A stretch of DNA of 63,834 nt, filler included, from Reclinomonas americana ATCC 50394 (lineage: Eukaryota), in NCBI GenBank assembly GCA_048213135.1. It is 23 parts of 23 records of this genome, joined end to end, with 100 filler letters (N's around TTAATTAATTAA, not from the genome) between each part and the next. Parts side by side here need not be neighbours in the genome. Positions count along the whole stretch, not along the records: positions 42,189 to 45,661 come from AFZH01024659.1; 22 more parts are not named here. The stretch is one strand, 5' to 3'. The notes below the pieces were generated by a model that saw only the letters and a program-made list of their open reading frames with translations, made no database searches and was not told where the DNA came from. A program made the position numbers and the translations under genes. Each line of letters starts with the position of its first letter. Positions within the stretch are counted from its first letter, which is position 1. Below are positions 1 through 63,834 of the stretch, in pieces.

Positions 1-1764
1 ATGCATTGCGTGAGATGGTACCCTTGGCGACTCGACAGAAAGAGCACGCACGATGTTCATCAGTGTGCTCCACACTGACTCGTAGCAATTCCAGCATGCA
101 GTGCCGCAACGCCTCTTGCCTCGCATACGATGCACTCTTGTTGGATTTTGGAGTGCTCACCGCCTGCCGACATGTGGGCACACAGGGGATAAGGGGGAGG
201 ACTGACGGATCACAAGCAACGACAAACCAGTCCCGACAACGAGAAGCCGTTTCGTGCGAGCGCCTCTGGTCGCATCACCGCCGTCTCGCTCCCACGCACT
301 GTACCTTGTCGCTGGTGCATTGCTTCCAGTTCCGAGGCACTGCACGGCAGATCCCGCGGGGGTGAGATGGCCTGTCAGAGAAATGGACAGCGGCAATCAT
401 AGTGCGCAACACTTGAGAGAGCGGAAAGTGCTCGGCGGCATTCGACTGCTTCAGCAAGTCCTCTGTACGTGTACGCGCAGTCATCAGTGTACAACGAAAA
501 ACACGTGATCTCATGCTCGGTGGCAGCGCACCGCTAATGTCGTGAATCTGACGACGTGCGACTGCATCCACTTGCAGCACGTTCCACAGCGTGTACATTT
601 GCGGCGATCGTAGTCGGCGAATTCTGTGCGTGCGTAAGCCGATTAGGCGACCAATCGCACACAACACCCCCGTTGGCGAATCAAACGCAACAGCGACGAC
701 TGTTGCTGGCGGAGTCGCGTGAGTTGGAGTGGCGGCACTGGGGACAACTTGCGAGCTGCGCACCCGACACACTCACATTCAGCCTCACGCATCAGCGCTC
801 ACTCGCCCAACACAAAAAACGCAACATCGCGCAGGCATCGCCCACTGCGGTGACACTGGCTCCGTCGGCCCGCTTCGCGCACCCGTCATCGACGACACGT
901 CCATCAACAGCGCCTCCTCGCGCAACGCCGAAGCCGCCGCCGACGCTGCAGCCTCCGCCGGCGTCTCCAGCACCACTGTACGCTCCAGCTTCTTCCTCTT
1001 CTCCACCTGCAGCGCGGTCGCGTTGGCCTGGCACTCGATCACTGGCCGAGAGGAACAATCGACGCACCTTATCCTCCTGCCTCACCAACGCCGATCGCAA
1101 CGTCTGCAGCTCCGACTGCACCGTCAATCGCTCAAACACAGCCGCCTGCTTGCTCTCCTGTGTCAACAAGCTGCGCCACACACGTAAGCAGGCCACCACA
1201 GCAGCGATCCTCCACCATGAAATGGACGCAACGCGATCTTCTCCGCGACCAGCTCCGGCTCACTGACCAGCATCAGTCCGCCTCCACTCGGCCCCGGACT
1301 GAGGTCCTCCGAGGCCGCCAGCATGGCTCTGATCGACGCACGTCGCGAAGTCGACATGCGCTTTCCTCCTCGCTGCGTGCTCCCCGACGACGCAGAGGTC
1401 GATCGTTGTGACGAGAGAGGCGCAGGTGGAGGTGGAGGCGGAGGAGCTAAAGGATGTGCGTTGGCAGAGGGCGCTCGCTTATGTGATGCCGACTGTTGAT
1501 CGCCGACGAGAACGCGGAAACCTCCACCAGCGACCTGTGTGAAAGAGAGTGAGAGTCAGTCACCGATGGAATCGGTGTCGTTGTCACTCTTTCTCTCTCT
1601 CTCGCACACACCAGTCGGTCTTTCCTCACGTTCAACCCCGACCCTCGCGCTGATCGCATGGTCGTCAGAGGAGACGGAGGATCGTCGGTGGACGCAGCAG
1701 CAGCAGCAGCCGTGTCGCCGCCATGAGAGAGACGCAGATTGAGCGTGCTCGGTCCCACCGACAT
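1..1764 (-). CDS. Multi-exon eukaryotic hypothetical protein with a coiled-coil-like segment (3' partial; exon structure approximate)
   Basis: ATG at 1764 (MSVGPSTLNLR...). Protein-like frame segments (ESKQAAVFERLTVQSELQTLRSALVRQEDK; VEKRKKLERTVVLE) are separated by short GT..AG pyrimidine-rich intron-like gaps. No family recognised. Confidence 0.35.
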
Positions 1765-1952
1765 CTCTTGTCTCTCTCTCTCTCTCTGTCTGCCTCTGTC
1801 TCTGGCACACTCAGCGAGTGACGCACAACTGGGTTACGCTCGCCTCGAACACGGATGAGAGTGAAAAGTCGGCCAACGCAAAAATTAACTGGCCACCAAT
1901 CGGTGACCGTTGGCGCATGTGGCACTCGTTTTGATTGCAATCGTCTTTTCAT

Positions 1953-3763
1953 TTATCGCTGCTGCTGCATAAGAGCATGAAACATGGCACGCTGCTCTTG
2001 CAGCTCGCGTCGATAGGCTTCGAGTAGAGCGCGCTGGTCGCGAAGTTCCGCAGCTTGTGCCTCCAGCTGCTCCTGTTGCTCCTTGACGGCTTGTACGAGA
2101 ACGGCAGTGAGGTGAGCGTAGTCGACGGTTTCGTACTGCGCATTCGGCGAGCGGCCGACCAGTTCGGGGAACACGGCGGCGACTTCGTGGGCGAGAAGGC
2201 CGATCTCGCGACGATTGGCGGACAGTCCGCGCAGCTGCATGCCGGTGGAGTTCCACTCGTAGGTGACGGGGTTGAGAAGACGCAGGCTGTCGACGGCCCG
2301 CGATGGACGGCTGCTCGTGTCGGCTTGCGCCAGAGGCCGGATGTTCTGTTTGAGGCGTACGTCGGAGAGCGCCGTGCCGAGATCGATCGGGAACAACGTG
2401 CCGCTGCTGGAGCGCCAGAACGGTTGTCCACTCAACGCATACAACCACGACATATTGGCGGTGGCGGAGACGGCTGGATGACTCGCCACCTCTGTGATGC
2501 CGATCAGGTTGTCTTGCATGTGGATCTGCACGTTGCCGTGGATGGACAGCTCAAGTGCGTCGGCCAGGCCCACCACTGGATAGAGTCATGCGCGATGAGT
2601 GACAACGAAGGGCAAAAAATAAGCACACTCGAGCACAAACCAGTGGCAAAGAGACCCGAGTCGCCAAACGTGTCAAAGGCGTAGCCCACGTTGGAGACGC
2701 TGCCAGCCGTGGGTGAACCCGAGGCCGCTCGGTAGCCGCCCGTGTTGTGTACTTGTGCTGCAGGCGAGGCAATGCCGATGCCAAGGAACCAGCCGGCGCC
2801 GCCGGCATTGGTCAACGTCTGTGTGCACATGAGAGAACGAAGGAGACCAGGGGAGAAAATGGAGAGAAAAACAAACACACCATGCCGGTGGCAGTATCGG
2901 CCAAGTGCAGCGTGTCAAAGGTGGCGAGCGGTTGCATGGAACCCAGCAGGATCTTGGTGCCCGACTGGCTGAGCATGGGATTGCCGTTGAAAGAGAGTGT
3001 TGGGTCGGCGCCGCCCGTCGTCACCATGTCCAACAGCGCAGTCAGTGTCGCCACCGAGTTCGCCGACGGTCGCAGTCGCAGTCGGTCCACACCCCCCAAC
3101 ATCACCGACAGCTCACTCGACATGCCGCCCGTCGAGAACAGTCCCGTGCTCCCATCGTCGTCAAACGCATAGCCAATGTCCGTCAGCGGCGGCTCACCCA
3201 CTTTGGCTCGAATGCCGCCACGCACTTGCAGCTTGGTCGCCGGCGCCGATTCACCAATGCCCACTTGACCGGCGTCGGTAACAATCTGTGTGCAGAAGTG
3301 AGTGAAAAACAACGGCGGCAGCACCAGCAGCAACGGCACCACAAACAAACCAATCGATTGCTGGCGCGGAACACCACATCGGCAAAGTCCGTGCCCAGAA
3401 TGAGCGTCGTGCCACCACCATCCGTCGTCACATACGTCTTGCTGTTCATGCGCAAGGGCGAGTTCGACACATTCAGCGAGCCCGTCAACACGATCTCGCC
3501 AGTGCTGCTGTTCGGCACTGCAATGCGTGGAGTACCCGCCACCGAGAGCGTCAGATCGGGAGTGACCGCTGCAATATCGCACGAAAAGTGAGTCGCCAAG
3601 AGCACGTGATACGACAGCTGTGGAAACAATACCATTGCAAAACACTCCCGTATCGGCGGTGCTGTCGAATGAGAAACCGACATTGGATGAGGCACCCGAG
3701 GTCGCGCCGCGTGCCGCACGAACGCCGCCAGCCACATGCAGTTTGGCAACAGGTGACGTAGTT
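1953..3763 (-). CDS. 3' part of an intron-containing tail-fibre-like repeat protein with C-terminal Peptidase_S74 (intramolecular chaperone autoprocessing) domain and coiled coil
   Basis: Last exon encodes LSDVRLKQNI...LNPVTYEWN...IGLLAHEVAAVFPELV...VDYAHLTAVLVQAVKEQQEQLE, the S74 signature (Ser codon 2364-2366, Lys codon 2349-2351). Upstream exons carry three modules (TTSPVAKLHVAGG, VGIGESAPATKLQVRGG, LGIGIASPAAQVHNTGG). GT-AG introns of about 60 nt lie near 2577-2640, 2820-2880, 3286-3350 and 3570-3631. Confidence 0.88.
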
Positions 3764-3863
3764 NNNNNNNNNNNNNNNNNNNNNNNNNNNNNNNNNNNNN
3801 NNNNNNNTTAATTAATTAANNNNNNNNNNNNNNNNNNNNNNNNNNNNNNNNNNNNNNNNNNNN
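3764..3863. other. Artificial contig spacer (first of 22 in the window)
   Basis: 44 N + TTAATTAATTAA (stops in all six frames) + 44 N, repeated at every contig join. Confidence 0.98.
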
Positions 3864-4489
3864 ATCGAAAAATGCATGTGCCCGAGCATGTGAAGGTAAC
3901 CACCCATCGCCTGCACTCTGTCGAGACTTGCGCCCCGACAGCGCAAATGATAGTACCCTGTCTGATCTGGCGTCAACACATCCAACGCAGCCGCGGAGAC
4001 AGAACACCCACCTCCACATCACAGACAGCAAACGTGAATAACTCACGGCCGTACTGTGGCGCAGAGGGAGCTGTGCAAGGCTCTGCTCCAAACGGACTGC
4101 GCGGAGCGAAGAACATATTCTCCGAGCAGTAACTACGAATCCCAGTGACTCAAAATAACACTGGGGACTCGACTTTTAGCCACTCGGGTGAGGGAGAAAA
4201 GAATGAAGTACAAGAGAGAGAGAAAGAAAGAGAGAAGAGAAGGAGGAGAAGGAGGGATGGGTGGAGGGAAGAGAGAGAAAGAAACAGAAATGAAAGTGTC
4301 TTGTGACGAAGTGCAGCAACACTACAGATAAGTCGTGTTGAAGTTTGGACCAAACAATCACTCAAAAAGAGACAAGAGCAAATGCAGCTACTTGTCGTCT
4401 CTCACCACCGTGTACCCGATAAAAACAAGAGGACAGGTAGATAGATCAAAGACAGCAGGCAACAGTCGAGATATCCCGAGGAAACGAAA

Positions 4490-7158
4490 TTACCTGCAAA
4501 CGAATCACCCAGTGCCGCAATGCACAAGTGCTCGTCCTTGCCAGTGCCCGACCACTTGGCCGTCACATTCAGCTGCGGCATGTCCAGCCATGAGTGGCGG
4601 AAGTCCACGCCATCGGACGCTGCGAGCAAAATAGAGTGAGCAACATTGCCCAGCGCCGCCGCGGCCGCCAAGCACACGTTTGACATACCCAGAAGCTCTT
4701 CAGTGGCCGAGGCGTACAACTGCAACGCCATCTCGGCCTGATTGCGGCCAATGATCTCGGCGCTCTTGTACCTGCAGTGCAAGCACGTGAGCACGAGTAC
4801 AATCGACACCCGAACCAACCAATCAACAACCGGCACGCAACTGATCAGGGTATCCCGGTCCGCGAGCCACACACAACTCCGTCTTGCCGCCGCACGTGGA
4901 CGTGATGCGGTCGCACGGCGTGTTGTCGGGGCAGAATGCGCCTATTTCTCACACAAGTCAGTCACTGGCGCGCGGCACGAGCAAGGGCGCACGACGCACG
5001 CACCCAGTGTGTTTGGCGTCACATCACCGGCATTGGCTTGCACAAAGGCGGCGACGAACGCGCCAGTGCCAGGGAGTGAACCGGGGTTCTTGATCTCTTC
5101 CACGATTTGCGACGCGATGCCCTTGTTGTCGCCCGAGACGTACTGCGCGAGAGAAATCGAAACAGTTGGAGAAATCGATGTGTGAGGAAACGAGGTGCAG
5201 TGAAAGATGATGAGGCAAGGACAAGCACGGAAGCGGGGGTGACATCCAACCAAACGAACCCTATTCTTGTTGCCAATGGCCGTTCCGTGCTGCGCGAACA
5301 AACACAGTTGCTCGTCAGGCACACAAACCAGAGAGAGACAGCCGAGTCGCAGACACTACTGATGCTCACCACTGCAAACCACGTAATCATGCCGCGGTCG
5401 CTGCCGTCCATACCGACAATCTTGATCACGGTAATGTCCTTGTCCGTGTCGCCGTCGGGGTACTGAGCGCGCTCCGACTCCGGGTTGAGCAAGTACGACG
5501 TGGCTGAACGGCTGCGACGAATCGATCAGGAACTCAGAAAATAAACAGACAACAATGTCGGCAGGCGCCGCAACTTGGCGTTCGAGTTGTACAGCTTGCC
5601 CTGGTTGACGTAGACGCGCGACGGCTGCATGCTGTTGTGTGCAGCGTCGATACTGTGGCGTGAAGAGGTTAGGAGAGTGGAGTGAACGAACACATGAACA
5701 GACGTAAGCAGAGTAACACACGAGAGATGATAGTGTAGCGAGAGAGAGACAAGAGAGACAGCGCAGGAACAGATGAATGCCAAAAAATGAGCGAGATCGA
5801 GTCTTGAAACAGAGAGAGCAATCATGCACACATACGAATCTAGCACAGTGCGCGTGCCAGAGAACAGAGACACAATGTCACAATCATCTCCTTCCCAAAT
5901 CAAACCTAGCAAGAATACCGCCGACCACCGCCTCAAAGTTCTCCTTCGAGAAGCCAAGCGACGAAATCTGTTCAAAGCATTAGACACCACGTCCTCACTT
6001 TCTGTACACAATCACGAAAAGAACAGCCGCCGTCTCACGAAACGTCATACAAGGCGTAGTAGCTGTAGGCGCCTGGTCCGCTGTGGGTGTGCGTGCCCGT
6101 AATCATCACTGCGCGTGCAACGATGCACAGTGAGCACAACGGTTCACACGTGCCATGTCGTCACGCCGCACCATTGTCGTGCTTGTAGAGTGAGCCGTAC
6201 TTGGCTCGCAGCCTCTCAATGACCATGAGCTTCACCGATTGCATGGTCATGCAAGAATCTGCACGTCAGACAGCGTGACACGGCAGTGAGCACGTGAGAA
6301 GCAACAAGAAGCAGGACCACTCGCACGTCGCACGACGTACCGAGATTCACCACGACCACGCGTTGGCCATTGGCCTCGAAAATGTACGAGCGCGCGCGCT
6401 GTGCGGAGAATCTTTAGTCTCTCGGATCATGGTCGCCCGAAACACGTGTGACGGGGAGAAGGAGAGGAAGAGAGAGAGGGGGAATGCACGCACGCACCAG
6501 ACGCAGGTTCAAACCCTCGGCAATCTGCTCCAGCATGGCGTCTGCGCCACAGCAAATACACTTGTGAGTGACCGGGATTTCCCGCCACTCGTCATTCAGT
6601 AAACGACGCAACATCCCATCATCTCGACGCCTTGCACGGGGCCTGTGCATGCAGCAGAACAAGGCGTGTGAGAGAGGGAGAGGGAGAGAGGAAGAGAGGG
6701 AAAGGCGGAGAATAATTGCTCGAATCGCGCGGGGGAATTCACACTCTCACTCACTCTCTCTCTCTCGCACAAACACACAGATGTGCGTGCGTAGTGTGTG
6801 GCACTCACCGGTGATGTCATAGGTGCCAATCTGCGCACGACGACACGAAGAAAAAAAGAAAAGTGAGCGGGGGTCAGCGCACATCGACATGAACAACAAC
6901 CCTTTCCGCACAACACCACACCACGAATCATCTCTTCGCACATAACTCGCGCGCATTCACAGGCACTCTGACACACTCGACACGCACACACGCACACACA
7001 CACACGAGTACGAGAGGAGCGTGAAACGCAACTCCGACATTAAAGTTGGACGACTGCTCAGTGTGGAAGTGCTGCTCCTCGTTCGCCGAGGCCAGCAGCG
7101 CGGTGGCGACAACAGTGCACACCAGTACGCACAAAAGTGCACTGAGAGAGGCTCGCAT
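4490..7158 (-). CDS. Neutral/alkaline ceramidase, multi-exon, with signal peptide (3' end not resolved)
   Basis: N-terminus MRASLSALLCVLVCTVVATALLASA. Exon motifs IGTYDITG, PVQGVEMMG, ERAQYPDGDTDKDIT, GMITWFAV/HGT, VSGDNKGIAS, FVAAFVQANAGDVTPN, IIGRNQ, VDFRHSWLDM and CIAALGDSFAG match the Ceramidase_alk family. Many short GT-AG introns. Confidence 0.9.
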
Positions 7159-7720
7159 GGCGCGCCACGCAAACTAAACAACAAACTTGATTTCCGTCCA
7201 TCCGTCTGACCGCCGGATGAACTCTTTGGCAGCTGAAGCGAGAACCAGCAGAACCGGAACAAACAGCTGTCTCAATGATCAAGCCTGCCCATGTTCAAAC
7301 ACCGTTCTTGAATGCAGCAGCCGTACTTTTTCTCTGCTTGTGTTCGAATTCGCGATCGACGTCGACCAGCTGCAGTCGGCAACGGAACTGCAACCTGCAG
7401 CGAAGCACGGAAGTGAGCAGCTGTAGAGTACGCAGAGTTGCGGAGAAGCCCACGACTTTATGCGGTCGTTTGTGCCTCATCCAGTAAATTGCTGACCAAT
7501 GAAATGCGAAAACCGGAACCGAACTCAGTTGCATTGCCGCGCTTTTCCCTATGTCGATTTCTCTTCCCAGCGCCTCCTGCAATATTTTTTCATCCCTGTT
7601 GGGAACTTGACACCAACAACNNNNNNNNNNNNNNNNNNNNNNNNNNNNNNNNNNNNNNNNNNNNTTAATTAATTAANNNNNNNNNNNNNNNNNNNNNNNN
7701 NNNNNNNNNNNNNNNNNNNN

Positions 7721-9305
7721 GAGAACTGGTTGCTGGCGCAGATCTGCAGGTTGACCGAGGTGCCAGCCGGCAGGCCAGTCACGTCAATGTAGTAGGTCGA
7801 CAGGTTGTTGTTCCACGACGCCGCAGTACCGCTGCCGTTGGTGGACGGGAACGAGCTGGTGTCAATGTTGACGGCAGAGCCGGCAGTGGCAGCTGTCACC
7901 GACGAGGCGCTGGTGCACCGGCGGTGTAGTACACCACACGGTAGGCGCTCACGTTCGGGGTCGGGGTCGTCACGTTGCCCTGAGTGGCGCTCGAGGTGGC
8001 AGTGTTGGAGCCGCCGACGCTGATTGGGGTCGAGAAGTTCAGGCGCACGCCAGTCGAGAGTGCCACACCAGCTGCAGTGGGCGCAGCCGGCACGGAGCCG
8101 TTGTTGTCGGTGATGGCCTGGATCGAGCCGGCCGCCGAGGCAGCGGTGTTGTTGTTGACTGTCACCTTGATCTTGGTCGTGTACTGCATGGCCGCCACAA
8201 AGTTGGTGCTGGCGTTGTTCATCGTGAAGCCGGTGATCTGCTGGTAGAAGCCAGAGTTGTACGGGAACAGGCCGTAGAACGACGTGGCGAGCGTGCCAGA
8301 GCCAGTCGCGCCGGTGGTGATGGCAGGCTGGTCAGTGCTGCCATTGGTCACCGTGTAGGCGGCAGTCGGCGCAGCGGTAGTGTCGCCAGTGCCAAAGGTG
8401 GCCGGGTAGTTGAAGGCGACGACAAACGACGTCGAAGTGACCTGATCCACAGAGCCAGTGTACGGAGCCACAGTGTAGCCAGTCGGCGTGGCCGGCGCAC
8501 CGGACGCCAGAGTCACCGTCACGGCAGTCGAGAACGTCAGGCTGGCACCGTTGGCACCCGGAGTGCCGCGCGCTGCCGTTATTGTAGGCCGCCGTCAGGC
8601 AAGTTACCTCGACGAGCACGCGGTTGCGCGACGTGCCAGCGCTGCCGGTCGGGATGCCAAAGTCGGTCAGGTCGGAAATGGTGGTGACCAGTCACTGCAC
8701 CGCCGCCGCAGTCCGACTTGACGTACCACGTGGCAGCGCCAATCATGCCCGGCCCACATGGCCGCCGCACCCTCCCACTCCACCGCCGGTTGCTGTTGGC
8801 GTCGGTGGTGAGGCCCGAAGCGACAGAGACACCGCACACGTTGGCAGTGCCGGTGGCAGTGTAGATGTACAAGCTGGCAGCAGACGAGGCGTTGACGGTG
8901 CCTCCCACAGCTGTGTACGTGGCCTGAATGGCGGTCAAGGTGACGACAAAGGTCAGCGAATTGTTGGTGATGTCGATGATGGTGACCGATCGAGCTGGCA
9001 GCGGTGAGGGTGGCACCGGCGCCAGCAAAGGCGGGCGCGGCAGTTCCCCGGGATCCAGCCGCGGTAGTAGCGGGCCCATCGACAGAGTGGAGGCGTTCCA
9101 AAGCCACCGCTACCACTGGTGATGGCGGCAGTAAGGTTGGCCACACAGTTGACAATGGTGCTGGCACAGCGCCCACGGACCTGCAGCCCACAACACATTC
9201 ACGCGCGCGATTGCCGGCAGTAAGAGTGATTTCCAGTTGCGAAGCAGTGTCGAGCGCAGCAGTGCCGTTGCCAGCGTCGTTCTGCGCAGTCACGCGATGC
9301 GACAT
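7721..9305 (-). pseudogene. Frameshifted paralog of the FN3-repeat Ser/Thr-rich surface protein at 11518-15146
   Basis: 7721-8780 aligns by eye to about 13873-14940 (e.g. TVTLASGAPATPTGYTVAPYTGSVDQVTSTSFVVAFNYPATFGTGDT is identical). Several small indels break the frame (about 7916-7923, 8566-8570, 8590-8780). An FN3-like end motif RVTAQNDAGNG lies near 9270-9297. Confidence 0.65.
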
Positions 9306-9359
9306 GTGGTGATCGCGCCACCATTCGATCCGGTCCTGCACCACTGTGCAAGTGAGGAT

Positions 9360-10960
9360 TACGCAGCACAACGGGAGTGCTCCATTTCATCACACTCACC
9401 ATGGCACCACCAGCAGTGTAGCTGGCGAATAACCGCAGCAGCCTCCTGCGCCTCAGGGCCGTCGGCTGAGTGGAACAGCAGGTCGGCTACCACCCACAAC
9501 TTCCGGCCATTGATCTCCGCCACAAAGCCATTCCGAAGCCGATTCATCGAAATGGTGAGCTGTTTGTATGCTGACATGTTGCTCGTCTCTGCAAGACCAT
9601 TCTCGAGCATGAGCACCTCGCGATCGAGGGTATAGATGGCTCATGACTAGCCGCTTATGCGCACCTGGCGGCGTGAGACCAACGCACGGGAAGTAGCGGG
9701 ATTTTCCAGAGCGCAGCTCATTGGCCGGCCGATTGACAATCGCCAGGTGCAATGCACCTGTTGGTCGCTGCGCGCGTGTGCTCAGTGACTCTGCATCAGC
9801 GTGACAACGAAAACAGTCAGTGCACGCATGCTGCTGGCAACAAACAAAGTCCACAGCACTCACCCTTGAAGTCATCATAGTCTGTCTTTACAAACAATAC
9901 CACCACTTCGTCAGCGCCGGCCTCTGTTGCCCTGACCTCCATCGTGTCATCATACTGCAATCAAGACAGTCTCTCTCTTAGTCTAACAACTGCGAAATGA
10001 GCAGCCGAGAACAACAGCAGCCTACCGTCAGTGAGACACCACTGTCAGTGCCGCGAATCTGATCGTCGGTGCATTGCACAAAGGCCATCTTGCCGCCGGC
10101 AACAACAGTTGTCGGAATGACGCACAGCAATTGGGTACTGCGTGGACGACCGGCGGAAAGCATTTCCACGTCGCTCCATCGGAACACGGGACTGGAAACT
10201 CGTCCGAGCACTGTCCCGGGATTGAGTGTGACTTCCACAACAGCCGCCGTTGACGGATGTCTCGGCCACACCAAGAGGCAAGCAAAGCGCTGAGCCACAT
10301 CTGCTGCTGTTTCACCCCAAACGCTGACATTTTTCTGAGAGCAATGCTTGTCAGCGCTACTGCAGGAGACAACAATCAAACATGAATTGGCGCAACTGAG
10401 GGATACGGATGGCTGTCAAACAACCACAATTGCACCACAGTTCGTTTGACTCCGTTGGGCCCCACCTGCCACATGCGCAAGAGTACACGTTGGCAACACG
10501 ACATACATGCCAGCACAAACGACAGTGGATGATGATCAATAACTCAACGAATTCAGCACCTTGGCAATCACGTCTGCGCCATTGACAACAGCGCTAGCGC
10601 ACACAAAAGAGTTCTTCCAGAGAGCGACGCGCTTGCCGTTCCCGAGGGTCGCATACGTGACAAGAGCATGCATCTCGAGCTCTTTCGTCTTCACTCGCGC
10701 CCCTGTCATGGGCCCGCGACGAATAACGCTGCCGGGTGTCTGTGGAGGTGCGGCGGTCGTTGGTCACGGGGAGCGGAAGACACACACGCAGGGCTCATCG
10801 TAAACACACAATACCTTGCCAACAACATGCAAGTGCACGTGACGAGGTGTGAGACTATCCAGTGCACGTGTACCAGGCAATGGCCTGGTTGCTCGTTGAA
10901 ACGCTTCACGCTCTCCAGATACTCCGACGCCGCCAGCTCATGGGCTCGACTTGCAAGACC
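9360..10960 (-). other. Fragmented Cys-rich coding-like region, possibly a DNA-transposon relic
   Basis: Short frames with Cys clusters (CSCHVC, CRLCWHVC...CACG...CNCGC, CCQQHACTDCFRCH) and a helical segment (EVLMLENGLAETSNMSAYKQLTISMNRLRNG). No catalytic motif recognised. Confidence 0.2.
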
Positions 10961-11517
10961 CTAGTTTTCTCACACGCTCTCCTGTCACTCACGCACAGCC
11001 GTGCACTCATGGAACCGGAAACACACACAGAGAGAGAGAGAGAGTGAGTGAGAAATGAGTGCGTATATCTCGTCCCAGCTCCCTGCAGAGTTGCCGCTGT
11101 GGATGTGAGTTAAATGTGCCGGTCAATGCGTGTGTGTGTGTCAATCTGAACTGGCAGAGGGCAGAAAAGGCGGGAGTGCTCGCATTTCCTTTCTAAGCAG
11201 TTTCCTTTTTTGTAGAGGAGAACCTGACTGACTGTAAGCGGCCAGCATGTAGTGGACATTGACGGGCCTGTTTGTGTTGGGTATATGTGTACGGGATTGG
11301 AGTGTACAGAGATCCAGAAAGGGGGTCCGATCTGGAAATCAATCTGCGCATGCATGCAGAGGAGGCGAGGGGCTTGTACGCAGCAACTGGGGACATTGTC
11401 GTGCAGAGCATCTGAGANNNNNNNNNNNNNNNNNNNNNNNNNNNNNNNNNNNNNNNNNNNNTTAATTAATTAANNNNNNNNNNNNNNNNNNNNNNNNNNN
11501 NNNNNNNNNNNNNNNNN

Positions 11518-14500
11518 CGTCACACTGCCGCCAAGCAGTGCACCAATAGTGGTCACAATGCCGCCGCTGTTCAAGCCGCCAGAGCTCGCCAACCGCCTTG
11601 CAGCGAACCCACAGTCGTCACACTGCGGTAGCGCGACGACGGCTTGATCGTCTGGAACAGCTGCACGCAAGTGCCGGCAACGGCCGGGTTGGTGCCGCTG
11701 CCGAGCACAGCAGTGTTCATGCCCAGGCCGTCAGCGGCGGCCGGGTTGCCAGTCGACGCCAGGAAGCGGGTCGTCCACTGCCAGAACACCAGGTAGTAGG
11801 TGGCGGCCGCAGTCGTGCCCGAGCCCACCGCAGTCCACGACACGCGGTACTCGTTGGCGGCGTAGAAGTCCAGCGACGGGGTGCCAGCAGCCGGCACAAT
11901 GCCAGTCGTGGTCACCGGCGACGCCTGAATGTAGATCGACAGCGAGTTGTTGCCCGTGCCAATCGAGTTGGTCGCGTTGAGGAAGAAGCGGTAGAAGTTG
12001 CCGTTCACCACCGTCACAGACGCCGTGGTGTCGGTGGCACCCAACGCGACACTCGGGCTTGTAGTCGTAGCCGACGCACCAGTCAGCGACTGGCCAGAGA
12101 TGGTAGTCGACGCACCAGTGGCAGTCGTCCACGAGAACGCAATCGCCGTGCCAGTGTTGCTGGTCACCGCAAAGTTGGTCTGGTCGTTCGGCACCTGGCC
12201 CGTCAGCACGTTGTTGTTGAGGCCGTTGCCGATGATGCCGTCGCCGAAGGTGGCCTGAGTGGTCGACGTGCCAATGCCGTTGATGCCGCGCACATCGATG
12301 AAGTAGTTGGTGGCGTTAGTGAGGCCGCGAATCACAGCCTGCTGCACCGAGGTGGTGTTCTGGGTCAGCGTGCTGGCCGTAGCCGCGCGCCACGACACCT
12401 GCCACTTGGTCACAAAGCCCTGGCCGCCAGTCTCCTGCGGCTGTCCCCAGCTGAGCCAGATCGAGGTCGAACGCTTGAGCAAAAGGTTCGACGACAGCGA
12501 CGTGATGCCGCCCGGGCGCTGCGGCGACGTGGCCGTGGTGATGGTGATGGCCGTCGCAGACCAGGCAGTCTGGTAGCCGTTGAACGACGCCACGCCAATG
12601 CGGTACTTGGTGTTGGAGGTCAGGCCATTCACCAGCAGCGTCGTGGTGGTCGAGCCGAGCGAGCCAGTGATCATGAACTGAGTCACAAACGAGTCCGGCA
12701 CGAAAGTGGTCGAGGTGACGTTGGTCAGGTTCTGCACCAGCACCTGCACGCCGACATAGTTGTTGAAGCCGTCCGACGTGGTCAGCGAGTACTGCGTGCC
12801 GATCACCGTCGACGGGGTCGACAGTGTAAAGGTGGCGTAGCCGGAGCCAGTCGTGCCAGCCGAGCCGCCAGTGGTCAGAGCCGGCAGCGGGTACGGGCGC
12901 ACAATCGAGTTGGCAATCTGCGACAGAGTGCCCGACTGAGCACCGCTCTGCGTCGAGGTCACACCAGAGTCCGAGCGGGTGTTGGTGGCCTGCACGGCGT
13001 AGGTGTACGACTTGCCCGGAATGGTCGGGAAGTTGAAGTTGGTGGTCAGCGTCGTCCACGTGTACGTGCGGTTGCAGTTGTTGGTGTTCTGCGTCACAAT
13101 GTAGCCGTTGATCGAGGTGCCACCAATGCCAATCGGCGATGCCCACGAGATGCTGGTGATGGTGTCCTGGTAGCAGTTGCCAGAGAAGCCCACACCGAGG
13201 GTACCAGCCACAGCAGCGCAGCCGGCGCTCGAGTTGGTGCCGTGCGAGTTCGCAATACCTCCAGTAAGCGTCGGGGCGTCGGGGGCGATCGGAGTATCGT
13301 CTGTGGTGGGAGAAGGGAGGCGGTGGATGAGATACTGATATTCAAAAAAGCACATGTCTCCCTGTCACGCTCTCTTTCTCTCTCCCACCCTCTCCCTCTC
13401 CATCAATCTCAACCCCCTTCCCCTTTCCCCTTCAACAACGCAACTGCTGTTGTGAGCGGTCTGAGTGATCGGACCAGCAGCAGTGGCCGAGTTGGTCGAC
13501 GTGGCAGTGGCGTACACCTGGTACGTATACGTGTACGACGTGTTGGCCGTCAGCGTAGTGTCGGCAGTGTAAGCGGCGGTGGTCGCCCAGCCAGCCGACA
13601 GGGTCACAGTGGCCACAGACACCGGGTCGCGCTGCCCTGGCCGCGGAAGATCGTGAACACCGTCACCGCGTTGGAGCCAAAGTTCTGCGGAATCGTCCAC
13701 TGCAGGAAGATGTTGGTGAGGCCGTACTGCGTCACGACCAGGCTGGTCGGCGGGTTCGGAACGACACCGGTGGCAGCCGGAGTGGTGAAGTTGACAGACG
13801 AGCTGAACACACACGACACCGGGTTGGCGACAGTGCCAGCCGGGTTGAAGGGCGACGTCGGGAAGGCGATCGAGAACTGGTTGCTGGCGCGCACCTGCAC
13901 GTTGACCGAGGTGCCAGCCGGCAGGCCAGTCACGTCAATGTAGTAGGTCGACAGGTTGTTGTTCCACGACGCCGCAGCGCCAGTGCCGTTGGTGGACGGG
14001 ATGGAGCTGGTGTCAATGTTGACAGCAGAGCCGGCAGTGGCCGCAGTCACCGACGAGGCGCTGGTGGTGTAGTACACCACACGGTAGGCGCTCAAGTTCG
14101 GAGTCGGAGTCGTCAGGTTGCTCTGCGTGGCGCTCGAGGTGGCAGTGTTGGAGCCGCCGACGCTGATCGGGGTCGAGAAGTTGAGGCGCACGCCAGTCGA
14201 GAACAGGCGCGAGTACGCCACACCAGTGGGCGCAGCCGGCACCGCACCGTTGTTGTCGGCGGTGGCCTGGACGGAGCCGGCCGCCGAGGCAGTAGTGTTG
14301 TTGTTCACAGTGAACTTGGCCTTGACCGTGTACTGCGTGGCAGCCACAAAGTTGTTGGCGGTGCCGCTCACAGTGAAGCCGGTAATCTGCTGGTAGAAGC
14401 CAGAGGTGTACGAGAACAGGCCGTAGAACGAGGTGGTGAGCAAGCCAGAGCCAGTCGCGCCGGTGGTGATGGCAGGCTGGTCAGAGCTGGCGTTGGTCAC

Positions 14501-15146
14501 CGTGTAGGCGGCGGTCGGCGCAGCGCCAGTGTCGCCCGTGCCAAAGGTGGCCGGGTAGTTGAAGGCGACGACAAACGACGTCGAAGTGACCTGGTCCACA
14601 GAGCCAGTGTACGGGGCCACAGTGTAGCCTGTCGGCGTGGCCGGCGCACCCGACGCCAGGGTCACCGTCACGGGTCAGGTTGTCACCGTTGGCACCCGGA
14701 GTGCCGCTGCCGTTGTTGTAGGTCGTCGAGATGGCGCAGCTGGTGCCAGTCAGACCAGTGACCATGACGAGCACGCGGTTGCGCGACAGACCAGAGCTGC
14801 CGGCCGGAATGCCAAAGTCGGTCAGGTCGGCAATGCTGGTGACTACCGTCACCGCACCGCTGCCGCAGTCCGACTCGACGTACCACGACGGAGCACCGCC
14901 AATCACACCCACGTTGGCCGCCACACCCTCCCACTCCACCCACGTTGAGGTCGACGTAATGTAGCGCAGAGTGGACGACAGCGTCGGCGCCGCAGTCGAA
15001 ACCTTGGTGGCATCCGAGCCGCTGGTGGTCAGAGTGCCGCTCCAGGCCGCAGCCGAGCGGTTCACCTGCGACTCAGTCCACACATTGATGGTGCAGCCCT
15101 GGCCAGTGGTGGCGTTGGTGGCCAGAGTCACACCGCGCCACGTGCT
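11518..15146 (-). CDS. Large multi-fibronectin-type-III, Thr/Ser/Gly/Ala-rich extracellular protein (partial at both ends; two frameshifts; one intron at about 13303-13440)
   Basis: Repeated FN3 motifs: PNPPTSLVV..LQWTIPQNFG, PDAPTL..ISWASP..INGYIV..YTYAVQATN, GLTSNTKYRIGVASFNG, LSWGQPQETGG..GLTNATNYFIDVRGINGIG. Frame changes at about 13625 and 14672. Confidence 0.8.
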
Positions 15147-15246
15147 NNNNNNNNNNNNNNNNNNNNNNNNNNNNNNNNNNNNNNNNNNNNTTAATTAATT
15201 AANNNNNNNNNNNNNNNNNNNNNNNNNNNNNNNNNNNNNNNNNNNN

Positions 15247-16880
15247 CCCACGCCCACCAGGCCACCGGATACCCACTGCACAATAGATGCGAATGAGCTC
15301 TACATGCGATAAAAACATACACACGCGCGATGCTACATACCAAGTTGCCACTCAAGATGGACACCGCTTGCACGGCGTCGCCCACAAACAGCGTCGATGG
15401 CGCGCCGAGTACCACACGCAACGACTGCAGTCCGTTGAGAGAGAGCGTGTCGGTGGAGAGTTGAAGGGGATAAAGGGTGCCGGTGCTGGAGCGCCAGAAT
15501 GGTAGTCCTCCCACAGCGTACAACCACGACATGCCGGCAGTGGCCGTGGACGCCGGCTGGCTGGCCAGCTCAGCAATGCCAATCAAATTGTTTTGCAGCA
15601 CCAGCCGCTGCGAGCCGGTTACCAGGAACTGGAGCGTGGTGCCTACAGCCCATTGTCAGCGAAAGAGGAGAGTGCAGACACAGCAAGCGGCGACGAACCA
15701 GTGGAAAAGAAGCCAGTGTCGCCGTCTGCATCGAATGCGTAGCCAACGTTGGAGGCGGAACCTGCCGGTGCACCGGTCGCTGCACGGTAGCCGCCAGTGT
15801 TGTGCACGCGCGCGGCAGGCGTGGCGGTCCCGATACCGAGATACCACCCGTCGACGCCAAACGATTGCATGACCTGTGAGCACCGCGAGCATGAAATTTT
15901 CGTGCCAGCTCAGCGTGTCGCCAGATCTCTCACTCATCACGCACCACTCCCGCTGTGGTGCTACCAAACGAGATGAGCGAAACGTTGCTCGTTGCCACAT
16001 TGAGCGACGCTGTCGGCGCCGAGCCAGATACCGCGAGGAGGGCCATGCCAGCCATGGACAGCTGGGAACCCTGCACGGTGAGTACGCCGGCCACCGTGAC
16101 ACCCGACGCATCGCCGGCCACGGTCAACAGCGATGTGCCGAGGACCGCTAGCTGCAGACTTGGAGGGCTGGCAGTGGTGGCAAAGAAACCCGTTGTTGGC
16201 ATATCCGTGAACGCATAGCCGGTGTTGGCGACCGTTCCTGGTTGCACCACCGCACCGCCGGCCACATGGAACGCCGCAAACGGATTCGCGATTGATCCTA
16301 CCATCAGAGTCGTCCCCAGCGACATGGTGTCGTACTTCAGCAGCTGTGTGAATAACAGACAGAGAGAGGTGTTCACGGTGAGCGGGAAAATCGTCTCTTG
16401 CGCAATCGACTTGGTGAGTGCGCGCACCATCTTGCCTCCCAGGAACGACATGATGGGGTACGCAGTCGGTGGACTGTCGGCGAATCCAACAGTCACTGTC
16501 TGGCCCGAGGCGGCGAGAATGGGACTGGTGGAGAAGAACGACAATGTCGAGCCCGTGATTTGCAACTTGTCGGCTCGCATCAGTGCCGAATCCGTGTCCA
16601 GCGCAGGAAGCGACAGACGCGTAGACGCGCCGATGCTCAACTGCAACTTGGATTGCGCTGCAAGGCCAACGAGTGAGCAATTGCCGTACTTCAAGGCAGT
16701 CTCGTTTCTACGCCCGTGCACTCACCAGTGTCGAAGAACAAGCCAGTTCCGTTGGCGTCAAACGCAAAGCCGGCATCCACACCGACCGCCACGGCGCCGC
16801 CGGCGGCGATAATACCGCCGTTTGTGTGCAGCGAGACTGCCGGGCTGGCCACGTTGATGCCGACGCGGGATTGTTGCAGT
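15247..16880 (-). CDS. Middle part of the intron-containing tail-fibre-like repeat protein
   Basis: Modules RVGINVASPAVSLHTNGG, MVGSIANPFAAFHVAGG, YLGIGTATPAARVHNTGG and WVSGGLVGVG. The first three are followed by a GF/YAF..D..TG(L/F)F motif; the last runs off the contig end. Exons are separated by short GT-AG introns. Confidence 0.8.
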
Positions 16881-17109
16881 CGCTGTGAGGCGCAGATAGG
16901 TCAGTACATGATGTCGTTCACACACGCAAGGCATGCACGCGTGACGCACCAGAGTTTTGCCAGNNNNNNNNNNNNNNNNNNNNNNNNNNNNNNNNNNNNN
17001 NNNNNNNTTAATTAATTAANNNNNNNNNNNNNNNNNNNNNNNNNNNNNNNNNNNNNNNNNNNNTGTCGCACGCGGCTGTCGTGCAGTAGAGGTGAATGAA
17101 TCCCCACAG

Positions 17110-18926
17110 CGTGGAGTCCGCAATGTCCGTGACGGTGGCCAAACTGACGGCGCGCTTGTCGGTGCCCAGCAGCAGCGTGTTGCCAGTCGACGCCAGCGAG
17201 CCGGCGTAGATGGTCGGCGACGACGATGCTGCAGACGATAGGCGCAACCGCTCCGATCCATCAATCATCAGCACCAAGCTGTTGGTGACGTTATCTGCAA
17301 AGAGGGGGAGTGTCAGCCGCGCACACGCACAGACATAGATCCTCTCGCGATGAATGCCGTACCGACATAGAGTCCCGTCTGATCGGAAAAGCCAAAGCCA
17401 ACATCAAATGCAGCTGGAGTAGGCAATCCAGACGCAACACGCACACCGCCATTGGCGTGCAACTTGACGGCCGGCGACGTGAGATCGACGCCGAGATTGC
17501 CGTCCGCACGCGAGTACTGCGATCGTGGGGAGGTGAGGAGGAGACGCACCGCTGTTTTTAGCGCACAGAATGACAGAACGCAACGAGGTGAGGAAACACC
17601 ATATCCATTGCGGCGAATCCACTGCCGAACAGCAACTTGCTGCCCGACGTTTGCAGCACAGAGAGGCCGTTGAAGGTCAACACGGGGTCGGCGCCGCCCG
17701 TCGTCACCATGTCCAACAGCGCAGTCAGTGTCGCCACCGAGTTCGCCGACGGTCGCAGTCGCAGTCGGTCCGCACCCCCCAGCATCACAGACAGCTCGCT
17801 CGACATGCCGCCCGTCGAGAACAGTCCCGTGCTCCCATCGTCGTCGAACGCATAGCCAATGTCCGTCAGCGGCGGCTCACCGACTTTGGCTCGAATGCCA
17901 CCACGCACTTGCAGCTTGGTCGCCGGCGCCGATTCACCAATGCCCACTTGACCGGCGTTGGTAACAATCTGCGTGCAGAAGTGAGTGAGAACCACGGCAG
18001 CAGCACCAGCAGCAACGGTACCACAAACAAACCAATCGATTGCTGGCGCGGAACACCACATCGGCAAAGTCCGTGCCCATAATGAGCGTCGTGCCACCAC
18101 CATCCGTCGTCACATACGTCTTGCTGTTCATGCGCAAGGGCGAGTTTGACACATTCAGCGAGCCCGTCAACACAATCTCCCCAGTGCTGCTGTTCGGCAC
18201 TGCGATGCGTGGAGTACCCGCCACCGAGAGCGTCAGATCGGGAGTGACCGCTGCAATATCGCACGAAAAGTGAGTCGCCAAGAGCACGTGATACGACAGC
18301 TGTGGAAACAATACCATTGCAAAACACTCCCGTATCGGCGGCGCTGTCGAATGAGAAACCGACATTGGATGAGGCGCCCGCGGTCGTGCCGCGTGCCGCA
18401 CGAACGCCGCCAGCCACATGCAGAGTCGCCGCTGGCGCCACCGTGCCGACACCCACGAGGCCACCAGATACCCACTATACCAAGATCGAAACGAAGAGTG
18501 AGTAAATGGAAATTATGGATCCATTGCTATCGACACCACCCGCACCATGCTTCCGCTCAAAACCGACACGGCGCCAAAGTCGTCGCCAACAAAGAGGGTG
18601 GACGGCAATCCAACAACTCCACGCAACGATCGCAGTCCACCGAGGGCCAATGTGCTGCCACTGACCGCCAGCGACCCGGTGATTGTGACCGACGAGGAAA
18701 TGTCAGCGGGCAACGTGAGACGCGCCACATCGCCGGCGATGATTTGCACACTGACAGGACCACTGGAGGTGCTGTAGATACCAGTGTCGTCGGCAAAGCT
18801 GAAGCCTGTATTCCGTGACGAGGCACTCGTCAGGCCCTGTTTGGCGCGAATACCGCCGCTGACATCCAGCTGCACGAGGGGAGTGCCTTGGTTGATGCCC
18901 ACGTAGCCGCTCGCCTTGGACAGCAC
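17110..18926 (-). CDS. Upstream part of the intron-containing tail-fibre-like repeat protein (5' partial)
   Basis: Modules GYVGINQGTPLVQLDVSGGIRA, LVGVGTVAPAATLHVAGGVRA, QVGIGESAPATKLQVRGGIRA and NLGVDLTSPAVKLHANGGVRV, with GT-AG introns. 17686-18422 is near-identical to 3002-3740. Confidence 0.8.
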
Positions 18927-19791
18927 CTGCGACGAGAGCGTTGANNNNNNNNNNNNNNNNNNNNNNNNNNNNNNNNNNNNNNNNNNNNTTAATTAATTAA
19001 NNNNNNNNNNNNNNNNNNNNNNNNNNNNNNNNNNNNNNNNNNNNAGTCACGTTGTATGATGCCCATAGACGACAGAGAAGCGACAGCGATGAAGACGCCC
19101 CGTATGGAGTGCATGTTCTTCCGACTGTTTCGCAAGCACACGCCGTGCGCTCGCATGCCGTCAGGCATGGCGAGGCACGGAGATGTGCGTGTATTGAGGG
19201 GTTGTGGGGACCGCGGCGTCGGCCTCAGAGAAGAGCATGGGAGAAACAACCCTCTGATTATGTGTTGGAGATTGCCAGGATCGCTGCGGCTTGTAGTTTT
19301 AGTGGCGATCGGGAATGAAGGGCTGGCTGTGGATGTGGTACATGTTGTGAGAAGTGCAGGGCATTCTGTTCGCCGTCTTTGGACGGCATAGGTGTTGTTA
19401 AGAAGAGTGTGTGGGAGTGCTGTTTTTCTTTTCTGTCGGTGTGGTATGTGGCTTTATCTAGGAACGTTGATGGGGCCGGGAGCTCGGGTGATCGGAGCTC
19501 AGTAGATGCCCATGCGCTGTGAGCGCGAGTAGCAATGACCGCGGGTTTGAACCCGGGAGCGGCGTAGAACACATGATAGTGGATGTGTAGATATCGAAGA
19601 TTCTTTTCACCTTGTCGCCAAGGCGACAGAAGTGGTGTCAAGTGGGCACACGCTTGCGTGTGAGGGCACTTGTTTATCATGAGGAACCGCCTACGTGCGT
19701 ACTCGTAACCGTGATCGTTGGCACTGTGTGCCCATGAGGGGAGAACGGAATATCGATGGGTGATCGGAGTTATTTGGAGGATATGCCTGTT

Positions 19792-19875
19792 TCTGGCGTT
19801 CCGCACGGGCACCCCTGAGTAGGGTGGTGCGAATCTGGTGTTCCGCACGAGCACCCCTGAGTCGGGTGGTGCGAG
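19792..19875. repeat. 42-bp tandem repeat x2, each unit able to form a hairpin
   Basis: TCTGGCGTTCCGCACGGGCACCCCTGAGTAGGGTGGTGCGAA followed by TCTGGTGTTCCGCACGAGCACCCCTGAGTCGGGTGGTGCGAG. Confidence 0.85.
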
Positions 19876-20496
19876 GAGGCATACTGCCTTGGTCGCTATG
19901 CGCGAGAAACAGGATCGATAATTGGAGATTCGAAAGTGGAATCTTTTTCTAAGCTGAGGATCGGCGTTTCGGTTGTGGGGGTCGTTGCAAGGAGCGTGGG
20001 AAACGTCTCGCACCGGATTTTATCCGATGAGCACCCTCTTTGGGGTCGGAAAGACGGAAGAGGAAGAGAACCCAAAAATGGTCAATTCGAACCGGTTCGA
20101 ATTCGGTTCTATAAAGGTGGAGACCAACGATGAGTGATTCACTGCACTCTTTTTCTGCTCGGGGGGAGCACGTAACGTCGTCTCTCTATTACGTGAGTTT
20201 TCTTTCGCACTAGCGGTGTGCGTGTGACGTCGTTATTCGTCTGCGTGAGAAGTGGGACACATGCATATGTCAACTGACATGCATGTGATCATTCCCCTCT
20301 CCTCTCTCTCGCCCCCTAGATCGTCGTTGAACGTGTCGGTGAACGCGTCATTGTGGAGGAAGGAAGCTCGTTTGTGAGCACNNNNNNNNNNNNNNNNNNN
20401 NNNNNNNNNNNNNNNNNNNNNNNNNTTAATTAATTAANNNNNNNNNNNNNNNNNNNNNNNNNNNNNNNNNNNNNNNNNNNNCTGAGCACGTGCATT

Positions 20497-21810
20497 ATGG
20501 TCGCCAGTATGCTGACCGAGGGCCTACCCCGCGTTACAGTTGAACGCCAGATGGAGGCAGGGAGGCCGACACCACCGCCACCCCCACCGCCGCCGGCTCC
20601 TCCGGCGGTGCGTACGACCACGCAACCGGTCGGTACGGTTGGGCGGGGACAGAGCGTCACCCCGCGTGGCGCAGCACCTGTGCAGGCGAGGCCGGCCACG
20701 GCCAACCGCGGAGCACAACAATTGGCGGCGGCGGGTGGTCGAGGGGTCGGCGCCGGAGCGCAGCAGCATGGGGTGGCATACACAGTGCCGACACCCGTCC
20801 CTCACGCCAGACAGGAGTCAGCGGCCGCGCCGGTCGTCAATCGTGACCGGAGGGTGGATGCAGGCCACGCTGGCGGACAGATGGTGTACGTGGAGGACGA
20901 CGAGGAATGGGCGGAGGCCTATCAGGAGCCCATGTCCGCCCGCGCTTTCACGGAGGCGCTGGAGTTGCAGCGACTGCGGCGCGACAACGACACACTCCGC
21001 GAGTCGGTGGTCGACATGCGGAAGATGATGGAGCGTCTGGTGAAGGGACAGAAGTCTCTAAGCGAACGCCTGCGGGCGTCAGAGGCGGAGCGCGCCCAGC
21101 CAGTGGCTGGCCCAGAGGCGCAGGGGGCGGTCGCTCCAGCCGCCGCAGTGCAGCAGCAGCCGAGAGCGCCGCCCGCTCCAGCGGCCGCAGTGCAGCAGCA
21201 ACAGCAGCAGGGGGTGGCGGCGGGTTCTGCCGCAGCACAACCTGGCGAACCCGGTGTGGGGGCGGCGGCGCCCGCAGCAGCACCTGTGGTTGGAGTCGTG
21301 GCAGCGGCGGTGGTGCTACCGCCGACGGTGGAGGGCATGTTGGCCGCCGTCGGTGAGCCGGTGAACATAGACGCGGTGAAGAAGACCTTGCGAGAATTGT
21401 GCGCGCACGGGAGACTGTTTGCAGCGAGACTGCCTTTCGACGTGGCGGAGCAGGAGGCCGCAGCGGCGTCAATGGTGGACCTGCCGGTCACACGGGCCGA
21501 GAACCTCTTTGTCGAGGGAGCAGCAGAGCTCATTTCCCTTTCCCTGCCGACGAGCGCCGACTGGGCTGCTGCCAGAGTCGCCCATGATCGACAGCCTCTG
21601 GGACACTCACGCCTCGCCTTGGACCGCCTGGTCTACGACTTCATGAAGTCGCGCCGCGACATTGTGCGCGACGCGGGGTTGGCTATGATGAGCGACCAGG
21701 CGACTGGCGTTGGGCGAGGGTGGCCGGACACAGTCGAATTGGAGGTGAGGGCCTACGAAATGGCCGTGCACACCGACCAGCTCGTGACCACGAGGTCCCA
21801 GGCGGTACAA
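20497..21810 (+). CDS. Intronless Pro/Ala/Gln-rich protein with coiled coil, possibly a retroelement gag-like ORF (partial)
   Basis: Open across the whole contig with no introns, unlike most host genes here. Coiled coil FTEALELQRLRRDNDTLRESVVDMRKMMERL. Composition and layout resemble the gag ORF at 42320. Confidence 0.45.
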
Positions 21811-21910
21811 NNNNNNNNNNNNNNNNNNNNNNNNNNNNNNNNNNNNNNNNNNNNTTAATTAATTAANNNNNNNNNNNNNNNNNNNNNNNNNNNNNNNNNN
21901 NNNNNNNNNN

Positions 21911-22832
21911 CAGCATGCATGGCCAAGCGCGCGTCATCGAGTTCGAAGTGAGCAAGGCCGCGCGGCGTGGACCACACTCGCATTGTCTTGTCATGGCCAC
22001 CCGCACTCACAATGTGCTGGCCATCAGGAGAGACGGCCACAGACGATACGTATACCCATGAAGTGTGTCCCTCCAACCGTCGCACTTCCTCGCCACTCGC
22101 CAAAGACCATACCCGCACTGTGTTATCCCCACTCCCACTCACGATATGCTGACAATTCGGAGTGACGGCGACACAATACACCCATGAAGTGTGTCCCTCG
22201 AAACGTCGCACTTGGTCTCCACTCATCAGCGACCATACTCGCACGGTGTTGTCTCCACTCCCACTCACGATGCGCTGACCATCGAGTGTGATAGCGACAG
22301 ACTGCACCCACTTAGTGTGTCCCTCCAGCCGTCGCACTTCTTCCCCACTCGCCATCAACCACACTCGCACAGTATGATCTCCACCCCCACTCACAATGTG
22401 CTCACTATCAGGGGTGACAGCGACTGACCACACCTTATCGGCGTGTCCTTCCAGCCGTCGCACCTCCTCCCCACTCGCCAGAGACCACACCCGTACTGTG
22501 TTATCGTAGCTGCCGCTGACAATGTGCTGGCCATCGAAGGCGACGGCGACAGACCACACCTTATCATCGTGTCCCTCTAGCCGTCGCACCTCCTCGCCAC
22601 TCTCCAGCGACCACACACGCACGGTACAGTCTCCACACCCACTCACTATCTGCTGGCCATTGGGGGTGACGGCGACAGACCACACCGGACCAGTGTCTCT
22701 CTCCAGTCGTCGCACTTCTTCCCCACTCGCCAGAGACCACACTCGAACGGTGCCATCCTCACACCCACCAACAATGTGCTTGCCATCTGGAGTGATGGTG
22801 ACGGACCGCACTGCAGCGAGACTCTGAATGAT
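21911..22832 (-). CDS. WD40 protein exon with seven highly similar 42-aa repeats (partial)
   Basis: Consensus GEEVRRLEGHxxxVxSVAVTPDGQHIVSGxxDxTVRVWSLAS with a 126-nt period. Splice acceptor-like CAG near 22833. Confidence 0.92.
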
Positions 22833-24530
22833 CTGTATCAATCACTCGTGGTGCGACGCACATGCACAAACACACAAACAACAACCGCACACACGCACGA
22901 GCACACGAATGCACGCACAGACACCAACCACGCAAAAGTGCGCACACATTCACACCTTGGTTGACATTCTCCTGCTCAGGATTGTCACGAGTTCCCGCCT
23001 TTCTTCTCCCGCCTTGCTCTGAGACGTCCCGCATCCCTGCAACCAGCACCCCACACAGCATGCGGTAGTGTGTGAACGATGTGGCTTCGTTGATGCGTGT
23101 GGGCTTTTGAAGACCGACATGGGACACGTTGATGCGATATCGGCAGAATGGACAAGCAGGGTGGTGGTGGCTCGAGGTGGCGCTCCACTGCACCGTGCTG
23201 CTGTCCAGCAACATTGCCTTTCGACTGACCTGCATTCTCTCTCAACGAGGACTGGACTGTCGGGCTGCTTGGATGTGCCCTGTTGTGCAGATGCCACAGC
23301 AAACTCGAGAATCGATAACGCACCGAGTCAGCGACACCTCACACCTCGGATCGGCCCACAGCGAAGTTGAGGTCAGACAATGAAGAAAAAGAGCCACATG
23401 AGACAGGAGAGGAGCGACCAGCACAGCAGCACAGCGGTGGACGAGGAAGCTGTGTCGTGAGACTCGCCTCCTCTCACTCAAGTCACAATCAATGCCTCGT
23501 GCCTTCAATCACACTCACGGTCGGTCGGTGAACCGTCTCATGCACGCACTGTGAAGCACGGAACCACGTGTCTTCGCATGCCAGTCTCTTGCCAGCACGC
23601 CTGTGTTCAGATCACACACAGAACTGTGTCAGTCAATCTCCAAGTCTCGCCAACTTGTTCCTCAACGCAGATGCAGAACACACACGCACCATGTGCTGCT
23701 TGCCGAGCACGTGTCTGCAGTCTCCCATAACCACCACATGGTCACTTGGCAGTGCCAGCAGCAACCAATGTGCGCACATCATCGATCCGCTCCGACTTGC
23801 CAGCCGGGATTGAAAACGATCCGCCGACCAGGCCGCCATGGCACACCACGGCACGCATGCGTACACCCACTCAACCGCGCTCTTCATGGCATGCACGGCC
23901 TGCATGAATCAGGTGAGTGGGAAGGAAAGAGGAAAGAGAGATCACAACGAAAAAGGCCACACACCTGCTTCGTGCATGGTGGGATGCGAGTGGGGAATCG
24001 AGCGAGTGAGGTGACAGCCGGCAATGGGCGATGCATAGCACGCCTATCATCGTCACAACCAACGAGCAATATGTGTTTCCATGGTGTCTGCATGTCGATG
24101 CACAGTGAGCAAAAGGAATGGAGGAAGAGGAGAGAAATCTACTAACGTGACGAACACACCGATCAGCACCTGAAACCAACACGCGTTTGCTCAAGAGGCA
24201 AGACGAGGGAAGCTTCTGCACACACAACAATCCTACGGGAGAGAGAGAGAGCAGACTCAGTCGGCAGTCACACCACCTCACGCACATCGGTATCGGGCTG
24301 CTCATCATGATGGACTGCCCAACACGATGACAGGATGCAATCGGTACATCATGAGCAGGTAAGCATAATCGGCTTCAAACGAGTGCAGAAAGGATGGAGC
24401 GCATGACTGGGGAAGCAGATGAGCGCGCAAAGGAGGAAGATGGTGAAGAGAGAGAGAGAGAGGGAGAGAGCGGGATGACATGCATTCTTCAGAGACGGAA
24501 GGAGTATGCACATGCACAATGGGAGAAAGA

Positions 24531-24606
24531 AAAGTGGCGCCAAGGAAGTGTGCAAAGCAAGACGCGAGAAAGTGGCGCCAAGGAAGTGTGCAAAACAAGA
24601 CGCGAG
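24531..24606. repeat. 38-bp tandem duplication
   Basis: AAAGTGGCGCCAAGGAAGTGTGCAAA(G/A)CAAGACGCGAG x2. Confidence 0.85.
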
Positions 24607-36267: not shown

Positions 36268-37056
36268 GTAGACCCCGTGCACACGGTAGTACTGCTTGAT
36301 GAACCCGCGATTGCGCATGATGTAGTAGCGATACGCGTTGCTCGACGCGTTCATGTGGCGGATGCCCATGTCCCACTGCTTGATCTCGCGCGTGCGCCGC
36401 AGGACGAACTCGTCCACGATGACGGCGGTGGTCCGGCGCGAGGCGAGCCACCCGTACATCTGGTCATCCCAGTAGATGAAGAACCTCGGGTCGGGGAGGC
36501 CGATCTGCGCGACGATCGAGCGGTGGATGAACATGCCCTCGAAGCATCCGCTGTTCATCTCCTTGAATCCGGAGTGGTCGAATCCGGACGGCGCGAACGG
36601 GATCGGGATCCCCATGCGCTCCGCGATGCGGTACTGCCAGTAGAACTCGCTGCCGTCGTAGTCGATGCGGCGGCCCTGGATGCTCTTGAACCGCGGTGCC
36701 CACTTGCCCATCTTCGCGAGGCCGTCGGTGAGGACCTCGACGTCGTCGTCCATCATCCAGATCCACTCGGAGCCGAGCTCGTACGCGGTGCGCATGCCTT
36801 CGCTGAATCCGCCGGACCCGCCGGTGTTCGTCTCCAGGCGGCGGTAGACGATCTCGGTGCCGATGCCCTCGCGGAACGACTCGACGACGGCGGTGGTGTC
36901 GTCGGCGGACGCGTTGTCGATGATCACGACATGGCCGGGCTTCGGGTCCATCGCGGTGATGCTCGTGAGCAGGCCCGAGAGCAGGTGAGAGCGGTTGAAG
37001 GTGACGATGACGATCGTCGCGGCCGTGGGGTCGAATGCAGCGGGCGCCGCGGTCAT
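36268..37056 (-). CDS. GT2 glycosyltransferase, galactofuranosyltransferase GlfT1-like (3' partial)
   Basis: IVTFNRS..IIDNASAD..NTGGSGGF..WIWMMDDD..CFEGMF..IGLPDPRFFIYWDD; ATGA overlap with the upstream gene. Confidence 0.85.
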
Positions 37057-38491
37057 GCCTTCTCCTCGAAGATCTGCTGCCAGGACTGGGGTGAGACGAG
37101 CTCGGGAAGCGCCTCGCGATACTGCTTCTGCAGCTGCGGCCACCGACGGCGGAGCTCGGAGTGCAGACGGATGCTCTCGCGCAGCATGCGACGGTACTGT
37201 CCGCGGTCGCGCGTGTAGATGTTCTTTCCGGATCCGTCGGCCGCGCTCACGAGGGCGCTGTCGAACGCGGGGACGCGCCACCACAGGGCGTCCTCCTTGC
37301 CGAACTCGACCTCGGGCTGCGCGATGTTCGCCGGGTGCGGCCGATGAAGCCAGTGCGACACGAGCGTGCGCAGCGTGAACAGACGAAGGGAGAGACCCGT
37401 CGGAGTGTCGAGATTGTTCTTCGACAGCTGCTGGAACACACGGCGGCCGCGTCGGGAGTGCAGCACCCTCGCCGGATCGCGGTGCACGACCGTCTCCGGG
37501 AACTCGGGAGCGAGAGCGCGCGCCGCGGGCATGGCCGTGGCGAGGTTGCGCCGCATGTGGTGGGCCCCGACAGGATGTCGCGCAGAGCGCGGGCGCGCAG
37601 AGCCACCGGGTAGTACTGCATCATCATGAGGTGCTTGAGGTCGACGCGCTTGCTGTGCTTCAGGAGAGCGCCCCCACGCGGGGCTCCGGAGTGCAGGAGC
37701 CCGGCGACGATCCGGTTGCGCGCGTGGAAGTACGCCTGCCAGTCGATCGTGTCGTCCTTGTTCACCCAGGAGACGTGCCACAGGGCGACGCCCGGCATCG
37801 AGACCGTCGGGAACCCGGCCTCTCCTGCGCGCAGGCAGAACTCGGCGTCGTCCCACTTGATGAACGCCGGGAGGGCGAGGCCGACCTTGCGGATCACGTC
37901 GAGGGGGATCAGGCACATCCACCAGCCGTTGTAGTCGGCATCCATCCGCATGTGGAGCAGGGTCGACTGGCGCAGGTTGGACACGCCGAAGTCGTGCGGC
38001 ATCTTCTCCTGATAGAGGTTGCGCCACATGAACGGGGCTTCGTCGACGACCTCGGCCCAGCCGTGGAGCTTGGGCCGGTCGAGCAGGTCGAACATATGCC
38101 CGCCGACGAGCACCGGTGTCGTCGCGTACTGACCGAAGACGATCGAGCGACGCAGGGACTCGGGCTCGAGGCGTACGTCGTCGTCGAGCAACTGCACGAA
38201 GTCGCTCTCGGGGCGCTGCAGCGTCTCGTGCATGGCACGGGCGAATCCGCCGGATCCGCCGAGGTTCTCCTGACGGATGACCTGCAGCGTCTCGCCGAGG
38301 CTCTCGGCGACCTCGTCGAAGCCGTCCTGCTCTGCCACGAGCTGCGACCCCTGGTCGACCAGGAAGATGCGGTCGACGAACTCGAGTGCGTCGGGGGAGG
38401 CGGCGAGAGCGCGCAGCGTCTCGACGCAGTAGTCCGGCTTGTTGTACGTGGTGATGCCCAGAGACGCCTTGCCGGACCGTGCAGGCTCCTG
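37053..38491 (-). CDS. GT2 glycosyltransferase, galactofuranosyltransferase GlfT2-like (5' partial; one frameshift at about 37562)
   Basis: GITTYNKPDYC..VDQG..QENLGGSGGF..LLDDD..DYNGWWMCLIP..FIKWDDAEF..WH..W..KDD.IDWQAYFHARN. The C-terminus continues in a second frame to ..QIFEEKA*. Confidence 0.85.
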
Positions 38492-38942
38492 NNNNNNNNN
38501 NNNNNNNNNNNNNNNNNNNNNNNNNNNNNNNNNNNTTAATTAATTAANNNNNNNNNNNNNNNNNNNNNNNNNNNNNNNNNNNNNNNNNNNNAAATATATG
38601 CTTGAAAGCAATGAGCTGCACTTGGCGCGAGAGCATAAGGCAGTGTTGTGTTGGTACAGATGACTTCGCAGGCTGTGATGACTGCAACAACGGGTGCCCA
38701 GAGTACTTCATCACACCCACAGACTCGCAGTACAAAAAAACGACTACTAAAGGTAAATCCATGGGGGAGGACAGAGTTCGTACAACAAAACGACGACAAA
38801 CGTTAACAGCAGACTGAAGAAGAAGAAGAAGAAGAAGTGCACAAAGTCAGTCGACAACGGCAGAAACCTCCATCGCATCTTGAAGCACGATGAGAAATAC
38901 ACCAGAAAAGCAACAACAAGAAGAGCAATCAGAGAGAGGAAC

Positions 38943-39240
38943 GGAACAAGGGAAAGGAGAACGGAAATAGATCTGACGGGCCATAGGAAATCAAACAATG
39001 AGTAAAGATGACAAAGACATCATCCACAATCAAGAGAGAACATAAAACTACCAGGAACGAGGATGTATGAGAAAAATGACAGACAGAAATGGAACAAAGG
39101 AAAGGGGAACCGAAATAGATCTGACGGGCAATAGGAAGGCAAATAATGAGTAAAGATGAACAAGACATCATCCACAATCGAGGAAGATCATAAAACTACG
39201 AGGAAATAATATGCATGAGAAAAAATGACAGACGGAAACG
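38943..39240. repeat. Degenerate tandem repeat of about 148 bp x2
   Basis: GAAATAGATCTGACGGGC..ATGAGTAAAGATGA..AAGACATCATCCACAATC..CATAAAACTAC..ATGAGAAAAATGACAGAC recurs at 148-nt spacing. Confidence 0.8.
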
Positions 39241-41559
39241 AGAACAGCGACCACAAGTTACCGCACGCGACAAAACCGAACAAATCGGCATCAAATGACA
39301 TGAATGAGGGGCGACAATAGCAGAATCGGAAAGCGCGCACGCGATTACCTAGGGTTTGAAAAAATGAGAAAGCGCAAAAAGTTCATCATGGTCTTCCAGA
39401 CAACGGGGACACCTGACTCAACCTACCGCAATGATCGACGACAAAGTAACCACAATTGACGAGAGAATATGTTCTAGAGTCAACAAACATGACAAGCAAC
39501 ATTAAACACACTCGCACATGAAATGGGAACTCTGTTCGAGAAGATCCGTCGAGATTCGAACATACAAAAACCGAATACCGGAACCGAACGAGCCGGGCTA
39601 TTGGAGAGGTCAACTACCTTGTCACGTACTCAAAAAACACGGCAAACATAGCCATTCACACAGCGCCGGAACAACAAGTTGGCAGAAAGCTGGTCAGTAA
39701 AAGTTGGTCAAGTACCACCAGCCAAGTCCAACAACGACAACATCAAGACTATTATACAGACGAAAAAACACGTAGAATCGCACAAATGTGCCTATAAGTC
39801 ACCAAGTATGATAGCAAACATCATAAAAACGCAAATCACGTGGGGTGGGGACACTGTCCGATGAGATTCGGTAAAGATTCGGACACGGAAAACCGAACAA
39901 CGGAAACGAACGAAGCACACTATTGTAGAGGTCAATTACCTTGCCTCGTATACAGGGAGTACGGCAAATGTAATCAGGCGACAAGTGTCAGCGACGAAAT
40001 AAAAAAGTCAGAGGGCAAGCGAAAGCTGTTCAGCGACCACTACCAAGACAAGACAAGACAACTTCATTCCCAGGTTCAGAGGCTAGATGCCGCGTCAAAA
40101 TGGTCAAAAAATCTCCCTCTGTCTCGGCCCACCACCACGGCAAAAACCTGCTCATCTACAAGCCCCCTCTCCGACTCACTCCAAAACGCCGCCAAATGCG
40201 ATGGATTTCGACAGTGTGAGTCGTCCATCCCCATGAGCGAAAACTTGATTCCCGTCAGGCGATAGCTGACAGTACATCGACAGGCTGGGTAAAAACGCGG
40301 CCAGCCTCCCAAGCTTAGCGGTCTTCTTACGTCCGAGCGAACTTGCACACTCGTGTTCGAGGTGCGCAAGTGTCCACGTGGCATCAAGGGACGCCGAACA
40401 AGTGGAGCTTGGCTGTGCGGAAACGGACCAGTCCAGGGTTCCATCGCTCCTCAGCGAAGTTTTGACCTGGTAAAAACGCTCATGGAGCCCTCTGATCACC
40501 CACAGTCGGCAGGGTAATCAATTCGGGGAACACGACGAGGGCGGCAGTAAAAACCGCTGACTCCTCCTCCTCCTGGCCTCCCTTGGGCGGCCAGGGGGAT
40601 GGTTGTCTGGTGATGGGCTTACCAGCCCTGTAGGACTCTTCACGCATACCCGCGCAGTGGCCTCGCGTATCGAAGATAGTCTCAATTGGTTGAAGTAGCA
40701 ATGAAACCAAGCCGTCTCCCTCGCCACCGCACCGTCGGCACTTGGCATGTAGGCGACCGATCAAACCAACATGAAGTCGTGCGTGCAGCGAGGCTCCCGG
40801 CAAACCGCCACCAGACTACCACCAGGGAGACACAGAGGATCATGGCCCTCGAGAGCACCGCTGTTACCAATTGGGGGATCAATGTTCATAGGGAATACCA
40901 CAAGTGGCTCAACACCCGTATGAAGCACCGCCCAAATGTGATGGGATCATTGTCTCGAAAGGGTTACACAATGTGTCTCCCAGGGGTTGGGTCTGGGGTG
41001 TCGTCGGTGTTGGGTGAGGACGGAGGCATTGAACATTCGAGGGGTGGTATGTATGGAGGGGGAGGGGGGTGAGAGGATTGAAAGATGGGGGGACGGGGGG
41101 CAAGGGGAGAAGGGGACGTAATGGGGCGCATGGAGGGGTGCAGCCACCCGGCGAGTGGTAGCTGTCCTCCATGGCAAGAGAAGGGGGGTTGGTGCGGGGT
41201 GATCGGGAGGGCCATTTGACGTAGTTGGAGCCGAGGGGAAGTACCAAAACGTGTGACAGCCCAGGGGGGGGGGGGGGTGATCACGCCGCATGGATGTCCC
41301 TCCCCCATGGGTGTCGTTCGTCGGTAGCAGTACTCCCGGGCGAGGGGTGGGTGGGTAGGGGCACCGCTCGTCGCCCACCATGGTTGAGACTCAGTGGGTG
41401 GGCGTCACTTCTCAAAGCAGCTGACGGCCCAACAGGCCGGTGCTGAAAAAGGTGGGGGGCGACGGGGGGGGGGGGTAGTGGACACCGCCCATGCCAATGT
41501 TGTTGTGGTGCATCAACCACATCAGTCATGTCAGCAAAAGTCGCTGCTACTACTAAAAA

Positions 41560-42070
41560 CGCCAAATACCACCGGTCAAGCCGAGTGAGCCGGCCGCGAA
41601 GCCGACTTCACCAACAATCAGGAACTCGGCCGGTAGCGCGATGCCGATGCCACCACCAATTAGTCTCGGCCGGCATCCGCACACCACACACCAGGCACCA
41701 TTGTGCTACCGGTCGAGCCAGGAAACCGCGAGGCCGCTGTTACCACTAATTCAACTCGACCAGTGGCTGTACACCAAACACCAAGGCATCACTGTGCCAC
41801 CATTTACGCCGATAGACCGCGAGGCTGATGTCACCACCAAACACGTCAAGCACCACCAGTCAAGCCAGGTGAGCCAGCCGCCAGGCCGACGCCATCACCA
41901 GTCAGTCTCGGTCGGTAGTCGTGTACTAGACACCAAGGCACCACTTTGCTATTAGTCCCGCCGAGTTATCGCAAGGCCACTGCCTCCATTAAAACACCAG
42001 GTATCGCCAGTCAAACCGAGTGGGCCAGCCGTGATGCCGATGTTACCAGCAGTCATACTCGGCCGGCAGC
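41560..42070. repeat. Degenerate dispersed repeat, three copies
   Basis: CC(G/A)GTCAA(G/A)CC..GTG(A/G)GCC(G/A)GCCG...GCCGA near 41571, 41856 and 42008, each followed by a ..CTCGG(C/T)CGG(C/T)AG block. Confidence 0.6.
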
Positions 42071-42319
42071 TGTGTGCTAGTCAAGGGTNNNNNNNNNNNN
42101 NNNNNNNNNNNNNNNNNNNNNNNNNNNNNNNNTTAATTAATTAANNNNNNNNNNNNNNNNNNNNNNNNNNNNNNNNNNNNNNNNNNNNCACGCCAGGGTG
42201 GTGTGCTCCCATCTTCAACAAACCAACCTTCGCATCGCTGCTCGGTGGCACGTGTGCGTTGGAGTGCGTGAGCCCAGTTTGACGTGGACTAGCCATCGCG
42301 TTTTTCTGTTGGATCTGGA

Positions 42320-43909
42320 ATGCCGCCGAAGAATGCGAGGAAAGTGACCAAGACGCCGAGCTCGAGCACGCCGCTGCAGTCGCCGCAGCAGGCACGATCG
42401 CCGCAGTCGCCGGTGCCCATGCGGAGCTTGGAATCGCCGCAGCCGCAGCAGGAGCAGCGACAGCAGCGACAGCAGCGACAGAGTTCGAATTCCGGACCGA
42501 GTTCGAGTGTGCAGCCGGCCGTGGCGGCTCCGCCCGCTGTTACTCCGGACACCGTTCCGCGGTCGCGTGCAGATACTCCGGCTCCTGGGGTGGAGTCGTT
42601 CGAGAGTCGCTTGGAGGCGATGTTTGCGCGTCAGGCGAGCTTGATTGAGGGCCGGATGGAGGGGTTGCAACACGTTCTCCGCATGGCAGAGAACACTGCG
42701 GAGCGAGCTCTCGAGGAAGCGCGTGGCAACACAGAGCGCCTGAACCGGGTGATTTCTGGCACGGCGGCGCAGGGTGCGCAGCCGTCTGTCCGTGTGGCGG
42801 AGCCAATTACAACGACTGGACAGCAGCAACCGGCGTCGCAGGGAGCGGCGTCCGCGTCGGCAGCGGGTTCGAGCGCACCGATTACGGGACCGGTATCAGC
42901 GCGCAGTGTTTCCATTCAGCAGCCGTCGGAGCCTGTCGACGTGGAGAAGTACTTGGAGGAGGCTGACGAGGACGAGGAAGGGCAGTCCGACGAGGAACTC
43001 GAGGAGGAGTGGTTCTTGGACAAGCTGTGCGAATTTGATGACGAATTCACGAGCAAGTGGAAGGAAATGGCGGGCACCGAGATGTCACCGTTTCATGTAT
43101 TCGCGCGGGACGTGGAGGCGCGATATCAGGATCTGCAGCGGTCGTACGACGAGGACGGCGTGATGACGAAGGATCCGTTCGAGCTGAAGGTTTCGCGGAC
43201 CACGGTGCAGGCGTGTGGTTTCAACCCGGTGTTGTACCAGTGGCTGTCGCCCGATTGGCAGTGGGCGTACCAGGACTTGGCCGAGGTGCAGTTCATGCTG
43301 GCGCTGATGTTGCGCGCTGGGAAGGACGCCGATCCCACGCTGCTGGCCAAGGGCATTGCGTTGTGCGGCCGGCGAGTGGCGGCGCAGATGCTGCTTTTAG
43401 AGGCGCGTTTCGTGGAGTCGAAGAGCAAGCGGAGCGTGTCGGAAAAGCTGGCAATGCAAGTACGTCAGCAAGTGCTGGGCGAGCCCATTGACAGCTCGCC
43501 GCTGTTGGACCGCATCATCCGCAAGCATCGTCGGGAGGCGAAGGACGCGAGGACCGCCGACCGCGACTACGACGACGACGGCGACGAGGAACAAGTGGAT
43601 CAGCAGCGGCGGACACACCAGTCACCCGCACGATCGAAGTCTCCGACACACAAGGCAGTGTCGGCGTCGAACGCGCCAGGCGCGGGGACCGTCTGGAAGG
43701 AAACGGCTCCGAGACGACGGAATCGCCAGAGGCAGCGGCAGGCGTCAGCAGCAGCCCACAGACAGCAGGTGCAGCGGCAACCACAGCAGCAGCAGCATGC
43801 GCAGCAGCGCGCGGCAGCTGGCCGCCCGCGACAGGAACAACGGCAGTCGGGGGAAGTGCGTGGAGCCGCGGTGCGCGCTGGGCCGGCGGCTCCTCATCAG
43901 CAACAGTGA
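42320..43909 (+). CDS. gag-like ORF1 of the DIRS element (529 aa)
   Basis: ATG-initiated intronless ORF with low-complexity ends, coiled coil and basic Arg/Gln C-terminus, directly upstream of pol. Assigned by position. Confidence 0.75.
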   Translation: MPPKNARKVTKTPSSSTPLQSPQQARSPQSPVPMRSLESPQPQQEQRQQRQQRQSSNSGPSSSVQPAVAAPPAVTPDTVPRSRADTPAPGVESFESRLEAMFARQASLIEGRMEGLQHVLRMAENTAERALEEARGNTERLNRVISGTAAQGAQPSVRVAEPITTTGQQQPASQGAASASAAGSSAPITGPVSARSVSIQQPSEPVDVEKYLEEADEDEEGQSDEELEEEWFLDKLCEFDDEFTSKWKEMAGTEMSPFHVFARDVEARYQDLQRSYDEDGVMTKDPFELKVSRTTVQACGFNPVLYQWLSPDWQWAYQDLAEVQFMLALMLRAGKDADPTLLAKGIALCGRRVAAQMLLLEARFVESKSKRSVSEKLAMQVRQQVLGEPIDSSPLLDRIIRKHRREAKDARTADRDYDDDGDEEQVDQQRRTHQSPARSKSPTHKAVSASNAPGAGTVWKETAPRRRNRQRQRQASAAAHRQQVQRQPQQQQHAQQRAAAGRPRQEQRQSGEVRGAAVRAGPAAPHQQQ

Positions 43910-45661
43910 CTAGCCGGCGGGGACGCTGGCGTCGCGTGCCCGTGGGCCGAGGTGCGCGGCAGAGTGGAGGCCTGGGAGGATGTGTCGGACAAGGAGGTGT
44001 GGAAAGTGGTGGCACGAGGAGCGGAGCCGATCTGGGGCAATGCCGGTCCGCCGCAGCCATTTCGTTATCGCGAAAGAGCCGTGAATGTACAACACGACGC
44101 TGTGCTTCATGGGGAACTCGATCGCATGGTCAGAGTGGGAATGGTGGAGGAAGTAAGGCCGGGAAGCGCCGAGTTTTGCTCGCCGGCCTCGCTCATTGTC
44201 AAGACGAGGGCGGACGGAACGCTCAAGGCCCGAGTCGTGGTGGATCTGCGGCATCTCAACACCCATCTGCAACCGCGGCGGTTCAGGCAGGAAGGGCTGA
44301 AGGAGGTGCGCGCCTTGCTCAAGGACGGCGATCTGGTTGGGTCTGCCGACATTCAGGACGCGTTCACGCACGTGGCGCTGAGCGACGAGTGCAAGAGGTA
44401 CTTCGGCTTCGCGATCGGAGGACGGGAGTTCACGTGCCTGGCGGCGCCGTTCGGGTGGGCTCACTCGCCGATCCTTTGGTACAAGATGGCGGCCGAGTGC
44501 ATGCGGGAGATTCGAGCGGCGGGGGTTCGCTGCGTCATTTACGTCGACGACGTGTTGTGGTTCGCGCGCGACCAGGACGAGTACCGGCGAGCGCGCGAGG
44601 TGGTGCTGCGGGCCTTCACGCGTCGCGGGGTGCAAATTGCCTGGGACAAATTGTCGCCGGAGTTGGGCGCGTCGGAGATCAAGTACCTCGGCGTCATTGT
44701 GCGTTCGGTGCCGACGGCGTCGCTGCAAGTCACGGAGGACGTGCTGGAGTCCATTCGCCGGCGTGCGGGGGGCATGCTGGCGGCGCACGGTCGAGGGAAG
44801 AAGATCACCGCGCGGGACGTGAAGTCGTTCACGGGCAAGGTGCAGAGCGTGGAGCCAGCGCTGGCGGCGGCGAGGTTGTTCACCCGCGAGCTGCACAATG
44901 TGGTGGGCCGCCGGTTCGGCAGTCGCCGGGTGGCGTTGAGCGAACAGGCGGTCGAGGACTTGCGGTGGTTCGCCGATCTGCCGGCGGCGGAGTGTGTACG
45001 GCCCACACAGCGGCCCATGTTGTCGGTCGGAGTAGACGTGTTCACCGACACCAGCGCGCGGCGGAGCGCGTTGGTCCTCGGCGCGACGGATCCGGAGTTG
45101 TTCACGGACGCGTCGGGATGGGGCTGGGGGTGTGTGTGCGGCGAGGAGATGGACGGCGGAGCGTGGCCAGTGGAGCTGACGAGGGACGACGCGGTGTCGA
45201 TCAACCAGCTCGAGTTACGCGCGGTCGTGCACGCGCTGCGACGGTTCGCCGACAAGCTGCGAGGGCGGCGGGTGCTGCTCCGGTCGGACAACGCCACGGT
45301 GGTTGCCGCGTTGCGAACAGGGACGTCAAGGTCGCCTCCGGTGATGGCACTCATTCGGGAGATTTACCGCATCGTTCTGGAGCTGGGTGTGGTGGTGGTG
45401 CCGCAGTACATCAACACGAAGGAGAATCCGGCGGACGCGCCGTCGAGGAGTTCCGGCTTCACACCTTTGGAGTGGAGGATCGACCGGTCGTACGTGCGCC
45501 GGCTCGAGCGGCAGTGGGGATGCCGACACACGTTCGACGCATTCGCGTCAGCGGCGTCTCACGTGACGGAGCGTTACGCGTCGCGCCACCCAGACCCCGC
45601 GGCGGCGGCGGTGGACGCATTCAGCGTGGGGTGGGGGGGCGACACGGTGTGGGCCAATCCA
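43910..45661 (+). CDS. pol: reverse transcriptase + RNase H + N6-adenine methyltransferase-like domain (in frame with gag; 3' partial)
   Basis: RT: RVVVDLRHLN, DIQDAFTHV, PFGWAHSP, YVDD, KYLGV. RNase H: FTDASGWGWG, INQLELRAV, SDNATVV, NPADAPSR. MT: DAFAS...VDAFSVGW...WANP. Confidence 0.93.
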
Positions 45662-47964
45662 NNNNNNNNNNNNNNNNNNNNNNNNNNNNNNNNNNNNNNN
45701 NNNNNTTAATTAATTAANNNNNNNNNNNNNNNNNNNNNNNNNNNNNNNNNNNNNNNNNNNNGTGTGGAGGTGTGTTTGAGCGAAAGTGTGAGTGTTTGTT
45801 GTTGTGTTGAGCATACTCTGCGTGTGGGGGTGTTTGCTTTCCCACGCGGGTTGCTCGCGCGCGGGAAAGTACTTAGAGATTTTTTTTTTCTGACTGCTCC
45901 ATCCTCGACTGCAGTGCGCTCAGAGACAACCATGCAAGGTATGATGGTGGTGGTGATGGCTACTACCATGTGCCATGCCATGTTGGCGCAGCGTTGTTGG
46001 ATTCTCGGTGGTGCGTCGCCTGATTGATGATGCCTTTGTCTTGCTTCCTTATCTCTCTATCTCTCTCTCCATCTCACTCTCTCTCTCACACACACACATC
46101 TGCCCTTGCAGTCGCCGCGTGGTGACTCGATGGCAAGCATGCACAGCCCCTCCACCGTGCTTCAGGTATGCCGTTGTTGCGCAGTGTGGCCGCTGATGCA
46201 CTGTTCTCACACTGAGTTCTTCCGGTGCCGCGTGCTGTTCTCTCCCTCATTGCAGGCGCTCGCTGCAGCCGCTGTCGTCCACGGCGATGCGACTCAGTTC
46301 CGCAGAGCTGCTTGACGATCTGTAGAAGCATCGATGCAGGTCTGTTTGTGTGAGTGGCATCGCACTGCCGATCTCACTTGCTTACAGTCATTGTGCATGA
46401 CGCACACAGATTGTCGACAGATGCATTGCGGTGAGTCAGTTCCCATGTGGTATCACTCCGTCTTGTGCTCATCAGAGTGTGAAACAGGCGCACAGGGAGT
46501 GCGAGGAGCACTGCACCACGGCGTGTGGATCAGGAGAGCAGTCACCTGCTGGACATGCGCAAGGTTCGTTGCCTTCTCACTCCACAAGGGCCATTGCACG
46601 TGGCGTCTCTCTCTCATTCACCATTCTAATAAGAGCCTGCGTTACTGTTGCTCATACATTGCCTTCCTCCTTGTTTCCTTTCCATGTCGCCTGCATTCTC
46701 CCTGCTTTGTGCCTGTGCCACGCTGAATCGTCTTTCATCTCTCCCTGGCATGTGCTGTATCTCTGGTGGCCCGCGCTGCACCTGCCTCATGAACTCTGTT
46801 CCTTTCTCTGCCACACGTCGTCGTTCCCTCTGTTACGTGCTTCGCACACTCCCCCCCTTACATGCCATTTATACCCCCCTTATATATGCTTTTCATAGCT
46901 TCTGCTCCTTGACCCTTTGTTCTTGACCCTCGGGTACGTGATCCTTAACCCGTTACCCTTGACCCTTGCAATGGGAGACCTCATATAAGGCAATCAAGGG
47001 GGGGAGTGTGCGAAGCCTGTGACACCTCTCCGCACTCCAACATCTTCCATTCTTTGGCTTTCTCACCACATCAAGTGCTGTGTCGCTCACTGCCGTGATC
47101 ATGCAGGGAAACACCTACTGAGTGGTGTCGATGACGATGACGAGGATGGGAGCACGACGAGGAGGAAGGTGAGATGGAGGCGAGCAAGCGTGGAAGGTAA
47201 GGAGGGAGGCATATTGCTTTCCAGTGTGTTCAGTGAGGCAGTGTGTGAGCGAGACGTTTGTGTATGTGTATTGGTNNNNNNNNNNNNNNNNNNNNNNNNN
47301 NNNNNNNNNNNNNNNNNNNTTAATTAATTAANNNNNNNNNNNNNNNNNNNNNNNNNNNNNNNNNNNNNNNNNNNNATTTGAAACGCGTCTGCCGCAGCCG
47401 GCCATGCGACAAAAGTTGGTCACTGGGCGTCCGCGATTGCCGACCGAACTAGCGTTGCGTGACACACTTCAAGAGAAATGGGGAATGACTGTGAAAGCTC
47501 ACCACTGCTCTCTATCCTCATGCATGCAGCGCCAACTCGACGGCCCTGCGCACGATTCTGACGCAGCCTGGGCAGAGTCCCATGCCGCCTTCGGCGCCGG
47601 GAGCTGACCAAATGACGAACGGTGCACCGCCGCGTCACCTCACCTCTCCGGGCATGCCTCCGCCTGCACAATCATCGGCGCGAGGAGCAGACCAGACGGG
47701 TAGCAAGTTGCCACCCATCCGCCCGTGAGATGAAATGATTTGCCCGGTAGAATAGTAGTGCGTCTGATTTGAAAAAAGAGGAATTGTGGCGGCTGCCGAG
47801 CGTGTTTTGGCAGCTTTGCGAGTAAGGGGAAAAATGTGGAGTAGAGAGCGGGTCTTAAACTGACCGCCAACAGTGTATGCGAAGCGATGATCATGCGCGG
47901 TGTGGTATCATTGATTGACGCTCACTCGCTCGCTCCCTCTATAGTCTCTCCCAATCTCACTCTA

Positions 47965-49325
47965 TTACGACGACGCGGCAGAGCGAGCCAAGAAACCGGC
48001 CATGGACTCGAGGTCGCGGCCGAGCCACGCCACCGAGCTCTCAATCTCCTCCACGGACTGGTTGATGGCGCGATTGGCGGCTGGGACCGGGTGCGCGGCA
48101 AAGAACGAGCGCACATCCTCGGCGTGCTCGGTCTTGGTGAACGACGAGCAGACGGACTTGACCAGGTTGGCCAGCATGAAGCCGCCCTCACCGTAGCTGT
48201 AGAGGGGAAGGGGGAGGGGGAAGGGGAATGGAAGCAAACGGCAGAGGGCAGAAACAAAGAAAGAGGAGAGAGAAGTAGGGTGAGCAACAAGGGAGATGCT
48301 TTGGTGACGAAATCACAGCGCGCACGCACCGACTGTTGAACACGTCAAAGTGCTGCTTGAAGAAGTTCCACGTCACATCGCGGTGCGCCGGGTTGCCGCC
48401 GACACCGGCGACAGCCGACACGGTGTCTTGCGATCGCACGGCGTCGCTGATGGAGAACTCGAGCGTGCGCACAGCGAGGTCGTGCTCACGAGCGCTGCCG
48501 AGAGTGCGCAACACGCGGACCTGCCAGCACACGGCGATGACAACGCAGCGGCGGTGGCGAATCGGCAAATGAAAAAAGCACGCACCTTCTCCTCTTGCAT
48601 CTCAGCGCGGTGGTAGTGCTCCATGAGCGCATTGTAGGCCTCCGCACCGCCAAAGCGGAGCGACTGCATCACACCATTCAATGATGAGCGACACCAATCA
48701 CATCCATGCCTTCAGCACATGCAAAAAACGCACCACCGAGTACACCACGGAACGCAGATCGGCAAGCAGTGGCGCCTCGCCCTTCAAGAACTTGTTGAAG
48801 CGCGCGAGTGCCTAACAGATGTGAAGTGAGTGCCGAGTGCGCACTGACACAGTTTGAGAGAATTTACAAAGCGGAACCTCGGCAATGGTCGACTCGTCGC
48901 CAGCCATGCCCAGACGGCCAAGCACCAGCGGGCGGAGCATGGTGTCCGAGTGCGACTCACCCGGTCGCGGGTCCCAGCCCAGCTGCACCAACAGCGGTCA
49001 GCGACAGGGAGAGGGAAGGAGATATAGGTGGTCCTGCAACTGCTCACCTTGGCACCAATACGACCAAACAGCTTGCGCTGGAAGGCCTTCAGGCTGTCGG
49101 CCGCCGGCGTGTCGAACAGCAGGCGGGAGATCTCGCCCAAGTTGGTGGCCAGATCCACCCACACTGCGACAATAAAAAGTCAGGATGAGAAGAAAGTTGC
49201 GTGTAAGAGTGTGGATGCACGCGCATACCTGTGTAGTCCTCCTCGCCCTCGTAGGCCTCAAAGATCGAGAGCGCGGTGGTCGTGCTCAGCAGGCCAGCGC
49301 GGGCCAGTGAGAGGGCGTCGTTCTG
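47965..49325 (-). CDS. M1 aminopeptidase C-terminal (ERAP1_C-like) half, multi-exon; probably the same gene as 25667-28087
   Basis: NDALSLARAG..YEGEEDYT / VW.DL..NL / LGWDPRPGESHSDTMLR..LG / DLRSVVY / EMQEEK / VRSQD..WNFFK / FFAAHPVPAANRAINQSVEEI...WLGRD. Confidence 0.88.
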
Positions 49326-49348
49326 CGGGAAGGGGAAGGGAAGTGAGA

Positions 49349-49527
49349 GGGAGGAGGAGGAGGAGGAGGAGGAGAGGAGAGAGAGGAGGAGGAGAGAGGA
49401 GGAGAGAGGAGGAGGAGGAGGAGGAGGAGGAGGAGGAGGAGGAGGAGGAGGAGGAGGAGGAGGAGGAGGAGGAGGAGGAGGAGGAGGAGGAGGAGGAGGA
49501 GGAGGAGGAGGAGGAGGAGGAGGAGGA
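49349..49527. repeat. (GGA)n trinucleotide tract, intronic, at contig end
   Basis: Seen directly; it lies upstream of a minus-strand CAG acceptor at about 49324-49326. Confidence 0.95.
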
Positions 49528-49627
49528 NNNNNNNNNNNNNNNNNNNNNNNNNNNNNNNNNNNNNNNNNNNNTTAATTAATTAANNNNNNNNNNNNNNNNN
49601 NNNNNNNNNNNNNNNNNNNNNNNNNNN

Positions 49628-52600
49628 TTGCGACAGGCCACTGCCGTCACCCGACACAGGCAACAGCGCCAACGGAGCCTGCGAATCTTGCAGCACCAAG
49701 TCGAGCCGCAAGTCCGTGGTCGTCAGCTCCACATCATACGAATCCGTGGCCGGCGTCGACAGCAGGACAACCAGTCGCAGCGACGCCATGTTGACCACCA
49801 CATCTGCGCACGCGGTGTCAGTAGTTAGGTCTTGCGAGAATTGTTCGAGACAAGACACCACGCAACTCGTGAGCTGCGACGCCACCACTGGACAGGGTGA
49901 CGCTGGTTCCTCGTCCTCGGTAAACGGCTCAAAGAGCGAGCTGATACACGTATGAATACGGAATCATCAGTGCACGGAGCCACCAACGACGACAGACAAG
50001 CAGACAGATAGGTCGAAAAACTACGCACCACACGGCACTAGCGGCGCGATACAAGAGACTGGCATGTTCCGCGGTCTCGAGACCCACCACCAGCGTAAAC
50101 GCGTGCGCGCCAGTCACCACAACGTCGGTAATCTGCTGCGACTGCACCGGCAGCTGCGGCGGTCGCATGCGGAGAGCCACATCAACGTCGAACGGAACCG
50201 GCGCCCACGGGAACAGAGCGGAGAGTGAGCGCTCGGGACCACCGGCGGCGGTCACAGTTTGAGTGGCAATAGCACATCTGCGAGCAAAGGAACATCAGCA
50301 ACGACACAGAAGGGACCACCAAGGAAAGATGTGACCAAAAACCTCGACAGCTCAACCGAGAGCACATTCTGAATCAGGCCTTCCACGTCTCCCACACTCG
50401 TCACCATCGCCATTGTCGTCAGATGCACACCGCACTCGAAGCGCAACACGGCACGGTCGCATTCTGGGCGCAGGGATATGTGAATCGACATGACACGACC
50501 CAAGAATGCACACACATCGCATATTTCCATGCAGTCTACCTTCGCGCTCGTCCAACTGAAAGTCCTCAGGCGAGCATGCGGGCAAGTCGACCGCCACACT
50601 GATGCGATGCATCGACACCGACAACGCTGTCATGTCCGGCTCCTTCCGCGCACTGGCCGAGCTTCTCGCATCATCGCTTTGCAGGTCGGTTTCGTCATCA
50701 TCGTCGGCCACACGGTCGCCGACGAACTGAGTACAAGGTGCAATCAGTTCCCGTGTCAATCAAGAATGAGAAAGCATCCCACACTCGCCACACCTCTGAC
50801 ACCACCGTGCTGATGAATGGCGGCACGTAGTAAATGAGCTGGAATATGGCGCGAATGTGCCGCTCGTTCACGCGGAGCTCGACGTCGCCCAGTCCCTGCA
50901 CCATGATGACCGGTGGTGATTGTGCCGACACAGTGCCAGGGCGTTCCCACGCCGGTGACGCCACATCAACGTCGGCTGGCACACGGAGACAGCCGAAAAC
51001 GCGCTGCAACAGTGCGGTCCACTGCGGAGCCGAGTTGGTGAGGCACACCGACACGCCAGGTGCCGACCACTCCAGCAGCGGAGTAAGTGGGATGCCGCTC
51101 GAGAGTGCTGACGCAGCCGACGATGAAGACGGTGATGATACACTGCCGCCCATCGCCACGTCGTCGGCCGGACCCATGACCGCACCGCCTGCACGCCAAC
51201 GAACGCACAGCGGTGAGAGAGGATTTTACAAGAAGTGTGAGGTGAGTGCACGCAACTCTCCACCACGCGAATGAGTCCAGCCGCCACGCAGAGCTCCACT
51301 CCAGCCTGATGCTCCTCTTGCCCACTGGCCTCCAGCGATGCAATGATTGCCGGCGGCAAACCCGCACACGTGACGCCACTGGGCGAAAACAGGACGGCAC
51401 GGAGGCCCGTCAGAGCCACACCAACACCCGGTGAGCGGTCGCCATTTGTCACTTGCAGATCGACTTCTTGCACGTTCAGTGTGGCCTCGAAAACCTGCAA
51501 CCACAGAAATGCTTTAGCAGATGCGATCACGAGGGCGCGGGTGGACAGGCGTTCTCAACACACCAATTTCTTCAGCAACGAGGGTCCCTCTCCTGCGGCG
51601 GAGCCGGTGCCGGAGGCAGAAGCAGAGGCAAGCCGCTCGTCTGGCAGGTGCGCGGCGGGCGTCGGCAGCGGTCGCATCGACGGCTGGTCGTCATCCTCTT
51701 CTGCGTCCTCAAACTCATCGTCCTCATCCGAGTCCGTGGGATCGTGCAGGGGACTGCGCACTCGTCGATGCATCAGAGCCAGCGGCGCAAGCGGTGCCGC
51801 AGGTGGTGGCGGCATGAATCGTGGTGGCACACACAAGGGAACAAAGTGCATAATGTCGCCCACGAGAATCGGCACCATTCCATGAATCGTGTCGTGTACA
51901 CGCAGGACAGTGCGGGCGACAGCGATGGCGTGCGCATGGTCGTACAGTCGCACTCGAACACTCTCCACCATGGCACGCAAATGTAGCGCCGGCGACTCCT
52001 GTATACGGACATGCATGTGTGTGTAAGACACGCGGCGTGAAATATCCTTGACAAGACAGACGACTCGAGTCGCACACACCAAGTCCACCAGCACGGATAC
52101 CGTGCAACCCGACAGCTGTAGCAGGCGAGCCACAAAGCACTCGATCTTCGGTTTCTTGACGCGCTTCGCCACGCGGTCGGCAATCTTTCTCCTGCGCCTC
52201 TTCTTGCGTCGGCTTTGCTGTCGCCGCCGCAACTCGGCCTCCATTCTGTCGCGATCGATGCGGTACACGCGAAGTTTCTCGACATTTGTACGATCCGTCA
52301 GCAGCAAGTCACGCAAGCGATCCAGCTGCTCCAGCGACGCCTCCCACAATGTCTCCTGCACCACCTCCACCGTTGGCGGTACCACCTCTGCACCATCTGT
52401 GGCGGCCACTGTCAGACGCGCACGACTCTGACACTTCACAGAGACAACACAACAATGTCACAGATACCAACCTAATGACAGAGCGGTCGGTTCAGACCCA
52501 GCACTCGCGGAGGACATTAGGCGTGGCGAGCGTCGCGGACTGCCACCCATCGGTGACATGTGTGGCATCCGGCCGACAACCTCCGCCAACGCCGCATGCA

Positions 52601-52990
52601 CGCTCTAATCACCACGGGGTAGAAATCAACAACAAAAAACAGAGTTGTTCGTGCTTCTTGCACGTACCGACGTTGGCGAGTGTGAGCGACTCGATATTTG
52701 CGAGAAGCCCAGCTTGGATGGTGTCGACACGCCACTGCGACGACGCACCGGTGTCTCCTCGCGAGCATCCGCTGCAAACGTCACGCGCAACGAGAATCCG
52801 ATTTGCGCACTGTGATCCATCGCTCCGGCAATGGAACCACGATCGCTCGAGTGCGCCGAGTGCAGGCTCCCCGAGTCGGCATCGCCAGCCGCAGCCGTCG
52901 CAGAGACGGTGGATGGTGTGGTGACACTTGCACTCCGTGGTCTTCTCAGCACGAACAAGTGATCCAACTCCACCACCAGACAGCGGAAGC
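49628..52990 (-). CDS. Large multi-exon hypothetical protein, weakly VPS13/chorein-N-like (partial)
   Basis: Spliced frames with VELDHLFVLRRP, a basic helical segment, HVRIQE and repeated amphipathic beta-strands (LNVQEVDLQV, VGVALTGLRAV, LGDVELRVNERHIRAIFQL). The family call is tentative. Confidence 0.4.
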
Positions 52991-54036
52991 GAGGAGCGAG
53001 TGCTGATTCGGGCGCGTGTGACGTTGCTGGCGATAGCCCTGCACGAGAGACAATGAGTTAAAGACGAGGGTGACGAGGACAGNNNNNNNNNNNNNNNNNN
53101 NNNNNNNNNNNNNNNNNNNNNNNNNNTTAATTAATTAANNNNNNNNNNNNNNNNNNNNNNNNNNNNNNNNNNNNNNNNNNNNCTGCGACGAAGTTGCGTT
53201 TCTCCTGCTGCCCATCTTCATCGCCGTCTCCTTCGCGAACGCGCTTGCCAATGGAGCCACCACCAGCTCCACCACGATAAGACAGTACGGTGTTGACATT
53301 GCGCTCGCGTGGAGCAGCAGTGCAGACACTGTTCTGATATCGATTTGAGTGCGACAGCGGAACCACAGACGCAAATGAGCCACCACTCACCGACAAGGAA
53401 CAGCACCGATTCCTGTGGCTGCTGTAGGAGGTCACTTTGCCAGGTAGGTCGCCACGGTACAAGGTCATAGTCATACTGTTGGCCTGCATGCTTCGCCCTG
53501 CATGGGAGGCTGGAGACGACGAATGCAGTGAGCCGCAAAATGTGCGGAGAATTAACACTGTGTCAGCTGTGCATGTGCTTGTGTGCTTGAGTGCATGTGT
53601 GTGTGTGCGTGCGTGCAGTTGCAGTGGTTACTGAACAAGTCTGGCGCAAACGCAACATTTCCGCAGGTGAGAAGATGCACACTGCACTCCTCGTCTGCTT
53701 GGAGACTTGCGCGATCTCCACTGTCGGGCAAGGCCAGCTGCTCTAGCACGTGAGTGTTGAACAGTGTTGTTGTCGATAGCTCAGCAAAAACGGAGCGCGC
53801 GCTGCGCGCGGCCAGTGGGGTTGTAGGTACGGTTGACGATGCATTCCTCCACATCCTTGGACACAAGACGGCACTCGACGGAACCGCGGTGAGGCTGCAG
53901 CTGCCCGGGATCCATGACGTACAAGGATGCCAAAAAGTTAAGGGGTACATGAAGAGGCCCAGGAAAACTTAAGGGTTCACTTTCGAAAAATTTAAGGGTC
54001 ACCGCTGCGACGCTCGCACACCCCCATCAAATTTGA

Positions 54037-56590
54037 ATGGCACTCGTGGTGGCAAAGGCCATCGAGTGCTGGTGCAGTGCCGAGGAGGACGAGTGCCGAC
54101 GTGTGTGCACTCGCATGAATGAGCTGCGCGGGCGGCCGATGAACGATGCTCTCATCGCGCAGCACATTTGCGATGCACTCGGCGACGGACAGCAGCATGT
54201 GGTGGTCTGCCTTCCTTTACGATGCACAAAACTTGCCCGAGCCCGTGGGTGCTGACACAAGCACCTGCGCACACATAGCTGGATCTGTCGCGGTCATTCG
54301 TCGGGCGCGTACTGGATGATGAAGCGCTGTTGCCACTGGTGGAGTTGATCGCGCAAGCCGGCGGCGGCATGGTGCGAGAGCTTTTGCTCTCCGGCCATTC
54401 TATCACACACGTGTCGGTGCAGCGCATTGCCGACACATTGCCGGACCTTGTTGGTCTTGACTTGAATCGTGCGCACAACTTTCTCGCGCAGTTGTTGCAC
54501 ACGCTGTCGCCGAATAACTTGTCCACGGTATGCAGGCACGAATGTTGGAGGTCTCGGAGTCACTGTGGCGGCCGGGCATGGGAAGCTGCAGGCATTGAGC
54601 ATTGCATGTTTCGTAAAACGGTGCACTCAGTGCACGCGTGTCGCCGCAAATTGATCCGTCGTCATGACATGGCAGACAATGCGGACGATTCGTCGTTCTT
54701 CGACGCGTTCACCGGCGAGAGTCAGCTGCAACTGACAGCCTTGGATGTTCGCGGTGCGTTGCATGGCATTGGTCTCCGATCACCGTACACCTGCTAACAT
54801 GTTAACGGCATCAACAGGAATGGAGCTGGAACTTTTTTTCCTGCTGGCTACCGAGTGCGCAAATTTGACAGCCTTGAACATGGCTGGTGTGTTTTGCAGT
54901 CATGTGTTGTGGCTGGTGTTCGTGTTTGTTCACTCGACATGCAGGAAGATTCCATGTCCGAGGGGAACGCGAGCCGGAAGACGATCCTTCACCAGACATT
55001 ACTGCAGCCCTCGAGTGCCTCCCACACCTGCGCTCGTTGAGAATAGAAGGAGCTGGTTTGTCTGCCTCTGCAGCATGTAGTAGGAGAAGTTACAGCGGCA
55101 GCTGATGGTGTTCGCGCACGCTCGCACATAGGAAGACTGATCAATACTCGGGCGCTGGTCACTCACTGCCCACGTCTCACCTCGCTTTGTGTCGCTGGTG
55201 CGTCTGCGCCTTGCAGCAATTTGGCCGGTCAACAAGGCAGCTGTATATATCGCTCACTTGCAAACAGGATCTTGCAGCGCCGAGGGTGTGCAAATTCTGG
55301 CCCGAGGACTTCCTCACCTTGTCGACCTTGACGTCTCAGGTACGTGCATCACTCTGACCTTTTCTCGTCATTGCTCCGTCTTGGAAGAGCTGATGATTTT
55401 CGACAGGGTGTTTGAGTGAGATGAGAGGCGTTGACTCTGCAGCTATTCTGCGCGCAGTTGGTGACAGTTGCCCGCTGTTGACGTCGCTCAACATCTCCAG
55501 CTTCGTGTGTGACCGTTGATGGACTCGTCTCCTGCGGCAAACATGACTCACCTGAGTACCGACCTGCTGCAGGATGTGAACTGAACTTCAGGGCGGTGGA
55601 CGGCTTGGTGGGCAAACGACTGGCACATCTTACTTGCTTTCACATGAACTGTTGCGTTGTGCTGCTCGCTCCTTGCCTTGCAACGCAAGACGGTGTAACA
55701 CGTGTGACAGGGAATCACGGTGGACCACTATGCAATGTCATCAGTCCCTCGTGGTCCAGTTTGCGGTCGCTCCGTCTCGGAGGCGAACAACCGCGCGACG
55801 TATACCTGCATTTCGATGAGGGGCCTACCGCACTCGACTTACGATGTGCGTCAGCTGTCAACGCCAGCTGCAATCATGTCGTTTTTTCTGATTGTGGCTC
55901 TCTCGTGTGCAGTGGGTTACACCGACGACAAGGGAGCGCAGGCGATCGCAGCACACTGCTCGTCACTCACTGAGCTGGATTTGTCATGTATGAGCGCCGA
56001 AACTTGTACATGTGCTTGCTCTCCTGACCCTCATCCGTGAATCCAGACAACTTGATCGAGGACCGCGGCGCAGAGGCACTGGCAGAAGGGCTACCACAGC
56101 TCACATGGCTGAACCTGTACAGTGCGTCCGCTCACAGTTGTACCCGGCACCGGTACCGCCGTTTCTTTGCTCACGGATTTCGCATGCTGAAATAACAGGA
56201 AACAACGTCGGCGATCGTGGAGCGCAGGCCATTGCTGCGCATTGCCAACAGCTGTTACGATTGAACATTGCCGGTGTGTGTTCTCGTGTCACTGGTTAGC
56301 TGTAATCGTACGTGTTGCGTGCTTACAACCATTATATACTCGTATAGTGAATCGAGTTCGTGACCTCGGGGCGCGCGCCATTGCCGGTGGCTGTCCGCAG
56401 CTGGCGATGCTGTCCAGTGATTTTGGTGAGTTTACATTTCCTTCGTGCAGGCTTTTGAGTGCGACGCCTAACAAAAACCTTGCGCGCAAGCCACCGATGC
56501 ATGGAAGCAGCTGCTACAGATGACCGACGTTGAAGCCACGGAACCCATGCAAGTCATTTACGCATTCCGCGATCAACAACATGTACGGTG
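54037..56590 (+). CDS. Leucine-rich-repeat protein (RNI/AMN1-like), multi-exon
   Basis: ECANLTALNMA; GVQILARGLPHLVDLDVS; DKGAQAIAAHCSSLTELDLS; GNNVGDRGAQAIAAHCQQLLRLNIA; NRVRDLGARAIAGGCPQL. Introns recur at about one per repeat. Confidence 0.82.
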
Positions 56591-56725
56591 AGACACTTGT
56601 ATGTGCGCCACCTGCCGATTTCTCCNNNNNNNNNNNNNNNNNNNNNNNNNNNNNNNNNNNNNNNNNNNNTTAATTAATTAANNNNNNNNNNNNNNNNNNN
56701 NNNNNNNNNNNNNNNNNNNNNNNNN

Positions 56726-57283
56726 ACCACGCAGCTCAACCTCGCCGATTTCTTCAAGGCCAATTCGATGACCTATGAGGAGAAGGTCTATCCGAGCGCG
56801 GCCGAGGCCTTCGCCGCCTTCGAGGGTGGGCAATGCGACGCACTGACCCGCGACCAGTCGGCGCTGCATGGCGAGCGGCTCAGGCTGGCCAAGCCGGCCG
56901 ATGCGGTCGTGCTGCCGGACGTGATCTCGAAGGAGCCGCTCGGTCCGGTGGTGCGCAACGACGATTTCCCCTGGTTCACCCTGGTGCGCTGGGTGAACTT
57001 CGCGCTGGTCAATGCCGAGGAGCTCGGCATCTCCGCTGCGAATCTCGACGATGCCCTCAAGTCGCAGAAGCCGGATGTGCGGCGCTTCACGGGGGCGGAG
57101 GGCGGCTTCGGCAAGGCGCTCGGCCTCGAAGCGGACTGGGCGGTTCGCGCCGTCAAGGCGAGCGGGAACTACGCCGAGATCTATGAGCGCAATCTCGGCA
57201 CCGGCTCCAAGCTCGGCATACCGCGCGGCCTCAACCAGCTCTGGAGCATGGGCGGCGTGCTCTACGCCCCGCCGCTGCGCTAG
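56726..57283 (+). CDS. aapJ: General L-amino-acid ABC transporter substrate-binding protein (5' partial)
   Basis: NLADFF..CDALT.DQSAL..LPDVISKEPLGPVVR..D..W..VRW..AL.NAEELGI..GNYAEIYERNLG..RGLN.LW..GG..YAPP.R. Confidence 0.88.
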   Translation, partial: TTQLNLADFFKANSMTYEEKVYPSAAEAFAAFEGGQCDALTRDQSALHGERLRLAKPADAVVLPDVISKEPLGPVVRNDDFPWFTLVRWVNFALVNAEELGISAANLDDALKSQKPDVRRFTGAEGGFGKALGLEADWAVRAVKASGNYAEIYERNLGTGSKLGIPRGLNQLWSMGGVLYAPPLR

Positions 57284-57336
57284 CACGAAATGTCCTGTCC
57301 GCGGCCTCCCTCGACCCTGCGCTGGCCGAGATTGGC

Positions 57337-58044
57337 TCAGGAACCGCTCTTCACGCCCTGGAGATAGGTCATCACGTTCTGGGCGAGCTCCGCCAGCGTC
57401 AGCTCGTGGTTGAAGCGCCCGGTCCTGAGGAAGGTCACGACCTGGGCGACGACCAGCGGGTTGTTCATCATGAAGGTGTGGGTCACCGGCAGGACGATAT
57501 GGTCGGCCATGCCGTCGAGCTTGGTGCTCTCCACGGAGACCTTGCCGTCGTTCGGTCCGGCAAAGAAGGGCGACAGCAGCGGGTTGAGTGACAGGCTGCC
57601 GGCGATGATCCCGAGCTCGTAATCCGCGCTCGGCAGGAGGTTGGGCAGGCTGTCCGGGCTCGTTCCGAGCTGCCGGCCGGCGGGGCCGTTGATCAGCTCG
57701 AAGGCCGGCAGCCGCCCGAGCCCGTCGACCAGCTCGGAACCGTGATTGGGCGGCGCCAGCATGACTACGCGTCCGAGGCCGGGCGGGCGGTTTCTCTGCA
57801 GCCAGGCGCGCAGGAGGATGCCCCCCATCGAATGCGTGACGAAATGCAGCCGGGCGCCGGCGCAGGTTTGGACCGCGGTCTCGACATAGTCCACCAGGTC
57901 CTCGACCGCGTGATCGGTCGAGGCGTAGGTTTCATTGACGACCTTGTAGCCGATGGCCGAGAGCAGCGTCTCGATGAGGAGGAGCGACGTTCTGCGTCGT
58001 GCGAGGCCGTGAAGCAGGATGACGGTTTCGGGCTCAGTCGTCAT
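57337..58044 (-). CDS. Alpha/beta hydrolase (lipase/esterase-like)
   Basis: [15 protein letters not shown] nucleophile elbow; [19 protein letters not shown]. Confidence 0.9.
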
Positions 58045-58137
58045 GTGATCGGCGATTCATGTCGTCGGCTTCACTGTGTGAGCGGATTCTATCGCATGTT
58101 TTTCGCACGGGCCGGAGCCGTTGACGGTTAACAGCGC

Positions 58138-58904
58138 TCAGCGTGTCGGCTGGGCAGGCTGTGGATCGACGCTGGCACGCTCCTGCCGGACGCCGCTGCG
58201 GCGCGTGAGCATCAGCGCGACCATCGTCATGACGAAGAGGTAGATTCCCGGCACGATGGCGAGCCAGGGCGCCCGCGAGAAATAGGGCCGCGCTTCGGCG
58301 ATCATCGCGCCCCATTCGGGAGCCGGCGGCTGGACGCCGATGCCAAGGAAGCCGAGCGCGGCGATGTTCAGGATGTTGTGCCCGAACTGGAGCGCGACCA
58401 GCCCGGAGAGCAGCGGCAGCAGATGCGGCAGGATATGCCGCCGCAGGAGATAGAGGCGGCTGCCTCCGGCCAGCCGGGCGGCCGTCACGAATTCGCGCTC
58501 CCGCAGCGAGAAGGCCGTGGCGCGGGCGATGCGCGCATATTTGACCCAGCCGGTCAGCGACAAAGCGAGGATGAGCGCAAGCTCGCCGCCGCCGAGATGG
58601 GCCGCGAGGATCAGGGCGATGACGATCTGGGGCAGGGAGGTCATCAGGTCCATGACGAAGGTCAAGGCCCGGTCGGTCGCACCTGCGAGCTCCGCCGCGA
58701 GCATCCCGATGGCGATGCCGATGACGAGGGAGCAGACAATGATCGTCAGTGACAGCCCGACATCGCGCAGGAAGCCATGCGCGATCCGGGCCAGCACGTC
58801 GCGGCCGAGATGATCGGTGCCGAACGGGAAGTCCGGCCCGGGCGCGCGCAGGCTGTTGCGCAGCGAGGCTTCGATCGGGTCCAGCGTCAGACCATAGGCG
58901 ATCG
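58138..58904 (-). CDS. Peptide/nickel ABC transporter permease (DppC/NikC-like), 5' partial
   Basis: FGTDHLGRDVLAR; YARIAR..REFVTAARLAG..RHILP; LGFLGIGVQPPAPEWGAMI. Confidence 0.9.
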
Positions 58905-59128
58905 NNNNNNNNNNNNNNNNNNNNNNNNNNNNNNNNNNNNNNNNNNNNTTAATTAATTAANNNNNNNNNNNNNNNNNNNNNNNNNNNNNNNNNNNNNNNN
59001 NNNNTGTCTGTCTGTCTGTCTGTCTGCATGTCTCTCTCTGCATGTCTCTCTCTCTATTTCTCTTGTGTCTCTCCCTCTCTCTCTCTCTCTTCCCCCCTTT
59101 TTCCTCCTTGCTGATTGAATGCCTGCAG

Positions 59129-59491
59129 GTACCGATCATCCTCTTCGCCAAGGGCAGCCGGCGTGCGTTTGAGCGCTCGCACGACGCCGAGTGCGCGTAC
59201 GACGTGTTTGGCGTGGACTACACGCAGTGCCCGCTCGAGGCGCGTCGGCTGGTGGGCGAAGAGCGCGCCCTCCAGGGCAACATGGATCCGTGTGTGCTGT
59301 ACGCGACACCGGAGGTGATTGAGCAGCACGTGCGACGCATGCTGGGCAAGTTTGGCACGCGACGAGCGTACGTGGCCAACCTCGGGCACGGCATGCTTCC
59401 CGATCTGACTCCGGAGAACGCCAAGGCGTTTGTCGACGCCGTGCACCGCGTGTCGGAGGAACTCAATGCTGCTGCCAGCGCACCACAATGA
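59129..59491 (+). CDS. hemE: Uroporphyrinogen decarboxylase, last exon, haplotype B
   Basis: Same peptide as 32064-32426, with synonymous substitutions. Confidence 0.93.
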   Translation, partial: VPIILFAKGSRRAFERSHDAECAYDVFGVDYTQCPLEARRLVGEERALQGNMDPCVLYATPEVIEQHVRRMLGKFGTRRAYVANLGHGMLPDLTPENAKAFVDAVHRVSEELNAAASAPQ

Positions 59492-59649
59492 GGGAGTGGC
59501 TGCATGGAAGGCGGGATATAGCCAGAGTAGAAGGAGAATGTACAAAGAAGGCGCATAGTACATTATCTCGGATACAGGCGCACGCGTTGCGTTGAAAGAG
59601 ATTGCGACGCGGCAAGGAGGAAAGGAGAGAGAAGAGGGTGAAAAGAAGA

Positions 59650-62372
59650 TTACGGCGCTGGTGGCACAGTGCCCTGAGCAATCCACGTGACGGTCACCGA
59701 TTCGACTGCGCAGGTGGGGGAGAGAGAGAGAGAGTCAGTGAACACAGTTGATGGACGAGCACAACTGGGAGGGAGAATACACACCAGTGCTGCCGGCAGT
59801 GATGCAGATCTGCAGGCTGTTGCTGCCGGCTGTATAGGTCGTCGAAATGTCAAAGTCGACACCGCCACCGGCCCCGGAAGCCGCCTGCCAGCCGGCAGCA
59901 AAGTAGGCCACCACTGGCGCTGCGGAGAACGCAGGCAAGCTGGAAACAGTGACACACTGCGGTGCCGAGCGATTTGTGTTGCTCATGGAGATGACCACCG
60001 AGTTCGAGGCCACCGTGTACGGCGGGCTGTTGGCAAAGGCCAGCATGCCGACCGTGAGTTGTGCCACTCGTGAGTTGCCGTACGTTCGCACACTGCCACT
60101 CGAGAAAGTGAGCATTCCTACTCACACACACTCGCTGACAGCGTGCAGACAACACTCACCGATCGACAAAGGCTCCGGTGGAGACACTGGCGACGGTGTT
60201 GTCGAAGCGATCGTCGGTGGTCGCCCGCGTCCACACGCCCTGCGGCACCGCCACCACACTGGTGGTGGTGGACGGGAAACCACCGCCCAGGTTGATGTTG
60301 AACGTCTGAGTGCGCGTGCTCGGCGTGGTGGAATCCATGTCGCCGCCGCTGAGCGCAAAGGCGCCGCTGGCCGTGGCCACAAAGGTCTTCGGGGTGTACA
60401 CGGCGAACCAGGTGACGGAGAAGTGGTCAATGGCGGCATCGCCGTCGGTGGAGCACGTAATGGTCAGCGACGAGGACGTCACGGCCGATCGGGCACACTG
60501 CACTCGCGACTCGGAGCCGCTGTGGACGCCAAGTGCCGACAGACCGAGCACGATGCGGGGAATGCCAGCTGTGCGGTGACGCAGAGAAAATGGTGAGGAG
60601 ATTGTGCCGTGCATGATGGCACAGCAAAGCGTCACCACTCACCAAAGCCCTCCGTAAACGCCATGGTGCGCGACAGCGATCGTGGGCCAGTGACTTGCTG
60701 CCACTCTGTCGGCTCAATGTCCACGGTGTCCGTCTGGGCGTCTGTGTCGGGCAACACAGCACGTGAGACAAACAAGACGGTTGGGAGCAACAAGGAGTGA
60801 GGCGCACGCAACGAGAGCCCACAGCGATAACGACACTGTCGAACGACTGCGGGGCGGCGCCGGTGCGAACAGCCATGCAGAGACGGAGGGCAGTGCCGCG
60901 AGTGGCAGTCACACTCACTTGCAAGGCGGTGCAGAGACCAGCGGTGCACACGGCCTGGCAGTAGTCGGACGTGGAGGTGCATGCGATCGGCTTCACCGTC
61001 ACCGACGGGTCGGACGAGGCAGAGCACGGCTGCGAGACGGGCACGAGCGACACAATGGTGCTGGCCGGACGCAGGTTGCTGCCGACAATTGTCAGTGTTG
61101 TGGCAACCGAAGTGTGGATTTCGGTCGGCGAGGCCGACATGGCAGTCGGCAGCGGGTCAATGTCTGCGAAAGTCGACGGTGAGTGACGAGAAGGGAAGAA
61201 TAAGAAAAGAGTGCAACAGAGCAATCGTACCAGCGCACAGCGGACCGGTGAAGCCGAGCGGGCACGAGCACGTGGCGACGGCGTTGGCGGCCGAGGTCTC
61301 GACACAGACGCCTCCGTTGGCACAGCCGAGAAGGCAAGAGCCGCAGTCGGCGCCCGACCAGCCAGCCAGGCATGTGCATACTGCGTCGCCGGTCGGTGCG
61401 GCGGTGCAGGTGCCGCCGTGCTGGCACGAGCGGGAGCACACGCTGCAAGTGGCACCACTCCAGCCGCTGTTGCACTGGCACGACGGCTGGCCGCTGGCGT
61501 TCGGTACGCAGCTGCCGTGGTTGCTGCACGAGAAGCCGGCGCACACGTCGACCTTGTTGGCGCAGGTGTCGCCAGTCCAGCCCACGTCGCACTGGCACTG
61601 GAAGGCGCCCGTGGAGGCGAGTGAGCACTGACCGTGTCCGTTGCAGGTGTCGGAGGTGCAGCTCGGCGCGGTGATCAGTGGCGCGAGAATGGTCAGCTTG
61701 ATGCTGCGCGCAATCAGCGCCGAGGTGGAGAAGCCCTGTGTTGTGTGAATGCAAAGTGAGTACGAGATGCCACACTGCAAGAAACAGGCAGCAACGGTCG
61801 CTCACCAGTGTGTTGTACGACTTCCACCCACGCACTTCCCAGGTGGTGCCGGGCACAGCGTTGCTCGGCACAGTGAGGGTCTTGGTGCCTGTGGCCGTTC
61901 CGAGCCACGACCACACTCCACGAGTGCTCAGCGGACTGCTGTCGACCATGAAGCCGACCCAGTCGTCCGAGTTGCCAGGGAACTGTGGGGTGATGCGTAA
62001 ATGACAAGGGGATGGAAACGATGGAATGGGTGCTGACTGCACGTACCCCAGTCCACGCCACGATAAATGAGTCGCCAGGTTGGGCAGACGTCTGCATGAA
62101 GGAAATGAGAAAGTCGCCCCTCAGCCACACAGCTACTACCACCGCCACCACCACCACCAACCTTGTTGATGTACAGAGCCGCCGACGACGTGCGCGTCTC
62201 GCACAGCGTGCCAGTAAAGCCGGTGGGGCACACGCAGCCAGAGCTGGTCGAGTTGCACGTGGAGCCATTCTGGCAGCTGGCGCACGTGTTGGCGCAGCCG
62301 GTGCCGAAGCGACCCGTCTGGCACGTGCACGAGCCGGTGGACGTGCAGAGGCCGAACTGACCGCACGTCTGC
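59650..62372 (-). CDS. EGF/IPT/H-type-lectin-like protein, haplotype B (5' partial)
   Basis: Collinear reverse-complement match to 29200-31904 with the same intron positions. Confidence 0.75.
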
Positions 62373-62472
62373 NNNNNNNNNNNNNNNNNNNNNNNNNNNN
62401 NNNNNNNNNNNNNNNNTTAATTAATTAANNNNNNNNNNNNNNNNNNNNNNNNNNNNNNNNNNNNNNNNNNNN

Positions 62473-63795
62473 GGCGCCAATACCGCACGAGTACGCATCA
62501 ACGTACTGACTGCAGCTGGTCAGCTGTGCAGTCGCGAAATCGTCGACCGATGTGCCTTCTGTATGCTCAAACAGTACCACGTTGTACGTAAATCGTTCAC
62601 TTTTTGCCCCTCGCTGACTCACGTGGTGCAGCGGCTATCGCGGCCGGCTTGCGGCGAGCGGCAACAGCAGCACGTCGAGCACTGGAACGTGCACGGGCGT
62701 CCATCGCCGTATCCACAGGAACCTGGCCCCACGCACCACCGCCGGCATGCCACGCGTACGCATACAGTTCGTTGTCTTTGCGTGACTCCACCCAGTGCCG
62801 AAAGCCGATGCTCTTGGTCGCAGTGCCGCCTTGCGGAGCTCTTGAATCGCCGCCTTTCAGCGCCACTGCGCCGCGCGCAGTCTCTTCCACGTCGTCATCC
62901 TCCTCCTCCTCCTCCACCTCATCCACCTTCCTCACTCCATTCTCCTCGTGATCTTCGCCGTCCCTCTCCTCTTCGTCCTCTGCGGCCACTTCGTCACCGC
63001 GGCCAACAGAGGCCGTGGCGCTGTCACTCGCGCTCGACCGAGTCGCGAGTAGGTGGGTGTGCGAATGAGGAGCCGCCGCGCTTGCACTCGCCATTGATTC
63101 GTGGCTGTGGCGACTAGGACGTGGTTGCTGTTGCCGCGGTCGCAGACGAGCGAGGATCAACGCCTCCTCACCAGCAATCGTTGAATTCCCGCAGTCGTCA
63201 TCGTCGGCGTCGGGATTCTCGACACCCCACGGCAGTGGGCCCCAGTCCATCACCAGTGCCGAACTGAAAACGCCGACCATCCAGTCGATTGTAGCGGTCG
63301 TGGAGTAAACAATCACCATCTTCTCCGGTGCAGCAGTGCTGTGCACACATTTCACGCGCACGACTGCAATAAGCAAGCAGAATCACACATGGCCATGGTC
63401 ACGGCAGATACAGTCGTGGCGACAAGGGAATTACCTTGATGGCGAAGCACCGATTACTGCCACTGCGCTTGCCAGCCACCCGATGCACCGAACATTCTCG
63501 GCACATGTGCCGGAACTGCGCAAAGCTGGAGGGGAACAACACTTTCACGTCGTCGGTAATCACAGCATTCGCCAGGCGGTACCTGTGTCGCACGCGCAGA
63601 AGTACGTGAGACGACATTCGAAACAATCATCCTCGGCATCGACAGCAGTACGACGCACACAAAGCAACGTGTCAGTGGATCAAAGCGCACCTCGCCTGCT
63701 TCGTCGTACACTGGAATGTACGGACGGTACGCCACCATGTACCGCTCGCGCTCGAGTGGCTCGGAGGCCCGCACGTCGGCCAGTGTAAAACCCAT
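62473..63795 (-). CDS. Multi-exon hypothetical protein with an acidic tract (partial)
   Basis: Protein-like frames (RYMVAYRPYIPVYD; HMCRECSVH; MVIVYSTTATIDWMVGVF; EEEEEEDDDVEE; FTYNVVLFEH) linked by intron-like gaps. No family recognised. Confidence 0.35.
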
Positions 63796-63834
63796 CTATC
63801 CGGCAATGCAGCACCGGGAGACTCGCGGAGCCCA

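Follow-up and report, generated by a model that had tools for sequence, protein, structure and literature searches.

An intron-rich gene for a putative trimeric fibre with a C-terminal S74 self-cleaving chaperone domain in the Reclinomonas americana assembly

Introduction

The intramolecular chaperone (ICA) domain, also classified as peptidase S74, is a characteristic feature of fibres from phages and bacteria. To our knowledge, the only setting in which such a domain is known to be at work in eukaryotic cells is that of the MYRF-type transcription factors. Both MYRF and Dictyostelium MrfA are products of eukaryotic spliced genes in which the ICA domain follows a short beta-helical stalk, an Ndt80-type DNA-binding domain being present upstream and a transmembrane segment downstream of it. 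Phage ICA fibres and tailspikes are represented by the K1F endosialidase (3gw6), the GA-1 neck appendage (3gud), the T5 L-shaped fibre (4uw8) and T4-like gp37.

Two further groups of described fibres are closely comparable. For the MAT fibres of Bdellovibrio, the available text of PMC10769870 describes a capping-loop motif (V-G-G/N-x-x-x-P-x-x-x-L) as well as S74 processing. Members of the S74 subgroup (e.g., Bd3182) are of approximately 1,000 aa and consist of repeated beta-helix segments with a capping loop, and many MAT fibres terminate in an S74 domain that carries SDxxxK and cleaves itself; at the other end of the protein, a signal peptide precedes a conserved, beta-rich N-terminal domain of approximately 130 aa. 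Among polinton-like viruses that have integrated into the genomes of protists, modular fibre genes that end in S74 are ubiquitous according to the part of PMC12220804 available, which lists laminin_G_3, collagen, adenovirus-fibre, phage-tail-repeat and BppL_N among the fibre repeats.

The DNA analysed here (the window, 63,834 nt from the assembly GCA_048213135.1 of Reclinomonas americana ATCC 50394) is made up of 23 short contigs (1.1–3.8 kb) with N44-TTAATTAATTAA-N44 spacers between them, of which contig 1 occupies positions 1–3763.

Results

Structure of the fibre gene

Before splicing, the pieces of open reading frame in the region 1953–3763 were spread over three frames. Removal of four GT-AG introns of 62–65 nt restored a single minus-strand frame of 517 codons that runs from 3762 to the stop codon at 1955–1953 (Table 1), in agreement with the first-pass annotation of this DNA, in which the locus was taken for a spliced gene of eukaryotic type and not for a bacterial or phage contaminant. 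The same annotation confined the gene to 1953–3763; a gene is indeed present there but probably extends upstream onto the contig at 15247–16963. Aligned to the paralogous contig at 17064–18944, the 3' end of the latter contig meets the 5' end of contig 1 in register (identity at 76 of 93 nt, with no gaps and the frame preserved), and the two contigs probably adjoin physically. Once they are joined, the predicted fibre gene would comprise at least about 948 codons (~948 aa), and the frame is open at the 5' end of the upstream contig. All 1,457 modelled codons on the three contigs (517, 430 and 510) were open. One intron of the upstream contig (16427–16344) is in frame and its call ambiguous. 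The remaining 1.95 kb of contig 1, which flanks the fibre gene, contains a spliced gene without a significant Pfam match. A further contig (11518–15146), considered as a fibre relative from tblastn matches with E values of 0.3–0.4, was rejected as it encodes an unrelated S/T-rich FN3 protein.

Table 1. Positions of the fibre gene, its parts and other features in the window
Feature	Position	Strand	Details
Fibre gene, 3' part	1953..3763	-	5 exons; no internal stop; 5' end cut by contig end
Exons of fibre gene, 3' part	3762-3633, 3568-3351, 3285-2881, 2818-2641, 2575-1956	-	
Intron 1	3569..3632	-	64 nt, GT..AG, phase 1, after module TGxF motif
Intron 2	3286..3350	-	65 nt, GT..AG, phase 0, module boundary
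Intron 3	2819..2880	-	62 nt, GT..AG, phase 0, module boundary
Intron 4	2576..2640	-	65 nt, GT..AG, phase 1, after TGxF of last module
Peptidase_S74 / intramolecular chaperone auto-processing domain	2157..2366	-	Pfam PF13884
C-terminal helix, ~54 residues	1959..2120	-	AF2 helix residues 156-209, block pLDDT 87-99
Shared block	3002..3741	-	740 nt, 96.9% identity with 17685-18423; two introns included
Upstream continuation, same gene	15247..16963	-	430 codons; 3 modules and start of a fourth
Introns, contig 15247-16963	16949-16883, 16725-16658, 16427-16344, 15944-15874, 15698-15643, 15340-15276	-	
Paralogous fibre segment	17064..18944	-	510 codons, both ends open; 4 modules
Introns, contig 17064-18944	18545-18475, 18314-18251, 18032-17969, 17599-17517, 17362-17295	-	
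Bacterial contig	35077-36167		Opp-type permeases
Bacterial contig	36268-38491		galactofuranosyltransferase-like genes
Bacterial contig	56726-58904		permease

Comparison of the fibre gene with the paralogous segment revealed a highly similar shared block, both flanks of which were unrelated at the DNA level. Within this block, the sequence of intron 1 was identical in the two copies while intron 2 differed by five substitutions and by the only indel (1 nt), so that the sole length difference between copies of approximately 97% identity is located inside an intron. Among the 203 shared codons, 11 synonymous and 6 non-synonymous differences were counted (dN/dS 0.2; one-sided binomial p = 0.0015 versus neutral proportions), and these figures suggest that purifying selection acts on the copies.

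The C-terminal domain

The match of the last exon to Pfam PF13884 (residues 74–143, E 2.1e-12) scored 47.6 bits, well above the curated cut-off of 22. Direct translation placed the motif SDVRLK at 2366–2349, with the catalytic Ser codon at 2366–2364 and the Lys codon at 2351–2349. The Ser-Lys dyad is thus intact and five residues apart (SDxxxK), and cleavage is predicted to occur just before the Ser. In an alignment of 46 sequences, Asp and Arg of SDxRxK were invariant, and Ser and Lys were kept in at least 90% of the rows. The other motifs quoted in the first-pass annotation were also found in the last exon. The AF2 model of the S74 part had a mean pLDDT of 79, with values of 87–99 for blocks from residue 101 onward, and its top Foldseek matches were to the ICA domain of MyRF (7dc3; E 1.3e-5, 23% identity) followed by 3gud, 3gw6 and 4uw8. 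A structure search of BFVD returned 374 matches at E ≤ 0.001, mostly phage ICA fibres. The earlier claim that the gene ends in an intact S74/ICA domain is borne out by the Pfam match, by the SDVRLK motif and by the ICA fold.

The stop codon is located 137 residues past the Ser, and the tail consists of one amphipathic helix (Table 1), which would be part of the released chaperone and is predicted to form a three-stranded coiled coil, contacts in the trimer model following a 3-4 spacing along residues 156–205. The homotrimer model of the C-terminal part scored 0.93 as compared with 0.34 for the best of three controls, although trimeric ICA structures are already solved and the model may recall them. 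The mark set for such scores was passed by 21 of 30 proteins solved as same-chain pairs and by none of 23 solved as single chains; homotrimer runs agreed in at least 93% of contacts, with partner pLDDT of at least 86. As modelled, the C-terminal part may be homotrimeric.

No close relative of the protein was found among 1.84 billion representative proteins, the best match being of 45% identity over the S74 part only. The ten best S74 relatives were all metagenomic singletons, one of which was labelled 'hypothetical protein' and the other nine of which were without a name. Two of the nearest metagenome loci, when examined, proved to be uninterrupted ORFs of prokaryote type, and bacterial records were included among the nearest relatives of the S74 part from genome and metagenome scans. 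No match at E 1e-5 was obtained by tblastn of the S74 exon against 50,697 phage records. In IMG/VR, 8 of 37 candidate stretches were confirmed for S74, at 27–34% identity and over the S74 part only, and none of six candidates was confirmed for the module query.

The fibre modules

Ten modules and the 9-residue start of another were identified on the three fibre contigs (1–3763, 15247–16963 and 17064–18944). The count of at least ten modules on three contigs given previously thus stands while the length of 90–110 aa given with it does not, the modules being of 116–159 aa (about 130 aa). A recognisable VGIG...P...L loop motif opens all ten, with a VGIG core that is degenerate in some. A profile of the modules matched MAT fibres of Bdellovibrio, namely 8ond (E 3.2e-6, over the loop motif), 8ojn, 8on4 and 8oml, in support of the previous assignment of these modules to a bacterial or viral kind of fibre. 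When the module profile was compared with profiles of two bacterial relatives, only 27 columns aligned, over the loop motif, with probabilities of 4–8%. Beyond this motif of approximately 30 residues, the modules matched nothing known in Pfam or in profile comparisons; no Pfam family was detected on the module-bearing frames, and S74 was the only one on the fibre frames. The AF2 monomer model of a single module was unusable (pLDDT 39.5). Because the modules match nothing known outside the loop motif, we can only infer from their sequence that they fold as a beta-helix.

Intron pattern and composition

The 15 GT-AG introns predicted on the three fibre contigs were of 56–84 nt, 14 of them with lengths not divisible by three, and had canonical splice signals in every case. 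Only two positions relative to the module were occupied: nine introns, each of phase 0, are located at module boundaries, and the six others, each of phase 1, follow the TGxF motif, a site that is occupied in 6 of the 10 modules. For comparison, six introns from the genes for ceramidase and M1 aminopeptidase in the window were of 62, 63, 66, 70, 227 and 791 nt, and a branch motif resembling CTCAC or CTGAC was noted in the four fully printed ceramidase introns as well as in most of the 15 fibre introns. In size and signals, the fibre introns agree with those of the two conserved genes. Only the last exon of URO-D was found in the window (by tblastn with URO-D homologues), so this gene provided no intron sample; the best match to this exon was a jakobid entry of EukProt, at only 54% identity.

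Compositional comparisons gave similar pictures for fibre and eukaryotic genes. Thus, GC3 was 0.72–0.73 for the fibre exons and 0.72–0.78 for ceramidase and URO-D exons, the density of fibre introns (2.2–3.5 per kb) was that of the ceramidase gene, and in trinucleotide composition the three fibre contigs grouped with eukaryotic contigs and apart from bacterial ones. The mean GC of fibre introns was 0.52 as opposed to 0.62 for exons. The assembly also includes bacterial contigs (Table 1), which have a GC of 0.67 and a different trinucleotide make-up. Judged by intron style and composition only, the fibre contigs and the ceramidase contig most likely come from one organism. Scans of the whole window against Rfam and for tRNAs gave no matches.

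Discussion

Comparison with known fibres

The predicted protein resembles the S74 subgroup of MAT fibres in length, in its repeated segments (putative beta-helices here) and in the capping loop, a counterpart of which stands at the start of every module; the S74 domain is terminal in both. The likeness is limited to the loop motif, however, no counterpart having been detected for the aromatic-x-F...TGxF motif and the remainder of the module. In addition, MAT genes are bacterial and uninterrupted whereas 15 introns of spliceosomal type were found here.

With phage ICA fibres, the protein has in common the ICA fold, the Ser-Lys dyad, the terminal position of the domain and, in the models, a trimeric coiled coil. 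Identities in structural alignments were in the 12–33% range, and a phage long tail fibre tip (6f45) gave a weak sequence match (E 0.03). In contrast with the phage genes, the fibre gene contains predicted introns of spliceosomal type, and its codon usage is like that of a protist.

The distinction from MYRF that was drawn previously also holds, since only fibre modules and no Ndt80-type DNA-binding domain are located upstream of the ICA domain and no transmembrane segment follows it, the domain being terminal as in phage and bacterial fibres. A sequence search against MYRF chains gave no match at E values up to 1. Fibres of polinton-like viruses and virophages are similar in being large modular proteins, encoded in protist genomes, with a single C-terminal chaperone-of-endosialidase domain (PMC12220804, in the part available), but none of their repeat families was detected here by Pfam. 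The same source, as far as available, reports no spliceosomal introns for these viral genes whereas the fibre gene is rich in them; no viral neighbour gene was seen here, on contigs that are short.

Origin and ownership of the gene

The explanation that we consider probable, with some reserve, is that of a horizontally acquired family of trimeric fibre genes in a protist nucleus, exon-duplicated in place and with an extracellular adhesive role. The product would be a long beta-helical trimer akin to phage tail fibres or MAT fibres, built from modules of approximately 130 aa. By analogy with the family, the S74 domain and coiled-coil helix would bring three nascent chains into register and folding would start from that end, after which the Ser-Lys dyad would cut just before the Ser of SDVRLK, freeing a chaperone of approximately 137 aa and leaving the mature fibre. 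The nuclear genome of the protist that carries the spliced ceramidase and aminopeptidase genes is the most likely location of the fibre gene, which may have been acquired from a bacterium, a phage or a protist virus and may then have grown in place by duplication of exon pairs. A surface or secreted adhesive fibre is the most likely role, as far as can be inferred. The more specific proposal that a free-living protist uses S74-matured trimeric fibres of phage or MAT type as ordinary intron-rich cellular genes, for a displayed or secreted adhesive filament that serves as a surface coat or in prey or substrate capture, is tentative, and we would put it at somewhat under even chances.

The first-pass annotation went further on two points. 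It concluded from a nuclear location that the gene is a domesticated cellular one, which does not follow because spliceosomal introns are also present in nuclear-replicating protist viruses, such as the mirusviruses (PMC12768974, in the part available), and S74 fibres occur in polinton-like viruses (PMC12220804, likewise). It also proposed a candidate undescribed system, which is too strong a term given that S74-terminated modular fibres are known from the latter viruses.

Accordingly, the strongest competing explanation, which we regard as rather unlikely, is that the gene belongs to a nuclear-replicating protist virus or a recent viral insert (polinton-like virus, virophage, mirusvirus or giant virus), in which case the fibre would serve to attach virions and its introns would depend on the host spliceosome for their processing. 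In the available text of PMC12768974, mirusvirus genes are described with many GT-AG introns, peaking at ~80 bp and enriched in virion genes, but the highest genome-wide figure given there (0.65 per kb) is well below the density found here; for polinton-like viruses, in which such fibres are common when integrated in protists, only group I introns are mentioned in the available part of PMC12220804. The presence of at least two near-identical copies of the 740-nt block would fit a multi-copy element, and the structural matches included a Mimivirus 'chaperone of endosialidase' (rank 27). Language-model look-alikes of a module, no more than a lead, were unnamed viral clusters (score 0.94). Against these points, no viral hallmark family was detected in ORFs of at least 110 aa on the 23 contigs (1.1–3.8 kb each) or in the 1.95-kb flank, IMG/VR held no close relative of either the S74 part or the module, and introns in register with the protein repeat argue for long residence in a splicing genome.

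It is far less probable that the gene is a decaying, intron-invaded pseudogene, the non-functional remainder of a viral insertion or a horizontal transfer, with an intact look that is confined to the fragments in the window. When present in endogenous giant-virus DNA, introns have been taken as a sign of decay (literature cited in PMC12768974, in the part available), but the three spliced models are open throughout, the dN/dS between duplicated blocks is low, the S74 domain has kept its catalytic Ser and Lys along with its other conserved positions and no intron departs from canonical splice signals. Finally, a bacterial or phage contaminant with sequencing or assembly frameshifts in place of introns is close to refuted: bacterial contigs do occur in the window, and nearest S74 relatives do include bacterial records and two uninterrupted metagenome loci, but against it stand 15 GT..AG interruptions of 56–84 nt at two fixed module positions and in fixed phases, mostly with branch-like motifs and of lower GC than the exons, in contigs that differ from the bacterial ones in GC and trinucleotide make-up, and the phage records gave no match to the S74 exon.

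Implications

If a nuclear virus owns the gene, it would exemplify a virion fibre with dense introns and modular exons and would be informative on the ways in which protist viruses diversify the proteins that bind their receptors. If instead the protist employs such fibres as cellular genes of its own, eukaryotic cells would be seen for the first time to use the ICA mechanism in proteins other than MYRF transcription factors, and the fibres would be a eukaryotic counterpart of those by which Bdellovibrio recognises its prey; host-like exon-intron architecture on a gene of this kind would mean that an attachment machine of viral or bacterial origin had been naturalised in a eukaryote. With either owner, the recurrent intron positions would clearly illustrate how a protein repeat expands by exon duplication.

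Gene structure and evidence for splicing

On the minus strand of the first contig (1-3763), four frame jumps were noted in the coding signal, each bridged by a GT..AG interval. Removal of these intervals restored a single 517-codon frame running from 3762 to a stop codon at 1955-1953, bearing out the first-pass annotation of a spliced, module-built gene on three contigs. Ten modules, each opening with a VGIG-type loop motif, and the nine-residue start of another were present on the three fibre contigs (1-3763, 15247-16963 and 17064-18944). The modules measured 116-159 aa rather than the 90-110 aa first proposed, and the gene, previously placed within 1953-3763, continues past the contig edge. 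Downstream on the same strand, a further gene at 1-1360, apparently also spliced, is separated from the fibre gene by a CT-rich spacing of about 600 nt; its coiled-coil-like, low-complexity product matched no Pfam family.

Positions of predicted fibre-gene introns and of genes on other contigs
Feature	Position	Strand	Description
Intron 1	3632-3569	minus	GT..AG, 64 nt
Intron 2	3350-3286	minus	GT..AG, 65 nt
Intron 3	2880-2819	minus	GT..AG, 62 nt
Intron 4	2640-2576	minus	GT..AG, 65 nt
Neutral ceramidase	3864-7620		eukaryotic gene, short exons
M1 aminopeptidase	25564-29099 and 47376-49527		eukaryotic gene, short exons
Opp-type permeases	35077-36167		bacterial contig, GC ~0.67
GT2/GlfT2-like galactofuranosyltransferases	36268-38491		bacterial contig, GC ~0.67
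BPD_transp permease	56726-58904		bacterial contig, GC ~0.67

Since the GT and AG dinucleotides say little by themselves, independent signs of splicing were sought. Intervals of the same type were predicted on 15247-16963 (six) and 17064-18944 (five), bringing the total on the fibre contigs to 15 predicted introns of 56-84 nt, of which 14 have a length not divisible by three. Among the six on 15247-16963, one is in frame, hence ambiguous, and one is preceded by only 14 nt of exon sequence. The in-frame candidate (16344-16427, 84 nt) is free of stop codons and its retention would add 28 residues; the frame demands removal of the other 14.

Introns occupied only two positions in the module. Nine of the 15 lay where one module meets the next, a few residues ahead of VGIG, and were without exception in phase 0; the other six, found in six of the ten modules, directly followed the TGxF motif and were all in phase 1. 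A 740-nt block common to the first contig (3002-3741) and 17064-18944 (96.9% identity) contained two introns, and its sole indel, of 1 nt, was intronic. Introns of the eukaryotic ceramidase and aminopeptidase genes, positioned by Pfam coordinates and restoration of catalytic motifs, measured 62, 63, 66, 70, 227 and 791 nt (n=6), and a CTCAC/CTGAC-like motif was seen 10-30 nt 5' of the acceptor in the four ceramidase introns displayed at full length and in the majority of the 15 introns of the fibre contigs. Mean GC was 0.52 in introns versus 0.62 in exons, GC3 was 0.72-0.73 for the fibre gene and 0.72-0.78 for ceramidase and URO-D exons, and by trinucleotide composition the three fibre contigs grouped with eukaryotic contigs, far from bacterial ones. 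As a prediction from sequence, the splicing model is well supported.

Predicted extent of the gene and the paralogous contig

When laid on 17064-18944, the 3' end of 15247-16963 and the 5' end of the first contig abutted without gap or overlap and with the frame kept, the alignment across the junction being ungapped with 76 of 93 nt identical. On this basis the two contigs are read as parts of one gene, which would span about 948 codons, hold ten or eleven introns and seven modules, end in the S74 domain and still be open at its 5' end. The 510 codons of 17064-18944, open at both ends, may represent either another family member or a part lying further upstream; the flanks of its shared block differ from those in the first gene. 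Differences among the 203 shared codons (11 synonymous, 6 non-synonymous; dN/dS 0.2) departed from neutral proportions (one-sided binomial p = 0.0015), and the 3% divergence between copies cannot alone date the duplication because haplotype-like contigs in the window differ by 5% over 3.4 kb.

The third module of 15247-16963 (15643-15873) is paralogous to the module nearest the S74 domain on the first contig (2385-2818); the two have 73-76% DNA identity and share an additional insert of some 30 aa. The former continues into more fibre rather than into an S74 domain, and at the SDxRxK site it has the Ser but lacks the Lys. Possibly it was once a terminal unit that became internal.

The S74 domain, predicted trimer and modules

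The terminal S74 domain claimed in the first-pass annotation was recovered by the profile check named there, the last exon matching PF13884 (Peptidase_S74, the intramolecular chaperone or ICA domain) at E 2.1e-12 and 47.6 bits (cut-off 22), with SDVRLK at 2366-2349. An alignment that included 45 relatives showed no variation at Asp and Arg of SDxRxK, and 90% or more of the rows shared its Ser and Lys. An AF2 model of this exon (mean pLDDT 79; 87-99 in blocks from residue 101 onward) best matched, among solved structures, the MyRF ICA domain 7dc3 (E 1.3e-5), followed by phage ICA domains 3gud, 3gw6 and 4uw8. Matches in BFVD (374 at E 0.001) were chiefly phage tail fibres, with a single Mimivirus entry at rank 27.

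The proposed homotrimer was also predicted: the three-copy model scored 0.93 versus 0.34 for the best of three controls, which, as trimeric ICA structures are already solved, indicates likeness and not proof. Of 30 proteins solved as one-chain pairs, 21 reached the mark for this score, and none of 23 solved as single chains did. Contact agreement between runs was at least 93% and partner pLDDT at least 86, and modelled contacts lay in the pre-S74 stalk, the ICA core and the terminal helix (3-4 spacing).

A profile of four single-exon modules matched just four PDB sequences (8ond at E 3.2e-6, then 8ojn, 8on4 and 8oml), all Bdellovibrio mosaic adhesive trimer (MAT) fibres, over the loop motif only; no relative of the module outside this motif was detected (Pfam, module-bearing frames). 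The accessible text on MAT fibres describes trimeric beta-helices with capping loops of motif V-G-G/N-x-x-x-P-x-x-x-L, a C-terminal S74 domain in 13 of 21 members with cleavage demonstrated, and a role in the handling of prey (PMC10769870). As far as that text goes, the fibre gene product is alike in loop motif and terminal S74, whereas the remainder of the module is without a detected counterpart.

Relatives in databases

Exhaustive HMMER comparison with 1.84 billion representatives gave 18,126 matches at E 0.001. Of these, 299 passed 1e-10 and none reached 1e-30, and the top one scored 89 bits with 45% identity. Five of the six best relatives were VGIGT...S74 proteins, several with a signal-peptide-like start; five of the six aligned over essentially the S74 part only, and the sixth aligned over a short pre-S74 stretch, via unrelated repeats. 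Word-based protein searches returned 3 matches from 816 candidates of near length and 5 from 4,324 longer ones (top 51% identity over half of the query). Confirmed hits numbered 40 of 274 candidate stretches in JGI metagenomes (identity at most 44%), 9 of 178 in GTDB genomes (26-38%, diverse bacterial MAGs) and, with the S74 exon, 8 of 37 in IMG/VR (27-34%), while tblastn of phage records gave nothing at E 1e-5. At the two of the 40 metagenome loci examined, ORFs were uninterrupted (313 and 776 aa). These matches place the fibre gene within the S74 fibre class, as a divergent member.

Composition of the window

The 63,834 bases of the window comprise 23 contigs of 1.1-3.8 kb separated by spacers (N44-TTAATTAATTAA-N44), and the contigs are a mixture of eukaryotic and bacterial sequence. 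Besides the tabulated genes, WD40, URO-D, H-lectin, EGF and FN3 domains and a reverse transcriptase were encoded. Three contigs, with GC near 0.67, were clearly of bacterial origin, and the sample was a mixed culture or contaminated; a Sel1-repeat contig of similar GC (32830-34976) is possibly bacterial too. Identity of the URO-D exon to any entry of the protein collection was at most 54%, the top match being a jakobid entry, which indicates a eukaryote without a close sequenced relative in that collection.

Contigs 29200-32729 and 59005-62372 were 95% identical across 3.4 kb in opposite orientations, and each carried EGF repeats and an H-type lectin domain besides the last exon of URO-D; they probably represent two haplotypes or else arose by recent duplication. 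An uninterrupted, Ser/Thr-rich frame of 597 codons with one clear FN3 domain (11574-13364, minus strand), on a contig partly 86% identical to the adjoining contig 7721-11417 (region 7721-8784), may represent a further surface-protein family of the same organism. A retroelement frame (RVT_1, 43910-45661, 584 codons) reached its contig end, and one open frame of 443 codons, Pro/Ala/Gln-rich with GC 0.68 and no family match, filled an entire 1.3-kb contig (20482-21810).

Ownership and proposed function

A cellular owner of the fibre gene is favoured, not proven, by host-level intron density, by introns that keep register with the repeat and thereby imply expansion within a splicing genome, by host-like codon usage and by the absence of viral hallmarks among the window's ORFs of 110 aa or more, on contigs of 1.1-3.8 kb that are too short to show neighbourhood. 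Ownership by a protist virus or integrated viral element appears less likely, although, in the accessible text of the respective studies, large modular fibres with the same terminal domain are common in polinton-like viruses integrated into protist genomes (PMC12220804) and GT-AG introns of comparable size abound in nuclear-replicating mirusviruses, above all in virion genes (PMC12768974). A bacterial or phage contaminant gene was ruled out by the introns.

In the main texts of the openly accessible literature, no protist was found described with a spliced S74 fibre gene outside MYRF, and among the papers listed for PF13884/Peptidase_S74, eukaryotic genomes were the subject only of the polinton-like-virus study (PMC12220804). 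S74-terminated trimeric fibres, including virus-borne ones in protist genomes, are already known; the intron-rich, exon-modular form was not described in the literature searched.

The gene product has the sequence features and predicted fold of an S74 fibre protein. By analogy with the family, three chains would associate via the ICA domain and coiled coil, the beta-helical modules would zip up starting at the C-terminus, and the Ser-Lys dyad would then cleave just before Ser and so set free a chaperone of some 137 aa. The mature fibre, like MAT and phage fibres, may serve as an extracellular adhesin.

Follow-up and report, generated by a model that had tools for sequence, protein, structure and literature searches.

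A UGA codon in a readthrough context at the putative gag-pol junction of a DIRS1/PAT-type retrotransposon of Reclinomonas americana

DIRS1-like retrotransposons, of which DIRS-1 of Dictyostelium is an example, encode a Gag-like ORF1 and a pol with RT, RNase H and MT domains, have no protease before RT, and carry a long frame that overlaps pol (PMC3266345, PMC5633606); the overlap of pol with the tyrosine recombinase (YR) gene is present in half of 28 DIRS1 elements (PMC3266345). Ngaro elements belong to the same order of YR retroelements and have gag and RT-RNase H (PMC3783388, PMC8547959). The placing of gag and pol in a single frame with a stop codon between them is known from other retroelements. 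Tca2 of Candida albicans, a Ty1/copia element, has a UGA at this position (PMC2194720), and murine leukemia virus makes Gag-Pol by readthrough of a gag-UAG-pol junction at about 5% (as cited in PMC2194720). As signals for readthrough, UGA-CUA and UGA-CUAG have been tested both in viruses and in mammals (PMC3159437, PMC9841425). Such type II signals generally need 3' RNA structure (PMC3159437), and their efficiency varies more than 10-fold with context, from about 1.5 to 17% in mammalian cells (PMC9841425, PMC3159437). The Reclinomonas americana locus described here resembles each of these systems in part.

The element and its reading frames

The window, i.e. the whole 63,834-nucleotide stretch of R. 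americana ATCC 50394 DNA that was analysed (assembly GCA_048213135.1), consists of 23 short contigs with N spacers between them, in which sequences of an intron-rich eukaryote are accompanied by bacterial-looking pieces. One contig, AFZH01024659.1 (42189-45661), is filled by a retroelement that is cut at both ends (Table 1), and no second copy was found within the window by tblastn. The contig ends inside the MT domain at an assembly spacer, and neither a recombinase domain nor an element end is present on it. There are no tRNA genes in the window, an Rfam search gave a single chance-level match (E 0.19), and the match of an 8-mer between the leader (at 42287) and the junction is no better than chance (blastn, E 4.6). 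Among the sequencing runs listed there is no RNA run, and one run (share 0.06) covers only 45397-45661 and not the junction.

The pol frame contains RT and RNase H domains identified by Pfam, followed by a Dam-like MT that is recognised by alignment to relatives. The cut C-terminus aligns with the matching part of P0001, which has a precomputed Dam assignment (PF05869), and with that of P0159, whose Dam match (E=3.7e-4) is below the cut-off; Pfam gave no Dam match in the window's own MT fragment. A long ORF overlapping pol, a trait of about half of the DIRS1-like members, is present in the -1 frame. Upstream of pol is a long ORF without a homologue (ORF1), which from its position we infer to be gag. 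RT with RNase H, MT and the overlapping ORF, DIRS1-like features that can be assessed on this contig, are present, and the element works like a DIRS1-type element. We take the locus to be the junction between gag and pol in a tyrosine-recombinase retrotransposon of DIRS1/PAT type; DIRS1 and PAT are told apart by inverted terminal repeats and the ICR. Ngaro elements lack MT and usually have no ORF overlap (PMC3266345); as the start of MT and the overlap are both found here, Ngaro membership is excluded.

ORF1 was queried as 42329-43906, three codons short, and gave neither a Pfam match nor a homologue at E<=1. Its Atlas matches score only 0.83-0.85 (leads below 0.9), and one of these carries LAP2alpha on 21% of its members, a lead, as LAP2alpha is linked to DIRS gag. 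Two candidate relationships were rejected: ORF1 has no resemblance to the N-terminal half of P0062 or to the ORF at 20482-21810. The stretch between gag and RT encodes no protease. The predicted pol fold matches solved RTs, such as Ty3 RT (Z 20.0, rmsd 3.2, 281 aligned), and the insertion that precedes RNase H (residues 369-388) is predicted with pLDDT below 50.

Table 1. Coordinates of features on the element-bearing contig.
Feature	Position	Strand	Basis or remark
5' leader	42189..42319	+	Contig starts at 42189; left terminus incomplete
ORF1, putative gag, 529 codons plus TGA	42320..43909	+	ATG 42320 to TGA 43907-43909
Top splice-donor-like site in gag, phase 1	42774..42779	+	Score 5.0, matrix from 12 host introns; relevant only to the rival model of splicing
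Stop-free -1 frame, 723 codons	43492..45661	+	Overlaps gag 3' end and all of pol; first ATG 45118
GUG in -1 frame overlapping gag UGA	43906..43908	+	Sequence; possible entry to overlapping ORF, putative function
UGA-CUAG, gag stop in type II readthrough context	43907..43913	+	Sequence; motif from PMC3159437, PMC9841425
Pol frame: 9-codon unconserved linker, CPW (43937-45), RT, RNase H, MT start	43910..45661	+	Pfam, alignments, predicted structure
Two predicted hairpins, 43913-43930 (GGGA loop) and 43931-43960	43913..43960	+	Weakly supported; 2 of 9 windows with z about -2
Conserved, folded RT N-terminus 5' of first in-frame AUG	43937..44125	+	94-row alignment, predicted structure
RT	44231-44701	+	Pfam RVT_1, E=6.5e-19
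20-residue insertion before RNase H	45014..45073	+	Absent from nearest relatives; both frames kept open
RNase H	45095-45313	+	Pfam RT_RNaseH, E=1.1e-5
MT domain start	about 45467 to contig end (45661)	+	Alignment to relatives

The gag stop codon and the beginning of pol

An earlier note on this DNA had ORF1 ending CAG CAA CAG TGA (stop at 43907-43909) and continuing in the same frame as CTA GCC GGC GGG GAC, with the first in-frame ATG at 44126, and the sequence bears out both points. It also described a frame open through RT, RNase H and MT, and 43910-45661 is indeed free of stops, but MT is cut by the assembly spacer. The TGA is the only stop in the 1114 codons of the gag and pol frame and is within 10 codons of a domain boundary, and its context is that of the type II signals, UGA followed by CUA or CGG. 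Across both strands of the window, CTAG follows just 3 of 1821 TGA triplets (the junction itself included), CTA follows 6, CTA or CGG follows 65, and any C follows 573, although with a motif picked post hoc these frequencies are lower bounds on chance. The CTA codon is not used elsewhere in the gag and pol frame (0/1111 in-frame codons and 0/75 other leucine codons). Bases around the gag stop are under constraint from the -1 frame as well.

The stop is situated nine codons 5' of the start of the RT fold, at its N-terminal edge. The linker residues directly after it are not conserved and the first few residues are disordered in the predicted structure; pol residues 11-72 have pLDDT block means of 97-98. 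Several positions in this segment are strongly conserved among the 94 aligned rows (W22 in 80, G37 in 86, P48 in 87 and E69 in 75), and a Met at residue 73 is found in only 12 of them. Structural alignments to solved RTs mostly begin at model residue 6-16, with residue 11 corresponding to HIV-1 RT residue 1. Initiation of pol at AUG 44126 would remove 72 residues including the folded RT N-terminus, and was rejected; with residues 11-72 both conserved and folded this AUG is an unlikely start, and ribosomes scanning towards it would be hindered by four out-of-frame AUGs that precede it (43980, 44040, 44085 and 44109). The sequence 5' of the first AUG is translated. From the stop to CPW there is no in-frame ATG, GTG, TTG, CTG or ACG, and none of the nine codons is one change from ATG. 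With a translated region but no usual start codon, pol needs readthrough, splicing or an unusual start.

No special readthrough would be needed if UGA were a sense codon in this host, either reassigned or encoding selenocysteine, but this is extremely unlikely. The conserved Trp sites of a host aminopeptidase are TGG and host URO-D ends in TGA, from which it follows that UGA is a stop in the host; Trp in a WD40 array is TGG at 13 of 13 sites, a count that is partly circular. Furthermore, the contig, which lacks the element's 3' end, has no match to a SECIS family, and the position of the UGA is in an unconserved linker.

Splicing could bypass the stop by joining a phase-1 donor in gag to the TAG at 43911-43913, which is the only AG from the stop to CPW and needs phase 1; with the best donor, at 42774, about 151 Gag residues would be fused to Pol. 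The host is intron-rich, and this donor has the highest score of any GT in gag, comparable to that of host donors, with 17 of the 93 gag GT sites being in phase 1. The acceptor is poor, however. Using matrices built from only 12 hand-placed host introns it scores -5.6, which is under all 12 host acceptors (-0.4 to 16.1) and ranks 75 of 248 AGs; it has an AG-free zone of 5 nt versus 13-229 nt in the host, and no branch motif, and a 54-nt intron from 43860 would have a poor donor (-3.4). Splicing to pol thus appears very unlikely. Splicing from the same donor at 42774 to the CAG at 43900 or 43906 would instead lead into the -1 frame.

The nearest pols share 47-49% identity with the pol of this element, which forms a clade with seven other lineages (support 100) in a 45-row FastTree phylogeny that has no named DIRS1, PAT or Ngaro reference and does not itself assign the superfamily. 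None of the seven lineages has a Gag-Pol fusion call (605-781 aa). In four, the pol call starts no more than about 9 residues from the CPW position; in two it starts inside the conserved region, and in one about 100 residues upstream. The shared start boundary and the absence of fusions mark it as a feature of the family and speak against a nonsense mutation. In the four nearest relatives the pol call has an M just before CPW, which is invariant in the four rows of the nearest-relative alignment; if these represent true AUGs, separate initiation of pol would be the rule in the family and this copy would be an exception. Protein calls do not separate readthrough from a separate start, since a called M need not stand for AUG: gene callers write GTG and TTG starts as M. 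P0012 and P0159, which are apparently from one contig, have two different start calls.

The boundary calls are relevant to a further explanation, in which Pol is made separately: ribosomes would terminate at the UGA, followed by nearby reinitiation without an AUG, or would start at GUG 43952, possibly on an RNA from a minor promoter in the junction. Reinitiation without an AUG occurs with LINE-1 ORF2. The M calls at the pol boundary in four of the seven lineages are consistent with this, GUG 43952 (V15) marks where conservation across distant DIRS pols begins, and the Tca2 junction contains a promoter (PMC2194720). Against these, ATG, GTG or TTG account for 64 of 583 pol codons, so that an M call near the stop is common, and the calls in two lineages are inside the conserved region. 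A start at GUG 43952 would also drop the invariant CPW, and the rare CUAG would be left unexplained. We regard separate synthesis of Pol as unlikely.

It is also conceivable that the stop reflects a damaged copy or an assembly consensus, through a nonsense change in a fused ORF or an indel that shifted pol into the gag frame; in the latter case it may have been the recombinase frame that first followed the stop. The junction is known from a single copy on a short contig and has no read support, and single-ORF forms do occur among distant relatives, with 3 of 158 proteins having more than 300 extra N-terminal residues (after 17 of 175 were dropped: 8 integrase-bearing proteins, 2 fragments and 7 near-duplicates); P0062, at 1166 aa, is fusion-sized. 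However, a chance lesion would have to account for a sole stop that is close to a domain boundary and in a rare context, none of the nearest lineages is fused, and the -1 frame is free of stops both before and after the junction (P=0.036 for the gag part), a state that an indel would preserve only by chance. Damage is therefore a highly doubtful origin for the stop. A search for longer proteins gave 12 matches, of which 4 are to RT/RNase H only at 23-25% identity and 8 are integrase-bearing polyproteins, with no close fusion, although this is weak evidence. Searches for the DNA of relatives in metagenome, viral and genome collections gave pattern matches but no confirmed relative, and phages gave none.

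The GC-rich, potentially structured stretch that the earlier note placed 3' of the stop is within chance when folded over 154 nt: the fold has a z of -0.21, and 77 of 200 shuffles are as stable. Folds of short windows give z values of -2.07 (first 40 nt) and -1.98 (first 60 nt), with the other seven of nine windows ranging from -1.43 to +0.89. The two short windows hold the two small predicted hairpins, and a stimulatory 3' structure for readthrough is at most weakly suggested.

Readthrough of the UGA to give Gag-Pol is the best explanation for this organization, and we consider it fairly probable, with the element known from one copy. The junction, a stop codon in a context known to be leaky elsewhere, is real and well placed. 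The proposal of the earlier note that pol is made as a Gag-Pol fusion by readthrough is strengthened by the inclusion of the pre-AUG region in the RT fold, by the four out-of-frame AUGs, by the standard code of the host and by the lack of fusions in the nearest relatives, but a stimulatory structure is at most weakly suggested. Weighing against readthrough are the restriction to one copy, the M calls of the four nearest pols, the unconserved residues after the stop, the lack of a clear 3' structure of the type generally needed by type II signals (PMC3159437), the constraint from the -1 frame, and the failure of the Tca2 junction to direct readthrough in a yeast reporter (PMC2194720). The observations establish the layout, the context, the translation of the pre-AUG region and its lack of an AUG, whereas readthrough, its rate and its conservation are inferred. 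A reasonable scenario is that most ribosomes would terminate at the UGA, yielding a Gag of 529 aa, and a small share would insert an amino acid through a near-cognate tRNA, aided by the 3' CUAG, and pass through the short disordered linker into RT-RNase H-MT. The product would be a Gag-Pol fusion longer than 1114 aa, which could not be cleaved by the element itself, given that there is no protease between gag and RT; the outcome would be a high Gag:Pol ratio and an RT tied to the particle.

The overlapping -1 frame

A second open frame is the -1 frame, whose stop-free extent across the junction was absent from the earlier note. Across pol it has no stops against a mean of 9.5 expected, a result matched by none of 10000 synonymous shuffles, and in the segment before its first ATG (43910-45115) it has none against 8.2 (P=2e-4); in the last 139 codons of gag it is open but less clearly so (P=0.036). 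Given that long overlaps of pol and YR are known from DIRS1 elements (PMC3266345), the -1 frame probably represents the 5' portion of the tyrosine-recombinase ORF. It has no Pfam match, and Atlas matches of 0.94-0.96 were disregarded, as similar scores can arise when a real gene is read in the wrong frame. No canonical slippery heptamer is present in 43400-44140, and a relaxed slippery site at 43441, the only one in register, was rejected as it is upstream of a -1 frame stop at 43489.

The GUG that overlaps the gag UGA raises the further possibility of a three-way switch, in which termination would give Gag, frame-0 readthrough would give Gag-Pol, and ribosomes that move into the -1 frame at the GUG, by reinitiation or by a shift during slow termination, would give the recombinase ORF. 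This extrapolates from a reporter whose -1 frame output was attributed to initiation or reinitiation at an AUG that overlaps a UGA (PMC9841425), and we view it as unlikely. If true, one RNA would suffice to explain both of the overlapping frames that lack an AUG, and DIRS elements would have a first concrete translation mechanism.

Comparison with described systems

The text examined of the DIRS literature gives no account of pol and recombinase translation, and the junction offers a short, testable signal. If readthrough occurs here, stop-codon control of the Gag:Pol ratio would extend to an order of retroelements without a protease, and UGA-CUAG would work in a protist. As the mechanism is a familiar one and the evidence comes from one copy, the surprise is moderate. 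The gag-stop-pol arrangement has precedents in murine leukemia virus and Tca2. There is no report of DIRS readthrough among the open-access literature matches listed. The available text of PMC3266345 and that of PMC3783388 do not mention readthrough or a stop codon, that of PMC7192593 does not mention a stop codon or frameshift, and the available text of PMC13517186 and PMC5009743 (first 300,000 characters) does not mention DIRS.

Relative to the DIRS1-like elements, the R. americana element differs in its in-frame gag-stop-pol, as the accessible portions of the papers give three ORFs and a pol/YR overlap without mention of such a junction or of readthrough (PMC3266345, PMC5633606); the YR domain and the terminal repeats are beyond the contig at 42189-45661. 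Tca2 is an LTR element with a protease and integrase (PMC2194720). Its junction has a predicted pseudoknot (PMC2194720), whereas none is seen here, and it gave no readthrough in a yeast reporter and contains a minor promoter (PMC2194720). The murine leukemia virus signal is of type III, with a UAG, an 8-nt spacer and a pseudoknot, and a protease cleaves the fusion. Viral type II cases add a conserved 3' stem-loop (PMC3159437), which is only weakly suggested here, but in the stop codon and the 3' tetranucleotide the junction is identical to the type II signals, UGA-CUA of alphaviruses and UGA-CUAG of mammals (PMC3159437, PMC9841425).

CTAG sites and an in-frame insertion in the element

The DIRS-like element carries only two CTAG sites on its + strand, and these share a common 8-mer, one copy of which lies shortly ahead of the gag ATG and the other at the gag-pol junction. 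The match between the two copies is at chance level by blastn. Immediately ahead of RNase H there are 20 extra residues, inserted in frame, which resemble a second, degenerate copy of the FTDxS motif. The nearest relatives do not have this insertion, disorder is predicted for it in the structure model, and both overlapping frames (pol and the stop-free -1 frame) stay open through it.

Coordinates of the features described in the window
Feature	Position	Strand	Second copy, member or range
Common 8-mer with CTAG	42287-42294	+	43908-43915
Insertion ahead of RNase H	45014-45073	+	
Inverted contig pair	29100-32480		59075-62472
Peptidase_S74 gene end	1956-2585	-	
Stretch neighbouring this gene end	2983-3607		17666-18289
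Contigs without introns	32830-38491		56726-58904
GTTGCG introns	25700-27700	-	
WD40 array	21912-22841	-	
Stretch related to WD40 array	25182-25461		
Open frame across whole contig	20482-21810		

Other contigs and host genes

Two contigs are ~96% identical in inverted orientation, with an EGF-repeat gene and the URO-D end, and are probably alleles or recent paralogs that were separately assembled. One gene end, which carries the endosialidase chaperone domain Peptidase_S74, looks eukaryotic, and the stretch neighbouring it has a copy on another contig at 95-97% identity. Some further contigs lack introns and encode transporter-, glycosyltransferase- and hydrolase-like ORFs; they are bacterial-looking, and are likely contaminants from co-assembly. 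Among the 12 host introns examined, two start with GTTGCG where the preceding exon closes on a base other than G. The WD40 array is made of tandem 126-nt repeats, and a related stretch is present elsewhere.

A possible ORF1 and a possible Gag-Pol fusion outside the element

A 443 aa frame, open across a whole contig, is rich in Pro, Gln and Ala with one coiled-coil-like part, and may be the ORF1 of another element; a Pfam search gave no match, and comparison with the element's gag revealed no similarity. In P0062, a DIRS-like protein of 1166 aa from the set of relatives, ~515 residues precede pol within a single ORF, and it is possibly a natural Gag-Pol fusion.
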